Shown: positions 1 to 64,000 of the stretch, one piece after another
Numbering within the stretch: the first letter of the stretch is position 1
Layout: every line of letters starts with the position of its first letter
NCBI RefSeq assembly: GCF_006345805.1
Contig: NC_043005.1
Coordinates: 2,356,001 to 2,420,000 of the forward strand
Source: Octopus sinensis
Taxonomy: Eukaryota
Length of the DNA: 64,000 nucleotides
Direction of reading: 5' to 3'
Made by a program: the position numbers and the translations under genes
Notes under the pieces: model-generated
Told to the model about the DNA's origin: nothing
The model's database searches: none
Seen by the model: only the letters and a program-made list of their open reading frames with translations

Positions 1-329
1 AGTGTTTGTTTGTGTTTGTGTGTGTGCGTGTGTGTGTGTGTGTGTGACTATATTACACAAACTCACACACAGAAAACGTAAAATCGCTCTTATATAAAAA
101 TGTGTTACATTGTGTGTCTATGTACGCGTATATATAAATATATACGTATGTGTGTGTCTATGTATGTATATGTATGTATGTACATGTATATATATATATA
201 TATATAAGAAGGCAATGACCAGAAAAAGAAGACAACACTCGGGGATATATGTATATATATATTTACAAATATGTGTACATACATACACATATATATATGT
301 ATGTATATAAACACAAAAACGCACACACA

Positions 330-387
<58 letters not shown>

Positions 388-396
388 GTATATACA

Positions 397-437
<41 letters not shown>

Positions 438-461
438 ACACATAAACGGACACTGTGTCAC

Positions 462-502
462 TGACGTCAATGATTTCTCTCTATAGAATCTTGATGACGT
501 CA
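462..502. promoter_or_regulatory. Pair of full CRE palindromes (TGACGTCA)
   Basis: TGACGTCA at 462-469 and 495-502; a third at 2171-2178. Confidence 0.35.
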
Positions 503-564
503 GTAGTTTATCGCTTAAACTATGTAACTGAATCTGAATATCTCAAGGTTCAATACACACATGC

Positions 565-650
<86 letters not shown>

Positions 651-798
651 TGTTTGTATATGATTGTTAGGCAGAAAGAATATATTACGCACTACCATAA
701 ATGACCAAAAATTGAAGTTTGACAGAACACAGAAGCGAAAGATAAGAATTATTATTATTGTTGTTTTCTTATTATTAGGACTAAGAACAACAACAACA

Positions 799-892
<94 letters not shown>

Positions 893-1473
893 CAACAACA
901 ATAATAGGTGCAGAAATCTGTAAAGAGTGAGGAAGGAGCGTGGAAGCAATAGGCAAGAAAGGTAATAAGAGATATGGAAGAGGAAAGAGAAGATGGGGAG
1001 GAGTGGAATGGCTTCGGTTGTGATTCCGTTAAATAAAGCTTAACTGAGTCACATAAAACGGCCAGAATAAGAATAAAATTTGTAAATGAAATCACAGCAA
1101 CATTTTTAAGAACATATCAAAGCAAGGCGCGCGAAATAACTCACATGACCTGACACAAACACATACACACACACACTTATGTATATGTTATCCCTATATA
1201 CATATATAAATTTATATATTCATATATATGTTATATACACACAGAGACACACACATATATATATGTATGTATGTACATATATATATGTATATACGTATAT
1301 ATATATGTGTGCGTGTATGTATGTAGGTATGTAAATACATATATATGTATGTATGTATGTATGTATAGATAAATAGTTAATTGTATTTGTCCCCTCTGTT
1401 TTCAGCCCCATGTGGCCAATAAAGAAACATAATTTCTTTCTATCTATCTATCTATATTATCTATATCTATCTC

Positions 1474-1507
<34 letters not shown>

Positions 1508-1530
1508 ATATATATATATATATATATATA

Positions 1531-1566
<36 letters not shown>

Positions 1567-1638
1567 TATCTCACAAGGTAACCCCATAGAGCGGGCATAT
1601 CTATATTATCTATCTGCCAATCTAGCTATCTATCTACC

Positions 1639-1685
<47 letters not shown>

Positions 1686-1687
1686 AT

Positions 1688-1845
1688 GATGGGCTTCTTT
1701 CAGTTTCTGTCAACCAAGTCCACTCACAAGGCTTTGGTCAGCTCGAGGTTATAGTAGAAGACACTTGCCGAAGCTACCACGCAGTGAGATTGAACCCGGA
1801 ACCATGTGATTTGGAAGCAAGCTTCTTACCATACAGCCACGCCTG
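1688..1845 (-). mobile_element. tRNA-derived SINE family B, 5' half
   Basis: Reverse complement of the head (TGGCTGTATGG A box, GGTTCAATCTC B box) seen in full at 6370-6748. Confidence 0.8.
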
Positions 1846-1856
1846 TATGTATGCAT

Positions 1857-1887
<31 letters not shown>

Positions 1888-2635
1888 CATATATATATAT
1901 ATGTATGTATATGTATGTATATATACATATACATACATATACATACATTCACACACACACACACACATATAAGTCACTGTCAAAAATATTTTTGTTAAAG
2001 AATAATAAATTTGTACTCTCTAAAAATATAGAGTAACCTTCTACATTAATGTACAATGTATTTATTATAACTGAATATAAAAACACACACACATACCTAC
2101 ATACTTACATACATACATACATATATATACTGTTGACACACACACATACATACATACACACATACACTGTTGACGTCATAAAAATAAGCTTCGAAACAAT
2201 GCGAAACCCTGTATTTATATACTAAGAAATAGTATGTAACTATAGTGTTAAAATTCCTTTGACTATAAAAAGTCGAAGGACTCCTGTGAGAGCCGAATCC
2301 ACTTCTCCTTTAAACATGTCTGGCGTTGTGGACAAAGCAATTCGTTCAAATTTCTCTGTCCATTTTAGATACTTTATCCTTGCCAATGAAACTTGGAGGC
2401 CTTTGACATTTATAATTGCTCACATCAGAATTACAAAATATTTTTTCAAAGACCCTCATCAAGTACGACCTAATAACAATGCAAGTTTCATTAAGCATCA
2501 GAGCTGGTTGTTTAGGGATACGTTTTCTGGTCCTCGTAATAAACCTTGTTTGATAGAAGACTTTCTGCAGTTTTGGAAGTATACACGCACGTATAAAAAC
2601 ATACACATTCGTCTATTGATACACACCACTCATAT

Positions 2636-2887
<252 letters not shown>

Positions 2888-2890
2888 GAT

Positions 2891-3230
2891 GAAGGCGCAT
2901 GGCGCAGTGGTTAGAGCGTCGAGCTTACGATCGTGAGGTTGTGAGCTCGAATCCCGGACCGGGCTGCGTGTTGTGTTCTTGAGCAAAGGACTTTATTTCA
3001 CGTTGCTCCAGTTCACTCAGTTGTAGAAATGAGTTGCGACGTCACGAGTGCCAAGCTGTATCGGCCCCTTTGCGTTTCCCTTGGATAACACTGGTGGCGT
3101 GGAGAGGGGAGGCCGGTATGCATGGGCGACTGCTGGTCTTCCATAAACAACTATGCCCAGACTTGTGACTAGGAGGGTAACTTTCTAGGTGCAATCCCAT
3201 GGTCAGTGTCGTGACCGAAGGGGGTCCTGG
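2891..3230 (+). mobile_element. tRNA-derived SINE family C
   Basis: A box TGGCGCAGTGG and B box GCTCGAATCCC, followed by TTGTGTTCTTGAGCAAAG..TTTATTTCACGTTGCTCCAG, which is shared with copies at 8.4, 39.1 and 40.7 kb. Confidence 0.8.
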
Positions 3231-3261
3231 ATCCTGGATATATACGCAGAATATCTCACGT

Positions 3262-3650
3262 TGTTGCATAGTGAGAATCTGGCCTCCCAACAACGTGGTG
3301 CCGGGCTCAGTCACATTGCGTGGCATCTTGAACAAATGTTTTCTACTATAGTCTCAAGCCGACCAAAGCCTTGTGGTAGACGGAAACTGAAAGAAGCCTT
3401 TCGTATATATGTGTGTGTTTGTGCGTGTGCTTGTGTATGTGTGTCTGTGTATCTATGTGTAAGTGTCGTTTTGTCTGTGTTTGTTCCCCACCACTGCTTG
3501 ACAGCCGGTGTTGGTTTGTTTTCGTCCCCGTAAGATAGCGGTTCGGCAAAAAGAGTTTGATAGAATAAGTTTCAGGCTTTAAAAATACTGGAATCAATTC
3601 ATTCCACTAAAAATCTTTGAAGACGTTACCCGAGAATGGCTGCATTCCTC
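3262..3650 (+). mobile_element. SINE family B
   Basis: Body CTACTATAG..CCGACCAAAGCCTTGTG..GGTAGACGGAAACTGAAAGAAGCC, internal (TG)n, and GGTTCGGCAAAA..GATAGAATAAGT. Confidence 0.8.
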
Positions 3651-3787
3651 GTATAAGTAAACGCTTGTTTTTGCGGATTCCTTCATAGGAACAGAAATTC
3701 CCAGCCGGTTCCAAAGAACTGATTCGGCGCTTATCACTGAGAAGGCGAAATCACACCGAAAAGAGGGTTTCGAATCGCACTTTGTCC

Positions 3788-3952
3788 TGATTTGAAGTGT
3801 ATTGCGTTACACTTTTATATTGAAGCCGTTTGACAAATAGAGATGGATGAGTACCAGATGGGAAAATGATGATTGGTCGAACCCTGGGGAATGGTGCCCG
3901 AGCGGGTCAGCATCCCGACGACTAAAAGCAGTTAAATAGTGTGGAGGCGGGG
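3788..3952 (-). promoter_or_regulatory. Candidate RNA polymerase II core promoter (GC box, CCAAT, TATA, Inr)
   Basis: Minus strand order: GC box (GGAGGCGGGG on + at 3943-3952), CCAAT (3876-3872), TATAAAAG starting at 3819, then TCAG with its A at 3788, exactly 31 nt from the first T of TATA. Confidence 0.45.
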
Positions 3953-5756
3953 TGCGTTCGGGGGCGAGCGAGTGTGTAGCACAAAGAAACTTCCATGCAG
4001 ACACAAAGCACATTTCATATCAAACATAAACAAATATTACGTACAGAAAGACAACTGACGTATACAACCGAAACCAGCGCCCCCCCCCCCAAACACACAC
4101 ACACAATTACATCACCTTCCAATGTACACAAAACGCTATACAACAATCTGTCAACATCTTTTTATAAAGTTTTTCATTCTACAACTCTGTATCTCTCACT
4201 AAATTAAGTTATCCTTATTTAGTCCCCTTCTTTTTCTCTCTTCCTAAACATTCTTCCTTTTGTTCGTTCTCTTTGGTTTTCTTTATAAATTCATCTTTTC
4301 TTTTGTTTGTATTTTGTTGATTGTTTTGTTTTCTTCAAAGTCATAACGTCTTTTCCTTTCTTTTCTCCAGTTCTATTTTGGCTAAATTAAGATTCTGAAA
4401 CCAAACAGTAGTAACAAATTCTATTTTGTACTCCCCCTCGACTCTCCCTCGACTTTCCCTCGACTCTTCCCGATTTCTTTTTCCACAAAAGTATTTTTTA
4501 TTTAACCAAACGTATTTATAATTAGTTTAAATGCAAGTTAAAAATAAACGATTCAAATCCAAAAACAATTTAAGTGCATTTTAAAAATATTACAAAACAA
4601 TAACGACACCAATGACAACATATATCTAAAGAGAATTTTAAAACTGTTTTATTTGTCTGTTACGATGGAAATGGATAATTCCTTTCGATCACCAATCCAT
4701 TTCGTCTTAAAACCGAATGGCGCCGAACCAAAAGATTTCCAAGAAAGTTCTGCCAAATTTCCTGGCCCTGGTATTGTTGGACGTAGTAAAGTTGAGCTGA
4801 ACATAATTTAGGTACTTAATGTAGTTTACTCCTAGATCGGTTCGACTTAATCAATGCTAAAATAAAAGACAGTCCAGCTGTTATCACCCTGCCTTTATGT
4901 GTTTATATTTAGAACTACAGTATATATGGTTTAAGGGTGAGTTGGCTGCTTTCCATGTAGAGATACAAATATTTGAACCATTACTTCTTTGGCAGAACCC
5001 AACGTCCGCAGTTTTATCCACTAGAATACAGAATTAACATGATAAAACATTATTAATGAGACAGAAGCGATTGTCGGTTATGTATCGTGGAAGGCTTTGC
5101 AGATATTACTCATAATCAAGCATTTGACCAACAAAAGGAATGGAGTAATAATCGCTGCAATCAAGAATTATTTATGAGATTCAAATACACCACTGCATTA
5201 TATCTGAGAATCATTTGGTTCTTAGTTGTACCTATGAGTGATTTCGTCTGGTTATTTGTGCGGACGTCACATTGGTAAACTAATCTATTTCTCTTGCATA
5301 CATTTGAGAAATGACACTTTGTTCTATCCCTACAGCCGCATAAATAGTTAGGTGCATCTTCGTTCGTGTTGTATGGGGGGGGGCTAATGTTATTGAGATC
5401 TGCACCTAAGTTAGCAGGAGGCGCTGCGTTGGTGGACGGTTTAGTTCTATTAGTTGGTTGGTTTTATCTTTACTGTTCACAATCTGTCTAGTTTCACAGA
5501 ATTTGTCTAGTTTTTTTTTTATTACTCATTGTGGCTAAGTTATTTGTCAGACTGTAGCCTATTGGTAAATCGTAGATGCTACCTTCATCTTTGCTTCCTT
5601 CATCTTTGTTATCTAATTAAATTAAAAGCATACCAGAAAAAACCACGAGTTTCCCCTTGTTATTACATCCATTGTCTTCTATATAACCTAAACTGCGGTT
5701 TAACAACAAAACCACCTGCTTCCGAACAACCTTACCCATGTTATAAGCAGAAGCGA

Positions 5757-6283
5757 GGATGGGGCTTCCTGGAAAGTTCCCAGAAATTCTTGGAAAGTTC
5801 CGAGGAGATACTTTAGACTTCTCGGAAAATTCAGAGGACTTCATGGAAAGTTCCGGGGATATCCTGGGAAGTTCCGAGGGTGAGGCTTCCTGGAAAATTC
5901 CGAGGTTGGAACTTCCTTGGAAGTTCTGAGAATTTCCTGGAAAGTTCCGAGGATGGAGCCTCCTGAAATTCCACGGATTTTCAGCGAAAGTTCAGAGGGT
6001 GAGACTTTAAGCTTCCTTGAAACTTCGGAGGATTTCCTGGAAAGCCCCGAGGACGAGGCTTCCTGGAAACTTCCGAAGATGGGACTTCCTTGAAAGTTCC
6101 GAGAATTTTCTGGAAAGTTCCGAAGATGAAACTCCCCGGAAACTTCCGAGGGTGGAACTTCCTGGAAAGTTCCGATGATATCCTGGAAACTTCATCGGAT
6201 GGAACCACTTGGAAAGTTCCGAGGATGAGACTCATGGGAACCTCCGAGGGTGGAACGTCCTGGAAAGTTCCGAGCACTTCAAA

Positions 6284-6285
<2 letters not shown>
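5757..6285 (+). repeat. Degenerate tandem array built on TTCCTGGAAAGTTCCGAGG
   Basis: About 8 perfect GGAAAGTTCC and about 6 TTCCTGGAA motifs, plus many variants, in about 530 bp. Confidence 0.9.
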
Positions 6286-6357
<72 letters not shown>

Positions 6358-6369
6358 TATATACATATA

Positions 6370-6748
6370 GGCGCAAGAGTGGCTGTATGGTAAGTTGCTT
6401 ACTTACCAACCACATGGTTCCGGGTTCAGTCCCCCTGCGTGACACCTTGGGCAAGTGTCTTCTACTATAGCCTCGGGCCGACCAAAGCCTTGTCAGTGGA
6501 TTTGGTAGATGGAAGCTGAAAGGAGTCCATCGTATATATGTATTTACATGTATACGTGTGTATGTGTTTGTACCCCAACATCGCTTGACAACCGATGCTG
6601 GTGTGTTTACGTCCCCGTAGCAGTTCGCCAAAAGAGACCGATAAATAAGTACTAGGCTTACAAAGAATAAATCCTGAGGTCGATTTGCTCGACTAAAGGC
6701 TGTGCTCCAGCATGGCCACACTCAAATAACTGAAACAAGTAAAAGACT
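6370..6748 (+). mobile_element. SINE family B, near full length
   Basis: GGCGCAAGAGTGGCTGTATGGTAAG head, GGTTCAGTCCC B box and tail ACTGAAACAAGTAAAAGA. Confidence 0.85.
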
Positions 6749-7361
6749 AAAAGAGAAAAAGAGTATATACATATGTGTGTGTGCATGAATGTATGTATGT
6801 ACACTTAGATGAGTTTGTATACGTATATGTGTGTAAATATGCATGTATATGTGTGTACGAATGTGTGCATGCATCTATGTATGTATGTATGTATGTATGT
6901 ATGTATGTATGTATGTATGTATCAGTTTCCACTGATAAAAATATATCTGTTAAGCAATATGTGAAATCCTAGACGAGGATTCCACAATTCTTTGCTGAAC
7001 AAGCCTTACAAATGTTTTGCTTGTAATGATCAAATATTCGTGCTGTTCTTTAGCACTGTCCCTCCATCAAATCAACGTTACCTGGATGGGCGACACGGTG
7101 TGCTGCACGCCAGGTGTCGAAGGGATACCAGCGCCCTAACCATTTGATTCTTCTCGATGTGTACTCTTTTCCAGAGACTAGAGAGACTAGATTTAGTTTT
7201 CTTCTTGTCTTGGGAACTGGCCAGACGTCGAGGAAATTCCTGAACAACAGGTTAATGAAGAAACCGAAATAAAATACACTCTACCTCAGCGTTGAGTACT
7301 ATTTACCTGTTTGGTAGAAACAAACAAATACTGGTGTGTGTGTCTGTTTGTGTGTGTGTGT

Positions 7362-7409
<48 letters not shown>

Positions 7410-8394
7410 CGTTTAAACATGCATCTATACAGACACAGATATACACACGTGCTCACAACTAGAGAAATAAACATGAAACTCCTTTGTTAAACTTTCAATT
7501 AATTAATTAATTAGACAAAACAAACAAATTAGTGAGAGAAGCATATTTAATTGATTCATTATCGGCGTTCTGTTCAGATTGTTTATTTGGTTCTTTGGTT
7601 CTTTGGGATCGGAGCAAATACTATTGACGAGGATGTCGAGAATTTTGTTAGGTGTGTGTGAGCATATCTTCGTGTAAGCCTGTGTCCGTTTAGATGTTTA
7701 TGCGTAGGAGTTTGTTTTGGGTGGGTCGGTGGATGCATGTGTGTGTATGCGTGCGCGCACCTGTGATGTTTGCGTGTATGTGTGTGTGTTACAAGATGAA
7801 AAGTGGTGTTCACCTCTTCTCCATCTCAGTTATGAAGCCTCACAGATTGATGATGGGACAGGAAGTTTGGCATTGAATAGAAATCGGTTCATTAAAACCA
7901 TATGACCATCAACCGCAACTAACACACCACTACCGCCGCCATCACTACCACCATCACTACCACCGCTTCCACCAGTGCCATGAGCTGCACCTGAGTGTAA
8001 ACCACCACCAACTTCCTAAAGATTTCCTCTACCGCCAACACCGCCATTATCACCGCTGACACAACCATCATCAGCGTCACCATAAAGACCACCACCAACA
8101 CACCAAAAACAACGATCATCATCGTCATAATCGTCGTCGTGCAACCGACACTGGTGTCAGCGTTACCAACGCCGTTGCAGACACTACCGCAACCATTACG
8201 AACACCAACACCACACGTCACAAGTAATACTACAGCTACCACCATTGATGATGAGGAGGAGGGGGAGGGGAAGAGGAGGGGAGGAGGGAGAGGAGGAGGA
8301 GGACACTTCAGTGGAAGATAATGTATGAGTGTTCGGTATTGCTGAACGACCTGCAAAAATGATCTGTTTTGTAGTGATCAAATGTTCGCGCCGC

Positions 8395-8580
8395 ACATTA
8401 GCTTACTTTCTCCATCAAGTCGACGTGTACCTGAACAGGTAGGCGTCATGTATCGAAGTGATCGCAAAGCAACGTGAGATGAATTGTTTTGCTCAAGAAC
8501 ACAACGCACCAACCGGTCTAGGAATTGAAATCATGACCTCGCGATCGTGAGTGTAACATCCTAACAACTGTGTCATGCAA
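8395..8580 (-). mobile_element. SINE family C, 5' part
   Basis: Reverse complement of the family C head (GCAACGTGAGAT..TTTGCTCAAGAACACAACGC..CGATCGTGAG). Confidence 0.7.
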
Positions 8581-8585
8581 AAGAA

Positions 8586-9440
8586 CTCTAAAATCGATGA
8601 ACAACCTGATACGTCTGCCACAAAACAAGCAAAACGGATCGAGCAGACTGCAAAAAAGAACGGGTAGAAACAAATTGAGGGGCGGTGGAGCCAGAAGCCT
8701 CTGCATGGACAGTATATACTTCGAAGTCGAAATGCTGATGTAGACCAGGCAACAACCCATTGAGAAGCTCAGGACTGAAACCAGAGACTGAAGGTTTCAT
8801 AGTGGTGGCACAACATCAAAGCTTGCGCACAAAACACTACCAGGCTAACGCCCTTCAAAACGGTTCTGACCCTAAATGCAGATTCTGCAACACATTTGAC
8901 GAAACAATGGACCATCTCGTTTCGGGATGTTCTGTGCTGACACCAAACGAATACAAAAATCGCTACGATAGGGTAGGACAGTATTTACATAGAGAAATAT
9001 GTAAACACTACAAAATCAGCGCTCCTACTTACTGGTACGACCATCATCTTGAGTCAGTCGTTGAAGGTATAAACGTCCCTATCCTCTGGGATTTCCCAGT
9101 CAACACCGACAGAACGATCCAAGTCAATCGACCAGGCATAATCATTAAAGACAGAGAAAAAAATACTTGTAGACTAATAGATGTAAGTGTTCCCACTGAT
9201 AAAAATATATCTGTCAAGGAATTTGACAATTTGAGTCAATATAAACACCTGGAAATTGAAATACAAAAGATGTGACATATTAAAGCGAGAATTGTTCTTG
9301 TTGTTGTAGGTGCCCTAGGTATGATAAAAAAGAGATGTCAGAAACATCTAGATAATATCCCAGGAGAACCATGTCTCAAAGAAATCAAAGAGATTGAGCT
9401 GACGCGTACTGCCCACATCCTTAGAAAAAACCCTATCCGT
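8586..9440 (+). mobile_element. R4/Dong-like non-LTR retrotransposon 3' fragment (zinc knuckle + restriction-like endonuclease)
   Basis: LRSSGLKPETEGFIVVAQHQSL, CRFC..ETMDHLVSGC, ILWDFPVNTDRTIQVNRPGI, LIDVSVP..KE..YKHLEIEI, ALGMIKK; interrupted by stops. Confidence 0.9.
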
Positions 9441-9581
9441 TTAAATGTCTGCGTTGTATTCCATGAAGATATTTCGCTTCTGCCCCTAACACTTGCTCTC
9501 CCCAAGCTTTCCGTCATACTGTGGCATCTCTTATCCTTCACTCGCCCCAGAACGATGTAACAAACATGCAGATTAAAGGCA

Positions 9582-10063
<482 letters not shown>

Positions 10064-10112
10064 AATAATAATAATAATAATAATAATGATAATAATGATA
10101 ATGATAATAATA

Positions 10113-10145
<33 letters not shown>

Positions 10146-10185
10146 ATGGTGGTGGTGGTGGTGGTGGTGGTGGTGGTGGTGGTGG

Positions 10186-10231
<46 letters not shown>

Positions 10232-10354
10232 AAAAAAAAACTGCTGCCTTAGATATTCTGACTGATAAATGACAAAAACGAAGTAAACAAAAGACAACAA
10301 ACCCAGACCCTAGGGGTGTATAATAATGTACAAAAAGCACCAAACCAAAACACA

Positions 10355-12530
10355 AAAGACAAACATATGAATGAGAAGGAAGGCGAAAAAATCTAAAACC
10401 TGGACACAGTGAAGAAGAGCCTAATGATTATGATACTCTGAAAATGAGAATAATCAAAAAACTGAAAACCACAGATCTCAGAACGGACCACCGACCATAC
10501 CTCCCAAAAATCAAAATAGACAATAAAACAACATCAATAATAAATTGTATAAACCTGGTCGTCACGGAACTGATAGCCACAGAAACAAATAGCAATATCA
10601 CTGAGCTAAATGACATGATATAGGCAGCAGCGACAAAAGAAGCTGGATACTCCCTCGAACCCATCCAAGCAGGAGGACCACCACCCAAACAAACCCTGTG
10701 GATAAATAACATCCAAAACAAAATACAAGAAATGAGAAAAGATCTGTCGATTCTTAATGAAATCGGTAGACAATCAACGCTACTAAGCAACAAAAAGAAA
10801 ACAAAAATACTCCGCAAATACAACATCACAGAAAAAGATTTACCTGAGATAAAAGAAAAGCTAAAGCAGGATATCCTTGCCAAAGCACAAAGGATCCGCC
10901 GGGACGAGAAACGCCAACGTTTCTTTGAACAAAACGAACAGTTCAACTCCAACCCCAAAAAATTCTACCAAAAACTTGGCAAAAATAAAATAGATATCAA
11001 TGCAGTACCACCAGCAGAAGTGGAAGAATTTTGGAAAGAAATATGATCGGCGAAGGAGCAATTTCAGAAAAGGACTATCTGAGGAATTTCAACCATGTTT
11101 CGTGGTCTGTTAGCACAACAACTCCTTTATAGAAAGTGCGTCACTTTAAACTTAGAAACCTCCCAAAACTCCCCATATAACAAACCCAACTATAACAACT
11201 GAAGAGGTCACCCAGGCACTGCAAAGACTAAGCAACTAGAATGCACCTGGGCACGACAAGTTCCCCAACTTCTGGTTAAAACATCTGGCAGGAATGCACA
11301 AATAGCTGGCTGAAAACTTTAACGACATACTAGCAGAGCCAGAGACAATGCCTGAATGGCTCACGAAAGGGAAAGCCATCCTAATTACCAAATTCAATGA
11401 AACGGCAAAACCACAAAAGTACAGACCTATAACCTGTCTCTCTACAATTTACAAAGCCTTTACCACAATGATATCGCAGAGATTAAGCAAGCATCTGGAA
11501 GAAAACAACCTGTTTCCAGAAGCGCAGAAGTGATGCTGCAAGGGCTCATATGGCTGTAAAGATCAACTAATGATCAATAAAGCCATAACTGAAAACAGCC
11601 GCAGAAAGAAAGTTCTCAATATGGCCATGATCGACTACCGAAAGGCTTTTGATAGTATTCCCCACACGTGGATCCTCGAAACATTAACCATGATCGAGGT
11701 ACCACCAATAATTATAAAATACATAAGACATTCTATGAATACATGGTAGACAGTGCTACAGCTCCAAACAAAAGAGGGACTTGTGAAAACCAAAGACATC
11801 CCCATTAGAAGAGGAAAATTCCAGGGAGACACGCTCTCTCCACTCCTTTTCTGCTTGGCACTGACACCTCTATCTGACATGCTAAATAGATCTGGATGCG
11901 GATACAAATGTTACGGCAAAACAATCAACCACCTTTTATATATGGATGACCTAAAACTATACGCTACAAATGATAAACAGCTGGAAACACTACTACAGAC
12001 AGTTCATGGATTTACCAAAGAAATAGATATGAAATTTGGATTAGAAAAATGTGCCAAAGCAACCCTGAAAAGAGGAAAACTAGTTAAGAGTAGCAACATC
12101 ACACTAGATAAAACCAATGAAATAAAAGAATTAGACCAAAGCCAGGCATACAAATACTTAGGAATCAATGAACTAGATACGATACAACACACACAAATGA
12201 AAGAGAAAATAAAGAAAGAATACTATAGATGAGTTAGATCAATACTAAAAACAGAGCTCAATGCTAAAAACAAGATAATAGGTATTAACACTTTAGCCAT
12301 CCCAGTTATAAATTACAGCTACAATATCCTTAACTGGACACTAAATGAACTAACCAAAATAGACAGGAAAACAAGAAAAATAAATACAGGATTTATGATG
12401 CACCACCCAACATCTGACATAGAAAGGCTATATATACAACGTATAGGAGGTGGTGGAGACCTTATACAGCTAGAAAGCTATTCCAAAATAACCACCATAG
12501 GACTACAAAAATACCTACTTCAGAAGCAAG
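10355..12530 (+). mobile_element. R4/Dong-like reverse transcriptase pseudogene
   Basis: YRPITCLSTIYKAFT, IDYRKAFDSIPHTWI, GKFQGDTLSPLLFCLALTPL, HLLYMDDLKLYA, YKYLGI, HHPTSDIERLY; multiple stops and frameshifts. Confidence 0.93.
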
Positions 12531-12539
12531 CGTAGTATA

Positions 12540-13700
12540 ATCTATATTTTTATAAATTAGAGGGGGTTATATGGCCTGTTCTTTCTAGCTGTTTTAACTT
12601 TTGACCTAGAGTTATATGCATTTGGGTCTAAGCTGTCGTAATCAGGGCCTCCTGGGGTTCTAGTATAGTGCATTATGACCTGTTATGATTATGATGGTTA
12701 CCATGTCATTGTGATATGAGTTGAGATATATGTTACTTGAGCCAAGAATTAGGGATGTATTTTACTTGTTTGGAAAAGTCGCTGGCAGGGAGCGCTTGGT
12801 TGTACTATGGGGCGTGGTTATGAATATTTCTTCAGTGGATGATGTCATATTTACGAATTGAGATCCTCTTAACTATATTATCAAATGTGTATTTGTGGTG
12901 ATTGGAATTAATGTTTAAACATTAATTCCAATCACCACAAATACACGTCACTTTAAACTTAGATACTTCCCCAAACTCTCCATAAAACAAGCCCAACCAT
13001 TACCTTATCTAAGTTTAAAGTGACGTCTAAAAAATCAGTAGTTTTGTGGGAATTTTCAAAAGTAATGGATAGATTGAGGTTAGAGAAAAATGTGTGCAGA
13101 TCTTCCGGTGACCAGTAAAGTGTCCTCTCTGTATAGACTTCCCTTGATGTTAGGGAAGGGTATTCGGAGCTGATGGAGTAGGAATAGTCCAACGAGGTCG
13201 GTGACTTGAGGTAGAGTCGGATGATCCCATAGTAATGTCAAAGAATTTGCTATAGCTATTGTTATTGTTATAGTAGTTGGCTCAACACCAAAGTTTGTCC
13301 TCAAAAGAAATGACACTTTTACGGGCTTTAAGAATTATGTTAATTTCTAATAGGGTTAGGTTAGTTTGATTCCTAGCTAGTAGGGAGTTTGGTTTAGAAG
13401 TTTGGGAGAAATGGATAAATAATTATTTATACTAAATTTTAGGAATGAAGAAGTGTTTTTGTTCTTCAAGAAATGGAACCATGTTATGACTTCAAATGTA
13501 CAGGACCATAAGCTGACGTTCAATTTCTCCTTGAAGATTGGTATTATTTTATCCAGAATGTTCTTGCTTATTCTTCTCAGGTTAGATGTAGTAGGGCATA
13601 TGAAGTGCATAGATGGTTTTGTTATCAAGTCCTTCTTAAGATCCTTAAGGTTGCAGTGAGAAGATATAGGGTAGTAGGGTTCTGTATGATCGTCCACGTG
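12540..13700 (-). mobile_element. Penelope-like element RT remnant with an internal fold-back inversion
   Basis: SNLRRISKNILDKI..LWSCTFEVITWF..SFLKFSINNY, TDFLDVTLNLD and SNH..YNQAL motifs of PLE reverse transcriptases. Confidence 0.75.
12887..13026. repeat. Perfect 60-bp palindrome (12887-12946) abutting a 21-bp-arm hairpin (12945-12965 / 13006-13026)
   Basis: GTGTATTTGTGGTGATTGGAATTAATGTTT|AAACATTAATTCCAATCACCACAAATACAC; ACGTCACTTTAAACTTAGATA...TATCTAAGTTTAAAGTGACGT. Confidence 0.95.
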
Positions 13701-13757
13701 TAGATTGCAAGGTACTTATATAGCCTTACCTGCCATTTCTGGATACCAATACCTCTC

Positions 13758-13789
<32 letters not shown>

Positions 13790-13827
<38 letters not shown>

Positions 13828-13836
13828 GTGCGTGTG

Positions 13837-13878
<42 letters not shown>

Positions 13879-14449
13879 GATAATATCGATATTTAAGTAT
13901 CCATATTATGGATGTTGGTGTCTCTTAGACACCCTCATTTTTAATTATATATATATATATATATAAACATATACCTGTCTGTGTTTTGTGGCACGAAGCA
14001 AAGTAGGCCTTGCCATTCACTCAAAGTAACACATAATAAATAATCTACAAGCACTCAAGCAAACAGAATCCTCAACTTGTTACATTTGCCAAAAGTGTTG
14101 CAAGGCACCAGCAGGCATCAAGAGACACATTCGTGTCCACAGAACCTGATCAGTTCTTTATTTTACTGAACCATCATTTGTCGGTCACGACAAGAGAATC
14201 CATAACGTAATTAGCTACTCTACATTGATAAGGGGCAAAAAACCCGAAACCGGTCTTTGGTGGCTGAACCAGCAATGGGCAGTTGATGACCTCCCCTGTT
14301 CGAAGGTGTTACGGATGCACATCTGTGTGACACATAGCTAGCTAGAGGCGATGGCCCCGTGGAGATAATTAACGGCAGCATTCGTCCTATTTCTCTGGAC
14401 TGCAACGTTAGCTTGGCGATGAATATATATATAACTCTCTCTCTCTATT

Positions 14450-14513
<64 letters not shown>

Positions 14514-14574
14514 TGATTGTGTGTGTGTGTGTGTATGCATATGTATATATATATATATATGTGCGTGTGTATGT

Positions 14575-14607
<33 letters not shown>

Positions 14608-15178
14608 GAGGATAATATCGATATTTAAGTATCCATATTATGGATGTTGGTGTCTCTTAGACACCCTCATTTTTAATTATATATATATATATATAAACAT
14701 ATACCTGTCTGTGTTTTGTGGCACGAAGCAAAGTAGGCCTTGCCATTCACTCAAAGTAACACATAATAAATAATCTACAAGCACTCAAGCAAACAGAATC
14801 CTCAACTTGTTACATTTGCCAAAAGTGTTGCAAGGCACCAGCAGGCATCAAGAGACACATTCGTGTCCACAGAACCTGATCAGTTCTTTATTTTACTGAA
14901 CCATCATTTGTCGGTCACGACAAGAGAATCCATAACGTAATTAGCTACTCTACATTGATAAGGGGCAAAAAACCCGAAACCGGTCTTTGGTGGCTGAACC
15001 AGCAATGGGCAGTTGATGACCTCCCCTGTTCGAAGGTGTTACGGATGCACATCTGTGTGACACATAGCTAGCTAGAGGCGATGGCCCCGTGGAGATAATT
15101 ACGGCAGCATTCGTCCTATTTCTCTGGACTGCAACGTTAGCTTGGCGATGAATATATATATAACTCTCTCTCTCTATT

Positions 15179-15236
<58 letters not shown>

Positions 15237-15285
15237 TGATTGTGTGTGTGTGTGTGTATGCATATGTATATATATATATATATAC
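13790..15285 (+). repeat. Direct tandem duplication, unit about 730 bp, nearly identical copies
   Basis: GAGGATAATATCG at 13876 and 14608; GCTTGGCGATG at 14411 and 15140. The only difference seen outside the microsatellites is a 1-bp indel (AATTAACGG / AATTACGG). Confidence 0.95.
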
Positions 15286-15709
15286 ATTAAGTTATTTATA
15301 AATGTGTGCGTGTGTCTGTAGAATAATAAAGTAGTCATAATTTTGGATGATTATCTATATTTTTTTATTTATTTACATTTTTAACGCTCTCTTTCGTTAT
15401 CGGATTTATCAAAAAATGGTTTAAAGTTAAATTTCTAGGCCTTTTTATATACACAGAATTTTGTGGAGTTTGCCAAGCAAGGGAGGAGAAAGAAGAAAGA
15501 AATTTGTGAGGAAGAGGGGGAGGTAAAGAGGTGTGGCTTTTGTATTGGTATGGTCAGACCACACCAAGACAAAGCCACATATTGGCTCATATGAAGAAAG
15601 AATGGTAGACAGGCAGCCAGCCAGACAGACAGACAGATCGATAGATAAATGTGTGTGTGTATGCGTATGTGCCTGTGTGTATGTGCGTTGTGTGTGTGTG
15701 TGTGTCATC

Positions 15710-16029
15710 ATGCAATTATCGAATCGTGTAAATATAAGTCCGTTTCTTTCTGTTGTGATTGCAGGGAGTTTATACATTTATGCTGTGAGTGTTTTCGTTC
15801 CCGAACGCTTTGTTACCGCCAACCCCTTAAGTTTGTCCTTCATAAGAACGGCTTATACAACCAATAACTCAAAATGTGGCGTACAAGGAGTTATAATGAG
15901 CATCCATCCTCCCCGGGAGAAAGAGCATCGCTGTTCAAGCAGCATCATCAAAACATTTGGCTGTAGAGGTCAATGTTATTCATACACCGAAATGAACAGT
16001 AACCTCACAAGAGTCATTCGTTCCTGCAG
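15710..16029 (+). CDS. Coding exon 1 of a secreted 11-Cys cystine-knot protein (bursicon-alpha/Norrin-like)
   Basis: ATG at 15710 opens MQLSNRVNISPFLSVVIAGSLYIYAVSVFVPERFVTA|NPLSLSFIRTAYTTNNSKCGVQGVIMSIHPPREKEHRCSSSIIKTFGCRGQCYSYTEMNSNLTRVIRSC. This has a hydrophobic signal-peptide-like start and a CxGxC knot motif. It ends at a phase-2 donor CAG|GTGACT (GT at 16030-16031). The true start may instead be on an upstream exon using the strong acceptor TTTCTTTCTGTTGTGATTGCAG at 15763-15764. Confidence 0.88.
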
Positions 16030-16038
16030 GTGACTATA

Positions 16039-16076
<38 letters not shown>

Positions 16077-16097
16077 TCATTATTATTATTATTATTA

Positions 16098-16135
<38 letters not shown>

Positions 16136-16234
16136 TATTATTATTATTATTATTTTTTTTTTTTTTTTTTATTATTATTATTTTTATTATTATTATTTAT
16201 TATTATTTTTATTATTATTATTATTATATTATTA

Positions 16235-16305
<71 letters not shown>

Positions 16306-16326
16306 TTTATCATTATTATTATTATT

Positions 16327-17407
16327 CAGTAGTTTTATTTTTATAGCGTGCTTTCACTTCACTACCGAGCGCAGCTCTGTGTGCCTTGGGTATGTGCTGT
16401 GATTTGTTGTGATGCTCTGATGGTTATTGTATGGAAAGTGTTCTGCGTAGGATGTGTGCAGTGCCTAGTAGTGCAATTTTCTGTATGTTATATGTGTTTG
16501 TAAGTCCTGGTGCTTTTGTTATGTATTTGTCTGAATATTTTTTATCATGCCTAATGCACCTACTATGATAGGAATTGTTTCTGTTTTCAGATTCCACATT
16601 CTGGTTACCTCTATTTCCAGGTCTTTGTATTTTGAGAGTTTCTCCATTTCTTTTAGAGACACGTTGTCATCTGCCGGTATTGATACATCAATTAGAAAGC
16701 ATTTTTTTTCTTCATGATCTCTGACAACTATATCTGGTCTGTTGGCCTTAATTTCTCTATCTGTGTGTATCGCCATATCCCAGAGTATGGTTGCCTTCTC
16801 GTTTTCTGTGACCTTTTCTGGTGTGTGCCTATACCATCTTTTTTCTGTTGTTATTCCATAATGTTGGCATAGCTTCCAATGTATGTAGGTTCCAACTCTG
16901 TCATGTCTGTGAATATATTCCTTCTTAGCCAGGACTGGGCAGCTATAGATAATATGATTTATTGTTTCTTGTCCATCTCCACATATTCTGCAGCTACTTG
17001 TAATATTTCTTTTCATTACATGTTTTTGGTAATTTCTGGTGGGGAGGCTTTGGTCTTGTGCTGCAATTAAAAATCCCCCTGTTTCTGCTTTGAGTCCTGA
17101 GCTTCTCAACCATTGCTGGGATTTTTCTTTGTCTATTTCTTTTGCGTTTAGTTTAGTCCAGTATTTACCATGAAGGGGCTTTTCTTGCCATCGTTTTATC
17201 ATGGTTCGTTGCTGTTCTATTTTTAGTTTGGATTTCATTTGTTTTATAGCTTTTGTTGTTTCTTCATCTTCTTCTTCTTCTTCTTCATGTTTATTAGGTG
17301 GCATGATTTCTTGTTTGTATTTGTCAGCTTCCTTAAATACTGAGAACAGTTTTTTGTTTTGCTCCTGTTTTGCTGCTATCTGGATCAGTTTTCCTGATCC
17401 AGATAGC

Positions 17408-17410
<3 letters not shown>
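16327..17410 (-). mobile_element. Dong-like element, 5'-truncated (about 1.08 kb), flanked by (ATT)n, inside the intron
   Basis: Open frame with WQEKPLHGKY, WLRSSGLKAETGGFLIAAQDQSL, CRICGDGQETINHIIYSC, RPDIVV, IDVSIP, EKLSKYKDLEIE. Confidence 0.93.
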
Positions 17411-17450
<40 letters not shown>

Positions 17451-17462
17451 TTTTTATTATTA

Positions 17463-17538
<76 letters not shown>

Positions 17539-17869
17539 CATTATTATTATTATATGTTTGGCTTCTGCTTTGTATTTGTGGAAGTTGACTCCAAATCTCA
17601 CCCAGGGACCTCAAGAGACAACAAGTTAGAAGTACAAGTTGGTGTTATGACTAGGGTGCCATATATTTGGTTTTGCCCACGGTATTGTTCTAGAGAATGC
17701 CTAAGTAAATTAAAAGTTTTCTTTAAAAGTAATTTGATTAGTAGATGATTGTCTGATGTTAAGATGACTGTAAAATATGTTTTCTATTCTGTATATTTAA
17801 AAGTATTCTGACACTGTTTACGGATTAAGATGTTTGGGGGATTACATGGACAATATTTTACGTAGGATA

Positions 17870-18600
17870 TGCGCAGTTCCCATGAGCACTATTTATTGAG
17901 TTTCTTCCATTTGGGGATTTCCGGATATCTGAGCTAGGTAGCAATCAGCCCCTTTTGCTATCATTCCTAGGGCACCTATGACAACAGGTATTGTTTTAGT
18001 CTTCAGGGTCCACATTTTGCCAATTTCTATTTCAAGATCTTTATACTTGCTCAACGTTTTGGTAGGTCTTGAGAAAGACTTGTCGATTGGGACAGTCACA
18101 TCGATGAGGAAGCATGATTTTTGTCTGAAATCATTCGATATAATATCTGGCCTATTCGCATCTATCTTTCTGTCAGTTTGAGGAACATAGTTCCTAAGGA
18201 GTGAGATGTGATCATTTTCAAATACTGGAGGTGATTTGTGTTCCCGCTAGTTTTCATCTTGAGGTAGGTCAAAGCCTTTGCAAATTACCCAGTGAATATA
18301 CTGTGCAGCTCTATCATGCCTGAGATACTGGGTGGGCGCAAGAAGGCTGCACATGGAGACATGGTCGATGACTTTTTGGAGCTGGATGACATTCTACATG
18401 GAGAAATGTAAGTCAAGGTCACCAAAGCGTATAAAAAAAGATGGTGTTGAAATCCAACCTGAATGCCTAAATATCTATGCCCACTACCGTCGGGTTCACC
18501 CATGGTCTCTCCTGATGGTAATCTCAATCCTCTGCAGGCTGCTTTCTTCCCTGCAACATCTATTATCTTTACTTATTTTTCATTTTTATGGATAAGAACG
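17870..18600 (-). mobile_element. Older R4/Dong-like fragments (endonuclease tail and RT thumb)
   Basis: LSKYKDLEIEIGKMWTLKTKTIPVVIGALGMI; LPSGETMGEPDGSGHRYLGI. Confidence 0.8.
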
Positions 18601-18662
18601 ATATCTGGTTGTCTCGCCTCTATGACTTGGTCGCACTGCATATTAAAATCTCATATTATTAC

Positions 18663-18731
<69 letters not shown>

Positions 18732-18844
18732 CATTATTATTATTATTGTTATTATTATTATTATGTGATGAAAACTCACAGCTTATTTTGCTGGGTACGA
18801 TGGAAAGTGTCAGCTGTCCAGAGCCAGCAGACTAAGGTGACGTC

Positions 18845-19985
18845 TATTAACTGTCATGCTTCAAGAACCCTGCAAATAATTCTTGTAGTTACAAGCAATG
18901 CTAATTTTTGTAGGTGTTCTACATTTACATTTGTACCAATCTTTTTCTGCCATGTTGGTAGTTGAGTGCTGATACTTCCAATTGCACCAATTACTATTGG
19001 TATCACGTCTACTCTCCTCATTGTCCACAACCTTCGTATTTCCCACTTTAAATCGCCATAGTTGTTTATTTTTTCTTCTTCTTTCTCATTGATCCTGTTG
19101 CCACTGGGACATGCTATGTTGATAATAATACATGTTCTTTCTTTTTTATTCACCACAATAATGTCCGGTTTCCAATGTCTGGTCAGGTGATCGCACTGGA
19201 TCATTACATCCCACAGGATTTTGCAATTCTCATTCTCGGTGACTCCTTCTGAAGTTTGCTCATACCACGTCTTTGCTTTGATTTCCACAGAGTTCACAAT
19301 AGATCCTTCTTGCCACATTGTCATGCTGTCTTTTGCATTCGAGTTGTGCCAATTTCGGTCACTCGCTAACGGTAGTGTTGTCAATTCTACACTTCATATA
19401 ATTGGTCCTTAACGCTTGTTCCTGAGTGCTTCTGTCTCTATCTTTAGGTCACTCCTCCTCATTCATAGCCACCGGTCCTCTCTATCTGTCTTGACGTTTA
19501 CATCTCTTGCAAACCCACCGAACATTTTTCCTTCCATGCTTTTTCTTCTTTTTTTGTTCATTTCTTATTAAAATTTTTTCTTTAGTTATACAATTTTCAG
19601 TTTTCATGAGGTCGGTATTCTTCGTGTGCTTCAACAGTAGCTCCACGGCATCTTTTATATACCACTCCAAGCTGTTTTCCTGTGCTTTGATACAGTCCTG
19701 GCAAATGATCCAATCTTTCTCACCCTTTCCCCTGGACAAGTACAGCCTATCAGCACCACTCTTAGGGTGGAAGGCTCCGTGTACTGACAGCATTTTTCTG
19801 GTTTTGATATCTATTTTCTTCATTTCTCTCTTTTACCATTTTATAATTCCCGCTCCATACCGAAATGATGCTATCACCCACGTATTAACTGCTTCGATTT
19901 TATTCCATCCAATCAATTTTGGGCGCAGCACCAACTTCAGTCTTCGGAAATACGCCATCCTCAGTTGCTCCCTCATTTCGCTTTC
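18845..19985 (-). mobile_element. Divergent R4-clade element 3' part
   Basis: DIKTRKMLSVHGAFHPKSGADRLYLSRGKG; KILWDVMIQCDH..KPDIIVV..IACP..EKINNYGDLKWEIRRLW. Confidence 0.85.
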
Positions 19986-20079
19986 CATTATCTCGTTGCA
20001 CCATTATTATTTTCCGATTAATTTATATTTTATTTCATCTTCCGGTCGGGTCTCAACCGAAGACCTAAGGTACGTATAT

Positions 20080-21065
20080 ATTAGATGAAGAGAAACTTCC
20101 TGAGAATGTGGACGGTTGATATCAACACAAGTTTTTGAGTCTCATAAATTGTTGATTTCCCAAGGATCTGACCAAAAAATGTTTCACTACCTTTCTTGAT
20201 CATTCCCAGGGCACTTACAATAACAGGGTTAGTTTTGGTTTTTAATCTCCACATCTTAGATGTCTCAATCTCAAGGTGCTTATATTTGGACAGTTTTTCA
20301 AATTCCTTTGATGAGATGTTTCTATCAGTAGGCATTGTCATATCAATTAACAGTTATAGTTTTTGTCTTGGGTCTTTGATGACGATGTCTGGTCTGTTTT
20401 TATATTTATTTGATTGTTAGTATCCCATAGGATGGTAGCATTCTCTCCTTCAGTGACTGGATCTGGATGGTGTTCATACCAGTTTTTAGGATACGGAATA
20501 CCATAGTGACGGCATACGTTCCAATGCAGGTATTGGCCAACTCGACCGTGCCTCGTTTTATATTCTGTACGGGCAAGGACTGAGCAACCGTCGACGATGT
20601 GGTTGATACTCTCCAGTTTGTCATCGCAGAGTCTACACTTTCTCTCTACCCTATTATGTGTAACATTAGCTTGATCGTGAGGAGGCTCTGATCTTGTGCC
20701 GCTACGATAAATTCTTCCGTTTCGGCTTTAAAGCCAGCACTCTGCAGCTACTAAAGAGTTCTCATACTTACATCAGCTATGGTCTTTCTTGCCACAGTCT
20801 CCATATTTCCTTCAAGCTTTCCTATCTTACACTTTTTTGCTGCCTTAGTGGGTGCTGTGTCCCCCTTATCATCATCATAAATATGCTGGTTAAGCTCTCG
20901 TCTGTATTTATAAGCCTCCTTTGAAACTGAGTGCACCTTCTTACTCTGTTCATGCTGCCTTACCAGTTGTATCGTCGCTGTTACTTTGGATGTAGACTTG
21001 GAGTCCTATCGTGACCGTTTTATAGGACGTTTCAGATTGGATCAGACCTCTACCACCTTCCTTTT
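20080..21065 (-). mobile_element. R4/Dong-like 3' fragment
   Basis: KEGGRGLIQSETSYK; MPTDRNISSKEFEKLSKYKHLEIETSKMWRLKTKTNPVIVSALGMIKK. Confidence 0.85.
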
Positions 21066-21083
21066 TATTATTATTATTATTGT

Positions 21084-21118
<35 letters not shown>

Positions 21119-21519
21119 TATTTTACAACATATATATATGAGTAACAGTAGAGGTACATGTGTCAATCCATTAGGCCTTTCCTAACGACTCCTTTAATTG
21201 ATTAATGTAAACCTTACATCATTGTAAAGAAGCCGTTTTCGTCAGATGAATTAATGAACTTCAAAATAAAAGATATTCGAAATGATTTAATATAGCTGCG
21301 TCTAATTGTCTACATAAACTGCAAGAATATCATTCGGAGTGTACTTATGTACCAAGTTAGATATTTACATAATATTGTTGTGTGTGTACATTATTCCGAC
21401 CTAATGAGGTGCCTCAATTTAAGTAACTAATTCAACTGAATCTTACTTATGTGTGTGTGTCTGTGTGTCTGTGTGTGTGTGTATAGCTTTAAATAAAACT
21501 ATTCTCTTGTATTTTCCAG

Positions 21520-21709
21520 CTGTTGCCAACCCACAGATTTTGGTCTCCAACAAGCAATAATCAACTGCAAGAACGGTGAAAAAATGCGGAAGATTGTGAA
21601 ATTTGCCATTAACTGCCATTGTCGACCTTGTGTTTTGAAACCTAGGGTTACACTTAAAGATCTGCGCCTCATGCTCAGGATGTCCACCAGAAAACATTGG
21701 CCCAACTGA
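21520..21709 (+). CDS. Coding exon 2 (terminal) of the cystine-knot protein
   Basis: After the acceptor it reads (S)CCQPTDFGLQQAIINCKNGEKMRKIVKFAINCHCRPCVLKPRVTLKDLRLMLRMSTRKHWPN*, with TGA at 21707-21709. It supplies Cys6-Cys11 of the knot (CC-x13-C-x15-CxC-x2-C). It is absent from the ORF track because it has no ATG. Confidence 0.92.
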
Positions 21710-21745
21710 GAGATTGCGGCCAGGTTCTGCGGCTGATCATTGCAC

Positions 21746-21751
21746 AATAAA
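21746..21751 (+). terminator. Candidate polyadenylation signal of the cystine-knot gene
   Basis: AATAAA 36 nt after the stop codon. Confidence 0.5.
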
Positions 21752-21878
21752 TATAGAGATCTCTTTCTAGCTACGGACACACTAACAAACATGCGCAGAG
21801 ACACACAAATTCCAATAAGTAAACGCTCGCTCTCGTATTTGCGCACATTTAATTCCCAGAGAAACACAGACACGAACT

Positions 21879-21909
<31 letters not shown>

Positions 21910-21914
21910 ACACG

Positions 21915-21952
<38 letters not shown>

Positions 21953-22592
21953 TATGTGTGTAATTATTTTAACACAATTTCGCGCATATTTCCTCATATA
22001 AGATACTCACACATTGATCCACATCGTACAAACACACACACACACACACACACACACCACACACACACACACACACACACCTAGCGAATCCATTCCCACC
22101 GACCAACGCACACCGGTAATTACATAGCCACGGATATACGCACACGAACAGACACAACAGAGGTAAGGCATGCTTAGGTGGACCCTTATAAAAATTCAAC
22201 AACAACTTTAATTCGCTAGAATATCATCAAACATTACAACCAACAGCAACTTTGAAAGGCATTGTAGCCACCACTTCTCCATGGCAATACTTCTATCACA
22301 AACAATAGGCCAACGGTATTTACGAGCAACTTTACAAACACGAGCGATTACATCGGGAAATAACAATAGACAAAGACAATATGATGGCAATGGTCACTAC
22401 CACTACCACCACCACTACCACCACCTCTACTACTACTACTACCACCACCACCACTACCACCACCACCTCTAATACTACTACTACTACTACCACCACCACC
22501 ACCACTACTACATTTACTACTGCTGCTGCTGCTACTACCACCACTACTACAACTACTACTACTACTACTACTACTATTACTACTACTACTAC

Positions 22593-22625
<33 letters not shown>

Positions 22626-23963
22626 TAATAATGATAATAATGCAACTTCAACTAACAACCACAGCAGTAACCACACACTGTCAACATCGACACCCCACCA
22701 CAAACAACAGCACAATACTACCACCACCACCACCACCACCGCCGCCGCCGCCCACCATTACCACCACCTCCACCACCTCCACCCGCAACACCAATGCAAC
22801 CAACACCAACAACGGCGCCGAGACTGCCACACCACCACCACCACCACCACCACGATGCGCAACAGTAAGAGACAATAACACCATTTACTTTCTTTAACAC
22901 CAACCACGTAGACATCTTCAGGACACAAACAACAACAGCAACAGCAACACGCCTCCCATGCCACACCACAACGAATACTTGTATTTACGGCGACACGAAA
23001 AACATCACCCAACACGAAAAACAATAAGAAAACCTGGAATAATAAAAAAAAAGGAGCATAAAATGAAATCTAAGAAATACTTGTTGAACCGACACCGCCA
23101 TCACGAACGGAGTTGCATGAGACTTCCTTGTAAACCACTCCACCATCACCACTCCCCACCACCCAGTACTGCTGCTACTACTACTACTACTATTACTACT
23201 ACAACTATATTTCAGTCGACCCGCACCCATTCAGGTACATCTTTTAGAACAAACCAGAAGACAAACGACCCTGATTCTCTGTTCCAAAAACGAGCTGACG
23301 ATGACGACGATGTTGATGATGATGACGATGATGACGATGATGGTGATGACGACGACGATGACGACGACTATGACTACGATGATGACGCAATGAGCGACGA
23401 TGATGCTGATACTGATGTTGATCATCATCATCATCATCATCATCATGTGAAGAAGAATTCCAAACACAACGGTTTCTTCCATGTTGTGTAATTTCATTCT
23501 TTCGTTCTTTCTTTTGTTATTTTTTTCCTATTAAAATTTGATTTTCTTTCTGCACGGAGTGAAGAATCGAACCCTTGAAACCAATAAACAAAAACCAACA
23601 GCAGTTGGCAAGGAAATTATTGGGTTCAGCTGGGGTGCGGTGGCGGACGGTGATGAAACAACTTCTCCTTTCTTTCTCAATTATACTCTTTCCCTCGTCT
23701 GCTCTTCCAATCGCCTGCACTCTCCATCTTTCTCTTCTCTCCCTTTCTCACTCTCTCTCTACCAATATCTCTCTCTCTACCAATATCTCTCTCTCTCTCT
23801 CTCTTTATCTATCTATCTAGCCATCTATGGTACTCTCAACCAGTTTCTCAATCTCACACACATACATATAACTTTTCCCTTTATTTTTCTTCTTTCTTTC
23901 TTTCACTCTCTCATTCTCTCTTTTCTGTTTGTATACACACACACACACACACACAAACATATA

Positions 23964-23994
<31 letters not shown>

Positions 23995-24212
23995 GACACG
24001 TGTATGTATATATGCATATATACATGGATGTATATATGTATAAATGTGTATATGTGTGTGTATACACATTTATATATATAATATATTTATATATACACAT
24101 ATATATACATATATGCATATATATATTTGTATATATGCAAATATACATAATATATGTGTGTATATATAAATGTATATATATGTACACATTCATATATATA
24201 TATATATACATG

Positions 24213-24243
<31 letters not shown>

Positions 24244-24248
24244 GAATA

Positions 24249-24370
<122 letters not shown>

Positions 24371-24579
24371 GAATATAGACCTACATTAACATTGATCTCT
24401 CATTCACAGATGCTATGCTGAGTGTGAATAAAGTTATATTTTGTTGTCTTGGCTTGCCTTTAGTTTTCATATCTTCTCTATTCCAAATTTTTCTAACTGT
24501 TGGTGCTTTTATTATTTTACAATTTTTTTCGAGGGCTAATGCCCATAATACGAAGAATTATTTCACAAATTTCCAAGAT

Positions 24580-24720
24580 GGTGTACTGACACAATTGTTT
24601 GCGTGTCGGGCAAATTACTCTGCGCTATTTCTCCCAGCTCTCTATGTTCTGTGTTCACATTCCGCCGAGATCCACTTTGGCTTTAATCATTTCGGGGTTC
24701 ACAGGACATAAGTGAATAAT
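24580..24720 (+). mobile_element. Highly decayed SINE family A
   Basis: Weak match to the family A head and the ATTCCGCCGAG..TTTCGGGG core. Confidence 0.5.
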
Positions 24721-24850
24721 CTATTCCCCTAAAATTGCTAGCTTTGAGCCAAAGTTAAAAGAAATCTTTATTATAGCTGTATCAGGTATTTGTAACGTCA
24801 AACTATTAGTTGGAGAAGACAGTTAAGACCATGTCAAAATGATAAACATG

Positions 24851-24920
<70 letters not shown>

Positions 24921-24923
<3 letters not shown>

Positions 24924-26133
24924 GGGGACGGGAGAGAACACCGGGAACGGGAGAGAACACTGGGGACGGGAGAGAACACCGGGGATAAGGAAAGAACACC
25001 GGGGACGTTTAAGAGAGAGAACACTGGGGACGTTTAAGATGTGAGAACGATAAAACAGAGCTCCGAAATCTATCCACAAACATCGAAAACAAAGACATCC
25101 TATGGAGCCAAAAATTTACTAACAAAGGATTGAACTATATCCGAGTAAGTAATACTAAATGAAATTTATTACTATTTTCGAAACGAAATGATATATTTTA
25201 ACTCGATATCATCTCCACCTCCAACACAACACATGTAAACATGCGTGGTATATTACGATCCATCAACACCAGATCATCCCCAACCCCAAGCACCATGTAC
25301 AAAAAAACTACGAAGAAATAAAATAACACCGATATTATTCAACCCATGAATAACAATCGGGAAGTACGTACTTTAAACTTACAACACAAAATGTACGAAA
25401 AACTACACGTGCAAAACAATGTGAAAACAGAAATGAACGGACCGGTACCCTACGAAAATGACGACCGTCAAAATAATGGACCGGGTGTTGTACCTCATGT
25501 CCAGCAAATAAAACCCAAGAGACATAAATGGACACGTGAGGAATACATTTCTATCCTACACGCTTACTTCACAGCAGTGCTCTACCCAAAAAATGTAAAC
25601 ACAACAACACATACATATAAAATATGGAAGGAAAATAACATAAATATAGACTTGGATACAGCAATGAACCCTAATAAAATAGCTAACGTACGAAGATACA
25701 TTCTCAACGCAAAAAAAATATCAGAAATAGAAATAGAACATCTAAAGAAAAAATACACCAGGAAAATGTAGATAGAAGCCACACAATAATGCCCGACAAT
25801 ATAAACACTGAAACAGTAAAACACGAAGACAAACGTAACATTCCCAACAAACACGATGCAAACAAAAAACAACAAACCCAGACCGTAAGGATGCATAATA
25901 ATACACGACAAACAGCAAGCCAAAACACGACAAACAAACATACAAATGAATTCAGACAAATACATAACAAAAACACCAGGACTTACAAACACATATAACA
26001 TACAGAAAATTGCGCAGAACACTTTCCATACAATAACCATCAGAGCATCACAACAAATCACAGCACATACCTAAGGCACACAGAGCGGCGCTCGATAGTG
26101 AAGTGAAAGCACGCTATAAAAATAAAACTACTG
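24921..26133 (+). mobile_element. Internally deleted Dong-like element retaining both ends, flanked by (AAT)n
   Basis: A 5' minisatellite of about 19 bp (CACTGGGGACGGGAGAGAA) precedes an N-terminal domain (RHKWTREEYISILHAYF..NPNKIANVRRYIL). This is joined at about 25951 directly to the family 3' end and 3' UTR. Confidence 0.8.
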
Positions 26134-26137
26134 AATG

Positions 26138-26225
<88 letters not shown>

Positions 26226-26244
26226 TAATAATAATAATAATAAT

Positions 26245-26390
26245 AGTAACAACTAAAGGAGCTAAAGGAGATGGACAAGAAGTCAAGAAAGTTCCTAAAG
26301 ATGCACGAAGCCCATCATCTACGTGCAGACTCTGATCACCTATACATGAAGAGAGAAAATGGAGGAAGGAGACTGATGTGTGTGGAAGAC
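26245..26390 (+). mobile_element. R4/Dong-like RT-thumb fragment
   Basis: MDKKSRKFLKMHEAHHLRADSDHLYMKRENGGRRLMCVED. Confidence 0.8.
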
Positions 26391-27065
26391 TCGGAACTTT
26401 CCAGAAAGGAATTCCTCCGCTTCCTCCACCTCCTCGGAACTTTCCAAGAAGCAATCTTTTACCCTCTTCGGAACTTTCCAGAAAGTAGTTTCACCCCCTC
26501 CTCTGAACTTTCCAGGAAGTATTTCCACACCTTCTTCCCCCTCCTCGGAACTTTCCATTAAGTAATTCCTCCCCTTCATCGGAAATTTTATTAACTATTT
26601 CCTTCCCTTCCGCCCCTTCTCAGAGCTTTCCAGAAAATAATTCCGCCGTTCATCGGAACTTTCCATGCAGTAATTCCGCCCCTCATTGGAACTTTCCATG
26701 AACTATTTCCTCCCCTTCCTCCCATCGGAACTTTCCAAGAAGTAATTCCTCTCCTTCTTGGAACTTTCCATGAAGTAATTCCACCCCTCCTTGGAACTTT
26801 CCAGGAAGTAAGTCCTCCCCTTTCTTCTTTCCTCGGAACTTTCCAGGTATTAATTACTCCCCATTCGCGGAACTATCCATGAAGTAATTCCTCTCCTTCT
26901 TGGAACTTTCCATGAAGTAATTCCACCTCTCCTTGGAACTTTCCAGGAAGTAAGTCCTCCCCTTTCTTCTTTCCTCGGAACTTTCCAGGTATTAATTACT
27001 CCCCATTCGCGGAACTATCCATGAAGTAATTCCTCCCCTTCCTCGGAATTTTCCATGGACTATAT
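26391..27065 (+). repeat. About 33-bp tandem array built on GGAACTTTCC, with a 142-bp higher-order duplication
   Basis: About a dozen perfect GGAACTTTCC, often 33 bp apart; the block at 26740-26881 is repeated from 26882. Confidence 0.9.
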
Positions 27066-27865
27066 CCTCCCCCTCTGTTCACCATATATGTGCTTCATAT
27101 GCTGACTAAAGTAAGGCCTCAATGTTTATTTGTTTATCTGTTTACATAACCTTTCGTGAAAGCTACTGGACGGGGTTCGGAAGGGTGGGTTAAAAAGGTC
27201 AAAACTTATTTCCTTCATCGATGTCTTCCTCGTGGTTTTCTTCATCCCACAACGTACTAGCTCCCTTTATAACCACAGTGTTCCTGCCACCACGGGGTGG
27301 GGGTTGTACGTGGTCGCTCAGTTAGCTAGAAATATCTCCAATAAGTCTCACTTTTTGTGAAGGACGCATAAAATAAGTGTAATCGAGATACACTATAACT
27401 GAATAAAAGGAGGCATGGTCTCGGCTGGACCGTTTTTGAATCATTCACCTTCAGCATCAGGTTTGACTTGGAGCTAAACAACAAGGAAATGTAATTAGTC
27501 CGAGATACGCTGTGTAAAATAGATGGAATGGTCACGACTGGAACACCTTTGATAATGTATTTTTTTCCATCGGAAGAGTCATTCTTAAGGATGACTGATG
27601 ACTTGTGCGATGGAGAAACGTTGTGGACCATCGAGCTCATTCTCTCATCCGTGGCCATCTTTAATCCAGTGGCAAGAGCGAGTGAAAACGATTAGGGATG
27701 AAGGCGGATGCCATGGATGACCCCAAGATCTGTTACCTGCCACATATTGCATTCTGCACTCCACAATGTCTTGGCGCAGCCATCTTACCCTCAACCACGA
27801 AGGTTTCTTCCGTTGAGTCCGTTAGATCCAGTTTTCACATGCAGAGGTAGGCATGTCCTACTATG

Positions 27866-30800
27866 TTAACCCCTTGACAACGGTTGACGCAAATATGCGA
27901 TCACACGTTTGTGATCGCATATTTAACAAACGACTACGCTGCTACTCGTCCTCAAAGTGAATCCGAGCATATCCCCGACAGGTTCCCGGCGAAGGCGATG
28001 AAATCAAAGTGTTTCTTGCGCTGCTTATTCTCATGGGCATCGTAAGAAAACCCACCCTCGGTTCGTATTGGAGTAGGAACCCTCAAACAGTGACACCGTT
28101 TTTCGCCGACACTATGCCGAGTGATCGTTTTTTCGCGCTACTGAAAAACCTACACTTTAACTCGGGCGTCAACACCGGTGATAGGCTGCACAAACTTCAG
28201 CCAATTGTTGACGCAGTCGCAGACAAATTCAAAACTGTCTATATACCTACGCAAGATATTTCCACAGACGAAAATCTCTGGAAATTTAAGAGGTGGTTGC
28301 GATTCAGAGAGTACAACCCTACAAAATGTGCGCAGTTTGGAGTGAAAGTATATAAAGTTTGTCAGTCATCCGGTGTCGCATCTGGCTATACTTGGAACTA
28401 TAAAATATATATTGGCGAGGACAGGGTCGCGGACGTTCTAGCATCAGCTAATGTCGTCATATCATTGAATAATGAACTGTTAGAGAGAGGGTATAACATT
28501 TATATGGATGACTGGTTTTCCAGTCCTGACTTGTTTCAGCAGTTGCAGGCCAGAACAAATGCCTGTGGGTTGGTCCTCGCTTTCAGGAGGAACATGCCCC
28601 TCGATCTTCGAAAACCGAAACTTGAGAAAGGAGAATTTGCATACCGTTCGACGGACAGTGGTCCCCTAGCGTTGGTCTGACGAAACAGAAAGTACGTGCC
28701 CATGCTGAGTACGATGCACTCTGCTGCAATGTCTGAAACTGGCAAACGGAACCGTGCAGGGGACCCCATCATAAAACCCGATGTTGTACAGGACTACAAC
28801 AGAGCAATGAGTGGAGTGGATAGATCCGATCAGATGGCCACCACACACAAATCTGCGCGAAGATTCGGAAAATGGTACAAAAAGATATTTTTGTACTTGT
28901 GGATATGGCACTCGTGAACAGAGATCTGATTTGACGAATGCTGGGTGGCGAAGCAACTGGACTCGCATTTCGCGAGGCTTTGATAAATGAAATTATCGAA
29001 GTTTCCGAGCTGCTCAACTATCGAACGCGTGGACGTCCTCACGCACGACCGACTCCAAACCGGCTTCTGAACCGACAAGGACATTTTCCGCGCTTTATAC
29101 CACCAACGGAAAAAAAGCAGAGTCCGGCAAGGAAATGTGTTGTATGCACCTCACACCACCGTAGGCGCGAAACCAGATGTCGTTATCCGGACTGTGATGT
29201 GTCCCTTTGCATAATACCGTGTTTTGAGTTGTACCACAGGCAAGCTATTTTTTGAACTTGAGCAGAATAACTCTTGCATATCATATTATGATAAATAGCT
29301 TCACATAGTTCATTTTCATAAACCAGTAGACGTAAATGTACGACGCTATGTCATTGTAACGGTGAACGTAAATATACACAATAGGCGCGTTATTCAATGC
29401 CTCAATGTCAACAAGAGTCACGGCCCTGACGGCATACACCCACAGGTTATAAAGGCGTTGGCTCCGGTCATCTGCGAGCCTTTAACACTTCTATTCAATA
29501 TGTCATTGGCGACAGGTGTTATAGCTGCGGACTGGAGAACAGCGATAATTTGCCCAATTTTCAAGAAAGGGAGCCGTGAAGACCCGCTTAACTACCGACC
29601 GGTTTCCCTTACTTCAATAATCAGCAAGATGTTCGAAACCATCCTTAAGAAAAGTATGTTGCTCCACCTCCAAAACACAGCCTCTATCTCTGATTCCCAA
29701 CACGGCTTCGTGCCGAAGAGATCATGCTTGACCAACTTACTGGTAATGGAAGAATTGGTGACGCGTATCCTCGATGATGGTGATGCTGTTGACATCGTTT
29801 TATTGGACTTTGCCAAAGCTTTTGACTCGGTTAACCACCGCCTATTACTTGTCAAGCTTCAAGCATATCGTTTCCATCCGGATATTGTACGATGAGTTGG
29901 TGCCTTCCTCTCAGATCGGTCCTTCCAAGTCCAAGTTAATGGTTCGCTGTCCGACGTCTCCAGTGCGAGCAGTGGCGTGCCTCAAGGTTCAGTGCTTGGG
30001 CCCTTATTGTTCTTAGTCTTCATAAATGACTTGCCCGACGACCTCACACAATACACCCTTCTATTTGCCGATGATGTCAAACTGGTCGCTCCTCGCGGTG
30101 ATATAGATGATCTTCAACGTGTCAAAGTGCTGTCATCTGCCTGTTGGCTCTTCTCCTGCAACTCAACTTGATTTCGAGCCGGGTCGTCTGCTGCTGGAGA
30201 GGACCGATCAGGTAAAGGACCTGGGTATCTTGGTGGATTCTTCCTTCTTGCCTTCAGCCCATGCGTCCATGCTGCCAACAAAGCATGCTGAGTTCTGTTT
30301 TTGATTCGACAGTCATTCGGAATGCTCACAGCAGCCATATTCCTACCGCTCTATGTCACGCTGGTGAGACCCATATTGGAGTATGGGATTCAAGCCTCTT
30401 CTCCTTATCTCCTCAAAGACATACATCATCTCGAAAGAGTCCAGAAGCTGGCTACCCGCATGGTTCTTGGTCTCAAGCATTTGTCTTACGAAGAAAGGCT
30501 GAGGACGCTCGACCTTTATTCTCTAGAAAAACGACGGCGCCGTGGTGATCTCATTCTCGCCCACAACATCATAAGCGGAAAGTGTAACCTCTCGAAAGAG
30601 TTGTTCTTCACTCCTGCTCCAGAGCGTCGGCTTCGGGGTCACTCCGAAAAGCTCTATCTGCGACGATTTCATCTCAATCGAAGGAGAGGGGCTTTCTCCC
30701 TCCGGGTTGCGGATCCGTGGAATAAGCTGCCGGACGAGATAGTGAGGATGCCGACGACCGCTTGGTTCAAAGTCTCCCTTGACCACAAATGGCCTGAACT

Positions 30801-30996
30801 CTTTGCATGAACACCACCCTGTACATAACTCCATGTCCCCCTACATGACCTTGCTTTTTGCTTTTTAAGCCAAAAAATTAACTTAACTTAACTTAACGAG
30901 CTCATTGGCACTTGTGTGTTTGTGTGGCTTCAGTAGATAAAAATAACCGGAGCAGTGTCTCGCATGCTTCGGGTAATGCCGGCGTCAAGGCGTCAA
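27866..30996 (+). mobile_element. Defective piggyBac transposon interrupted by a CR1 insertion
   Basis: TTAA at 27866-27869 followed by CCCCTTGACAACGG. Transposase remnants carry the three catalytic-Asp motifs (STDENL, YMDDWFSS, MSGVDRSDQM) and a C-terminal Cys domain (CVVC..CDVSLCIIPCFELYH, to 29255). A degenerate right end CCGGCGTCAAGGCGTCAA at 30979-30996 matches the expected inverted repeat plus TTAA at 14/18. Confidence 0.85.
29385..30897 (+). mobile_element. CR1-clade LINE, 5'-truncated, with (TTAAC)4 tail
   Basis: HGPDGIHP, NYRPVSLTSI, QHGFVPKRSCLTNLL, DFAKAFDSVNH, GVPQGSVLGPLLFLVFIND, LFADDVKL, LERVQK..RRRRGDLI; tail at 30878-30897. Confidence 0.93.
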
Positions 30997-31337
30997 TAAT
31001 TCTGGAAATTCACTCAGTAGCACTCCAAGAAATTTTGGCTCACAAGGATACTCAGGAGCGATAGCAAAAATACTGGCTATCTATCAAACAGTCACTAGAT
31101 CAAACAATGCAACATTAACCAGTTAAAATAAATCCAGTTGTATTTAAAAACAAACGCTGCCCATTTAACTCGGCGGAGAATATAAAATAATTTAGAGATG
31201 TATTCAAATTATGCTATATATGTTTCTGTGGCATGGTTATTTAATCGCTCCTTGATGTATTACATCATATGATTATGTAACCAATCTATTTTGTCGGCCA
31301 CTTGGAACAGTTGGCAGATAAAATTTTTGCGTGTCTG

Positions 31338-31380
<43 letters not shown>

Positions 31381-31504
31381 TGTGTGTTGTGTGTGTGTGT
31401 GTGTGCTAGTGTGTGTGTTGTTTAATGAATGCAGTATATATTTATCTCTCACCAGCTGGAGTTCATTTTTGTTGATTTTACCTTCACGGAACAGTATACT
31501 ATAT

Positions 31505-32440
31505 ATATATCCTATATATAGTGCGCAGAGCCACCCTGACACCATCTGATGACATCACTAGGCACTCTACGGGTGTGACAGCCAACGTCTTCAAGGAAAG
31601 GTCTTCCCAGTACTCATTCAAATCCAGGGACAGAGAGACTTTCACTTCCTTGTCGCGCTTTCTCTGGAGACTCCATGACCTCCGAGATGAAACACTCAGC
31701 ATCAAGTGGACTATTGTCAACAGGTCTTACTATATTCACCCGCGCCCCTAATTGCCAGTTCTGCCTCCGTGCAAAACTGCATATCATCTACCAACCCGCA
31801 GTGTCCATTAATAAGACATTCGATCTATCTTATTGCTGTCACCAGAGGAACAGCCTTCTCATAAATTTCAAGCCACTGGACGCCAACAACTCGGATATGC
31901 CTCCTTAGTATCAGCTGGCCCTTCCCCTGCATCGCCTGTCACCAACTAACGCCCATGAGTAACACCGCACATCACCAACGCTTCTGCATGTCTCTCTAGC
32001 CGCATACCCTCACCACTTGTGTGTATGTTTATGTGTGTGTGTGGGTGCGTGCGTGTGGTGATGTGTGAATGTACACCTATGCACATATACACACACTCCC
32101 ATAAATGCAGACACGCACTGACAGATATGTAAGCTCGTACATACGCGCATATATGCGTATATACTTGCACATCTACTGTCCCTTCCTACTTCCACGACCC
32201 CAACTACGTAACCGATTTCCTGTCTACCACGCAGTCAATCTCCTCCTCTTCACCATGCGGTTTTTTCCAAGTAATTGTTGTCGCTGAATTTCCTATATCA
32301 CACTGTGACACCACGTGACTTTTCTCGACCAATTGCGGGCTGACGTCCAGTAATAAACATTTCCCTTTCTTCATCAAATTCCTGTGACTCAGATTAGCAT
32401 CACGCCTCAAACTCAGTGCACCAAGGAGTTTGAATCAAAC
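31505..32440 (+). mobile_element. Penelope-like GIY-YIG C-terminal remnant and downstream region
   Basis: TGVTANVFKER..SLSRFLWRL..SIKWTIVNR..CQFCLRAKLHI..CCHQRNSLL resembles PLE endonuclease ends; an inverted copy lies at 37545-38640. Confidence 0.65.
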
Positions 32441-32449
32441 TGTTTTAAT

Positions 32450-32494
<45 letters not shown>

Positions 32495-32689
32495 ATATAT
32501 ATTGAAATAAAACTTACTTGGAAGAAGACGCGTGGCGTTCAATCATATAATAACAATTTAATAAATAAAACATATGCATACATACATACATATATGCACA
32601 TACCTTATCTATATGTACATATATATATATATACATACACATATATATAAAGTTAATCCAAACAAGAAAACACAAAAAGACACAGCAAC

Positions 32690-32870
32690 GCGAGGACGTG
32701 GAACAAATAAAGTATTATTGGACGCTCAGGAAAGAAGGAAAGAAGGAGGGTCTTACGGTTCGAGCGGAGCTCTTCGTCGGAAACATAGGAGAAGGAAAGA
32801 TCCCGAGAAGGGAAGACAGAGGGAAAAAAATCGCTGGCGGTACTCACGAGGTCACATATTGAAAGCATAC
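32690..32870 (-). mobile_element. Related small element with a degenerate hammerhead motif at 32750-32784
   Basis: Minus strand: GUUU-CCGACGA-A-GAGC(UCC)GCUC-GAACCGUA-AGAC. Flanking sequence (GTATTA..GCGCTCAGGA) is shared with the 37.3-kb element. Confidence 0.55.
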
Positions 32871-33169
32871 ATACATACATACATATATAGATATATACAT
32901 ACATATATATATATATACATACATATATATATAATATAATATAATATAATATATATGTGTGCGTGTATACATCATAAACCATACATACTCATATATGTGT
33001 ATGTGTGCGTGTAAGTATGTATGTATGTATGTATGTATGCATGTGTGTATGTATGTATGTATATTTGTATAGTGCGATTTATATTCAAATCAGATGACAA
33101 CCAGTATTATATGTCTTGCAAACAACTTGCACATGCAAGTGCTACCAGTCAAAAGCTCCGTATACCGGA

Positions 33170-35030
33170 AGCCAGCAAATGTATGGGGTCATCAGGAGAG
33201 AATGCGCGCCGTTTCGAGGCCTACCTCTCGACGGCATCAATGCGCACCGGCCCTCCTCACTGATATGAGGCCCCGCTTGCTAGATCAGCTGGTTATGAAG
33301 TTAAGCTCAATATCCTTCCAGCCATCGCTCATCGTCTCTTTTTAACCAAATCCAGTGGCTAGCCTTCTCCACTGTAGATTGGATATCAGTCATGGTGGTA
33401 TTCACTTTACGATGAGTTAGGCCTAGCGAAAGCAACAGTCGTCTCACATTGTGTCCAACGAACCCTCTACATCCAATTTCTTTATTAGCCACATGGGCCC
33501 AAACATAGAGGGGGACAATACAGCCTGGTTGGGGTCAAACACACAATGATTATATGACTTTTAAAATTTTACAAAATATAATGAAATCGAATGAGATACA
33601 ACAAGGACGAAATACAGACATGCGATGAAGCAGAGAGATGGGTTACGCTCCGACCCCACGAGCCCCATTCTCCTACTGAAACTTTTGTATGCAGACTTAT
33701 GACATGTTCACGAGGAATCTTTCATTCCCAGCACCCTCGCAACATGCAACTATCTTCGATTGGAAAATGTTCCGCTTTCCAGCCTGCGTCTTCACATTCC
33801 TCGAGGAGGTTTACATAACGGTTCAATTTTCGAGCCCAAGCGGCGTCCATATTGTCTTCATGCTCGACTATATTTACAACTTTCTTTCTTTCACACCACA
33901 TCAAAATATCTGGGGTTTTTTTGTAACTGGGATGGGAAAGAAAACCTGGCACCCAGGTAAATCTGCAGTTACCTCCCAATAGCCGTTCCATTTTTCATTT
34001 CTCTCAGGAAGTTTCTTGATCTTCTTCTTGAAACGGATCCGCTGACCTGGTCGCACGAAGGTAACGAAATCTCTAGATGGTACTTTTAACGGTTTTTCCT
34101 CAGTGTTGTTGAGATGAATTTGATTCTTTATAGCATTGAAGATAACCTTAAGGACCAAGTTGTGCCTCCATGTGTACCTGTTCAATGCTAAAGAACAGTT
34201 GGAAAGAATATGTTTCAGTGTACCGACCTTTCCACATTTGCAGATGTCATTCTCTGAGACGTTCCATCTTACTAGGTTCGTAGGTGATGGTAAAATATCA
34301 TAAGATGAACGAATCAGGAAACTCAGCCGAGATGTCGTCCACTTCCACATCTCATTCTAACTTATCTTCCTCTCAACAACATGTTCTTCCCATCTCGTCA
34401 TCTGACCTTGATGAAAACATCGGATCAAATGAAGCTCTCTTCTCTCTGCTTCTCTTGTTTTGACGCTGTTGCTAACAACAAATCTGCGTTCATTCCGCAT
34501 CATGCTTGCAAACGGTCTGAACTGATCTGCGCCAAAACCAAGTCCTTTCCGATGGTTCTGCGTTGCTCCCACCATATCTCTGTGTATAAGAGAAGACAAG
34601 ATGTCGTCAGTTTCTGCTTCTGCTTTTCACTTCCTGGCTGTTTTCACCTCTGGTGGGTTACGCCTGATTTCCATATCCTTCGATTCTCTCAGCATCATGA
34701 CTGTCCGTATCTTCTCCAACTTATATATTTCGACTATTGATGCTATTGGTAACTGCAACGAACCTCTTTTACGATAAAGAGATGAGCTGTTCAACATACG
34801 AGGTAGGCCTAGCCACTTTCTAATGAACACATTACATTTTTGTTCAATGATTTCAACTTGTGACAATGCTACTTCGTATATTAAAAGTGGCAACGCAAGT
34901 CGCGGGTACAAGCCGAACTGCAAGCACCAAATTTTATATTTACCTGGTAACTTCGAATTATCAATCGCTGATAACCCATGTGTATTCCTGTTTATTCAAA
35001 GGAAACTGTCAGAAGGCTTTGGATTCTAGT
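33170..35030 (-). mobile_element. HERO-clade (R2 superfamily) non-LTR element, 5'-truncated
   Basis: YPRLALPLLIYEV, RKWLGLPR, SFLIRSSYDILPSPTNLVRW..CKCGKVGTLKHILSNC..YTWRHN.VL, PDILMW, FPIE-IGCRGFVG..EKASHWIWLKR. Confidence 0.85.
33477..33754 (-). mobile_element. About 280-bp retroposon 3' end inserted into the HERO ORF
   Basis: It splits FPIE|IGCRG and ends in TTGTCCCCCTCTATGTTTGGGCCCATGTGGCTAATAAAGAAA, the same tail as SINE family A. Confidence 0.75.
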
Positions 35031-36174
35031 TAGATGCTGAGGCTGAACAAAGCTCCCGTGTTTTGTTTTACTTTATATATACGTGTGTGCATACATGTAG
35101 TTATGCGCACACATATACGTATTAACTGGCAATTAAACTTTTCTTCTTCTCAGTAAACATTTCTTTTTATAATAAATAATGCATGTCTCACTTGAAACTC
35201 GCTTCACAAAGGTGTCGTTCAACCGATTCGTCGTCAAATATTTTATATCTAATGTCTGCATTATAGGTAATTTTATGTTTCAATTCGACTGGTTAATTTT
35301 GATTTTCTGTGATATATTCAAAGGTATGTATATTTATTTTCAAATGCTTAACCTGTGTCTGTTCATTTGTTTTGTTTTTATGTGGCCAAGTATTTTTTTT
35401 ATTTCAAAGCTCTTATTCTTCAAATATGACATTAGTTTTAGTTAAGTATTTACTTGACTTACAAATATATTTGGATTTTCAACCAGTAATTGGAAACCTT
35501 CCTTCAGTTGATTTTTCTTTTTATATTGTTAAACATTTTCGTTCGTTCTTTAGAATTGAAGTATTATTTATTCAGTTCCAGAATATTTTGCTTTTATAAT
35601 GTTTAGATTTTTTTGTATAATTTCTTATAATTTGTATTTTCCTGCGATTGTCTGCTGTTTAAGTGAGTTCGGTGGTTGGCGCTTTTATATTCTCATTGAC
35701 ATACCATTCTGAATTCAATGCTTTGTTCTTTGTTTTGTTTCCTGTTTGGTTTGTTTATTGCTGACTTTCAAATCATTCAGATATCTTAAGTTCTTTGAGA
35801 TTTCTTGCTTAATATTTTCCAATTCGCGGCCGGCTACACTGTTTCCAATACAATCTCGTTTTCTCTATGTTTATTACTTTACATATCATTTTTACTGGCA
35901 GTAATTTTATATATCTCCATATTCTAAAGCTGTGATTTATGATGCATTGCATCTACGGTAAAACATTCCAACCATTTTCTAGAATTTTAGGTTTTGTGAT
36001 TTTGTCATGAAAAACGTTTTTCAATTCGATTCTTCAATGCCACAACCTTTTATCATTTCTCTTATGTTCATAGTGCACAATAAGACTCCATTAGAATCTT
36101 CAGTAAAGGAGATCCAGGCCCTAAATTACTTTTGTTAAGATAATCTATTAAAACGGAACAGCTATTTTAGCCGC

Positions 36175-36218
<44 letters not shown>

Positions 36219-36483
36219 ACACACAAGTCTTTTTTTTCTTTATTTCTTGAAATATTACCGCAGCATTGCGACCTTGTCACCTAGTGTGATCTAATCAGCT
36301 TTGCCACCTGGACACTGTTGATACTTGATCCTACTGCGATCCTTTGTAATTCAGTGACTGGTAGGTTCACAAAAGGTCCCAGTTTAATTTTTCTGTTGTT
36401 AAATTTATCGGCAGTTAACGAATCTCTTTGCAGCAGCTAAACTAACCATCAACATCATTTTCTAATTCTAAAGGTGATCCCAA

Positions 36484-36640
36484 GGCGGTGAACTGGCAGA
36501 ATCGTCACCGCTCCGGACAAAATGATTTGTAGTATTTCTTCCGACTTAACATTCTGAGTTCAAATACTACCGAGGTTGACTTTGCTTTTTATCCTTTCGA
36601 GGACGATTAAATAAGTACCAGTTTGGCACTGGAGTCGGGC
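36484..36640 (+). mobile_element. SINE family A (partial)
   Basis: GGCGGTGAACTGGCAGAATCG head, GAGTTCAAAT B box and TAAGTACCAGTT core. Confidence 0.8.
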
Positions 36641-37224
36641 CCTGTGCCAAAAGTTGAAACCAATATTCGCTGAGACATCTCCAAGAATTCGTGTTCATTG
36701 TTGCTTTGTTAGATCTGTGAGGCAGGAATTTTTTAACGCCATGTTGTGAAGCCAGTAATTCCGTTTATTTATTCATAAATATTAAAAAACATCGTCACCA
36801 TCACCACCATCAGCTTTCTAATTAAAGTTTAAAATTTTCCACTTTAGCAATCCAAATTACAACGGCAAATGCTACATCTCTTTTGTTTACAATAAAAGTA
36901 GACTCGAAGGTGGAGTTTATAACGAAGGTAAGGAAGGAGCATGGTTTGTGTTTAACAGAACTGACAAGTTCACATGTTAACCTCTCGTCTAATCAGACCT
37001 GATAAAAAAACCATATACCCGATGCTAATGAGTGTGTATGCGTATATATATATATATATATATATGTAATACAGTGTACATTTAAACACATGAGGATTAC
37101 TGGCAGTAATTTTATATATGTACACTGTAATTTATGACTAATAGTCTTTGGACTAAATTTTTACACGTTACGCCATTGGAAATAAAAATTTTAATTAATT
37201 TCCATTTCCCTTTGATATGATTAA

Positions 37225-37260
<36 letters not shown>

Positions 37261-37262
<2 letters not shown>

Positions 37263-37460
37263 CGGGAAGGTTTACGAAAATAAACAAAAGACGAAGGCAG
37301 CTGGAGTACAAACAAACAATTGTATTAGTATGGCGCTCAGGATAGAAATAAAACAAGTCTTTTACGTTTCGAGCCTACGCTCTTCAACAGAAAGATACAC
37401 AGAAAAAACAAGGAGAGAAACAAGGAGAGAAAAAAATGCGTGTAGGAGCTAACGATCCAA
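37261..37460 (-). mobile_element. Small (TA)n-flanked element with a minimal hammerhead-like motif (A6U variant) at 37358-37395
   Basis: Minus strand: UCUUU-CUGUUGA-A-GAGC(GUAG)GCUC-GAAACGUA-AAAGA. The palindromic ACGU stem III is typical of dimeric Penelope hammerheads. Confidence 0.65.
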
Positions 37461-37464
37461 CATA

Positions 37465-37502
<38 letters not shown>

Positions 37503-37544
37503 ATATATATATATATATATATATGAGTGAGAGGACAAACGAAA

Positions 37545-38640
37545 GAAGGGCACTCAACCAATTTCTTGGGAGTCACATGAATAGATCAAAACAGTTTCAT
37601 TGAAATTCGTTGGTATTCTTGAGTTTCAAGAGTGATGCGAGTCGTCGTTGGGTGTTATTACAATAAGGTGGACAGCGATTGGTCGAGGAAGGTCACGCGA
37701 TGTCGTGGTTTGATGTTGATGTATGGGGTAACAGTTTGTTGGAAAATACTGCATGGCGAACAAGAAATTGGCCACGTGGAGGACAGGAAATGGACAAGAA
37801 GTCGGTCAGGTTGTTGGGGAGAAAGTAGGAAATATATTGTTCTATGTGTGTGTGTGTGTGTGTGTGCAGATGCGCTCATATAATTTTGCGTGCATGTGTA
37901 TATTGATGCGAGTGTGCGCATCTGTGCATGGGCACGCACGCGCACGTCTGCACACACACACAATAGGACGAACACGCGCGCACGCACACACGTACACACA
38001 CATATACGCATACACACACATGCGTATTCATTCATATGTACACATGTATATTCGTATGCATGTGCGCATGCATACCAGTGTGCATGCACACACGCACGCG
38101 CGGCAATGCACACTCGCTCGCGCGCGTGCGCAAGTATACACACGCAAAACAAGCGTTGGGGATTGGTAAGTCTTGGGGGTTGGTATGCGCTGGGGGTTGG
38201 TAAATGGCGTTCCCACTGATGGTGTTGGTTGGTAACGGTGACCTTGGTGCAGGTGGTGTGAAGTTGCAGCTGGTGCTAAGGTGGTATATACGGTTTGTCG
38301 GCAGTCAGAGGCCTGAAATTTGCCACAAGGGCTAATCTCTGGGGACAGCAATACGATAAACCTTATTTCTTGGTGATGGATACTGCAGGTTGTTGGAAGA
38401 TATGCAGTTTTTGGCGGAGGCAGAGCTAGCAGTTAGAGGCGCCGGGTGAATATGGTTGCACTCAGTCGACAATAGTCCTCTCGATGCTGGGTATTTCATC
38501 TCGGAGATCACGAAGTCTCCAGAGAAAACGAGACAGGGAAGTAGAGTTCTCTCTGTCCCTGGATCTGAACGAGTGCATATGCTGGAGGTATCTTCCCTTG
38601 AAGTTATTAGCTGTCATACCCGGTAGCAACAACTATGGAA
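37545..38640 (-). mobile_element. Second, inverted copy of the Penelope-like remnant at 31505-32440
   Basis: The reverse complement aligns with both the GIY-YIG-like part (AGGGACAGAGAG..TCTGGAGACT..CTCCGAGATGAAA) and the downstream part (CGTGACxTTxCTCGACCAAT). Confidence 0.65.
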
Positions 38641-38868
38641 GATGAATCGATGATGCATTAGTTTTTACATCAGTTTACATATACTGCCAAGGGCAGCTCT
38701 GTACAGAAATATAAATACAGCAATACAAATGTAGATTTATATAGAAATATAATTCCATTAAATAAAAATCTAACTGTAGCTCTATATATAAATAGAAGTG
38801 TAGTTCTCTATAGAAATAGAAATATAGCTATATATAAATAATAAACAAATAGATAAATAAATGAATAA

Positions 38869-38943
<75 letters not shown>

Positions 38944-39059
38944 CTATATCACGGTATCGACCAGACTAACAGATGTTGCTTTACATCGCTGGTCACAATA
39001 CACTCTGCTTCGTTTTAGCTTCTGAATGGCCGCTGGCTTGGCGAGAGCAGACCAACATT

Positions 39060-39235
39060 CTCCCTGATCAGAAGAGGCTAATTTGTCATGGGGTTACCCA
39101 TTTAATGCTGAGTTGGCTGTAGCAACGTGAAATGAAGAGTTTTGCTCAAGAACACTGTGAGCAGTCGTTCAAAGAAACGAGCCCATGATCTAGTATTCGT
39201 GTGTGCAACTGCCCTAAAAACTAGGCCACGCACCT
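39060..39235 (-). mobile_element. SINE family C (decayed)
   Basis: GCAACGTGAAATGAAGAGTTTTGCTCAAGAACAC..CTAGGCCACGCACCT is the reverse complement of the head. Confidence 0.65.
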
Positions 39236-39822
39236 TCATATCTGCTCTTTATAAAAAAAAACTACTCTGTACAGAAATATAACAGTTGCTCTTCATACGA
39301 TTATAAATACTCTACTCTACAAATAAACGTAACTGTGATTCCATACAGAAATATATATTTAGCTATATAGCTATATACAGAGATATATATCTGTCGTCCT
39401 ACAAGGAAATTAATTCGGAGCTCCATATATAAATGCAACTAAAGATCTTAATACACATATGATAGTATACTTAAACGCTAAAATAGTTCTCTAAATGGAT
39501 GTAGAATTGTTGCTCTATATAAAAATGTCTCTGTAGCGCTATTTTAAAACGGAACATTGTATACAATAATTGCATCCTTATATAGCAATATATAGCAATC
39601 TCTATATAGAGTAGAAGTTTCTAAATAGAAATAAATTATAGTTCTTTATAGAAATATAAATGTGGATCTAACTAGAGCTATATATAGACATATAGTTATA
39701 GCACTATATAGGAACGTAAAGGTAGTTCTATATAGAATTAATACAACTCTATATAGAAATATAACTGTAGTACAATATAGAAATATGAATAGAAATAGAA
39801 ATATGCTTCTATAGAAAAAAAC

Positions 39823-40130
39823 TGGCGTGGCTGTGTGGTATGAAGTTTGCTTTCCAACCAAATTGTTCCGGGTTCAGTCTCGCCGCGTGACACTTTGAGC
39901 ATGTGTCTTCTGCTATACCTAAGGCCTACCAAAACCTTGTGAGTGGATCTCGTAGAGGGAAACTGGAAGAAGCCCGTCGTGTGTATGCGTATGTACCTGT
40001 GAGAGACCGATAGAACAAGTACCATTCCCCAAAATAATGAAGAACTGGCGGTCGATTCGTTAGAGGCGTTGCCCCAGCATGACCGCGGTTTAATGACTGA
40101 AACAAGTGAAAAATAAAAAATAAAAGATAA
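39823..40130 (+). mobile_element. SINE family B (internally shortened)
   Basis: GGCGTGGCTGTGTGGTA head, CCGGGTTCAGTC B box and ACTGAAACAAGTGAAAA tail. Confidence 0.8.
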
Positions 40131-40241
40131 AACAAAAAAACAGAATTTTAGCTCTATATAGAAGGAAAATTGTATCTGACATAGAAATAAATTAGTAGTT
40201 CTATATAAAAATAGAACGGTGGTACTGTCTAGGAATATATT

Positions 40242-40653
40242 TATTTCTGTATTGCTCACAAGGGTAAACACAGAGGGGACAAACAAGGACAAACAAACGG
40301 ATCAAGTCGATTACATTGACTCCAGTGCGTAACTGGTACTTATTTAATCGACCCCGAAAGGAGGAAAGGCAAAGCCGACCTCGGCGGAATTTGAACTCAG
40401 AACGTCACGGCAAACGAAATACCTATTTCTTTACTACCAACAAGGGGCTAAACACAGAGAGGACAAACAAGGACAGACAAAGGGATTAAGTCAATTACAT
40501 CGACCCCAGTGCGTAACTGGTACTTATTTAATCGACCCGAAAGGAGGAAAGGCAAAGCCGACCTCGGCGGAATTTGAACTCAGAACGTAACGGCAGACGA
40601 AATACTGCTAAGCATTTCGCCCGGCGTGCTAACCTTTCTGCCAGCTCACCGAC
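40242..40653 (-). mobile_element. SINE family A with tandemly duplicated 3' part
   Basis: Two consecutive body/tail units joined at AAAGAAATAGGTATTTCGT. Confidence 0.85.
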
Positions 40654-40714
40654 TATTGGCTAGGAATATATTGACATATAAATATATTTACAGATATATT
40701 TGGAGTTTTCTGTG

Positions 40715-41015
40715 AAGGCACGTGGCTTAGTGGTTAGGGGTATTCGGTTCACGATCGTATGGTTGTGAGTTCAATTCCCGGCGACGCGTTGTGTCCTTGA
40801 GCCAGCCACTTTATTTCACGTTGCTCCAGTCCATTCAGCAAAAATGAGCTGTACCTGTATTTCAAAGGGCCACCCTTGCCACATTCAGTGTCACATTGAA
40901 TCTCCCCGAAAGCGTACGTTAAGGGTACGCATGACTGTGGAATACTCAGCCATTTTCACGTTAATTTCACAAGCAGGTTGTCCCGTTGATTGGATCAAGT
41001 GGAACCCTCGTCGCC
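40715..41015 (+). mobile_element. SINE family C variant
   Basis: GAAGGCACGTGGCTTAGTGGTTAGGG head, GAGTTCAATTCCC B box and TTTATTTCACGTTGCTCCAG core; a 3' piece is also at 56058-56190. Confidence 0.8.
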
Positions 41016-43079
41016 GTAACTTACAGAGTGCTCGTTTAGTTCTCTCTACAAATGTAATTGAAGCTGTATAAGGATAGATAATTCTGAATCTATTTAAAGA
41101 TATAAGAACTCTATGTGAAGCTATAACGACAGCACTACATAGAAATAGAACTAGAATATATACATAGAGATACAACTATACAACTCTATATACATCTCTA
41201 TACAGATATGTAGACAGATAACCGTTGCTCTTTTCGAAAATGTGAATGTGGTTCTTTGTAGAAATATTGCTGTAGCCCTATATAAAAATACAATTCTTTC
41301 TCTAAGGATAAATATAAGTGTAGCTCTATATACAAATATTGCTGTAGCTTACATAGAAATAAACAAGTAGTTTTATATAAAGATAATGTTGTGGCACTAC
41401 ATAGAAATATAATGATCTATATCGACCTATAACTATTTCGTATAGAAATATAGTTTTTTTTTCTACAAATATAACTGTCGCGGTACATAGAAATATAATG
41501 GTAAAGCTATTTAGAAATATAACAACTCTATATAAACAAAAAAGAGTAGCACAAAAAAATAGAACTGTGACGACATATAGACGTACAATTCTAGTTCTAT
41601 AAATGTTGCTCAATATAGACGTCCAACTGTGGCTCTATGTAAAAATACAACTCCATACAAAAATACAAGTGTAGAGAAATAGTACAAGAGCTCTCGATAA
41701 CAATGTAAAGGGTGCCCTGAATAAACATATAGCAAAAAATATTCTTGTTGCTGCACATAGAAGAAAAATGCCAACATGTAATGAAATACGAATGTAGATC
41801 TCTATTTGGCTCTATAATGAAATATAACTACTCTATATAATATAAGAATATAGAGGTAGCTCCATATATGAATAAAACAGAAGCTCTATGTAGAAGAAAA
41901 CTGTATAGAAATTATAGCTGTGGCTCTACATAGACAAACGCTTGCTCTCTAGAGAAATTTGACGGTATCTCCATAAAAATTTAGCTCGATATAGAAATAT
42001 TCGTGTTACTCTAAATAGAAACATGTCTAAGCTCTATGTAAAATGTGACTGTAGCTCTATAGAAAATATAACTGTAACTCTATATACAAATATTTCTGTT
42101 GCTGGTTAAACAAATATAACTGAAGTACTATATAGAAATATAATGGTCGTTCCATGGAGAGATACAATGACTGGTCTATATGAAAATATTATTTCTGAAT
42201 ATAGAAATTTCACTATTGTATATAGAAATATAACTGTAGCTTTCTATAAAATATAACTGATGGGATATGTGAACATACAAATGTAGCATCATCACTGTCG
42301 TTCCCTTCATAAATGTATACATAGCAACAGAGAAATATCTATATAGCTCTATAAAGATATACGTATATCTCTAGGTGTATCAATAAAGATATCGATGTTG
42401 TTCTATACAGAAATATAACTGATTTTATATGGAAATAAAACAGTAGCGCTCTGCAGAAATATAATCGTAGCTATATATCATTCACCCAAGGTCAACTTTT
42501 AGTTACTCGCCAGTACTTCTAGGCGTCACCACTAATTCAGTTCTCAACCAAATTAAATACACCGTTTTAGCAATGATGATCAAATCTTCAGCGACGGTTT
42601 AACAACAAATAACTGCAATTTTATTCATTCAAAAGAAAGTTAGGTCAAAATATGTGAAGTCAAAACTGGGAGAGTAAGGCGAAAAACTGACTTTAAATTA
42701 AAATATCTCAGTTATTTCAAAAGAAAATTATAGATTGTGTTTAAAGGAATGTGGTCATTCAGAAGAGTATTTTAGTGAAAAATTAGCTAAAACAAAATTA
42801 TAAGAGAAGAAAAAAGATGCGTGGCTTTATGTGATGAAAAACAAGGCAAGTAACCCCCAAAATTGATTTGGAATCAAAATAGCTCAGCTATTGTTAAGGA
42901 AAACTACAGAATCGTTCTGTTCATGTAAAAGAGGTATATGAGAGGAATCTTGTGGTAAAAACTTCGTCAAAAAATATTTACTACAAAAAAAGTATTGTGA
43001 CTTTAAGTGGCGAAAAGAAAAAAAGTGATCATTCTGATAAATCTAGATATGTTTTCATTTTATAAAATATAAAACCCGA

Positions 43080-44206
43080 TACCAGAGGTTGCTTAGCTTT
43101 AATGGTCCAGTCCAATGCCAGAGGCTGCTTGGTGTAACGATCCAGTCCGATGCCAGAGGCTGCTTAGCTTTAATGGTCGAGACCAATGCCAGAAGTTGCT
43201 TAGTGTAATAGTCCAGCCCGATGCGAGAGGTTGCTTAGTGTAACACCCCTCCAACGTGACGTCGGTGATCGAGAAGCAAGCGAAGTCACTCAGAGATAAT
43301 CATGACTTTACTCGTCTAACTATACTGTTATAACGAAGCGGACGTTATAACAGTCCGACGTTCGATTACAACAGTACGGGTCCTGTCAGATACCGAAGCA
43401 TGCTTACTGTAATAGTTCAGCCCGGTATCTGAGGCTGCTTAACTTTCATGGTCCAGCCCGATGCCAGAGGTTGTATAGCGAAATGCTCCAGTTCGATGCC
43501 AGAATTTGCTTAGGTTTAATGATCGGGACCGATGCCAGGGGTTTCTTAGTTTCAATGGTCCCGCTTGTTGCCAGAGGTTGCTAAATGTGTAATGGTCCAG
43601 CCTAATGTCAGAGATTGCTTAACTTTAAAAGTCCAGCCCGATTCTAGAAGTTCCTTAGTGTAATAGTGCAGCCCGAGGCCAGAGGTCGCTTAGTGTAATG
43701 GTCCAGCCCGATGCCAGAAGTTCCATAGTTTTCATCGTCCAGCCTGATGCCAGAGGTTGCTTCATACAATGGTCGTTACCGATGCCAGAGGTTGCTTAGT
43801 GTAAAGTTCGAGCCCGACGGCAGAGGTTACTCCGTATAATGGTCCAGCCCGATGGAGAGAGCCTTAACAAAGTCGAATAAGGAAGTCGCGGATGAGGTAG
43901 CTCTACAACAATTACCAAGAGTATACCGAGTGGCACCAAATGCAAACACACCGGCGGCAGGTGTGTCACCACATGCACAAGCGAAAGGAAAAGAAAATGT
44001 ACGGAGTTCCTGGAAGTGAATGACAAACAAATAAAATATTAAATTTGTAGCTAAAGGAAAAACAAAAAACCTCAAAACAGGGAGGTGAAGGTTATTGTTA
44101 ATAAAAAGAAATAAAATTACACTTTCTATTTAAAAAATCTTAAAAGGAGAGATGTTATGGCGATAATAATAATAATAATAATAATGATAATAATAATAAT
44201 AATAAC

Positions 44207-44273
<67 letters not shown>

Positions 44274-44680
44274 TAATGCAACACCCCTCCTACGTGACGA
44301 GTGGTGTTGGGGTCGTTACAACTACTGTAACGTAGGAGGTCGAGAAGTAGGCGAAGTGGGTCATAGATAATCGTCTGTTTTAATGGTTTCTTAGCTTGTA
44401 ATGTTCCAGCCCGATGCCAGAGGTTTCTTGGTGTAGTGGTCCAGCCTGATGCCAGAGGTTGTTTTGTGTAATGGTCCATTCCGATGCCAGAATTTGCTTA
44501 GTGTAATGGTTCAGCCCGATGCCAAAGGTTGCTTTGCTTTAGCGGTCCAGCCCGATGCCAGAGGTTGCTTAGCTTTTAATGGTCAGTGGTTGCATAGCTT
44601 TAATGGTTCAGCCCGATGCCAGAGTTTTCTTTGTGTAATGCCCGTTGCCAAAGTTTTCTTAGCTTTAATGATCTAGCCCC
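43080..44680 (+). repeat. 35/36-bp head-to-tail satellite (CCGATGCCAGAGGTTGCTTAGTGTAATGGTCCAGC) in three blocks
   Basis: Roughly 25 units at about 43080-43245, 43410-43850 and 44395-44680, with no spacers. Confidence 0.92.
43852..44019 (+). mobile_element. Gypsy-type integrase C-terminal remnant
   Basis: MERALTKSNKEVADEVALQQLPRVYRVAPNANTPAAGVSP resembles the gypsy integrase L..FL..YR.TPN..T...SPA motif. Confidence 0.55.
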
Positions 44681-45966
44681 CTTAGCTGTAATTAGGAAGA
44701 TACCGGGTTGGATTCTCTGTAGAGGCTTGCAGGTCAATATTCCCCTTTTCTAAGGGTATCTACTCCTTCTCCTAAATTGTACTCACAGTTATTGTATTTT
44801 CGAGATTTCCTTCATTTACTGTAAATTCCCAACTCGGTCGGCGTTTCAGGGTTTGTGTATAAAAATATGTCCTTCGCGCATGGCAGTCAACTTTTAGTCA
44901 GCCGCCAGAATTTCTAAGCTTCCTCTCTAATTCAGTTATTTTCAATTTAATATTATTGATTTTAAAATTCCTTTATATTAAGCTAAAACATTTGACTTAT
45001 TTTTAGCATCACTAGAATGAAAAACATAAAGGCAAATATAATTAATTATAATAATAGTAGTGTTGCCTGGAAAAATGGTGGACTAGAATGAAAAATATAG
45101 GCACAGAATGCTAGAATATTCTTAGGTATTGAACCTGGAAAAGTACAAAACCTTAAAATACTGCTGCTGAAGTTAGAATTTAAAGACTAAAATAGTAATA
45201 AATGCCCTTGAATACTTTTTATTTTTACATAAAATTTTTAACTAAAATACTCAAGAAGCCATTTATTTTCAACTTTAGTGAAAAGATTAATTGCCTACAA
45301 ATTTACGCAATATCAATTTGATATTACAAATTTTATGCTTTGATATTTTTTTTAAAATAGTCACATTGTAGCAATTTAAGCAGAATCGACAATGTTTTAT
45401 AACCGTTGCGTATTGTTTTAACCAAGAAAGTCGTTTCTACATTTTGCACTTATTCATTACCCTTGGTTTTTTTTTTATATTCTCCAGGCTTTAAATAGAA
45501 AACACATTGTTATCTGATAAGACACACTTTAAAGAAATGAATTCTTTAGTGTCTTTAAATCTTCTTTTTGGTATTTTCCCTCTTATTTTTTAATTGCATA
45601 TATTCTATATGAGTTTAATTTTAGTTAAGAAAATGAATTTTTTTAAATGATATAAAACTAAAAATAAGATGGAAATGCTTTAGTTTAGTGCAAAGAAATC
45701 TTGAAATCAAAAATATTAACTTGAAATATTTAAATACAATAAAAAGCCCAAAACTATAGAAAACAAAGTGCACACACAACTTGAGGAACAATTCTAGAAA
45801 TTTATTTCGTAAATTCTAATTTCAACAGCAATAATTTACGTTTTTGTTCTTGTTCTGTACTTTTCCAGATTCAATACTTCAGAATATTCTAGCATTCTGC
45901 GCCCGCATTTTTCATTCTAGCAGAAATTTAATTCTTGTTGCATCTGGAAATATTGTAGCAGCGATA

Positions 45967-46030
<64 letters not shown>

Positions 46031-46119
46031 GCTTCCTCTGTCTCTCTCTCTCACTCACTCACTCTCTCTCTCTCTCTCTACATACACACATATATATGTT
46101 TGTATATACATATATATTC

Positions 46120-46157
<38 letters not shown>

Positions 46158-46175
46158 GTATGTATGTATGTATGC

Positions 46176-46245
<70 letters not shown>

Positions 46246-46759
46246 ATAAGAATCCAAATGTTAAGGAATGGCGTAGATCAGATCTAGGTTACATATGTTT
46301 CCGAAGCGGACGGAGCCTCGGAAGTGGAAAATATCCAAACGATGTGTATACCTCAGGCTAGTCTTCAGGCCAAGGATGTCTTGATTGATTGAAAGTGTAC
46401 ATTGTCGCAAGGAAGTAAATGTTAACTGATGGAAGATTCAACCAGAATGTGAAGAGAATACAATAGGAGAATATAAATGTAGAGAGAAATAAGGATTAAA
46501 ATATGGAAAAGAAAATGAATAAGAGGATGGGGAAATATTTTTGATGAAGGGGGAGAAAATGTGTGCATGAGAAGGGGGATAAAAGTGTGTTGTTCTCTAT
46601 TTTTGTAAGAGATATTAGTTGGGCATTGTGGTAAATTTAAGGGTCAGGTGTTAGTAGTGGAATTATAGTTGGAGTTATGAGTGTTCTGCTACTCTCACTG
46701 TTACTTCTGAACAACATAACACATAAGACTAATCACTTAGAACAATACAAACCTCAAGC

Positions 46760-47760
46760 TACCCTTGCCTCGACATTCCTGTTAAATGTACGTGGCATCA
46801 ATCCATCACGCACTCCTCCAAAATGGAAGATTCCTTACATAGAGGGTTGGCTTGCCGAAACGGCACACTGCATCCCTTTCTTTATACTTGCTGAAACTCA
46901 CCTAAACAGCACTCACGTGGATGCTGAGAGGAAAATAAAAGAATTCACCATCATCCGCACAGACCAAAATAAAGGAAGGACAGTCATTTTTCTCCATGAC
47001 TCCTTTGCAGTTGATGCCAAGAACATATTTTCCAATGGCTACTGTGAATCAATATCATTATTCAACAAGGTCAAAGGCATAACCATTGTTGGTCGCTGCA
47101 GGCTTCCCCAATCACCTCTAAAGTACACAACAAAATCAAATCCTTCCTTAAAAAATACAAATCCGGAAACATCCTGGTGATGGGCGATTTTAACTTCCCT
47201 TATATAAACTGACCCACAAATACTCTAAGCTAGGCAACTGCACAACACCAGACAAAGCAGTAGGAGAATTATTCTTTAATCTAATGGATGAATTCATCCT
47301 GACACAGCTATTGTTCGAACCAACAAGACAGAATAAAACGATCTTGGATCTGACATTAACAAACCGTACTAGCTCCATTCACAGCATTTCAGTTGAAAAG
47401 ACTCTTCTCTTGCACCGCGACACTGCAACTTTAATTTCCAGCATATCAAAACCAAACCAGCCAATCCGGTCCAGAGAAAAAGGTATCATGAGTCCTCTTT
47501 TCTTCTCCTTTGTACGGCAACACCTCGAATAGTGCAACCCCCTGTAGTCACCTCATACAAAACGAAACATATCGAAAACCGAATCACCCCAGAGGTCATT
47601 TACTAACAGAATTAAGGGCATGACTGACTTCGATTATTGGGACGGCCTCGAAGCATTGAAACTCTATTCTCTCTCGTGCCGCCGTGAGCGATACATCATT
47701 TGCCAGATGTGGAGGATATAGCTAATCCTATCATGTCGTGCTATTAAATTAGACATGGCC
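46760..47760 (+). mobile_element. CR1/L2-type LINE remnant: APE endonuclease fused to the C-terminal region, RT missing
   Basis: LLNVRGI, LAETHL, IIRTD, LVMGDFNFP, EPTR..ILDLTLTN; then FDYWDGLEALKLYSLSCRRERYII at about 47630-47720. Confidence 0.8.
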
Positions 47761-47879
47761 GAGACCAATCTTTGATCGAAACATATCTAAGTTATATAAG
47801 TGATCGAAGTAAATGATAAAAATAAATATATATATATATAGAGAGAGAGAGAGAGGGGGGAGAGAGAGAGAGAAGGCGA

Positions 47880-48270
47880 GTGAGACAGGTGTTCTCTAAG
47901 GTAAGAAGTTTGCTTCTCAACCATGATTCCGGGTTCAATCTCACTGCGTGCCTCTTTGGGCAAGTGTCTCCAACTAAACCTCGGGCCAACCTTAGTCCTG
48001 TGGGTGGATTTGGTAGACGGAAACTCAGTGTGTATGTATGTGCGTGTGTGTGTGTGTGTTTGTGTCTCTGTGTTTATGTTCTACCACCGCTTGACAACCG
48101 GTATTGATGTGTTTATGTCCCCGTAACTTAGTGGTTCGGCAAAAGAAACCAATAGAACAAGTACCAGGCTTTAAAAAAACCAGTGCTTGGGTTAATTCAT
48201 TTGTTTAAAAGTTCTTCAAGGCCGTGTCCCTGCTCGGACGCAGTTCAAAGACCGACACAGCTAAAAGATG
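47880..48270 (+). mobile_element. SINE family B
   Basis: CCGGGTTCAATC B box, TGGATTTGGTAGACGGAAACT body and GGTTCGGCAAAAGAAACC. Confidence 0.8.
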
Positions 48271-49889
48271 TTAACTACTTCAATCAAAAACAATAACTGA
48301 AGTGCTATATAGAAATATAATTGCATCTACTTGTCTGTAGCTTTAAATGGAAAAATATATGTTGCTGTCTATTGACATGCAATTGTAGCTTTATGTAGAA
48401 ATACCCCCCTGCTCTTTAGAATGGACTAAGTGGAGCAGGTCGATACACGAGGTCGGAAAGTGTCGCTGAAGAGGTGACAGATGTGTGACGAAAGATTTCC
48501 GGACAATGGACATCAGTTGAAATAAGAACAGTAATAAAGGAGTGAGGAACGAATATATAGTGCATGTGTTTCCCTGGCAAAAAAAAATATGTACGACGCG
48601 TTGAAATATGACAATATCTGTTTCAACACACGGTTTCACATCAGGAATCTTGCAACACAAATTCATAAACGTAGTTCTATATACATATATAACTATTGTT
48701 CTATATCATAAGACAATATAACTACTCTATACCGAAACAGTGGTGTTTCTCTAGAGAAATATAACTGTAGCTCAATATAGAAAAAATAACTGCATCTTTA
48801 TAGTTCTATATAAACATCTTCCTCAGTTTGTGATCAAGTTTTATAGAGAGGTAAAAACATTTTCCTGAAAGTGTTCAGGAATATAACTAGCTCTCGATTT
48901 CCGGACTATGTTGCGTGTCGTCTCCCTAAACAAGACACTCTATTTTCCCCTGCTCTAGTTTTCTCAGCTAAAATTAAAACTGTTCTAGTTCACTCCTGTG
49001 TTCCCTGCATCCCTGGTGTCTCTTTGCGGATGTCCTGCTGGATCAATGAAGATGCCAAGAATAATTATGAGAAGCCTGGTCCATGCTTGCGAGTGACGAC
49101 TGTGATTTTCTACTCAGGCAAATAAAAACAAAGAAAAAACGAAAGAAAGAATGGAAGACAAAGAATTCAATACTTTTATTGGTCTCGTTAAATATAGAAT
49201 TTTTTTCGCTTTTTTGTTTTTCTTTTGTTTTCAGAAATACAAATTTTAAATTCCAGAAATCGAAGATAGAATTTTCCATTTCTGATATTCAGTATTTGTC
49301 AATCCAAACTTTACTTCCGGATTAAGCTAGAGATAAAAAAAACAGTATAATATAAATTAGACAACAGTACGGAGAAAGAGAAAGAGAGAGAGAGAACAAG
49401 TGAAAGCAGAAAATTAATGAAATAGAAAATAAGGAAAAAAATGGTAAAGTAATTAGAAAGAATGAGTTAAGTTTGCATTAAAATTAATGCGGTGAGCCTG
49501 AAATAACTTATTTAAAATATGTGGTGAGGAAAGGACAATAACGTTATAACAAATTCATTTCAGTGTGTAGGAGGATCAACTGTCGACATGTTCAGGCCTT
49601 ATTAGATCTTCTCAGCGAAGTGTAGAATTTAGTGTCTGCTAATTCTTTTTTTTTTTTTTTTTGTAATTAGATTTTTCTAATGCTAATTGCATTAGATATG
49701 GTAACATGAACTTAACTTTTGTTTTTCGTGTAGATGGCGTCCCTGATTCATTATGAATGATTTATTTCCTCCGCGATAATTCTTAAAATAGTTTTTTGCA
49801 TCTATCCGTGTAGAATGTTGTACACTTAGTGACTCTCTCATCACGACTTTAAGAAGTACGGTGATATCTATACGTCACTGTGAAGGTTT

Positions 49890-50080
49890 AGTAGCATAGA
49901 AACAGGTCCCAGGTTAGCTCCCTTAGGGCCCGAATCGGTTGATATATAATATTAGTTAATGAACTAAAGTCGTTTTCTTTACACACCACATATTTATATC
50001 TAATATTTTCCAAGCTCACTCGTTAATGATGTTAAATCTAACTTGAATATTGCTTTTTATGCAGACAGCCTCATTGAGTA
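49890..50080 (+). pseudogene. Very decayed non-LTR RT fragment
   Basis: Frame-broken traces of the GVPQGSxLGP motif (ACAGGTCCCAGG..CCCTTAGGGCCC) and the YADD motif (TTTTATGCAGAC). Confidence 0.4.
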
Positions 50081-50207
50081 AATAATCTCAGGGATTTGTT
50101 TTTCTAAATAAATTTCATGTTTACTAGATCGTTCAGGTGTAACTGAGTGCGTTAGCTCCATATAATGTCATGAACTAGGATTAGGAAATTTATTCGCCAG
50201 ATTATTA

Positions 50208-50275
<68 letters not shown>

Positions 50276-51084
50276 GAGTGAGAGAGCAGTGCGTGCCATC
50301 AAAGTGATACTGGGGTAAAATATACGAAGCCCAGCATACCCATCATGACTACCTATTTCTTTATTACCCACAAGGGGCTAAACATAGAGGGGACAAACAA
50401 AGACAGACATAGGTATTAAGTCGATTATATCGACCCCAGTGTGTAACTGGTACTTAATTTATCGACCCGAAAGGATGAAAGGTAAAGTCGACCTCGGCGG
50501 AATTTGAACTCACAACGTAACGGCAGACGAAAAACCGCAAAGCATTTCGCCTGGCGTGCTAACGTTTCTGCCAGCTCGCCGCCTTAGTGACTACCTGTCT
50601 GACTACCTGTCTGATAAGGGTACACTAGGCACATGCATCACAACCATATGTGCGCGACATGGTGATCTTATATCAAGATAAACAGCACATGACCTTGCAG
50701 GTAGGGCCCAGTTAGAATGTTCTTCTGGTCGAGTAGCCCATCCCGCTCAAAAGGTCCCTGAATAAGGGTTGTTTAAGGATGTTGAACGAAACACCCATGT
50801 TTCCAGAGGTGAAATATTCAAAACCCAAAGAATCCCTCTCAACACATGGCTATGATGCTCCCTCACAACTTCTGCTTGTGATCAGAGATGCACATATCGT
50901 CAGCCACTAAGGGACATGCTCAACTGGCTATGGTCAAACAACTGACAAGCAAATCTGTGGTATTGAGCAAAATATTTGCTGTAGTCCATCTTTTATACCA
51001 AGGCAAAACAATGTACATGATAACACTTCCAATCAGGTAAGATCAGAAGCCATGAGAACCACTGCCTGGTACTGCATCAGGGAT
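50276..51084 (-). mobile_element. Non-coding (AAT)n-targeted element (about 580 bp) carrying a nested SINE
   Basis: Flanked by (ATT)n on both sides; an uninterrupted partial copy lies at 56823-57188; no ORF. Confidence 0.75.
50354..50583 (-). mobile_element. SINE family A, full length, nested
   Basis: GGCGGCGAGCTGGCAGAAACG head to AATAAAGAAATA tail; TGACTACC is repeated on both sides (50346-50353 and 50588-50595). Confidence 0.9.
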
Positions 51085-51116
51085 TTATTATTATTATTAT
51101 TATTATTATTATATTA

Positions 51117-51156
<40 letters not shown>

Positions 51157-51167
51157 TATTATTATTA

Positions 51168-51207
<40 letters not shown>

Positions 51208-52182
51208 TTTCTACAATTCTTTTGTACACACGTGGCAATAATTCAACATCTTAGATTAACTGCTACAAAATGTTATAACATTAACTTATTCGAGAACAAG
51301 GACCAAAATCAAATCCGCTCATCATATTCCTCACAAGAATATGAGAGACAGCCATATTTTACATATTTTACTATGAACTCGAATAAATTGGGATGCTGAG
51401 GTCAGCAAAAAGAACCTGACGTTTCGGAACAAGTACTTCATTTGACAAAGAGAAGTTGTAAATGTCACATTTAAATAGAAACAATGAACGGAAATTCACC
51501 GAAGCTCAATTACATTTGGATATTGATCTTTAACTATTCACTAACATCATTAAAGAACACCACACTCCACATTTCTTTTTATATACTCTCTAACATTAAT
51601 TTGCTTGTTTACTGTTCCTCCTCCTCCTCCTCTTCTCTCCTTTTCCTCCTCAATTATATTCTTAGCTTTACCTGAACTCTCAGCTGAAACTGTTTTTTTT
51701 ACTTTTTATTTTTCTCTCAGACGAAAGTTCATCACAAAACGAGTGTCGCCTTCCCCCACCCCCATCCCCCAAACACACGGAAACACAACTCGAACTCATG
51801 ATCTGTTTCTATAATGTGTGCCACCAGCATTGCCCTGGATTCTGATTTACACGCAACGCCGTCATGATTGCCGTTGTTGTTGTCCTCTGAGTACCAGTAT
51901 TTAGAGTTACATCCATTTACGTTCTGTGTAGACTTTACATCATAAAACCAGTTCCAGTGAAACACTTCAGTTTATTGTAACCTTTACAACCATCTCTAGC
52001 CTCTCTGTGTATGCGTGTGTGTGTGTGTGTGAGTGTGTGTGTGAGTGTGTGTGTGTGTGGGGGGGGGGGTTAATATCCCCCGAAGATTACAGGACTATTA
52101 CCTCAGATATGAAATTATCAATAACAGTATGCTGATCAAAACATTTTATATAATACAAACATGTATACATATATATATGCAC

Positions 52183-52219
<37 letters not shown>

Positions 52220-52222
52220 ATG

Positions 52223-52266
<44 letters not shown>

Positions 52267-52353
52267 GTATATACATTATATATATATGATTATATATATA
52301 TATAATATATGTATATACATATATATATGATATATAATATATATATATATATA

Positions 52354-52388
<35 letters not shown>

Positions 52389-52437
52389 ATATATATATAT
52401 ATGATATATATATATATATGATATATATATATATATA

Positions 52438-52490
<53 letters not shown>

Positions 52491-52508
52491 CATATATATA
52501 TATAATAT

Positions 52509-52554
<46 letters not shown>

Positions 52555-52556
<2 letters not shown>

Positions 52557-52935
52557 ACAATTGAGGGTAAAATTAATTAATCAATTTCACCAAGTGTTCA
52601 GTATGTAAAAGGACCATTTAAGGCGAATTCAAAATATTACATTATTAATTAGGGCTTAGTAAAATAAATTACTTTGCCACATACTGAACTTAGTAGAAAT
52701 AGCAGCCAAAAAAAATTTTTTTAGCCGTTTCTACTACTTAAAGAAAATTTCTCTCAGATAATGTGTTACTCCAGACAGCTCACGAAGGTTGGAGGTAAAT
52801 ACAGAAAAATATCACAAGTACATAGATCGTTTGAGTACGTCAACGTTTCAGATTAGCCAAGTAAAATCAGCATTTCTTTCGTCAGCTCAAAATTTCTAAT
52901 TTCTTAAACATTATCTGAGAGAAATTTTTTAAGTA
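52555..52935 (-). mobile_element. Small non-autonomous Penelope-type/retrozyme-like element carrying the hammerhead, inserted in (TA)n
   Basis: About 380 bp of non-coding sequence bounded by (TA)n on both sides. It contains the ribozyme and a 20-bp perfect inverted repeat (52745-52764 / 52908-52927) enclosing it. Confidence 0.6.
52830..52891 (-). ncRNA. Type I hammerhead ribozyme with intact catalytic core
   Basis: Minus strand: UUUGAG-CUGACGA-A-AGAAAUGCUGAUUUUACUUGGCUAAUCU-GAAA-CG(UUGA)CG-UA-CUCAAA. Stem I is UUUGAG/CUCAAA (6 bp). Stem II is AGA/UCU plus GCUGA/UUGGC. Stem III is ACG/CGU with a UUGA loop. The cleavage triplet is GUA (cut between 52836 and 52835). Confidence 0.85.
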
Positions 52936-52937
52936 TT

Positions 52938-52980
<43 letters not shown>

Positions 52981-53013
52981 TGTGTGTATATATATATATA
53001 TTATATATATATA

Positions 53014-53070
<57 letters not shown>

Positions 53071-53427
53071 GGGTGAGAGACAGACGACGGACAGATTATC
53101 GAGGTAGAATTTCATAAAATAAGGAGACACAAAATGTCCGTACCTGCAACGGGAGTTTTGTTGATATTGTCAATTTCCTTTTCTTCATAATCATCATCAT
53201 CATCATCATCAACAGCAATAACAATAAAAACATTTCCAACAAAGATAATAACATCATCATCATCATCATCGTCCTCATCGATACCGTCGTCGCCATATTA
53301 TACATCATCATTATCATTATCGTCAACCGCATTATACTTTTATTATTATTGATATTAGCATTGTTATTATTATTAGTATAATTATTATATTTATAATTTC
53401 TATTATTCATATTATTAGTCTCGTTCT

Positions 53428-53565
53428 TTACTTTCTGCCGACCTTGTCCAAATCAGGAATATTAATCAATGTATCGATCATGCCGTGATTACGTTTGGAC
53501 AAACCCCGCGGTTTATCCATGTGAATTGCTATCTCCAGAATTTTGCTGGCTAAACCAATTATTTC
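53428..53565 (-). CDS. Pdf: Terminal coding exon of a cerebrin / pigment-dispersing factor (PDF)-family neuropeptide precursor
   Basis: The minus strand has a strong acceptor (TTTTTTTTCTCTCTCGTTTCAG, AG at 53567-53566). The phase-0 exon reads EIIGLASKILEIAIHMDKPRGLSKR-NHGMIDTLINIPDLDKV-GRK*. The 17-mer between KR and the amidation signal GRK matches recalled Aplysia cerebrin NGGTADALYNLPDLEKI-amide at 9/17 positions, and the preceding EIIxLA helix matches cerebrin precursors. The signal-peptide exon was not identified. Confidence 0.9.
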   Translation of the reverse strand, partial: EIIGLASKILEIAIHMDKPRGLSKRNHGMIDTLINIPDLDKVGRK

Positions 53566-53688
53566 CTGAAACGAGAGAGAAAAAAACAATAAGAATATCA
53601 ACAAGCGAATAAATCACTGGTGATGGCAGCCATGGCTGTAATCAGCGAGATCTCGTCCGAGCAACGTTATTACGATTATTGTTGTTGT

Positions 53689-53734
<46 letters not shown>

Positions 53735-53999
53735 TATGTGTGTGTGTGTACAAACATGTATATAATAAGCATAAAAGGCGTCTTTGTAATTTGCGCTGGG
53801 AACATTAACTCACAGATTAACGATCGTTGTTTTTGCTGTGGCGTTTGTATTTGTCTGTGTGGCGGTTCTGTGGAATAATTGCATGGCTATCGGTGGATCG
53901 AAGCTAAATATATGTACTTATGTGTATATATATATATATATTTGTGTGTGCATACACACATACACAGTAACACACATACACGCGCGCGAACACACACAC

Positions 54000-54040
<41 letters not shown>

Positions 54041-54425
54041 AATATATGTATGTATATTTAATATAATATATATATTATATTTATATATATATGAAGAGTG
54101 CGAAAAAGTGCGTTTTAATATTATTTTGTATGTTTTCACGCACAAACACACACACACACACACTCACACACACACTCATACACACACATACACATCTATA
54201 TAAATACACATGCACACAGTGATAAATTCACATACACAGATAGACATACATGTCTGTGTGTCCCGATAGATGCGTATATAAGTATGAACATACACTGATG
54301 TAAATATATACAGATGTGTACATTATATGCATGTGTGTGTGTATGCAGGTGCGTTTCAATGTGTATGTCAATATGTATTGTTCTATTTTTGCCCTTTGCG
54401 CTTTTCCCTCATTTCCTCTGTGTGT

Positions 54426-54463
<38 letters not shown>

Positions 54464-54602
54464 ATTTGGATGTGTGTTCGGTAAATGATATGACAAAGAT
54501 TAAAGAAATTATTTGAAATTCTTCGCAATAAAGCGACACAATTCCGACAAAATACAAATTCTTCAGATCCGTGAGCGCGTTCGGTCACATGCACAACGCA
54601 CG

Positions 54603-54661
<59 letters not shown>

Positions 54662-54916
54662 ACATGCACACACTGACACTGTTGCTTAATAACCCCACCG
54701 CCACCTTCTCAAAACAATTACAACACTTACCCGTTCACCACTTGCATGTTTATCTATAACAAAGTCAATCATCACAATTATTTATTCATTTAGTTGTTGT
54801 TGTTGTTGTTGTTGTTGTTATTATTATTATCATCATCATCATCATCATCATTATTATTATTATTGTTTTTATTATTATTACTATTATTATTATTATCATT
54901 ATTATTATTATTATTA

Positions 54917-55010
<94 letters not shown>

Positions 55011-55013
55011 AAA

Positions 55014-55350
55014 GGCGGCGAACTGGCAGAATCTTTAGCATACCGGGTGAAATGCTTAGCAGTATTTCGTCTGCCATTACGTTCTGAGTTCAAATTCCGC
55101 CGAGGTCGACTTTGCCTTTCATCCTTTCGGGATCGATAAATTAAGTACCAGTTACGCACTGGGGTAGATATAATCAACTTAATCCATTTGTCCGTCCTTG
55201 TTTGTCTCCTCTGTGTTTAGCCCCTTGTTGGTAGTAAAGAAATAGGTATTTCATCTGTTGCTACGTTCTGAGTTCAAATTCCGACGAAGTCGACTTTGCT
55301 TTTCATCCTTTCGGGGTGGATAAATTAAGTACCAGTCGAATACTGGGGTC
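55014..55350 (+). mobile_element. SINE family A with partial 3' duplication
   Basis: GGCGGCGAACTGGCAGAATC head; junction AAAGAAATAGGTATTTCATCTG at about 55240-55260. Further partial cores lie at 55575-55650 and 56648-56765. Confidence 0.85.
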
Positions 55351-55383
55351 CCACAAATTCCAAGCCTCCTGCTTATAGGAGAA

Positions 55384-55445
<62 letters not shown>

Positions 55446-55990
55446 TACTACTACTACTACTACTACTACTACTTGCTGGAACCACGAAAAATTCACAGTA
55501 AACATAAAAAATGTAAGCATCTGTAAACAGTGTACTGGTTCCGTGAGAAATGTTTGCATATTATGACCAACTGTCTTTACGCTCTGAGTTCAAATTCTGC
55601 CGAGATCGACTTTGCCTTTCATCCTTTCGGGGTCGATAAATTAAGTGTCACTTATGTAATCAACTGGCCCACTCCCTTCAAAATATTCAGGCCTAGAAAA
55701 GTATTTTGTGACAGTTATTGAATATAGAAAATAATGTAACACCAATGACTATACAATCCAACCAAAATATCACATTTAGACAAACGTAAACGGAATTACT
55801 ATTTAACCTTAGAATATGTCGTACATATTCAAAGAACCTTAATGTACAAATTGAAATGCAAAAGAACGAATTAATAAATGGATTTATGAATGAAAGTTTG
55901 GTAATTGCGTTTATTTCCACAACGCAACACTTATTATTGTAAACATGTTTTAAAACTAACCTAAACTATACACACACACACACAAATACA

Positions 55991-56060
<70 letters not shown>

Positions 56061-56606
56061 TCGAGTTGTGGCTGTATTCAAAGGGGCCAGCTTTGTCATA
56101 TTCTGTGTGAGGCTGAATCTCCATGAGAACTACGTTAATGTTATGCCTGTCTGTGGAGTACTCAGCCATTTGTGAGTTAATTTTATCCTCGTGTGGTAAT
56201 GAAAAGTGAAATTGACATCCAATATTTGGTGTTAGTATTATCTACGTATAAACTTTTCTTTGGATTTACTGTCTCTCTCCCTTTCTCTCTTTCTCTTTCA
56301 CTTCCTTTGTGTCCCACTTCTTTTCTCCGTATGATTTAACAATGTATATCTATCTATGTATCTACTTCTCTTGCGATGTGATAAACATTTAAAAACACAA
56401 AACAAACGCCGTCACCACTCATTGTCGCTTTCACTCTCTCTCTCTTTCTCACTCAGTCTCTCACTCTCCCTTTCTCTCTCTCATTCTCTCTCTCTCTCTC
56501 TCTCTCTCTTACTTCCTCTCTGTCCGCCTCTCTCTGTCTCGCTTTGACACTTCTTTGAAGTAAGTCTGACGCACATAACAGGTACGTACAGAAACAAAAA
56601 GGTAGC

Positions 56607-56647
<41 letters not shown>

Positions 56648-56765
56648 TGCCTTTCATCCTTTCGGGGTCAATAAATTAAGTACCAGTTACACACTGGAGT
56701 CGATGTAATCGATTGTCCTCCCCCACCCCCAAAAGAATTCAGGACTTGTCTCTATAGTAGAAAAG

Positions 56766-56809
<44 letters not shown>

Positions 56810-56822
56810 CATTATTATTATT

Positions 56823-57188
56823 GAGTGAGTGAGAGAGCCACACATGCCATCAAAGTGACACTCGGGTACCACCATACGAAGCCCAATATACACCTCATGA
56901 CTACCTGTCAGATAAAGTAACACCAGCAACATGCATCACAACCACATTTGCGTGGCATGGTGATCTTATATCAAGATAAATGGCGCATGAGCATGCAGGT
57001 GGGGACCAGTTAGAATTTTCTTCGGGTTGATTAACACATTCCTCTCAAAAGGTCCCTGAATAAAGGTTGTTTAAGGATGTTGAACGAAACACCCATGTTT
57101 CCAGAAGTGAATTATCCAAGCTCCAAAGAGTCCCCCTCAACACACGGCTACGATGCTCCCCACTACTTCTGCACATATCGTCAGCCAC
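56823..57188 (-). mobile_element. Second partial copy of the 50276-51084 element
   Basis: GAGAGAGC..TGCCATCAAAGTGA..TGACTACCTGTC..AAAAGGTCCCTGAATAA..GCACATATCGTCAGCCAC. Confidence 0.8.
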
Positions 57189-57787
57189 CAACCTGTTGCT
57201 TCTGCAATTGCTCTACAGTCTTTTCTTGTCTTTTCTATTTTACGCACCAATAATTTCACACGCACTCACATATTATTTGTATGTATATGCGCTAGTGTGT
57301 GCGGTGTGTGTGTGTGTTGTGTGTGTGTGTGTGTGTGCATGTTTCTGTCCCAAACTCCCCCACCCACTAAAACATCAAACTAATCAGCACTCGGCCGATT
57401 TCCATTCCAGTTTGATCATCAATGTCCAAAATAGCCTCAGTCACTGGCAACAGCAGCTGATGGCATCAACGTGGTTATTTTAATGGACGTGATTGGTGTG
57501 TAGAGAGATATAAACAGTCCAGATTATCACACTTTATAAATATATATTTCATATTCACTTTATAAATGCATTTTCCAATTACACACACACACACACACAA
57601 ACACACATATACATATATATATACGCATACACACGCACACACACATTTATAAATAGGTTCTCGATCGATACAAAAAATATCTTCATATATTTCATGCTAT
57701 GCTGTCTCTACCAGCTTCCTGTTGCTATCACGTTAAAAACTCAGGTTTGACGGGTGTCATACGAAAATGCATATATATATGCCCACA

Positions 57788-57818
<31 letters not shown>

Positions 57819-57860
57819 GTACATACACATGTGCAAATATGTATATGTATATATGTATAC

Positions 57861-57962
57861 TTTATTTAAAAGCAGCAGAAATATAACAAAAGCTGTTACT
57901 CGGAGTTTCACGTGAAACTCCGAGTAACAGGTTTTATTCTATTTCTGCTGCTTTTAAATAAA
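57861..57962. repeat. 102-bp loop-less palindrome (51-bp arms, 3 mismatches) centred on CACGTG
   Basis: TTTATTTAAAAGCAGCAGAAATATAACAAAAGCTGTTACTCGGAGTTTCAC|GTGAAACTCCGAGTAACAGGTTTTATTCTATTTCTGCTGCTTTTAAATAAA. Confidence 0.95.
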
Positions 57963-58143
57963 GCATATTACTCTACCTCTGGTATTTGAGTACTCTTTTT
58001 TCCACCTTGTTTCACATTTATGTGCTTACTCCGGTATGTATGCATGTATAGATAGATACATACATACATACATACATACATACATACATTCATACATACA
58101 TACATACATACATACATACATACATACATACATACACACAAAC

Positions 58144-58174
<31 letters not shown>

Positions 58175-58192
58175 CATACATACATACATACA

Positions 58193-58800
58193 TGATGGTC
58201 ATCCACTCGTGACCGAGGAAGACCATTGCCGACCTTCAGGAACATTGTGCGCTCTAGGACTAACTTATATTTTGCATTTCTGGCTCTGTTGGTGGCTAAA
58301 GAACCCTATTCTTGACAAGCATATACAATTGCAAACATTGCAGACCAAACTTTCCCCATTCACTACCCTAGCAGTGCGCTTTCGAGCAGCACGCTTAAAT
58401 TCTTCGTGAAGAATACGTGCTCTCCCAAATGTGTCGACCCCTCCTTAACCTGCTTCCTCCATCTGTGGCGATGACAGGCATTGCTCTCCCAGTCAGTCTC
58501 CTGCATATTACGGGCCTTTAATGAGGACTTGACACAGTCCTTAAATTGCAGCTTTGGTTTCTGCCGGGGTCTCTTTCCATTCACAAGTTTCCCATATAGC
58601 ATCTGTTTAGGGATCCTACTATCCTTCATTCTAATAAGATGCCCAGTCCAACGTAACCGGTGCTTGTGCACCATCGCCTCAATACTCAAGGTATCAGCTT
58701 TCCTCAGGACATGTGTATCCGGAGATTTCAAGGTCCAGCCAACATTCAGGGCGTGTATAAGTCTTGAAAAAATTACAAAAATCGATTCCAAGTGAGAATG
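58193..58800 (-). mobile_element. RTE-clade LINE 3' fragment ending in a (TGTA)n tail
   Basis: SIEAMVHKHRLRWTGHLIRMKDSRIPKQMLYGKL..GKRPRQKPKLQFKDCVK..W. Confidence 0.9.
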
Positions 58801-59099
58801 CGGTCGATAAAGCCGTGGGGACGTGCATTTATACGCGCAAGAACATCAGCTGTTGCGATGTACTTACTGGTACTTTAAGCTCTTCGGTTGCATTTTTGTG
58901 TGAATAAATTCGTTTTTCTTTGGAATAGAAAAAAGTCTGTCTTTATTTCTTCTTTTGCTAATGTCTCAAATTTAGGTTAAATCAGTGTTTCTCAAAGAGG
59001 AGGCCTATGGGACGGTCGGCAAAGTTCTTTTGAGAAAATTTGGTTTAAATGTTTGACAACTCAGCACCGTCCATTGGACGGGGGGCGGCGTTTTGCTCG

Positions 59100-60200
59100 T
59101 ATCTATATTAAACAGTAATAAATTAGCATCCACGGAAAGCTGGCGAGTGGTCGCATTGAGAAAAGGTGGAATGGCAATTTCTGCTATTGCCAAAGACATT
59201 AGCAGATCAAAGAGTGTTGTTTGAAGAATACTCAAGCTTTATGAAGAAATAAGTTCGTTTGTGTCAATAGAAAAACGCGAGCGATCACGGAAAACCAAGG
59301 TTTGAAAAGACCGTGTTGAAGTACCTTGATACTGCTGCATAAATTTTTCGCCAAGTAAATCGTTATTTGAAGGAAGATGGACTTCGTGCTTGTTCTCCCG
59401 CCAGTAAACTTCTCATCAGCAGGAAGAATCGAAAAGCGAAGTTAGTCTTTGCCAAAGAGCAAGTACTTTGGACGGGCGACAACTGGTCACGTGAGCTCTT
59501 CAGTAACGAAAGCAATTTCAGTTTGGTTGGCTCTGATGGAAGACAGTGCGTGAGATGTCGTAAAGGTGAAAGATTTCTCCCTAAATGCGTGAAGAAATCA
59601 ATGAAGTTTGGAGGTTGAGGTTTAATGATTTAGAGAATGATTTCTACAGCAGGTGTTGGGCCTCTCATCCGGATTCATGCGAATGTAAATGCAGACATAT
59701 ACAAAGACAGCGTTCTGCAGCCTGTACCAGCCATGAGGTCATCTCCACCTCAAGTTTACTATTAAGTCCACCCTACTAACAAAATTTAATTCTCATTATC
59801 CGGATATATAAATAATATAAATTATAGTAGTCCATTAAAGCCTTCTTTATTAGCTACAGTATGACTTGACATATAACTCATAAAATAAACCATCGTCAGC
59901 CAGTCTTTATGCAGAGTAATGCGTCACGTCATAATGCTGAAATAAAGGTGTTTGGAGCTGACAACATTCCTGTGATTCGTTGGCCAACTCAGAGCCTTAA
60001 CCTCAATCCCACTGAAAACTTATAAAAGTTATTTGGCAATAAGATCAGAAAGCACCGACCTTCGAATGTTACGATTTTGTGGGAAAACTTTCAGGAAGAA
60101 TGGAATAAAATTACATCAAAGCAGCGTGAGAAATTGGTTAAATCCTGTGAACGGAGATATACTGAAGTTATTGAAAATAAAGGAATGTGCACATATTAAT
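59100..60200 (+). mobile_element. Tc1/mariner transposase pseudogene
   Basis: HTH GMAISAIAKDISRSKSVV; LISRKNRKAKLVFAKE..W..LFSNESNFSLVGSDG..VR; WPTQSLNLNPTENL. It has multiple stops and an internal AT-rich insertion. Confidence 0.85.
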
Positions 60201-60469
60201 AAATTGACGTGGATTGTAAAAGTTTCGAGCAAAATTTTGATTTCTTGAATTTTACGCCATACATTCTCTAAATGTGACCGTCTTATATTTTTCAGATAAA
60301 CATTTTTCGATTATAAATGATTTAATTATTAATCACTTCCTACAAAATTTATTGTAAATAATGACCATACTTTAAAGCATTTACAGAGAAAATCCTATTC
60401 GGAAATATGAAGTAGAAATGTAAATATCTTTATTTTCCCTTTTCGTCCTCTATTGCGTGCGCTTGTATG

Positions 60470-60502
<33 letters not shown>

Positions 60503-60789
60503 CTGTGTGTGTGTGTGTGTATGTATGTATGCGTATATGTATATGTATGTATATATATATATGTATATATATGTATATATATGTATATATATATGTATAC
60601 ATACATATACATATATATGTATATATATATGTATATATACATATATATATATATTTATATATTTATATATACATATATATATATTTATATATGTATATAT
60701 ATATATATATACATATATACGTATATATGTGTGTGTGTGTATATGTATATATATGTATGTGTGTTTATTCTTTTATTTATTTTATTTGT

Positions 60790-61100
60790 TTCAACAATTT
60801 GACTGCGGCCATCCTGCGCACCACCTTTAGTCGAGCAAATCGACCCCAGGGTGTATTCTTTGTAAGCCTAGTAGTTAGTTTATCGGTCACTTTTGCCGCA
60901 CCGCTAAGTTATGGGTATGTAAACACACCAACAAATGATGGTCGGGGACAAACACGAACACACACACACACACACACACACACGCATTTGTCGGCCTGTG
61001 GCTATAGTAAAAGACACTTGCCCTAGATCCCACGCAGTGGGACTGAACCCGGAACCGTGCGGTTGGTAAGCAAGCTGCTTACCACACAGTCACTCTTGCG
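60790..61100 (-). mobile_element. SINE family B, rearranged
   Basis: Reverse complement of the tail (TTTAGTCGAGCAAATCGACCCCAG) and the head (GCAGTGGGACTGAACCCGGAACC..CTTACCACACAGTCACTCTTGCGC). Confidence 0.75.
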
Positions 61101-61130
61101 CTTGTGTGTGTGTGTGTATATGTACCTGTG

Positions 61131-61163
<33 letters not shown>

Positions 61164-61423
61164 GGGGAGGAGGGGACACTTATTTAAATATGGATGTCGA
61201 TTAAGTCGCCTACCTTCTGAAAGCAATACTTACGTGATAAGCAGCTGCCTAAAATGCCGACAGTGTTACTTCCTCCACAGATAAGGACATCTGCGTGGAG
61301 TTATTGTACGTTAAGACAAATACAGCAATTATTTCCGATGTGGAATATATTTAAATATATTTCTAAGTTCTAACAGAGTTACAAATGGAGCTACAAAATC
61401 CTCTTACAGGAATGTTTCCATAC

Positions 61424-61454
<31 letters not shown>

Positions 61455-62899
61455 AAGAAACGTATATATACATATACGTAGGTAAAAATATAAACACAAC
61501 CACCTACACACACCCCATCCACTCCCACACACATATATACTCGCATACATACATATATATATATAAAGGTACATACATACATATGCATACATATATACTT
61601 ACATACCTACATACCTACCTACCTACCTACACACATAATACATAAATGCATACACACAAATACATACACACATACATACACACACACATACATACGTACA
61701 TACATACACACACAAATACATACACACATACAAACATACATACAAACATACATACATACATACATACATACATACATACATACATACGCACATACGCACA
61801 TACATACATACATACATACATACGCACATACATACATACATACATACATACATACATACATACATACATACATACATACATACATACATACATACATACA
61901 TACGCACATACATACATACATACATACATACATACATACATACATACATACGTACATACATACATACATACATACATACATACATACATACATACATACA
62001 TAAATCTTTAAATAAACAGAATAATAACATACATATCAATCCTACGTGTTATATCTTTTGTGTGGGCGATATCACACACCTCAACAGCAACCCCACCGCC
62101 CATCCTCCATGGCATTATTGTACGACCTTCCAATGTATCATGTTACCGAAACAATTTACAATGTCATCAAGAGTAAAGCCTACCCGGGGGTGATTATGGC
62201 GAATACATCTGTTGTTGAATAAATCAACACGTATCAAGTCTAGGAATGTTGGCGGGACATCTCCATTAAAATGTCTACTAATTCTGAACATAAAATATCT
62301 GATAGAGTTGTTCAGAGGAGAATGTGTTGGCGGGCAGCTTTCAGGCAAAAGTGAACGGAGCATTTCGTTCCAAATCAAAAAGAACAAAATAACAAATAGA
62401 ACATGGACAACTGCTTCGTCATCAAAAGTTTCTCTGCCTTCATTAAACATTCCTAATTCTATCTTTAATTATGTTAATTTAATTCAGTCTTTAATTATGT
62501 GTACACTCTGCTACGTTAGTAAATAAAAAACGCAACGATTTTCAGACAAGGAAATTAACCAAGTTAATTGTAAAAATGAAAACGAACAGTAAAAATAATA
62601 AGAAATTTATCGCAGGTCAAATTTATGACCCACGTCTTGTTTGTTATCTAAATTTTAGCGACGGAATTTTAGTTGTTTGTTAGAAACCAGCCCGTTTATT
62701 GCAGGAACAAGTGAAATGTTTAAAACTCTAAGAATCGTACATAAATCCATAAGAAGGTGTTTGGCCGCGTTTCTCACTCGTTGATCTCACGATCAGAACG
62801 TCTTCTTATGCAGCTACTATGGTCGATGGCAGAGACTAACAACAACATGGTCCACAGAGCTGTAGCCAAGAACTGAAGCCACCACTAATAGAACTAATG

Positions 62900-63460
62900 T
62901 TCCAGATTGACCAATAATGCCTTTTTGTCTTATCAATGAACCCGCTGTCAGCCCTTATAAGGAAATACAAAGATTACATGACAAGAGCGACAGATGAAAA
63001 AAAATAATAATTTCACCCACAAGTTTTCCGTTGGTGACCTTAAACTGTACTTGAGACCAAATGACAGCTAGAAATGGCCACAACATCTATATGGATGGAG
63101 CTTGATCATGTTAAGTGTTCATAGTTCGTAGTGAAGGAAGGAAAAATTGTCTAACAGGTAAGGAATGGGGATATCAATGTCTTATCTATCTCCTCTATGA
63201 CCAGCAATAAATGTTACACCCTACAATGCTTTCGCAGTAGCAGTGCTAGCGGCAACACTTGGGATCTCAGTCTGGACAGATGAAGAAATTCACAACTTGG
63301 AGGAGTAAGTTCCACATCAACAATGACAGAAACAGATTCTATGTCAAAGAAAGGGTTCGAAGCAGAGGCAGGAGATCAGTTCGGGCGACCTCCGAGTACC
63401 GCATTGCATCACTTAAACAACGCTTACTAAAGACAGAAGTGAGTACAACACATGTATACT
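62900..63460 (+). mobile_element. Old R4-clade RT remnant
   Basis: LFVLSMNPLSALIRK, FTHKFSVGDLKLY and RFYV..RSRGRRSV..EYRIASL. Confidence 0.6.
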
Positions 63461-64000
63461 GAGCAGAAGAACTCCTTCATCGTTACTCTGATCGTATTCA
63501 GCTTTTCCATGTGTTTCTGTGGTTGGACTGAATTAATTAAACAGGAACTTGGGAAATAAGTATTCGTTTATATCAGCAGAAAGTTCTGCGTGGGTACATG
63601 TCCCTCAAGCTGGAGAATAAGAACATCATTGACAGGATGTATAGATGCTTCTCGATCTGTGATAGAACCATCACACCTCATCTAGAAGGTTGTCTTTGTT
63701 CTCCAGAACCAGGAGATTAGCAGCTAAATATCTGATCAATAAGTGTGATGATATAGATGTCTCTAAAGCTCCCCATTGTAATAGAAAATATCGATTATGA
63801 CTCACATCAGTAGCAGCTGTCCAAAAATATCCGCAAGATATTACAATTCCAAGGGCCGTAACACTGCCACCAAAACTATCTACAATTCTGTCTACCGTTA
63901 TTATTGACCATAATAACGACAAGCAAGAAATAGCACATATTCACACCTTTACAAATAAAGACAATTAGTAGAACCTTCCAGTAAACGCATCAATCTCGTA

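What the first reader, a model, noticed from the sequence alone, without database searches (positions are those of the whole stretch)
15710..21709. Hidden two-exon gene for a secreted 11-Cys cystine-knot hormone with mixed bursicon-alpha and Norrin features
Seen: splicing 15710-16029 to 21520-21709 across a GT-AG intron gives a 169-aa protein. It has a signal-peptide-like N-terminus, two N-glycosylation sequons (NNS, NLT) and Cys spacing C-x18-C-x9-C-x3-C-x16-CxCC-x13-C-x15-CxC-x2-C. Known: 11-Cys knots of this layout define the bursicon subunits (LGR ligands that act as heterodimers) and Norrin (Frizzled4/LGR4 ligand for retinal angiogenesis). The motifs CxVxxVI, CxGxCxSY, RSCxCCQ and CRPC are bursicon-alpha-like. 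The 15-residue C8-C9 spacing and CSSxx..CxGxC match Norrin and the vWF/mucin CTCK domain rather than arthropod bursicon-alpha (about 20 residues). The x18 first loop fits neither. Inference: this may be a divergent or lineage-specific bursicon paralogue, i.e. an uncharacterised cephalopod cystine-knot signalling system, of interest in an animal with a closed circulation and camera eye.
Basis: partly seen in the sequence, partly recalled or inferred. Interest (0 to 1): 0.88.

Follow-up and report, generated by a model that had tools for sequence, protein, structure and literature searches.

The report
Octopus bursicon-like hormone gene, already annotated
The finding is a real gene for a secreted cystine-knot hormone subunit, but it is the "bursicon-like" gene already annotated in Octopus sinensis, its true first exon lies outside the window, and its unusual cysteine spacing marks an old mollusc-annelid-nemertean branch of the bursicon-alpha lineage rather than a cephalopod invention.

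Summary
The window is Octopus sinensis chromosome CM016867.1.

The start is wrong. Bases 15710-15764 are intron. Coding exon 1 (MRLPMAILLT) lies about 27.7 kb upstream of the window. The product is the 161-aa RefSeq protein XP_036361615.1, named "bursicon-like". Its O. bimaculoides orthologue is already listed as a bursicon ligand in De Oliveira et al. 2019 (eLife).

The odd spacings, C1-x18-C2 and C8-x15-C9, are real. They define a clade in chitons, gastropods, cephalopods, annelids and nemerteans. Surveys variously name its members "bursicon-alpha", "bursicon-A2" or "bursicon-like". A profile of that clade built without cephalopods scores the octopus protein at 146 bits. Classical alpha scores 69 bits and beta 10 bits.

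Chitons and nemerteans carry this type together with classical alpha and beta, so it is an old paralogue, not a cephalopod novelty. Similarity to Norrin and vWF is at superfamily level only (35-39 bits).

Octopus also has a partner-of-bursicon gene on another chromosome and a rickets/LGR2-type receptor. The most likely function is a disulfide-linked dimeric LGR ligand. That function is untested.

The parts
1..15764 (+). 3' part of intron 1. The whole intron is 43,507 nt. Coding exon 1 lies about 27.7 kb upstream of the window, at L001 10001-10031.
   Evidence: Window 1-31709 equals L001 37775-69483 at 100% identity. Exon 1 was found by tblastn and has donor GTAAGT.
15710..15764 (+). This stretch is intronic: a polypyrimidine tract and acceptor (..ccgtttctttctgttgtgattgcag).
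   Evidence: The read-through is broken by a 1-nt indel and a stop in O. bimaculoides. The RefSeq model and the cuttlefish and Idiosepius transcripts have a different, conserved N-terminus.
15765..16029 (+). Coding exon 2 (265 nt, phase 1). It encodes residues 11-99: the end of the signal-type helix, sequon N44, Cys1-Cys5 with the x18 loop and its PP motif, and sequon N90.
   Evidence: The translation is identical to XP_036361615.1.
16030..21519 (+). Intron 2 (5,490 nt, GT..AG). It holds an (ATT)97 array and decayed retroelement ORFs.
   Evidence: The orthologous intron in O. bimaculoides is 2,263 nt.
21520..21709 (+). Coding exon 3, including the TGA stop at 21707-21709. It encodes residues 99-161: Cys6-Cys11 (C.CC-x13-C-x15-CxCxxC) and the C-terminal tail VTLKDLRLML.
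21746..21751 (+). AATAAA hexamer 37 nt after the stop codon. It is a candidate polyadenylation signal and has not been tested.
   Evidence: Read directly from the sequence.

Best explanation
Window 15765-16029 and 21520-21709 are coding exons 2 and 3 of the Octopus sinensis gene annotated "bursicon-like" (XP_036361615.1, 161 aa). Exon 1 lies 27.7 kb upstream of the window.

Shown here:
- The product has an N-terminal hydrophobic signal-type helix, two sequons conserved in cephalopods, and an 11-Cys CTCK-type cystine-knot domain, followed by a short amphipathic C-terminal helix.
- It is the cephalopod orthologue of a lophotrochozoan clade of bursicon-alpha-related subunits, called here the x18 type. 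The clade shares C1-x18-C2 with an invariant PP, C8-x14/15-C9, and a tail motif D-x3-L-[RQ]-x-[LM]-L.
- This clade has been catalogued as bursicon-alpha, bursicon-A2 or bursicon-like in gastropods, annelids and nemerteans.

Inferred, not shown:
- The protein is secreted by peptidergic neurons.
- It forms a disulfide-linked dimer through its odd cysteine count, most likely with the octopus partner-of-bursicon (beta) subunit.
- It signals through the type-B LGR orthologous to Drosophila rickets/LGR2, raising cAMP.
For: Identity and gene model:
- 100% match of the window to CM016867.1.
- Translation identical to XP_036361615.1.
- Canonical splice sites.
- Intronless transcript contigs of the cuttlefish orthologue from 25 runs, and an Idiosepius transcript.
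- Constraint on the CDS: 12 of 486 nt differ from O. bimaculoides.

Family:
- Pfam Cys_knot scores 30 bits against a cut-off of 24.
- A search of 1.84 billion representatives gave 12 hits at 1e-24 to 1e-14. All of them carry the x18/x14-15 spacing, apart from one x19 C8-C9 loop. The next hits score 51 bits or less and have the classical alpha spacing.
- Named members are Charonia "bursicon-alpha", Biomphalaria "Bursicon alpha", Urechis "bursicon-A2", and Littorina, Tubulanus and Lineus "bursicon-like".
- Held-out HMM scores are 146 bits (x18), 69 bits (classical alpha) and 10 bits (beta).
- In the NJ tree the x18 clade is recovered in 245 of 300 bootstraps, and x18 plus alpha against beta in 300 of 300. 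The branching inside the clade follows the phyla.
- The AF2 knot domain has pLDDT above 90. The best solved folds are Norrin, C. elegans alpha2, gremlin and vWF CTCK.

Pathway parts in octopus:
- "Partner of bursicon-like" exists in O. bimaculoides.
- The rickets-type receptor Ocbimv22023790 is in the eLife source data.
- A burs-marked peptidergic cell type, PEP-Burs, is reported in the O. vulgaris paralarval brain (PMC9712504).
- Bursicons are heterodimeric LGR ligands with an odd cysteine count (PMC9910494).
Against: - No biochemical or genetic test exists for any x18-type protein.
- Chitons and nemerteans have the x18 type as well as a classical alpha and a beta. The x18 type therefore need not be the beta partner. 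It could form homodimers or use another receptor.
- The beta gene is on a different chromosome (CM046609.1 against CM046610.1). Alpha and beta genes are typically close together (PMC9910494).
- Signal-peptide cleavage was not predicted with a dedicated tool.
- No octopus spliced read was inspected directly.
- I did not verify that "burs" in the octopus brain atlas is this gene rather than the beta gene.
Confidence: 0.75

Rival explanations
1. The x18 type is a functionally separate third bursicon-family subunit. It acts as a homodimer, or pairs with something other than beta, and may use a receptor other than the rickets-type LGR.
For: - Acanthochitona and Lineus each carry the x18 type, a classical alpha and a beta.
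- The clade has its own loop lengths and a conserved C-terminal helix that classical alpha lacks.
- The gene is not linked to beta in octopus.
Against: - In the cephalopod entries of the eLife dataset only the x18 type and beta appear, which leaves the x18 type as the only alpha-like partner on record.
- It clusters with alpha against beta in 300 of 300 bootstraps.
- There are no functional data either way.
Confidence: 0.2
2. One reading: a cephalopod-specific paralogue with Norrin-like properties, acting on Frizzled4/LGR4 and Wnt signalling and linked to eye or vessel biology.
For: - Foldseek's best solved matches are Norrin chains (E 2e-6, TM about 0.6).
- The C.CC-x13-C-x15-CxC spacing aligns without gaps to the vWF CTCK domain.
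Against: - The clade is found in chitons, gastropods, annelids and nemerteans.
- Norrin and vWF score only 35-39 bits against the clade profile, against 146 bits for clade membership and 69 bits for classical alpha.
- No true bursicon structure is in the PDB. The chain 8enb_A, labelled "Bursicon", is C. elegans alpha2. Norrin coming first is therefore expected for any bursicon.
Confidence: 0.03
3. The two-exon model is right: translation starts at the ATG at 15710, from a promoter inside intron 1.
For: The frame is open from 15710 into exon 2 in O. sinensis, and the extension is hydrophobic.
Against: - The same stretch has a frameshift and a stop in O. bimaculoides, with 7 substitutions and an indel in 54 nt against 5 substitutions in the 265-nt exon.
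- It ends in a textbook pyrimidine tract and AG.
- Transcripts of relatives carry the exon-1 N-terminus.
Confidence: 0.03
4. A DAN-family BMP antagonist (NBL1/gremlin-like) rather than a hormone subunit.
For: - Pfam DAN scores 27.3 bits against a cut-off of 22.
- The Elysia orthologue is auto-named NBL1.
- NBL1 and gremlin are among the PDB hits.
Against: - The DAN match overlaps the Cys_knot match and is weaker.
- Every named close relative is called bursicon, apart from the auto-named Elysia protein.
- The C.CC and CxCxxC signature and the 11-Cys count match the bursicon set.
Confidence: 0.02

Closest known systems
Lophotrochozoan "bursicon-alpha / bursicon-A2 / bursicon-like" proteins of the x18 type. 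Examples: Charonia tritonis AQS80491.1, Biomphalaria glabrata BGLB014450, Lottia Lotgi1175598, Urechis QUP51993.1, Capitella CapteP217220, Lineus XP_064648490.1, O. bimaculoides XP_014770796.1 / Ocbimv22010474.
   Same: - Same 11-Cys framework, with C1-x18-C2 carrying an invariant PP and C8-x14/15-C9.
- Same tail motif D-x3-L-[RQ]-x-[LM]-L.
- The loop-2 sequon is shared with gastropods.
- 26-38% identity outside cephalopods, 60% to cuttlefish and 98% to O. bimaculoides.
   Different: The octopus tail is shorter. It ends in HWPN, whereas most gastropod and decapodiform members end in Gly. Cephalopods have an extra sequon just before Cys1.
Classical bursicon alpha (burs) of arthropods, bivalves, chitons, annelids and echinoderms.
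   Same: - CTCK-type knot with the CxGxCxSY, C.CCQ and C.CRPC motifs.
- 11 Cys and a secreted precursor.
- Groups with the x18 type against beta in 300 of 300 bootstraps.
   Different: - Classical alpha has C1-x13-C2 and C8-x17-23-C9.
- Its tail is different, of the ..[IV]xPxE[FL].. type seen.
- The octopus protein scores 69 bits to this profile against 146 bits to the x18 profile.
Bursicon beta (partner of bursicon, pburs).
   Same: Same superfamily and an odd cysteine count. It is the presumed dimer partner and is present in octopus (P0113).
   Different: Beta has C1-x23-C2 and the KCEGxC..PSV and CxCCRE motifs. It scores only 10 bits.
Norrin and the von Willebrand factor / mucin CTCK domain.
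   Same: Same fold, and these are the best solved structural and sequence neighbours. vWF has the same x13 and x15 spacings after the CC.
   Different: The similarity is at superfamily level only (35-39 bits). There is no evidence for Frizzled or LRP binding determinants. Norrin is known from vertebrates (my own knowledge, not tested here).

Membership tests
Bursicon family (11-Cys CTCK-type cystine-knot LGR ligands) | Eleven cysteines in the conserved framework, including C.CC and CxCxxC | tested here: met
   The spacing is 18-9-3-16-1-0-13-15-1-2. The same framework is seen in 80+ relatives.
Bursicon family (11-Cys CTCK-type cystine-knot LGR ligands) | Match to the Pfam cystine-knot model above its curated cut-off | tested here: met
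   PF00007 scores 30 bits against a cut-off of 24.
Bursicon family (11-Cys CTCK-type cystine-knot LGR ligands) | The nearest relatives in a whole-database profile search are proteins named bursicon | tested here: met
   The O. bimaculoides orthologue is listed among bursicon ligands in the PMC6660194 source data.
Bursicon family (11-Cys CTCK-type cystine-knot LGR ligands) | Cleavable signal peptide and secretion | tested here: inconclusive
   The N-terminus MRLPMAILLTGSLYIYAVSVFV is modelled as a helix over residues 4-21. No signal-peptide predictor was available.
Bursicon family (11-Cys CTCK-type cystine-knot LGR ligands) | Disulfide-linked dimer with the beta subunit | not testable with these tools
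   The partner gene exists in octopus. Complex prediction and biochemistry were not available.
Bursicon family (11-Cys CTCK-type cystine-knot LGR ligands) | Activates the rickets/LGR2-type receptor | not testable with these tools
   The receptor orthologue Ocbimv22023790 is reported in the PMC6660194 source data. No assay has been done.
x18-type lophotrochozoan bursicon-alpha-related clade | C1-x18-C2 with an invariant PP in loop 1 | tested here: met
   CGVQGVIMSIHPPREKEHRC. The PP is invariant in 19 of 19 members.
x18-type lophotrochozoan bursicon-alpha-related clade | C8-x14/15-C9 | tested here: met
   x15 in the octopus protein. The clade has 14-15 with one exception of 19. Non-clade proteins that keep an alpha-type tail have 17-23. 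A few short, unlabelled hits that end right after CRPC also have 14-15.
x18-type lophotrochozoan bursicon-alpha-related clade | C-terminal motif D-x3-L-[RQ]-x-[LM]-L after CRPC | tested here: met
   The octopus tail is VTLKDLRLML. It aligns with DIQRLRDLL, DINRLQQLL and similar tails. It is modelled as a helix over residues 144-155.
x18-type lophotrochozoan bursicon-alpha-related clade | Scores best to a clade profile built without the cephalopod sequences, and falls inside the clade in a tree | tested here: met
   146 bits against 69 (alpha) and 10 (beta). The clade is recovered in 245 of 300 NJ bootstraps on the labelled set, but in only 75 of 200 on the larger unlabelled set.
Classical bursicon alpha (burs) | C1-x13-C2 and C8-x17-23-C9 spacing | tested here: not met
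   x18 and x15.
Classical bursicon alpha (burs) | Best profile score is to classical alpha sequences | tested here: not met
   69 bits against 146 bits for the x18 profile.
Bursicon beta (pburs) | C1-x23-C2, the KCEGxC and CxCCRE motifs, and a profile match | tested here: not met
   10 bits to the beta HMM. The motifs are absent.
Norrin | Sequence membership above superfamily level | tested here: not met
   Norrin scores 35 bits against the clade profile, in the same range as vWF, NBL1 and gremlin. The fold similarity is shared by the whole superfamily.
Norrin | Binds the Frizzled4 CRD or LRP5/6 and activates beta-catenin signalling | not testable with these tools
   No assay has been done.
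DAN family (PF03045) | DAN-domain match as the best family, and BMP antagonism | tested here: inconclusive
   The DAN match (27.3 bits) is above its cut-off, but it overlaps the Cys_knot match and is weaker. Function was not tested.

The most novel reading that the evidence does not exclude
The x18 type is a third bursicon-family subunit, distinct from classical alpha and beta, that arose before molluscs, annelids and nemerteans diverged. It has been filed under "bursicon alpha". It has its own pairing or receptor behaviour. In cephalopods it may have replaced classical alpha as the partner of pburs, or it may act on its own through its clade-specific C-terminal helix.
Probability: 0.3. Interest if true: 0.5.

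Novelty: already known. Interest (0 to 1): 0.22.

Why it matters
As a gene discovery it matters little. The locus is annotated in RefSeq and the orthologue is in a published bursicon dataset.

The modest value is taxonomic. That branch coexists with classical alpha and beta in chitons and nemerteans, and its naming in the literature and databases is inconsistent (alpha, A2, bursicon-like, NBL1).

Nobody has tested which subunits pair, or which receptor they use, in any non-moulting animal. Octopus appears to have the x18 type, beta and one rickets-type LGR, and its brain atlas reports a burs-marked neuron type. That makes it a tractable place to ask.

Tried and rejected
- **Tandem duplicate (rejected).** seemed to show a second copy of exons 2 and 3 upstream. 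This was an artefact: /data/L001.fa holds both L001 and L002, and the 82-94% rows are the O. bimaculoides orthologous locus.
- **Linked partner gene (none found).** A weak minus-strand tblastn hit inside intron 2 (19700-19792, E 0.56) lies in a retroelement-like ORF and is chance. tblastn with Idiosepius beta and a chiton classical alpha found nothing in the window, L001 or L002.
- **Word-indexed protein search with a 50-sequence alignment.** It returned only 6 proteins, so it could not be used to list cephalopod paralogues.
- **Whether cephalopods keep a classical alpha (not settled).** The eLife dataset lists none, but it also lacks the O. bimaculoides beta that RefSeq has. Absence there is weak evidence.
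- **The PDB "Bursicon" hit 8enb.** It turned out to be C. elegans alpha2, so it is not evidence for bursicon membership.
- **The bivalve "bursicon alpha 2" of Patinopecten and the Platynereis "bursicon-A-2".** Both are copies of classical alpha, not the x18 type.
- **NJ on the large unlabelled set.** It gave only 38% support for the clade. The labelled set gave 82%. No ML program was available.

Full report
**What is in the sequence**

It has a GT..AG intron, 11 cysteines spaced 18-9-3-16-1-0-13-15-1-2, the sequons NNS and NLT, and the quoted motifs.

Pfam places residues 73-146 in Cys_knot (PF00007, 30 bits, cut-off 24). A weaker, overlapping DAN match is also present.

**Where the window comes from and what is annotated**

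Window 1-31709 is 100% identical to Octopus sinensis CM016867.1 (locus L001). From GSLYIYAV onward the protein is identical to RefSeq XP_036361615.1, "bursicon-like", 161 aa. O. bimaculoides has XP_014770796.1, "bursicon", at 98% identity to that protein. O. vulgaris carries a truncated 107-aa model.

**Gene model**

- The RefSeq N-terminus MRLPMAILLT is encoded by a 31-nt exon with donor GTAAGT at L001 10001-10031. That is about 27.7 kb upstream of window position 1.
- Exon 2 begins at 15765, after ttgtgattgcag. Exon 3 is 21520-21709.
- The introns are 43,507 and 5,490 nt. The three exons give a clean 486-nt ORF.
In O. bimaculoides this stretch has 7 substitutions and a 1-nt indel and reads MQLSNYVNTFTVFPL*. 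Exon 2 itself has 5 substitutions in 265 nt.
- Contigs about 1 kb long from 25 sequencing runs carry the cuttlefish orthologue as an uninterrupted ORF starting MRFPMAVFII. This shows both junctions in mRNA of a relative. An Idiosepius transcript starts MQFPMAVFII.
- Between the two octopuses the CDS differs at 12 of 486 nt (7 synonymous and 4 non-synonymous codons). Intron pieces are about 82-90% identical.

**Which family**

A profile search of 1.84 billion representative proteins gave 12 hits at 1e-24 to 1e-14. The next hits score 51 bits or less.

Every member of the top group has C1-x18-C2 and C8-x14/15-C9, with one x19 exception. Almost all the remaining hits have the classical x13 and x17-23 spacings. 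A few short proteins that end right after CRPC are the exceptions.

Named members of the top group:
- Charonia tritonis "bursicon-alpha precursor"
- Biomphalaria "Bursicon alpha"
- Urechis "bursicon-A2"
- "bursicon-like" proteins of Littorina, Tubulanus and Lineus
- unnamed proteins of Patella, Haliotis and Owenia
- an Elysia protein auto-named NBL1

The source data of De Oliveira et al. 2019 (PMC6660194, bursicon-ligands file) add Lottia, Aplysia and two chitons. A related supplement (PMC6425005) adds Capitella. The eLife file also contains octopusBimaculoides.Ocbimv22010474, which is this gene's orthologue starting at GSLYIY.

An alignment of 19 members shows 11 Cys throughout, an invariant PP in loop 1, a loop-2 sequon shared by gastropods and cephalopods, and a tail motif D-x3-L-[RQ]-x-[LM]-L.

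**Membership tests**

I built HMMs from labelled sequences, leaving the cephalopods out. The octopus protein scores 146 bits to the x18 profile, 69 bits to classical alpha and 10 bits to beta. All labelled controls sort correctly.

Neighbour-joining on the labelled knot domains:
- x18 clade: 245 of 300 bootstraps
- x18 plus alpha against beta: 300 of 300
- cephalopods: 300 of 300
- inside the clade, nemerteans, annelids and molluscs separate
- classical alpha is not recovered as a clade (40 of 300), so the depth of the split is unresolved

On the larger unlabelled set the x18 clade had only 75 of 200 support.

**An old paralogue**

Acanthochitona and Lineus each have an x18-type gene, a classical alpha and a beta. 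The x18 type is therefore an old paralogue, not a cephalopod invention.

The "alpha 1/alpha 2" pair of scallops and the Platynereis "A-2" are copies of classical alpha. Database names are therefore not consistent.

**Norrin and vWF**

The AF2 model has mean pLDDT 83, and the knot is above 90. It has a helix at residues 4-21 and another at 144-155.

Foldseek ranks Norrin first (E 2e-6, TM about 0.6), followed by C. elegans alpha2, gremlin, PRDC, vWF CTCK, NBL1 and FSH-beta. By sequence, the clade profile scores vWF CTCK at 39 bits, Norrin at 35 and NBL1/gremlin at 33. These are far below the 69 and 146 bits above.

The PDB holds no true bursicon. The chain labelled "Bursicon" (8enb_A) belongs to the C. 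elegans alpha2/beta5 entry.

It reflects the shared scaffold, not a shared function.

**Pathway parts in octopus**

- A search with Idiosepius beta finds "partner of bursicon-like" in O. bimaculoides (P0113, 58% identity). It lies on CM046609.1, whereas the x18-type gene is on CM046610.1.
- No beta or classical alpha lies in the window, in the 37.8 kb upstream of it, or in the 45-kb O. bimaculoides locus.
- A rickets-type LGR of O. bimaculoides is in the eLife receptor set.
- The octopus paralarval brain atlas reports a PEP-Burs cell type marked by burs (PMC9712504). I did not verify that burs is this gene.

**Mechanism**

Bursicons are heterodimeric cystine-knot ligands of a type-B LGR, and their odd cysteine count implies covalent dimers (PMC9910494).

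By homology the octopus protein is most likely a secreted, glycosylated subunit that dimerises, probably with pburs, and activates the rickets-type LGR. This is inference. No x18-type protein has been tested.

The coexistence of three subunit genes in chitons and nemerteans keeps a homodimer or alternative-partner model open.

**Verdict**

The gene is real, the exon 2/3 join is right and the 5' end is wrong. The gene is already annotated and already listed as a bursicon ligand. It is not cephalopod-specific and not Norrin-like beyond the fold.

What remains of interest is that the x18 type is a coherent, inconsistently named, functionally untested branch of the bursicon-alpha lineage.

The rest of the window holds microsatellites and decayed mobile-element fragments.

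Noticed in passing
window 16030-21519 compared with L002 32404-34666: Intron 2 is 5,490 nt in O. sinensis but 2,263 nt in O. bimaculoides. The extra DNA, roughly 16077-17960 and 18713-21115, carries decayed retroelement ORFs. One is a 360-aa ORF with a zf-RVT match at 16519-17601 on the minus strand.
   Followed up: partly
window 16040-16326, 15650-15705 and 21450-21482: An (ATT)97 array starts 11 nt after the exon-2 donor. (TG)n arrays sit immediately upstream of both acceptors. The cuttlefish transcripts also begin with a (GT)n run in their 5' UTR.
   Followed up: no
window 28009-28680 (+), 11753-12232 (+), 29362-29895 (+), 8760-9275 (+): A piggyBac-type transposase fragment (PF13843, E 6.8e-45) and several reverse-transcriptase fragments (RVT_1, zf-RVT). 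No other host gene was recognised among the 75 ORFs of 100 aa or more in the window.
   Followed up: partly
PDB 8enb/8end/8enf chain A; P0111; P0017; Platynereis bursicon-A-2 compared with Urechis bursicon-A2: Naming traps:
- The PDB chain called "Bursicon" is C. elegans alpha2.
- UniRef calls the Acanthosepion beta-type protein "Bursicon subunit alpha".
- The Elysia x18-type protein is auto-named NBL1.
- "A2" means a classical-alpha copy in Platynereis but the x18 type in Urechis.
   Followed up: yes
C-termini of the x18-type proteins: Most gastropod and decapodiform members end in Gly (..IG..LLG..FGG..FRG), which could be an amidation signal. The octopus proteins end ..HWPN, with a shorter tail.
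   Followed up: no
L008 (O. bimaculoides CM046609.1) compared with L002 (CM046610.1): The partner-of-bursicon-like gene and the x18-type gene are on different chromosomes. This is unlike the close linkage described as typical for bursicon subunit genes.
   Followed up: partly
P0005 (Acanthosepion pharaonis model) and Idiosepius transcript 194294: Both diverge from the normal sequence part-way through exon-3-equivalent sequence, after ..ELRKV and ..GLQK respectively. This suggests a mis-annotated splice, a frameshift, or an extra intron in decapodiforms.
   Followed up: no
O. vulgaris CAI9728538.1 (P0004): The O. vulgaris gene model is truncated to 107 aa. It starts at the internal Met55 and so lacks the signal region and Cys1.
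   Followed up: no

What the first reader, a model, noticed from the sequence alone, without database searches (positions are those of the whole stretch)
52830..52891. Intact hammerhead ribozyme in sense orientation about 540 nt downstream of the cerebrin/PDF stop codon
Seen: every conserved core nucleotide (CUGACGA, GAAA, GUA) and all three stems are present on the minus strand, the same strand as the neuropeptide exon. Known: minimal type I hammerheads are carried by Penelope-like elements and retrozymes, and a hammerhead in a 3' UTR can destabilise mRNA (mammalian CLEC2 precedent). Inference: a long 3' UTR isoform or read-through transcript of the neuropeptide gene would self-cleave here. 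That could act as a ribozyme-based terminator or turnover switch for a circadian/feeding-type neuropeptide. Caveat: a proximal AATAAA at 53344-53339 could end most transcripts before the ribozyme.
Basis: partly seen in the sequence, partly recalled or inferred. Interest (0 to 1): 0.8.

Follow-up and report, generated by a model that had tools for sequence, protein, structure and literature searches.

The report
Lone hammerhead-like motif in repeat insertion
A sequence with all the conserved letters of a hammerhead self-cutting RNA does lie 537 bases downstream of an octopus-type cerebrin/PDF neuropeptide exon, but it is a single weak copy inside what looks like a small mobile-element insertion, with no sign that it regulates the gene.

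Summary
The motif is at the stated place, on the minus strand at 52891-52830. The full hammerhead core is there, with a 6-bp helix I, a 3-bp helix III and cleavage expected after A52836. "Intact" overstates it. Helix II needs a bulged A after A9, closes with A-U rather than G10.1-C11.1, and is 3 bp + a 3x3 internal loop + 5 bp. No Rfam hammerhead model reaches threshold. The best is 13.8 bits against 56.3. The hammerhead fold makes up about 0.6% of the predicted ensemble.

Chance would give about 0.004 such motifs per 64-kb window, which is roughly 150 in an octopus-sized genome. The motif sits in a 385-bp, 30% GC block (52554-52938) that is very strongly self-paired (z = -7.5). (TA)n arrays flank the block on both sides. 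Its size, composition, self-pairing, bulged nucleotide and self-complementary helix III match published minimal hammerheads of Penelope-like elements and molluscan non-LTR retrozymes. There is no second copy, tandem array or Penelope-like reading frame in the window.

Best reading (about 0.5): a solo, probably inert, retroelement-derived hammerhead. Rival (about 0.35): a chance motif in another repeat. A working 3'UTR switch is unsupported (about 0.05). An AATAAA lies 84 nt after the stop codon. No octopod genome or transcriptome could be reached.

The parts
52830..52891 (-). Hammerhead-like type I motif. Helix I 5' strand 52891-52886; core CUGACGA 52885-52879; unpaired A 52878; helix II 52877-52850; GAA 52849-52847; helix III hairpin 52846-52837; A17 52836 (predicted cut between 52836 and 52835); helix I 3' strand 52835-52830.
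   Evidence: Read directly. It is the only descriptor hit in the window, against 0.004 expected in shuffles. No Rfam hammerhead model reaches threshold.
52821..52900 (-). Possible extended helix I: 4 more base pairs (52898-52895 with 52826-52823) beyond a 3x3 internal loop.
   Evidence: Constrained evaluation gives -10.6 kcal/mol. The MFE (-12.5) keeps this extension and helix II but pairs core nucleotides with the helix III strand. Inference only.
52554..52938 (-). 385-bp non-coding block that carries the motif: 30% GC, four consecutive hairpin domains (52934-52736, 52735-52692, 52689-52596, 52591-52566). Interpreted as one inserted repeat unit.
   Evidence: MFE -101.8 kcal/mol against -65.9 +/- 4.8 for shuffles, z = -7.46. 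Domains. No open frame longer than 45 codons. No other copy in the window.
52735..52764 (.). Left arm of a 28-30-nt inverted repeat that encloses the motif.
   Evidence: 20-nt exact core ACATTATCTGAGAGAAATTT found twice in inverted orientation, 0.02 expected. The 30-nt arms are 93% identical.
52908..52935 (.). Right arm of the same inverted repeat.
52164..52553 (.). (TA)n array, about 195 copies, flanking the block on its low-coordinate side.
   Evidence: Tandem Repeats Finder.
52939..53066 (.). (TA)n array, about 66 copies, between the block and the sequence just downstream of the gene.
   Evidence: Tandem Repeats Finder.
53428..53565 (-). Last coding exon of a cerebrin/PDF-type neuropeptide precursor. 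Mature peptide NHGMIDTLINIPDLDKV (amidation signal GRK) at 53490-53440; stop codon 53430-53428.
   Evidence: Translation and splice acceptor context. Similar to the oyster cerebrin/PDF-like peptide (PMC4200219). No database homologue was retrieved.
53339..53344 (-). Proximal AATAAA, 84-89 nt after the stop codon. The next ones on this strand are at 51976 and 51710.
   Evidence: Pattern scan. Usage unknown.

Best explanation
The motif is a solo copy of a minimal type I hammerhead carried by a small non-coding retroelement-like unit. That unit is a relative or derivative of Penelope-like elements and non-LTR retrozymes, and it landed in a (TA)n microsatellite about 0.5 kb downstream of the cerebrin/PDF gene. 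In such elements the hammerhead processes multimeric element transcripts, often acting as a dimer of two neighbouring copies. Here there is only one copy, its helix II is weak, and no stabilising tertiary contacts are recognisable. It is therefore most likely inert or nearly so, and a bystander of the neuropeptide gene.

Shown: the core and helices as described, the 385-bp self-paired AT-rich block, the (TA)n flanks, and single-copy status in the window. Inferred: the retroelement origin, the insertion event and the lack of activity.
For: The complete core plus helices I and III is 0.004-per-window rare in shuffles. Several features that my descriptor did not require match published min-HHR or retrozyme traits.
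- An unpaired nucleotide lies between A9 and helix II (PMC4209133).
- Helix III plus its loop (ACGUUGACGU) is self-complementary, with a -10.8 kcal/mol homoduplex, as expected for motifs that act as dimers.
- It is a 3-bp helix III with a tetraloop, close to the invertebrate type described in PMC7229834.
- The host block is 385 bp, and mussel retrozyme units are 350-390 bp.
- The block is 30% GC, against a stated <45-50% (PMC7229834).
- The block is highly self-paired, z = -7.46.
- It is embedded in a (TA)n array, a documented preferred target of some Penelope-like clades, which also tend to form inverted-repeat structures (PMC8557442).
Penelope-like elements are an established, partly recent component of the Octopus vulgaris genome (PMC13282606). 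Most min-HHRs in other genomes occur as single dispersed motifs (PMC4209133).
Against: No second copy, tandem array, pseudo-LTR or Penelope-like reading frame is in the window. The closing pair of helix II is A-U, not the G10.1-C11.1 reported as highly conserved in PLE min-HHRs. Helix II is interrupted rather than the 6-8 contiguous bp described. No Rfam hammerhead model scores above noise. The (TA)n preference is documented chiefly for Naiads, which lack canonical hammerheads. I could find no family members anywhere, so there is no covariation evidence. No octopod genome is in the collections I could search.
Confidence: 0.5

Rival explanations
1. Chance motif. The block is some other kind of repeat or hairpin-rich AT-rich DNA associated with the microsatellite. 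The hammerhead core plus three short pairings arose by chance, with no ribozyme ancestry or activity.
For: The expected chance rate of 0.004 per 64 kb amounts to about 150 sites in a genome of about 2.5 Gb, so a genome-wide scan will meet such sites. Only the relaxed descriptor with a bulge hits. Helix II is poor and lacks G10.1-C11.1. Rfam models do not recognise it. The motif's fold is no better than shuffles (z = -0.87) and the hammerhead conformer is about 0.6% of the ensemble. There is no other hammerhead-like site in the window.
Against: Several traits not demanded by the descriptor coincide with published min-HHR or retrozyme traits. These are the bulged nucleotide, the self-complementary helix III, the block's size, GC content and self-pairing, and the (TA)n setting. 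Real hammerhead-bearing elements run to thousands of copies in other mollusc and invertebrate genomes (PMC7229834, PMC4209133). If octopus is similar, that makes a far higher prior than chance.
Confidence: 0.35
2. One reading: a working cis-acting ribozyme in a long 3'UTR or read-through isoform of the cerebrin/PDF transcript. It would cut after A52836 and so end or destabilise the mRNA.
For: It is on the same strand as the exon and 537 nt after the stop codon. Only one AATAAA lies between the stop codon and the motif, and the next is 1.45 kb from the stop, so a long isoform would include it. The core is complete with a cleavable GUA triplet. A precedent for a hammerhead in a 3'UTR exists in Clec2 (PMC6155905). 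Helix I can be extended across an internal loop at the distance where canonical type I motifs make tertiary contacts (speculative).
Against: It is a single copy, so no dimer can form in cis. Helix II is weak and helix III marginal, and the inactive fold is favoured. In longer transcripts the 30-nt inverted repeat dominates the fold. Min-HHRs showed no detectable single-motif cleavage, and low activity even as dimers (PMC4209133). The setting looks like a transposable-element insertion rather than a conserved UTR element. The proximal AATAAA may end most transcripts. Nothing is known about conservation.
Confidence: 0.05
3. The block is a non-autonomous DNA transposon (MITE or foldback type) that targets TA, and the hammerhead-like motif is incidental to it.
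For: There is a 28-30-nt inverted repeat plus further palindromes. TA-rich flanks surround it. MITEs and Tc1-mariner elements are annotated in Octopus vulgaris (PMC13282606).
Against: The inverted repeats are internal, not at the ends of the block. The two ends (CACACAATTGAGGG... and ...TTTAAGTATTT) are not inverted copies of each other. No other copy lies in the window.
Confidence: 0.1

Closest known systems
Minimal type I hammerheads (min-HHRs) of Penelope-like elements (Cervera and de la Pena 2014, PMC4209133)
   Same: Type I topology with an open helix I of about 5-6 bp. One unpaired nucleotide between A9 and helix II. A long helix II region. A short, self-complementary helix III suited to dimer formation. 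Mostly found as single dispersed motifs, with low or undetectable activity as a monomer. Some host element clades prefer (TA)n targets (PMC8557442).
   Different: Helix II closes with A-U, not G10.1-C11.1, and is interrupted by a 3x3 internal loop. There is no pseudo-LTR, no RT/GIY-YIG reading frame and no second motif within the 64-kb window. No family or covariation has been demonstrated.
Metazoan non-LTR retrozymes, e.g. the Mytilus galloprovincialis repeats of 350-390 bp (Cervera and de la Pena 2020, PMC7229834)
   Same: The unit size (385 bp), low GC (30%), strong self-pairing of the unit RNA, and a type I hammerhead with a 2-3-bp helix III capped by a tetraloop. Hosts are molluscs.
   Different: Retrozymes are defined by tandem repeats with a hammerhead in each unit, and this is one isolated unit. 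Circular RNA and self-cleavage are untested. No related copies could be retrieved.
Clec2 3'UTR discontinuous hammerhead of rodents and platypus (Martick et al. 2008, as summarised in PMC6155905)
   Same: A hammerhead located downstream of a stop codon on the sense strand of a protein-coding gene.
   Different: The Clec2 motif is a discontinuous type III hammerhead conserved across species and shown to cleave. This one is a contiguous minimal type I motif in a repeat-like insertion, with unknown conservation, unknown inclusion in the mRNA and predicted weak folding.
Rfam hammerhead families (Hammerhead_1 RF00163, Hammerhead_3 RF00008, HH9, HH10, Hammerhead_II, RAGATH-1-hammerhead RF03152)
   Same: The conserved core letters align to the RAGATH-1-hammerhead model.
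   Different: The score is 13.8 bits against a gathering score of 56.3. The other hammerhead models give no match at E<=10.

Membership tests
Hammerhead ribozyme (any type) | Conserved core: C3 U4 G5 A6 N7 G8 A9, G12 A13 A14, A15.1-U16.1 pair, H17 not G | tested here: met
   CUGACGA ... GAA ... A-U ... A17 read at 52885-52836 on the minus strand.
Hammerhead ribozyme (any type) | Three helices joining directly at the core | tested here: inconclusive
   Helix I has 6 bp and helix III 3 bp. Helix II forms only with a bulged A, closes with A-U, and is 3 bp + 3x3 loop + 5 bp (-3.3 kcal/mol). The hammerhead conformer is about 0.6% of the ensemble.
Hammerhead ribozyme (any type) | Scores at or above the gathering threshold of a curated covariance model | tested here: not met
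   No hit at gathering. The best sub-threshold hit is RAGATH-1-hammerhead at 13.8 against 56.3 bits, E = 3.2. None at E<=10 on 501 nt.
Hammerhead ribozyme (any type) | Site-specific self-cleavage abolished by core mutation | not testable with these tools
   Needs in vitro transcription.
PLE min-HHR | [quoted passage not shown] | tested here: met
   A52878. The feature is as listed in PMC4209133.
PLE min-HHR | Highly conserved G10.1-C11.1 pair and a contiguous 6-8-bp helix II | tested here: not met
   The closing pair is A-U and the helix is interrupted.
PLE min-HHR | Palindromic 15.2-16.2 and loop 3 (able to form a dimer) | tested here: met
   ACGUUGACGU pairs with itself over 10 positions, two of them G-U, at -10.8 kcal/mol.
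PLE min-HHR | Lies in a PLE pseudo-LTR, or has a second motif in tandem or nearby (<50 kb) | tested here: not met
   No second motif, no repeat of the block and no PLE-type reading frame seen among the long ORFs. This covers the 64-kb window only.
PLE min-HHR | Belongs to a genome-wide consensus family with covariation | not testable with these tools
   No octopod genome is in the searchable collections. Pattern scans and protein-word searches found nothing.
Non-LTR retrozyme | Tandem repeats of about 170-400 bp, each with a type I hammerhead | tested here: not met
   A single 385-bp unit. Tandem Repeats Finder and self-BLAST show no second unit.
Non-LTR retrozyme | Low GC content and a highly self-paired unit RNA | tested here: met
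   30% GC. z = -7.46 and 62-64% of bases paired.
Non-LTR retrozyme | Expressed as linear and circular RNA | not testable with these tools
   No transcriptome access.
Regulatory 3'UTR hammerhead (Clec2 type) | Lies within the mature mRNA 3'UTR | not testable with these tools
   An AATAAA lies 84 nt after the stop codon and the next is 1.45 kb from the stop. Usage is unknown.
Regulatory 3'UTR hammerhead (Clec2 type) | Conserved at the orthologous locus in related species | not testable with these tools
   Orthologous loci could not be fetched.
MITE / TA-targeting DNA transposon | Inverted repeats at the element's termini | tested here: not met
   The inverted repeats at 52735-52764 and 52908-52935 are internal, and the block's ends are unrelated.

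The most novel reading that the evidence does not exclude
The lone hammerhead has been co-opted. A long 3'UTR isoform of the cerebrin/PDF mRNA runs through it. It then folds into an active ribozyme, helped by the extended helix I with its internal loop and by the internal loop of helix II acting as tertiary contacts. It cuts after A52836, which would give a ribozyme-based control of neuropeptide mRNA length or stability in a cephalopod.
Probability: 0.04. Interest if true: 0.7.

Novelty: new member of a known kind. Interest (0 to 1): 0.3.

Why it matters
If the block belongs to a family, it would document hammerhead-bearing retroelements of the Penelope-like or retrozyme kind in octopods. My two literature searches that paired hammerhead with octopus or cephalopod terms found no report of hammerheads in cephalopods. 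It would also add a case of such an element landing next to a neuronal gene. That is a useful annotation but not surprising, because these elements run to thousands of copies in other molluscs. Only proof of cleavage within cerebrin/PDF transcripts would make it notable. For the scan, the lesson is that a complete hammerhead core with short helices is expected by chance about 60 times per Gb. Such a hit needs family, covariation or cleavage evidence before a function is claimed.

Tried and rejected
1. Rfam at gathering score over the whole window, and at E<=10 on 501 nt and 91 nt, gave no usable hammerhead match.
2. A strict descriptor without a bulged nucleotide gave no hit, and only the relaxed one does.
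3. I looked for other hammerhead-like sites. All 29 CUGANGA heptamers in the window were inspected and none had a compatible GAAA and helices.
4. I looked for other copies of the block in the window by blastn with word size 7. It found only the block's own internal inverted repeats.
5. I tried to reach orthologous loci and transcripts. A protein-word search with the 45-aa exon peptide found nothing. Exact look-ups of three window ORFs also found nothing: 53096-53410, 57067-57483 and 58363-58791. These look-ups need the caller's exact start codon, so a negative result is weak evidence.
6. I looked for family members through a translation of the block and through DNA pattern scans. The scans covered metagenome contigs twice and prokaryotic genome contigs once. 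All were empty, as expected for collections without cephalopods.
7. The SINE idea fails: no tRNA, 5S, 7SL or snRNA-like match in the block at E<=10.
8. The MITE idea fails: the inverted repeats are not terminal.
9. A coding explanation fails: no open frame longer than 45 codons in the block.
10. A Pfam scan of ten long ORFs found LINE-type RT fragments and a piggyBac-like transposase fragment but nothing that points to a Penelope-like element.

Full report
**What is there**

On the minus strand, 52891-52830 reads UUUGAG CUGACGA A AGAAAUGCUGAUUUUACUUGGCUAAUCU GAA ACGUUGACGU A CUCAAA.
- All invariant hammerhead positions are present: C3-A9 = CUGACGA, G12-A14 = GAA, the A15.1-U16.1 pair, and H17 = A in a GUA triplet.
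- Helix I is 6 bp (52891-52886 with 52835-52830).
- Helix III is ACG/CGU with a UUGA loop.
- The topology is type I, open at helix I. The predicted cut lies between 52836 and 52835.

The neighbouring gene claim is also correct.
- A polypyrimidine tract and an AG at 53567-53566 precede an open frame that ends in TAA at 53430-53428.
- The frame encodes ...KR-NHGMIDTLINIPDLDKV-GRK.
- The peptide shares 8 of 17 positions, including the N-x-G...D-x-L-x-N-x-P-D-L frame, with the oyster cerebrin/PDF-like peptide NLGTVDSLYNLPDLLYRamide (PMC4200219).
- Molluscan cerebrins cluster with PDF (PMC6425005).
- The motif starts 537 nt after the stop codon.
- On that strand, AATAAA occurs at 53344-53339 and then not until 51976 and 51710.

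**Where "intact" fails**

Helix II is not a clean stem.
- Read in register from A9 and G12 it gives one A-U pair followed by mismatches.
- It forms only if A52878 is left unpaired. It is then A-U, G-C, A-U, a 3x3 internal loop, and five pairs of which two are G-U, closed by a 6-nt loop. On its own it is worth -3.3 kcal/mol.
- Its closing pair is A-U, not the G10.1-C11.1 typical of natural hammerheads.

Helix III alone is not predicted to be stable. The hammerhead secondary structure scores -8.1 kcal/mol against an MFE of -10.0. In the MFE, core nucleotides pair with the helix III strand, and the hammerhead conformer makes up about 0.6% of the ensemble. The 71-nt stretch folds no better than shuffles (z = -0.87).

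Rfam 15 gives no hammerhead family at gathering score. None appears at E<=10 on 501 nt. On 91 nt the only one is RAGATH-1-hammerhead at 13.8 bits against 56.3, which aligns the core and skips helix II.

**Chance**

I wrote a type I descriptor with these requirements:
- helix I of at least 5 bp;
- CUGANGA;
- an optional 1-nt bulge;
- helix II of at least 3 bp adjacent to the core;
- GAAA;
- helix III of at least 3 bp starting with A-U;
- H17 not G.

It finds exactly this site in the window. Without the bulge it finds nothing. In 1000 dinucleotide-preserving shuffles of the window the mean was 0.004 hits. The motif is therefore unlikely by chance in this particular window. The same rate means roughly 60 chance sites per Gb, so a scan of a whole octopus-sized genome would meet on the order of 150. 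None of the other 28 CUGANGA heptamers in the window has a compatible GAAA and helices.

**Context**

The motif lies in a 385-bp non-coding block (52554-52938) of 30% GC, with no open frame above 45 codons. The block sits between a (TA)~195 array (52164-52553) and a (TA)~66 array (52939-53066). It looks like something inserted into one long (TA)n microsatellite.

The block is extraordinarily self-paired, at -101.8 kcal/mol against -65.9 +/- 4.8 for shuffles (z = -7.46). It folds as four consecutive hairpin domains. The first domain is closed by a 28-30-nt inverted repeat (52735-52764 and 52908-52935). The repeat has a 20-nt exact core, for which 0.02 matches are expected. This domain holds the hammerhead-like motif in its 143-nt interior.

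The inverted repeats are internal and the block's ends are unrelated, so it is not a MITE. No tRNA, 5S or 7SL-like head was detected. There is no second copy of the block or of the motif in the 64 kb. The recognisable transposon fragments elsewhere in the window are LINE-type RT and piggyBac-like.

**Comparison with the literature**

Cervera and de la Pena (PMC4209133) describe the minimal hammerheads of Penelope-like elements as follows:
- type I motifs with a short helix I and a large helix II;
- a conserved G10.1-C11.1 pair;
- a small palindromic helix III that lets two copies form an active dimer;
- mostly found as single dispersed motifs;
- no detectable cleavage in vitro as single motifs, and low activity even as dimers.

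The present motif has the bulged nucleotide, the short helix I and a self-complementary helix III. ACGUUGACGU pairs with itself at -10.8 kcal/mol. It lacks G10.1-C11.1 and a contiguous helix II.

Cervera and de la Pena 2020 (PMC7229834) describe non-LTR retrozymes as follows:
- tandem units of 170-400 bp (350-390 bp in mussel);
- low GC content;
- highly self-paired RNA;
- type I hammerheads whose helix III in invertebrates is about 2 bp with a tetraloop.

The block matches in size, GC content, self-pairing and helix III style, but it is not tandem.

Craig et al. (PMC8557442) report strong 5' truncation, inverted-repeat arrangements and microsatellite targets for Penelope-like elements. The targets include (TA)n, chiefly for the Naiad clade, which lacks canonical hammerheads. 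Penelope-like elements are an established part of the Octopus vulgaris repeat content, with an expansion about 56 My ago and families that were recently active (PMC13282606). My two literature searches that paired hammerhead with octopus or cephalopod terms found no report of hammerheads in cephalopods.

**Most likely explanation**

The block is most likely one isolated unit, or a remnant, of a hammerhead-bearing retroelement related to Penelope-like elements or retrozymes. It inserted into a (TA)n array downstream of the gene (confidence about 0.5). The insertion, the family membership and the loss of activity are inferences. What is shown is the anatomy.

The main rival is a chance motif inside some other hairpin-rich repeat (about 0.35). 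It cannot be excluded, because I could not obtain a single related sequence and so have no covariation.

- It needs transcripts that skip the AATAAA at 53344.
- It needs a monomeric minimal hammerhead with a poor helix II to fold and cut at cellular Mg2+.
- Published relatives did not cleave detectably as single motifs.
- In a long transcript the 30-nt inverted repeat dominates the predicted fold.

One point in its favour is speculative. Helix I can be extended by 4 bp across a 3x3 internal loop. That places internal loops in helices I and II roughly where canonical type I ribozymes make tertiary contacts.

**What could not be done**

No octopod genome or transcriptome is reachable with these tools. 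Word-based protein searches, exact look-ups of window ORFs and pattern scans of metagenome and prokaryotic contigs all came back empty. Copy number, orthologous presence or absence, 3' end usage and cleavage remain open. They are listed as next steps.

**Verdict**

The link to retroelements is plausible. The regulatory reading is unsupported. This is a probable new member of a known kind of element and of modest interest.

Noticed in passing
window 52735-52764 and 52908-52935; also 52691-52736, 52596-52689, 52566-52591: A 28-30-nt near-perfect inverted repeat and three further hairpins fill the 385-bp block (z = -7.46). If the block is transcribed, the 30-bp duplex would be a natural substrate for A-to-I editing, which is heavy in cephalopod neural RNA.
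   Followed up: partly
window 52554-52568 and 53067-53075: Both (TA)n arrays are followed on the + strand by a similar short string (CACACAATTGAGGGT and CAGAGGGT). This could be a trace of a target duplication or of a local duplication, or it could be coincidence.
   Followed up: no
window 50600-50875 and 56897-57171: Two direct copies of an interspersed repeat, about 276 bp at 86% identity, lie on either side of the cerebrin/PDF last exon, about 6.3 kb apart. Each contains a CTGACGA heptamer on the minus strand but no hammerhead.
   Followed up: partly
window 53181-53334 (and the ORF at 53096-53410, minus strand): (ATC/GAT)n trinucleotide repeats just downstream of the stop codon create a spurious 104-codon Met/Leu/Asn-rich open frame. 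It is not on record as a protein.
   Followed up: partly
window 28009-28680: A fragment of a piggyBac-like transposase (Pfam DDE_Tnp_1_7, E = 7e-45).
   Followed up: partly
window 11753-12232, 29362-29895, 8760-9275, 16519-17601: LINE-type reverse transcriptase fragments (RVT_1) and zf-RVT domains. The window is dominated by transposon remnants and by di- and trinucleotide microsatellites.
   Followed up: partly
window 53428-53565 (minus strand): The cerebrin/PDF-type exon had no homologue in the 5.8-billion-protein collection by word search, so this precursor seems not to be represented there. The upstream signal-peptide exon was not located.
   Followed up: partly

What the first reader, a model, noticed from the sequence alone, without database searches (positions are those of the whole stretch)
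53428..53565. Cerebrin/PDF neuropeptide exon invisible to the ORF track
Seen: acceptor + EIIGLASKILEIAIHMDKPRGLS-KR-NHGMIDTLINIPDLDKV-G-RK-stop. Known: molluscan cerebrins are 17-residue amidated PDF homologues (Aplysia NGGTADALYNLPDLEKIamide, recalled). Predicted mature peptide: NHGMIDTLINIPDLDKV-NH2 (53490-53440). It carries His2, Met4 and Ile9 in place of the Aplysia Gly2, Thr4 and Tyr9.
Basis: partly seen in the sequence, partly recalled or inferred. Interest (0 to 1): 0.72.

Follow-up and report, generated by a model that had tools for sequence, protein, structure and literature searches.

The report
Octopus cerebrin/PDF neuropeptide exon, already annotated

Summary
On the minus strand, 53565..53428 follows a strong polypyrimidine tract and a CAG acceptor. 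It translates to EIIGLASKILEIAIHMDKPRGLS-KR-NHGMIDTLINIPDLDKV-G-RK-stop.

The interpretation also holds. A profile built from 21 published non-cephalopod lophotrochozoan PDF/cerebrin precursors hits this exon and nothing else in the six-frame translation of the window (56.3 bits, E 2.9e-16). The next best hit scores 8.6 bits, and 40 resampled control windows reach at most 9.6 bits.

It is not new. [quoted passage not shown] That sequence is printed in the supplement of Thiel et al. 2021 (PMC8557429), next to a pygmy-squid (Idiosepius notoides) transcript with the same architecture (mature peptide 13/17 identical).

The signal-peptide exon (residues 1-31 of that model) has no match in the window. 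It must therefore lie more than 10.4 kb upstream, beyond coordinate 64000.

The exon escaped the ORF track because the mechanical ORF is only 58 codons, with a bacterial TTG start, and the default minimum is 60.

What remains open is only what is open for the whole family in cephalopods: detection of the peptide, its receptor and its function. Interest is low.

The parts
53566..53604 (-). 3' end of the intron: polypyrimidine tract, candidate branch point TTGAT (53602-53598) and the CAG acceptor (53568-53566)
   Evidence: sequence. Identity to XP_014770792.1 starts at the first codon after the AG. The in-frame codons upstream (FIRLLIFLLFFSLSFQ, closed by a TGA at 53616-53614) do not match the model's residues 1-31. 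The branch point is a consensus guess only.
53428..53565 (-). Terminal coding exon of the cerebrin/PDF prohormone gene (45 codons plus TAA), splice phase 0
   Evidence: 100% over residues 32-76 of XP_014770792.1, E 2.4e-26; family profile 56.3 bits, E 2.9e-16
53497..53565 (-). Precursor-related peptide region EIIGLASKILEIAIHMDKPRGLS; it aligns to the conserved profile segment (qeilslAarIikiam) that precedes the hormone in PDF/cerebrin precursors
   Evidence: aligned to that segment; 10.8 bits on its own, and it also aligns to the crustacean precursor-related peptide in the arthropod profile.
53491..53496 (-). Lys-Arg dibasic prohormone-convertase site
   Evidence: KR occupies this position in the lophotrochozoan precursors listed.
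53440..53490 (-). Mature 17-residue peptide NHGMIDTLINIPDLDKV (predicted C-terminal Val-amide; calculated [M+H]+ 1907.006)
   Evidence: 13/17 identical to Idiosepius, 11/17 to Scutopus, 9/17 to Aplysia cerebrin; 36.2 bits alone; mass
53431..53439 (-). Gly amide donor (53439-53437) followed by Arg-Lys (53436-53431), removed by carboxypeptidase
   Evidence: The same G-[KR][KR] ending is seen in family members.
53428..53430 (-). TAA stop codon
53339..53344 (-). Candidate polyadenylation signal AATAAA, 86 nt after the stop
   Evidence: This is weak evidence: the surrounding DNA is about 27% G+C, so the hexamer could be chance.

Best explanation
This is the second and last coding exon of the octopus cerebrin/PDF-type prohormone gene, RefSeq 'cerebrin prohormone-like' (XP_014770792.1 in Octopus bimaculoides). 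Exon 1 encodes Met1-Thr31: the signal peptide plus a short spacer. It lies outside the window, more than 10.4 kb upstream on the minus strand. It splices in phase 0 onto 53565. Inferred steps, from established knowledge of neuropeptide processing: the 76-residue preprohormone enters the secretory pathway and loses its signal peptide. Prohormone convertases cut after Lys-Arg (53496-53491). Carboxypeptidase removes the C-terminal Arg-Lys. Peptidylglycine alpha-amidating monooxygenase converts the exposed Gly into a C-terminal amide. The product is NHGMIDTLINIPDLDKV-NH2. By homology, the peptide is a neuromodulator acting on a class B (secretin-type) PDF-receptor GPCR that signals through cAMP. 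Its physiological role in cephalopods is unknown. In Aplysia, cerebrin alters the feeding motor programme. Shown here: the sequence, the splice acceptor, family membership and identity to the annotated model. Inferred: processing, amidation, receptor and function.
For:: exact sequence, acceptor, dibasic and amidation signals. XP_014770792.1 and the Idiosepius notoides transcript, as printed in Thiel et al. 2021 (PMC8557429), supplementary file 26; tblastn of that protein gives 45/45 identity at 53565..53431 (E 2.4e-26) and no match for residues 1-31 anywhere in the window; a profile of 21 non-cephalopod precursors hits only this exon (56.3 bits, E 2.9e-16), covering profile positions 41-86, the C-terminal end of the model; control windows reach at most 9.6 bits; the motif is unique; identities are tabulated; the mature part and the precursor-related part both contribute (36.2 and 10.8 bits); an arthropod PDH/PDF profile ranks the exon first in the window (14.6 bits, E 0.003). 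Literature: PDF was found in all eight molluscan classes (PMC6425005). [quoted passage not shown] 2001, as cited in PMC4772807). PDF receptors are class B GPCRs signalling through cAMP (PMC7658428).
Against: No transcript or peptide data could be examined directly here. The RefSeq entry is a 'PREDICTED' model, known to me only through a paper's supplement. Exon 1 is not in the window, so the full gene could not be reconstructed. The large protein collection returned nothing for the exon or for Aplysia cerebrin, so it added no independent support. It appears not to hold these animal proteins. Pfam gave no hit. The species of the window is not established: 45/45 identity fits O. bimaculoides best, but a close relative is not excluded.
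Confidence: 0.94

Rival explanations
1. A non-functional duplicate or pseudo-exon of the cerebrin gene, with the expressed copy elsewhere in the genome.
For: Exon 1 is absent from the 10.4 kb upstream that the window holds. The region is full of transposon debris and simple repeats.
Against: The reading frame is intact and identical in 45/45 residues to the annotated protein. A canonical acceptor sits exactly at the boundary of homology. A processed pseudogene would carry exon 1 contiguously and no intron. Introns longer than 10 kb are ordinary in octopus genomes (general knowledge). No second copy is in the window.
Confidence: 0.04
2. A chance open frame in AT-rich DNA that merely resembles a neuropeptide.
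For: The exon is short (46 codons) and has no start codon of its own. Pfam does not recognise it.
Against: The family profile gives E 2.9e-16, against at most 9.6 bits in 40 control windows. The strict motif has 0 hits in the controls. The sequence is identical to a published protein.
Confidence: 0.005
3. The same gene, but in a different Octopus species whose genome annotation lacks it. The exon would then be a new annotation for that species, though not a new gene.
For: The window's origin is not given. The protein collection holds no protein sharing even three 5-residue words with the exon.
Against: Identity is 45/45, including the fast-evolving spacer region. The Idiosepius orthologue keeps only 30/45. 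That points to O. bimaculoides itself or a very close relative. The collection also lacks Aplysia cerebrin, so its silence says nothing about annotation.
Confidence: 0.15

Closest known systems
[quoted passage not shown] 2021, PMC8557429, supplementary file 26)
   Same: Residues 32-76 are identical to the window exon (45/45). Same KR site, same 17-mer, same G-RK-stop ending.
   Different: Nothing in the part that can be compared. Residues 1-31 (MQKFLVVMIIAAILACVSTFQSVEARQDEVT) are encoded outside the window.
Idiosepius notoides PDF/cerebrin precursor (transcriptome contig idiosepiusNotoides.295702, De Oliveira et al. 2019 data set)
   Same: Same 76-residue architecture. Mature peptide NHGLIDTIINLPDLDKI is 13/17 identical and all four changes are conservative. 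It shares His2 and Ile9, so these are shared by the two coleoid cephalopods compared, not octopus peculiarities. It ends in the same G-RK.
   Different: 30/45 identity over the exon. The spacer and the precursor-related peptide have diverged.
Aplysia californica cerebrin prohormone NP_001191498.1 (Li et al. 2001)
   Same: 17-residue amidated peptide at the extreme C-terminus of a short precursor, preceded by KR and followed by G plus basic residues. A conserved REIISLAARLIKLSM-type segment lies upstream. The N-x-G-x-x-D-x-L-x-N-[LI]-P-D-L core is shared.
   Different: 9/17 identity. The octopus peptide has His2, Met4, Ile5, Thr7, Ile9, Ile11, Asp15 and Val17. Only the Aplysia peptide has been isolated and tested physiologically.
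Arthropod pigment-dispersing hormone/factor (PDH/PDF) precursors
   Same: Same precursor plan: signal peptide, a precursor-related peptide, KR, a C-terminal amidated hormone beginning with Asn, then G plus basic residues. An arthropod profile ranks the exon first in the window (E 0.003). The literature treats cerebrins as PDF orthologues.
   Different: The arthropod hormone has 18 residues (NSELINSLLGLPK...). The Pfam scan returned no family at all for the exon at E up to 10, so no arthropod-type PDH model recognised it. The PDL motif replaces the arthropod PK motif.

Membership tests
Lophotrochozoan cerebrin/PDF-type prohormone | Mature peptide of about 17 residues with the core N-x-G-x-x-D-x-[LI]-x-N-[LIM]-P-D-L | tested here: met
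   the strict motif matches once in the window and never in 40 control windows. Identity to published members is 6-13 of 17.
Lophotrochozoan cerebrin/PDF-type prohormone | Hormone is the last element of the precursor, preceded by a dibasic site and followed by Gly (amide donor) plus basic residues and the stop | tested here: met
   ...S-KR-[17-mer]-G-RK-stop. Searches show the same layout in the published precursors.
Lophotrochozoan cerebrin/PDF-type prohormone | Conserved segment (consensus qeilslAarIikiam) between the signal peptide and the hormone | tested here: met
   One search aligns EIIGLASKILEIAI to that segment; this part alone scores 10.8 bits (E 0.044 at the scale of the window), which is supportive but weak on its own.
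Lophotrochozoan cerebrin/PDF-type prohormone | Significant match to a family profile built without cephalopod sequences | tested here: met
   56.3 bits, E 2.9e-16; the next hit in the window scores 8.6 bits; controls reach at most 9.6 bits.
Lophotrochozoan cerebrin/PDF-type prohormone | N-terminal signal peptide | not testable with these tools
   Exon 1 is not in the window. The published model begins MQKFLVVMIIAAILACVSTFQS, a typical hydrophobic leader, but no signal-peptide predictor was run.
Lophotrochozoan cerebrin/PDF-type prohormone | Expressed in neurons and processed to the amidated peptide | not testable with these tools
   No transcriptome or peptidome data could be queried. The papers searched describe no detection of this peptide in a cephalopod.
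PDF signalling system | Peptide activates a class B PDF-receptor GPCR | not testable with these tools
   Known for Drosophila and C. elegans (PMC7658428). PDF/cerebrin receptor orthologues are reported in lophotrochozoans (PMC8557429). No receptor gene is in this window.
Arthropod PDH/PDF sensu stricto (Pfam Pigment_DH) | 18-residue NSELINS[IL]L[GS][LI]P-type hormone recognised by the Pfam model | tested here: not met
   Pfam returned no family for the exon or for the mature segment at E up to 10; an arthropod precursor profile gives only 14.6-14.9 bits (E about 0.003). The exon is a PDF-type relative but not an arthropod-type PDH.

The most novel reading that the evidence does not exclude
The segment upstream of the hormone (EIIGLASKILEIAIHMD...) is recognisably conserved from octopus to annelids, brachiopods and nemerteans, and faintly to crustacean PDH precursor-related peptides. 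It could therefore be a second functional product of the gene, for example a co-released peptide or a sorting or chaperoning segment for the hormone, rather than an inert spacer. Separately, the shared His2/Ile9 form in the two coleoids compared might reflect co-evolution with the cephalopod PDF receptor. My evidence neither tests nor excludes either idea.
Probability: 0.2. Interest if true: 0.35.

Novelty: already known. Interest (0 to 1): 0.08.

Why it matters
The finding adds little. The gene is already named in RefSeq and has been used in published comparative neuropeptide sets. It does show that the first-stage reader can spot a short terminal neuropeptide exon, with no start codon, that a 60-codon ORF filter misses. 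It also shows that such calls can be verified quickly with a family profile. The biology of PDF/cerebrin signalling in cephalopods is an open field: where it is expressed, whether it has circadian, visual or feeding roles, and which receptor it uses. This window offers no new handle on any of that beyond the sequence already published.

Tried and rejected
1. The large protein collection, queried with the 45-aa exon and with a concatenation of Aplysia cerebrin and a Platynereis PDF segment, returned no candidate either time. The Aplysia segment was later confirmed letter for letter. The collection evidently lacks these animal proteins, so its silence is uninformative.
2. Pfam and NCBIfam scans of the exon gave no family. 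The peptide is too short and too diverged for the arthropod-based model.
3. Full-text search for the peptide string and sub-strings found 0 papers. The sequence sits only in supplementary files. The supplements of De Oliveira et al. 2019 are truncated as stored and did not contain the motif.
4. A search for exon 1 in the window by tblastn and exact word search found only simple-repeat noise.
I did not attempt it by another route.
6. The Sepia officinalis neuropeptidome paper (Zatylny-Gaudin 2016) is not held.
7. I did not run the 1.84-billion-protein representative search, structure prediction or fold search. The identity was already settled, and a 17-residue peptide gives no meaningful fold.
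8. A read-through of the acceptor, in which the in-frame 'cag' gives a Gln that happens to mimic the family's RQEI consensus, was considered and rejected. The frame is closed by a TGA 16 codons upstream and holds no ATG. The published octopus and Idiosepius proteins have different residues there.

Full report
OBSERVATION. The minus strand of 53565..53428 translates to EIIGLASKILEIAIHMDKPRGLSKRNHGMIDTLINIPDLDKVGRK followed by TAA. Immediately upstream lies ttgttgatattcttattgtttttttctctctcgtttcag, a long polypyrimidine tract ending in a CAG acceptor. The mechanical ORF lister sees this frame only as a 58-codon ORF with a bacterial TTG start (53428..53604). That is below the default 60-codon minimum, which is why it was 'invisible to the ORF track'. 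The frame is closed by a TGA at 53616-53614 and has no ATG, so it cannot be a free-standing gene. It needs an upstream exon.

CONTEXT. The window is 27-46% G+C. It is dense with microsatellites, LINE reverse-transcriptase fragments, a piggyBac-type transposase fragment and a short SINE-like repeat present in six copies. This is the texture of a large animal genome, consistent with an octopus.

IDENTIFICATION. The general protein collection gave nothing, and neither did Pfam or NCBIfam. The literature settled the matter. Bivalve papers print cerebrin/PDF-like 17-mers with the same core: NLGTVDSLYNLPDLLYR-amide in oysters (PMC4200219) and NAGTIDSLYNLPDLFAA-amide in scallop (PMC5996578).

The query collection in the supplement of Thiel et al. 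2021 (PMC8557429, supplementary file 26) lists dozens of PDF/cerebrin precursors. [quoted passage not shown] Its last 45 residues are identical to the window exon.

tblastn of this protein against the window places residues 32-76 at 53565..53431 with 100% identity (E 2.4e-26). It finds no match for residues 1-31. The splice junction is therefore Thr31|Glu32, in phase 0, at the acceptor seen. Exon 1 (signal peptide and spacer) lies beyond coordinate 64000, more than 10.4 kb upstream.

A transcriptome contig from the pygmy squid Idiosepius notoides is in the same file. It has the same 76-residue plan and the mature peptide NHGLIDTIINLPDLDKI: 13/17 identical, with conservative changes only, and 30/45 over the exon.

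INDEPENDENT MEMBERSHIP TEST. I built a profile HMM from 21 published precursors of gastropods, bivalves, chitons, scaphopods, aplacophorans, annelids, brachiopods and nemerteans. No cephalopod was included. I searched the six-frame translation of the whole window, 2043 stop-free pieces.

- One hit: this exon, 56.3 bits, E 2.9e-16. It aligns to profile positions 41-86, that is, the conserved upstream segment, the KR site, the hormone and the G-basic end.
- The runner-up scored 8.6 bits, a CA-repeat translation against the signal-peptide part of the model.
- In 40 first-order Markov resamplings of the window, the best score per window was 4.4-9.6 bits. The strict family motif never occurred.
- Scored separately, the hormone segment gives 36.2 bits and the upstream segment 10.8 bits. 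The homology therefore covers the whole exon, not only the 17-mer.
- A profile of 11 arthropod PDH/PDF precursors also ranks this exon first in the window, but weakly (14.6 bits, E 0.003). This agrees with the published view that cerebrins are the lophotrochozoan PDF orthologues (PMC6425005; PMC8557429; PMC4772807). It also shows that the exon is not an arthropod-type PDH in the narrow sense.

MECHANISM. Shown: the sequence signals. Inferred from established prohormone biochemistry: signal-peptide removal, convertase cleavage after Lys-Arg, carboxypeptidase trimming of Arg-Lys, and amidation at the expense of Gly. The product is NHGMIDTLINIPDLDKV-NH2, with a calculated [M+H]+ of 1907.006. Inferred from homology: action on a class B PDF-receptor GPCR coupled to cAMP (PMC7658428). 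In Aplysia, cerebrin changes the feeding motor pattern (Li et al. 2001, cited in PMC4772807). No functional or peptidomic work on the cephalopod peptide turned up in the searchable library. An AATAAA lies 86 nt after the stop (53344-53339) and is a plausible polyadenylation signal, but it is weak evidence in DNA this AT-rich.

RIVALS. A chance ORF is excluded by the statistics above. A dead duplicate is unlikely: the frame is intact and identical to the annotated protein, a canonical acceptor sits exactly at the homology boundary, and there is no second copy in the window. It can only be excluded finally by mapping transcripts. The window might come from a close relative of O. bimaculoides rather than that species. 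That would change only whose annotation is concerned.

VERDICT. It carries the RefSeq name 'cerebrin prohormone-like' and has been used in a published comparative data set since at least 2021. PDF was reported for cephalopods in 2019. Interest is low.

Noticed in passing
window 55106-55131, 55290-55315, 55606-55631 (minus strand); 40353-40378, 40536-40561, 50466-50491 (plus strand): A SINE-like repeat with the core CCCGAAAGGATGAAAGGCAAAGTCGA occurs six times in the window (0 expected by chance). Three copies lie in the cerebrin intron in the same orientation as the gene, each next to long AAT/ATT microsatellites.
   Followed up: partly
window 28009-28680 (+): This ORF is a fragment of a piggyBac-type transposase (Pfam DDE_Tnp_1_7, E 6.8e-45, covering profile positions 43-262 of 349).
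   Followed up: partly
window 11753-12232 (+), 29362-29895 (+), 8760-9275 (+), 16519-17601 (-): Fragments of non-LTR retrotransposons: RVT_1 reverse-transcriptase pieces (E 1.7e-14 and 1.1e-12) and two zf-RVT tails. One of the tails is only marginal (21.3 bits, below the 27.5-bit cut-off).
   Followed up: partly
window 53489-53518: The DNA encoding DKPRGLS (GATAAACCGCGGGGTTTGTCC) is a near-palindrome around a CCGCGG core. The opposite strand therefore translates to LRLDKPRGLS and produced a spurious plus-strand tblastn hit. It is probably a coincidence.
   Followed up: no
window 53568-53566: The acceptor trinucleotide CAG is in frame and would read as Gln, mimicking the family consensus R-Q-E-I-I just before EII. 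The HMM alignment therefore starts one residue too early. The published octopus and Idiosepius proteins show this is not coding.
   Followed up: yes
window 22332-23491: Very long GTT/AAC-type and homopolymer-codon runs produce ORFs of poly-Val, poly-Thr, poly-Asp and poly-His on both strands, with a strong negative GC skew (-0.45 at 22001-24000). This is simple-repeat DNA, not genes.
   Followed up: no
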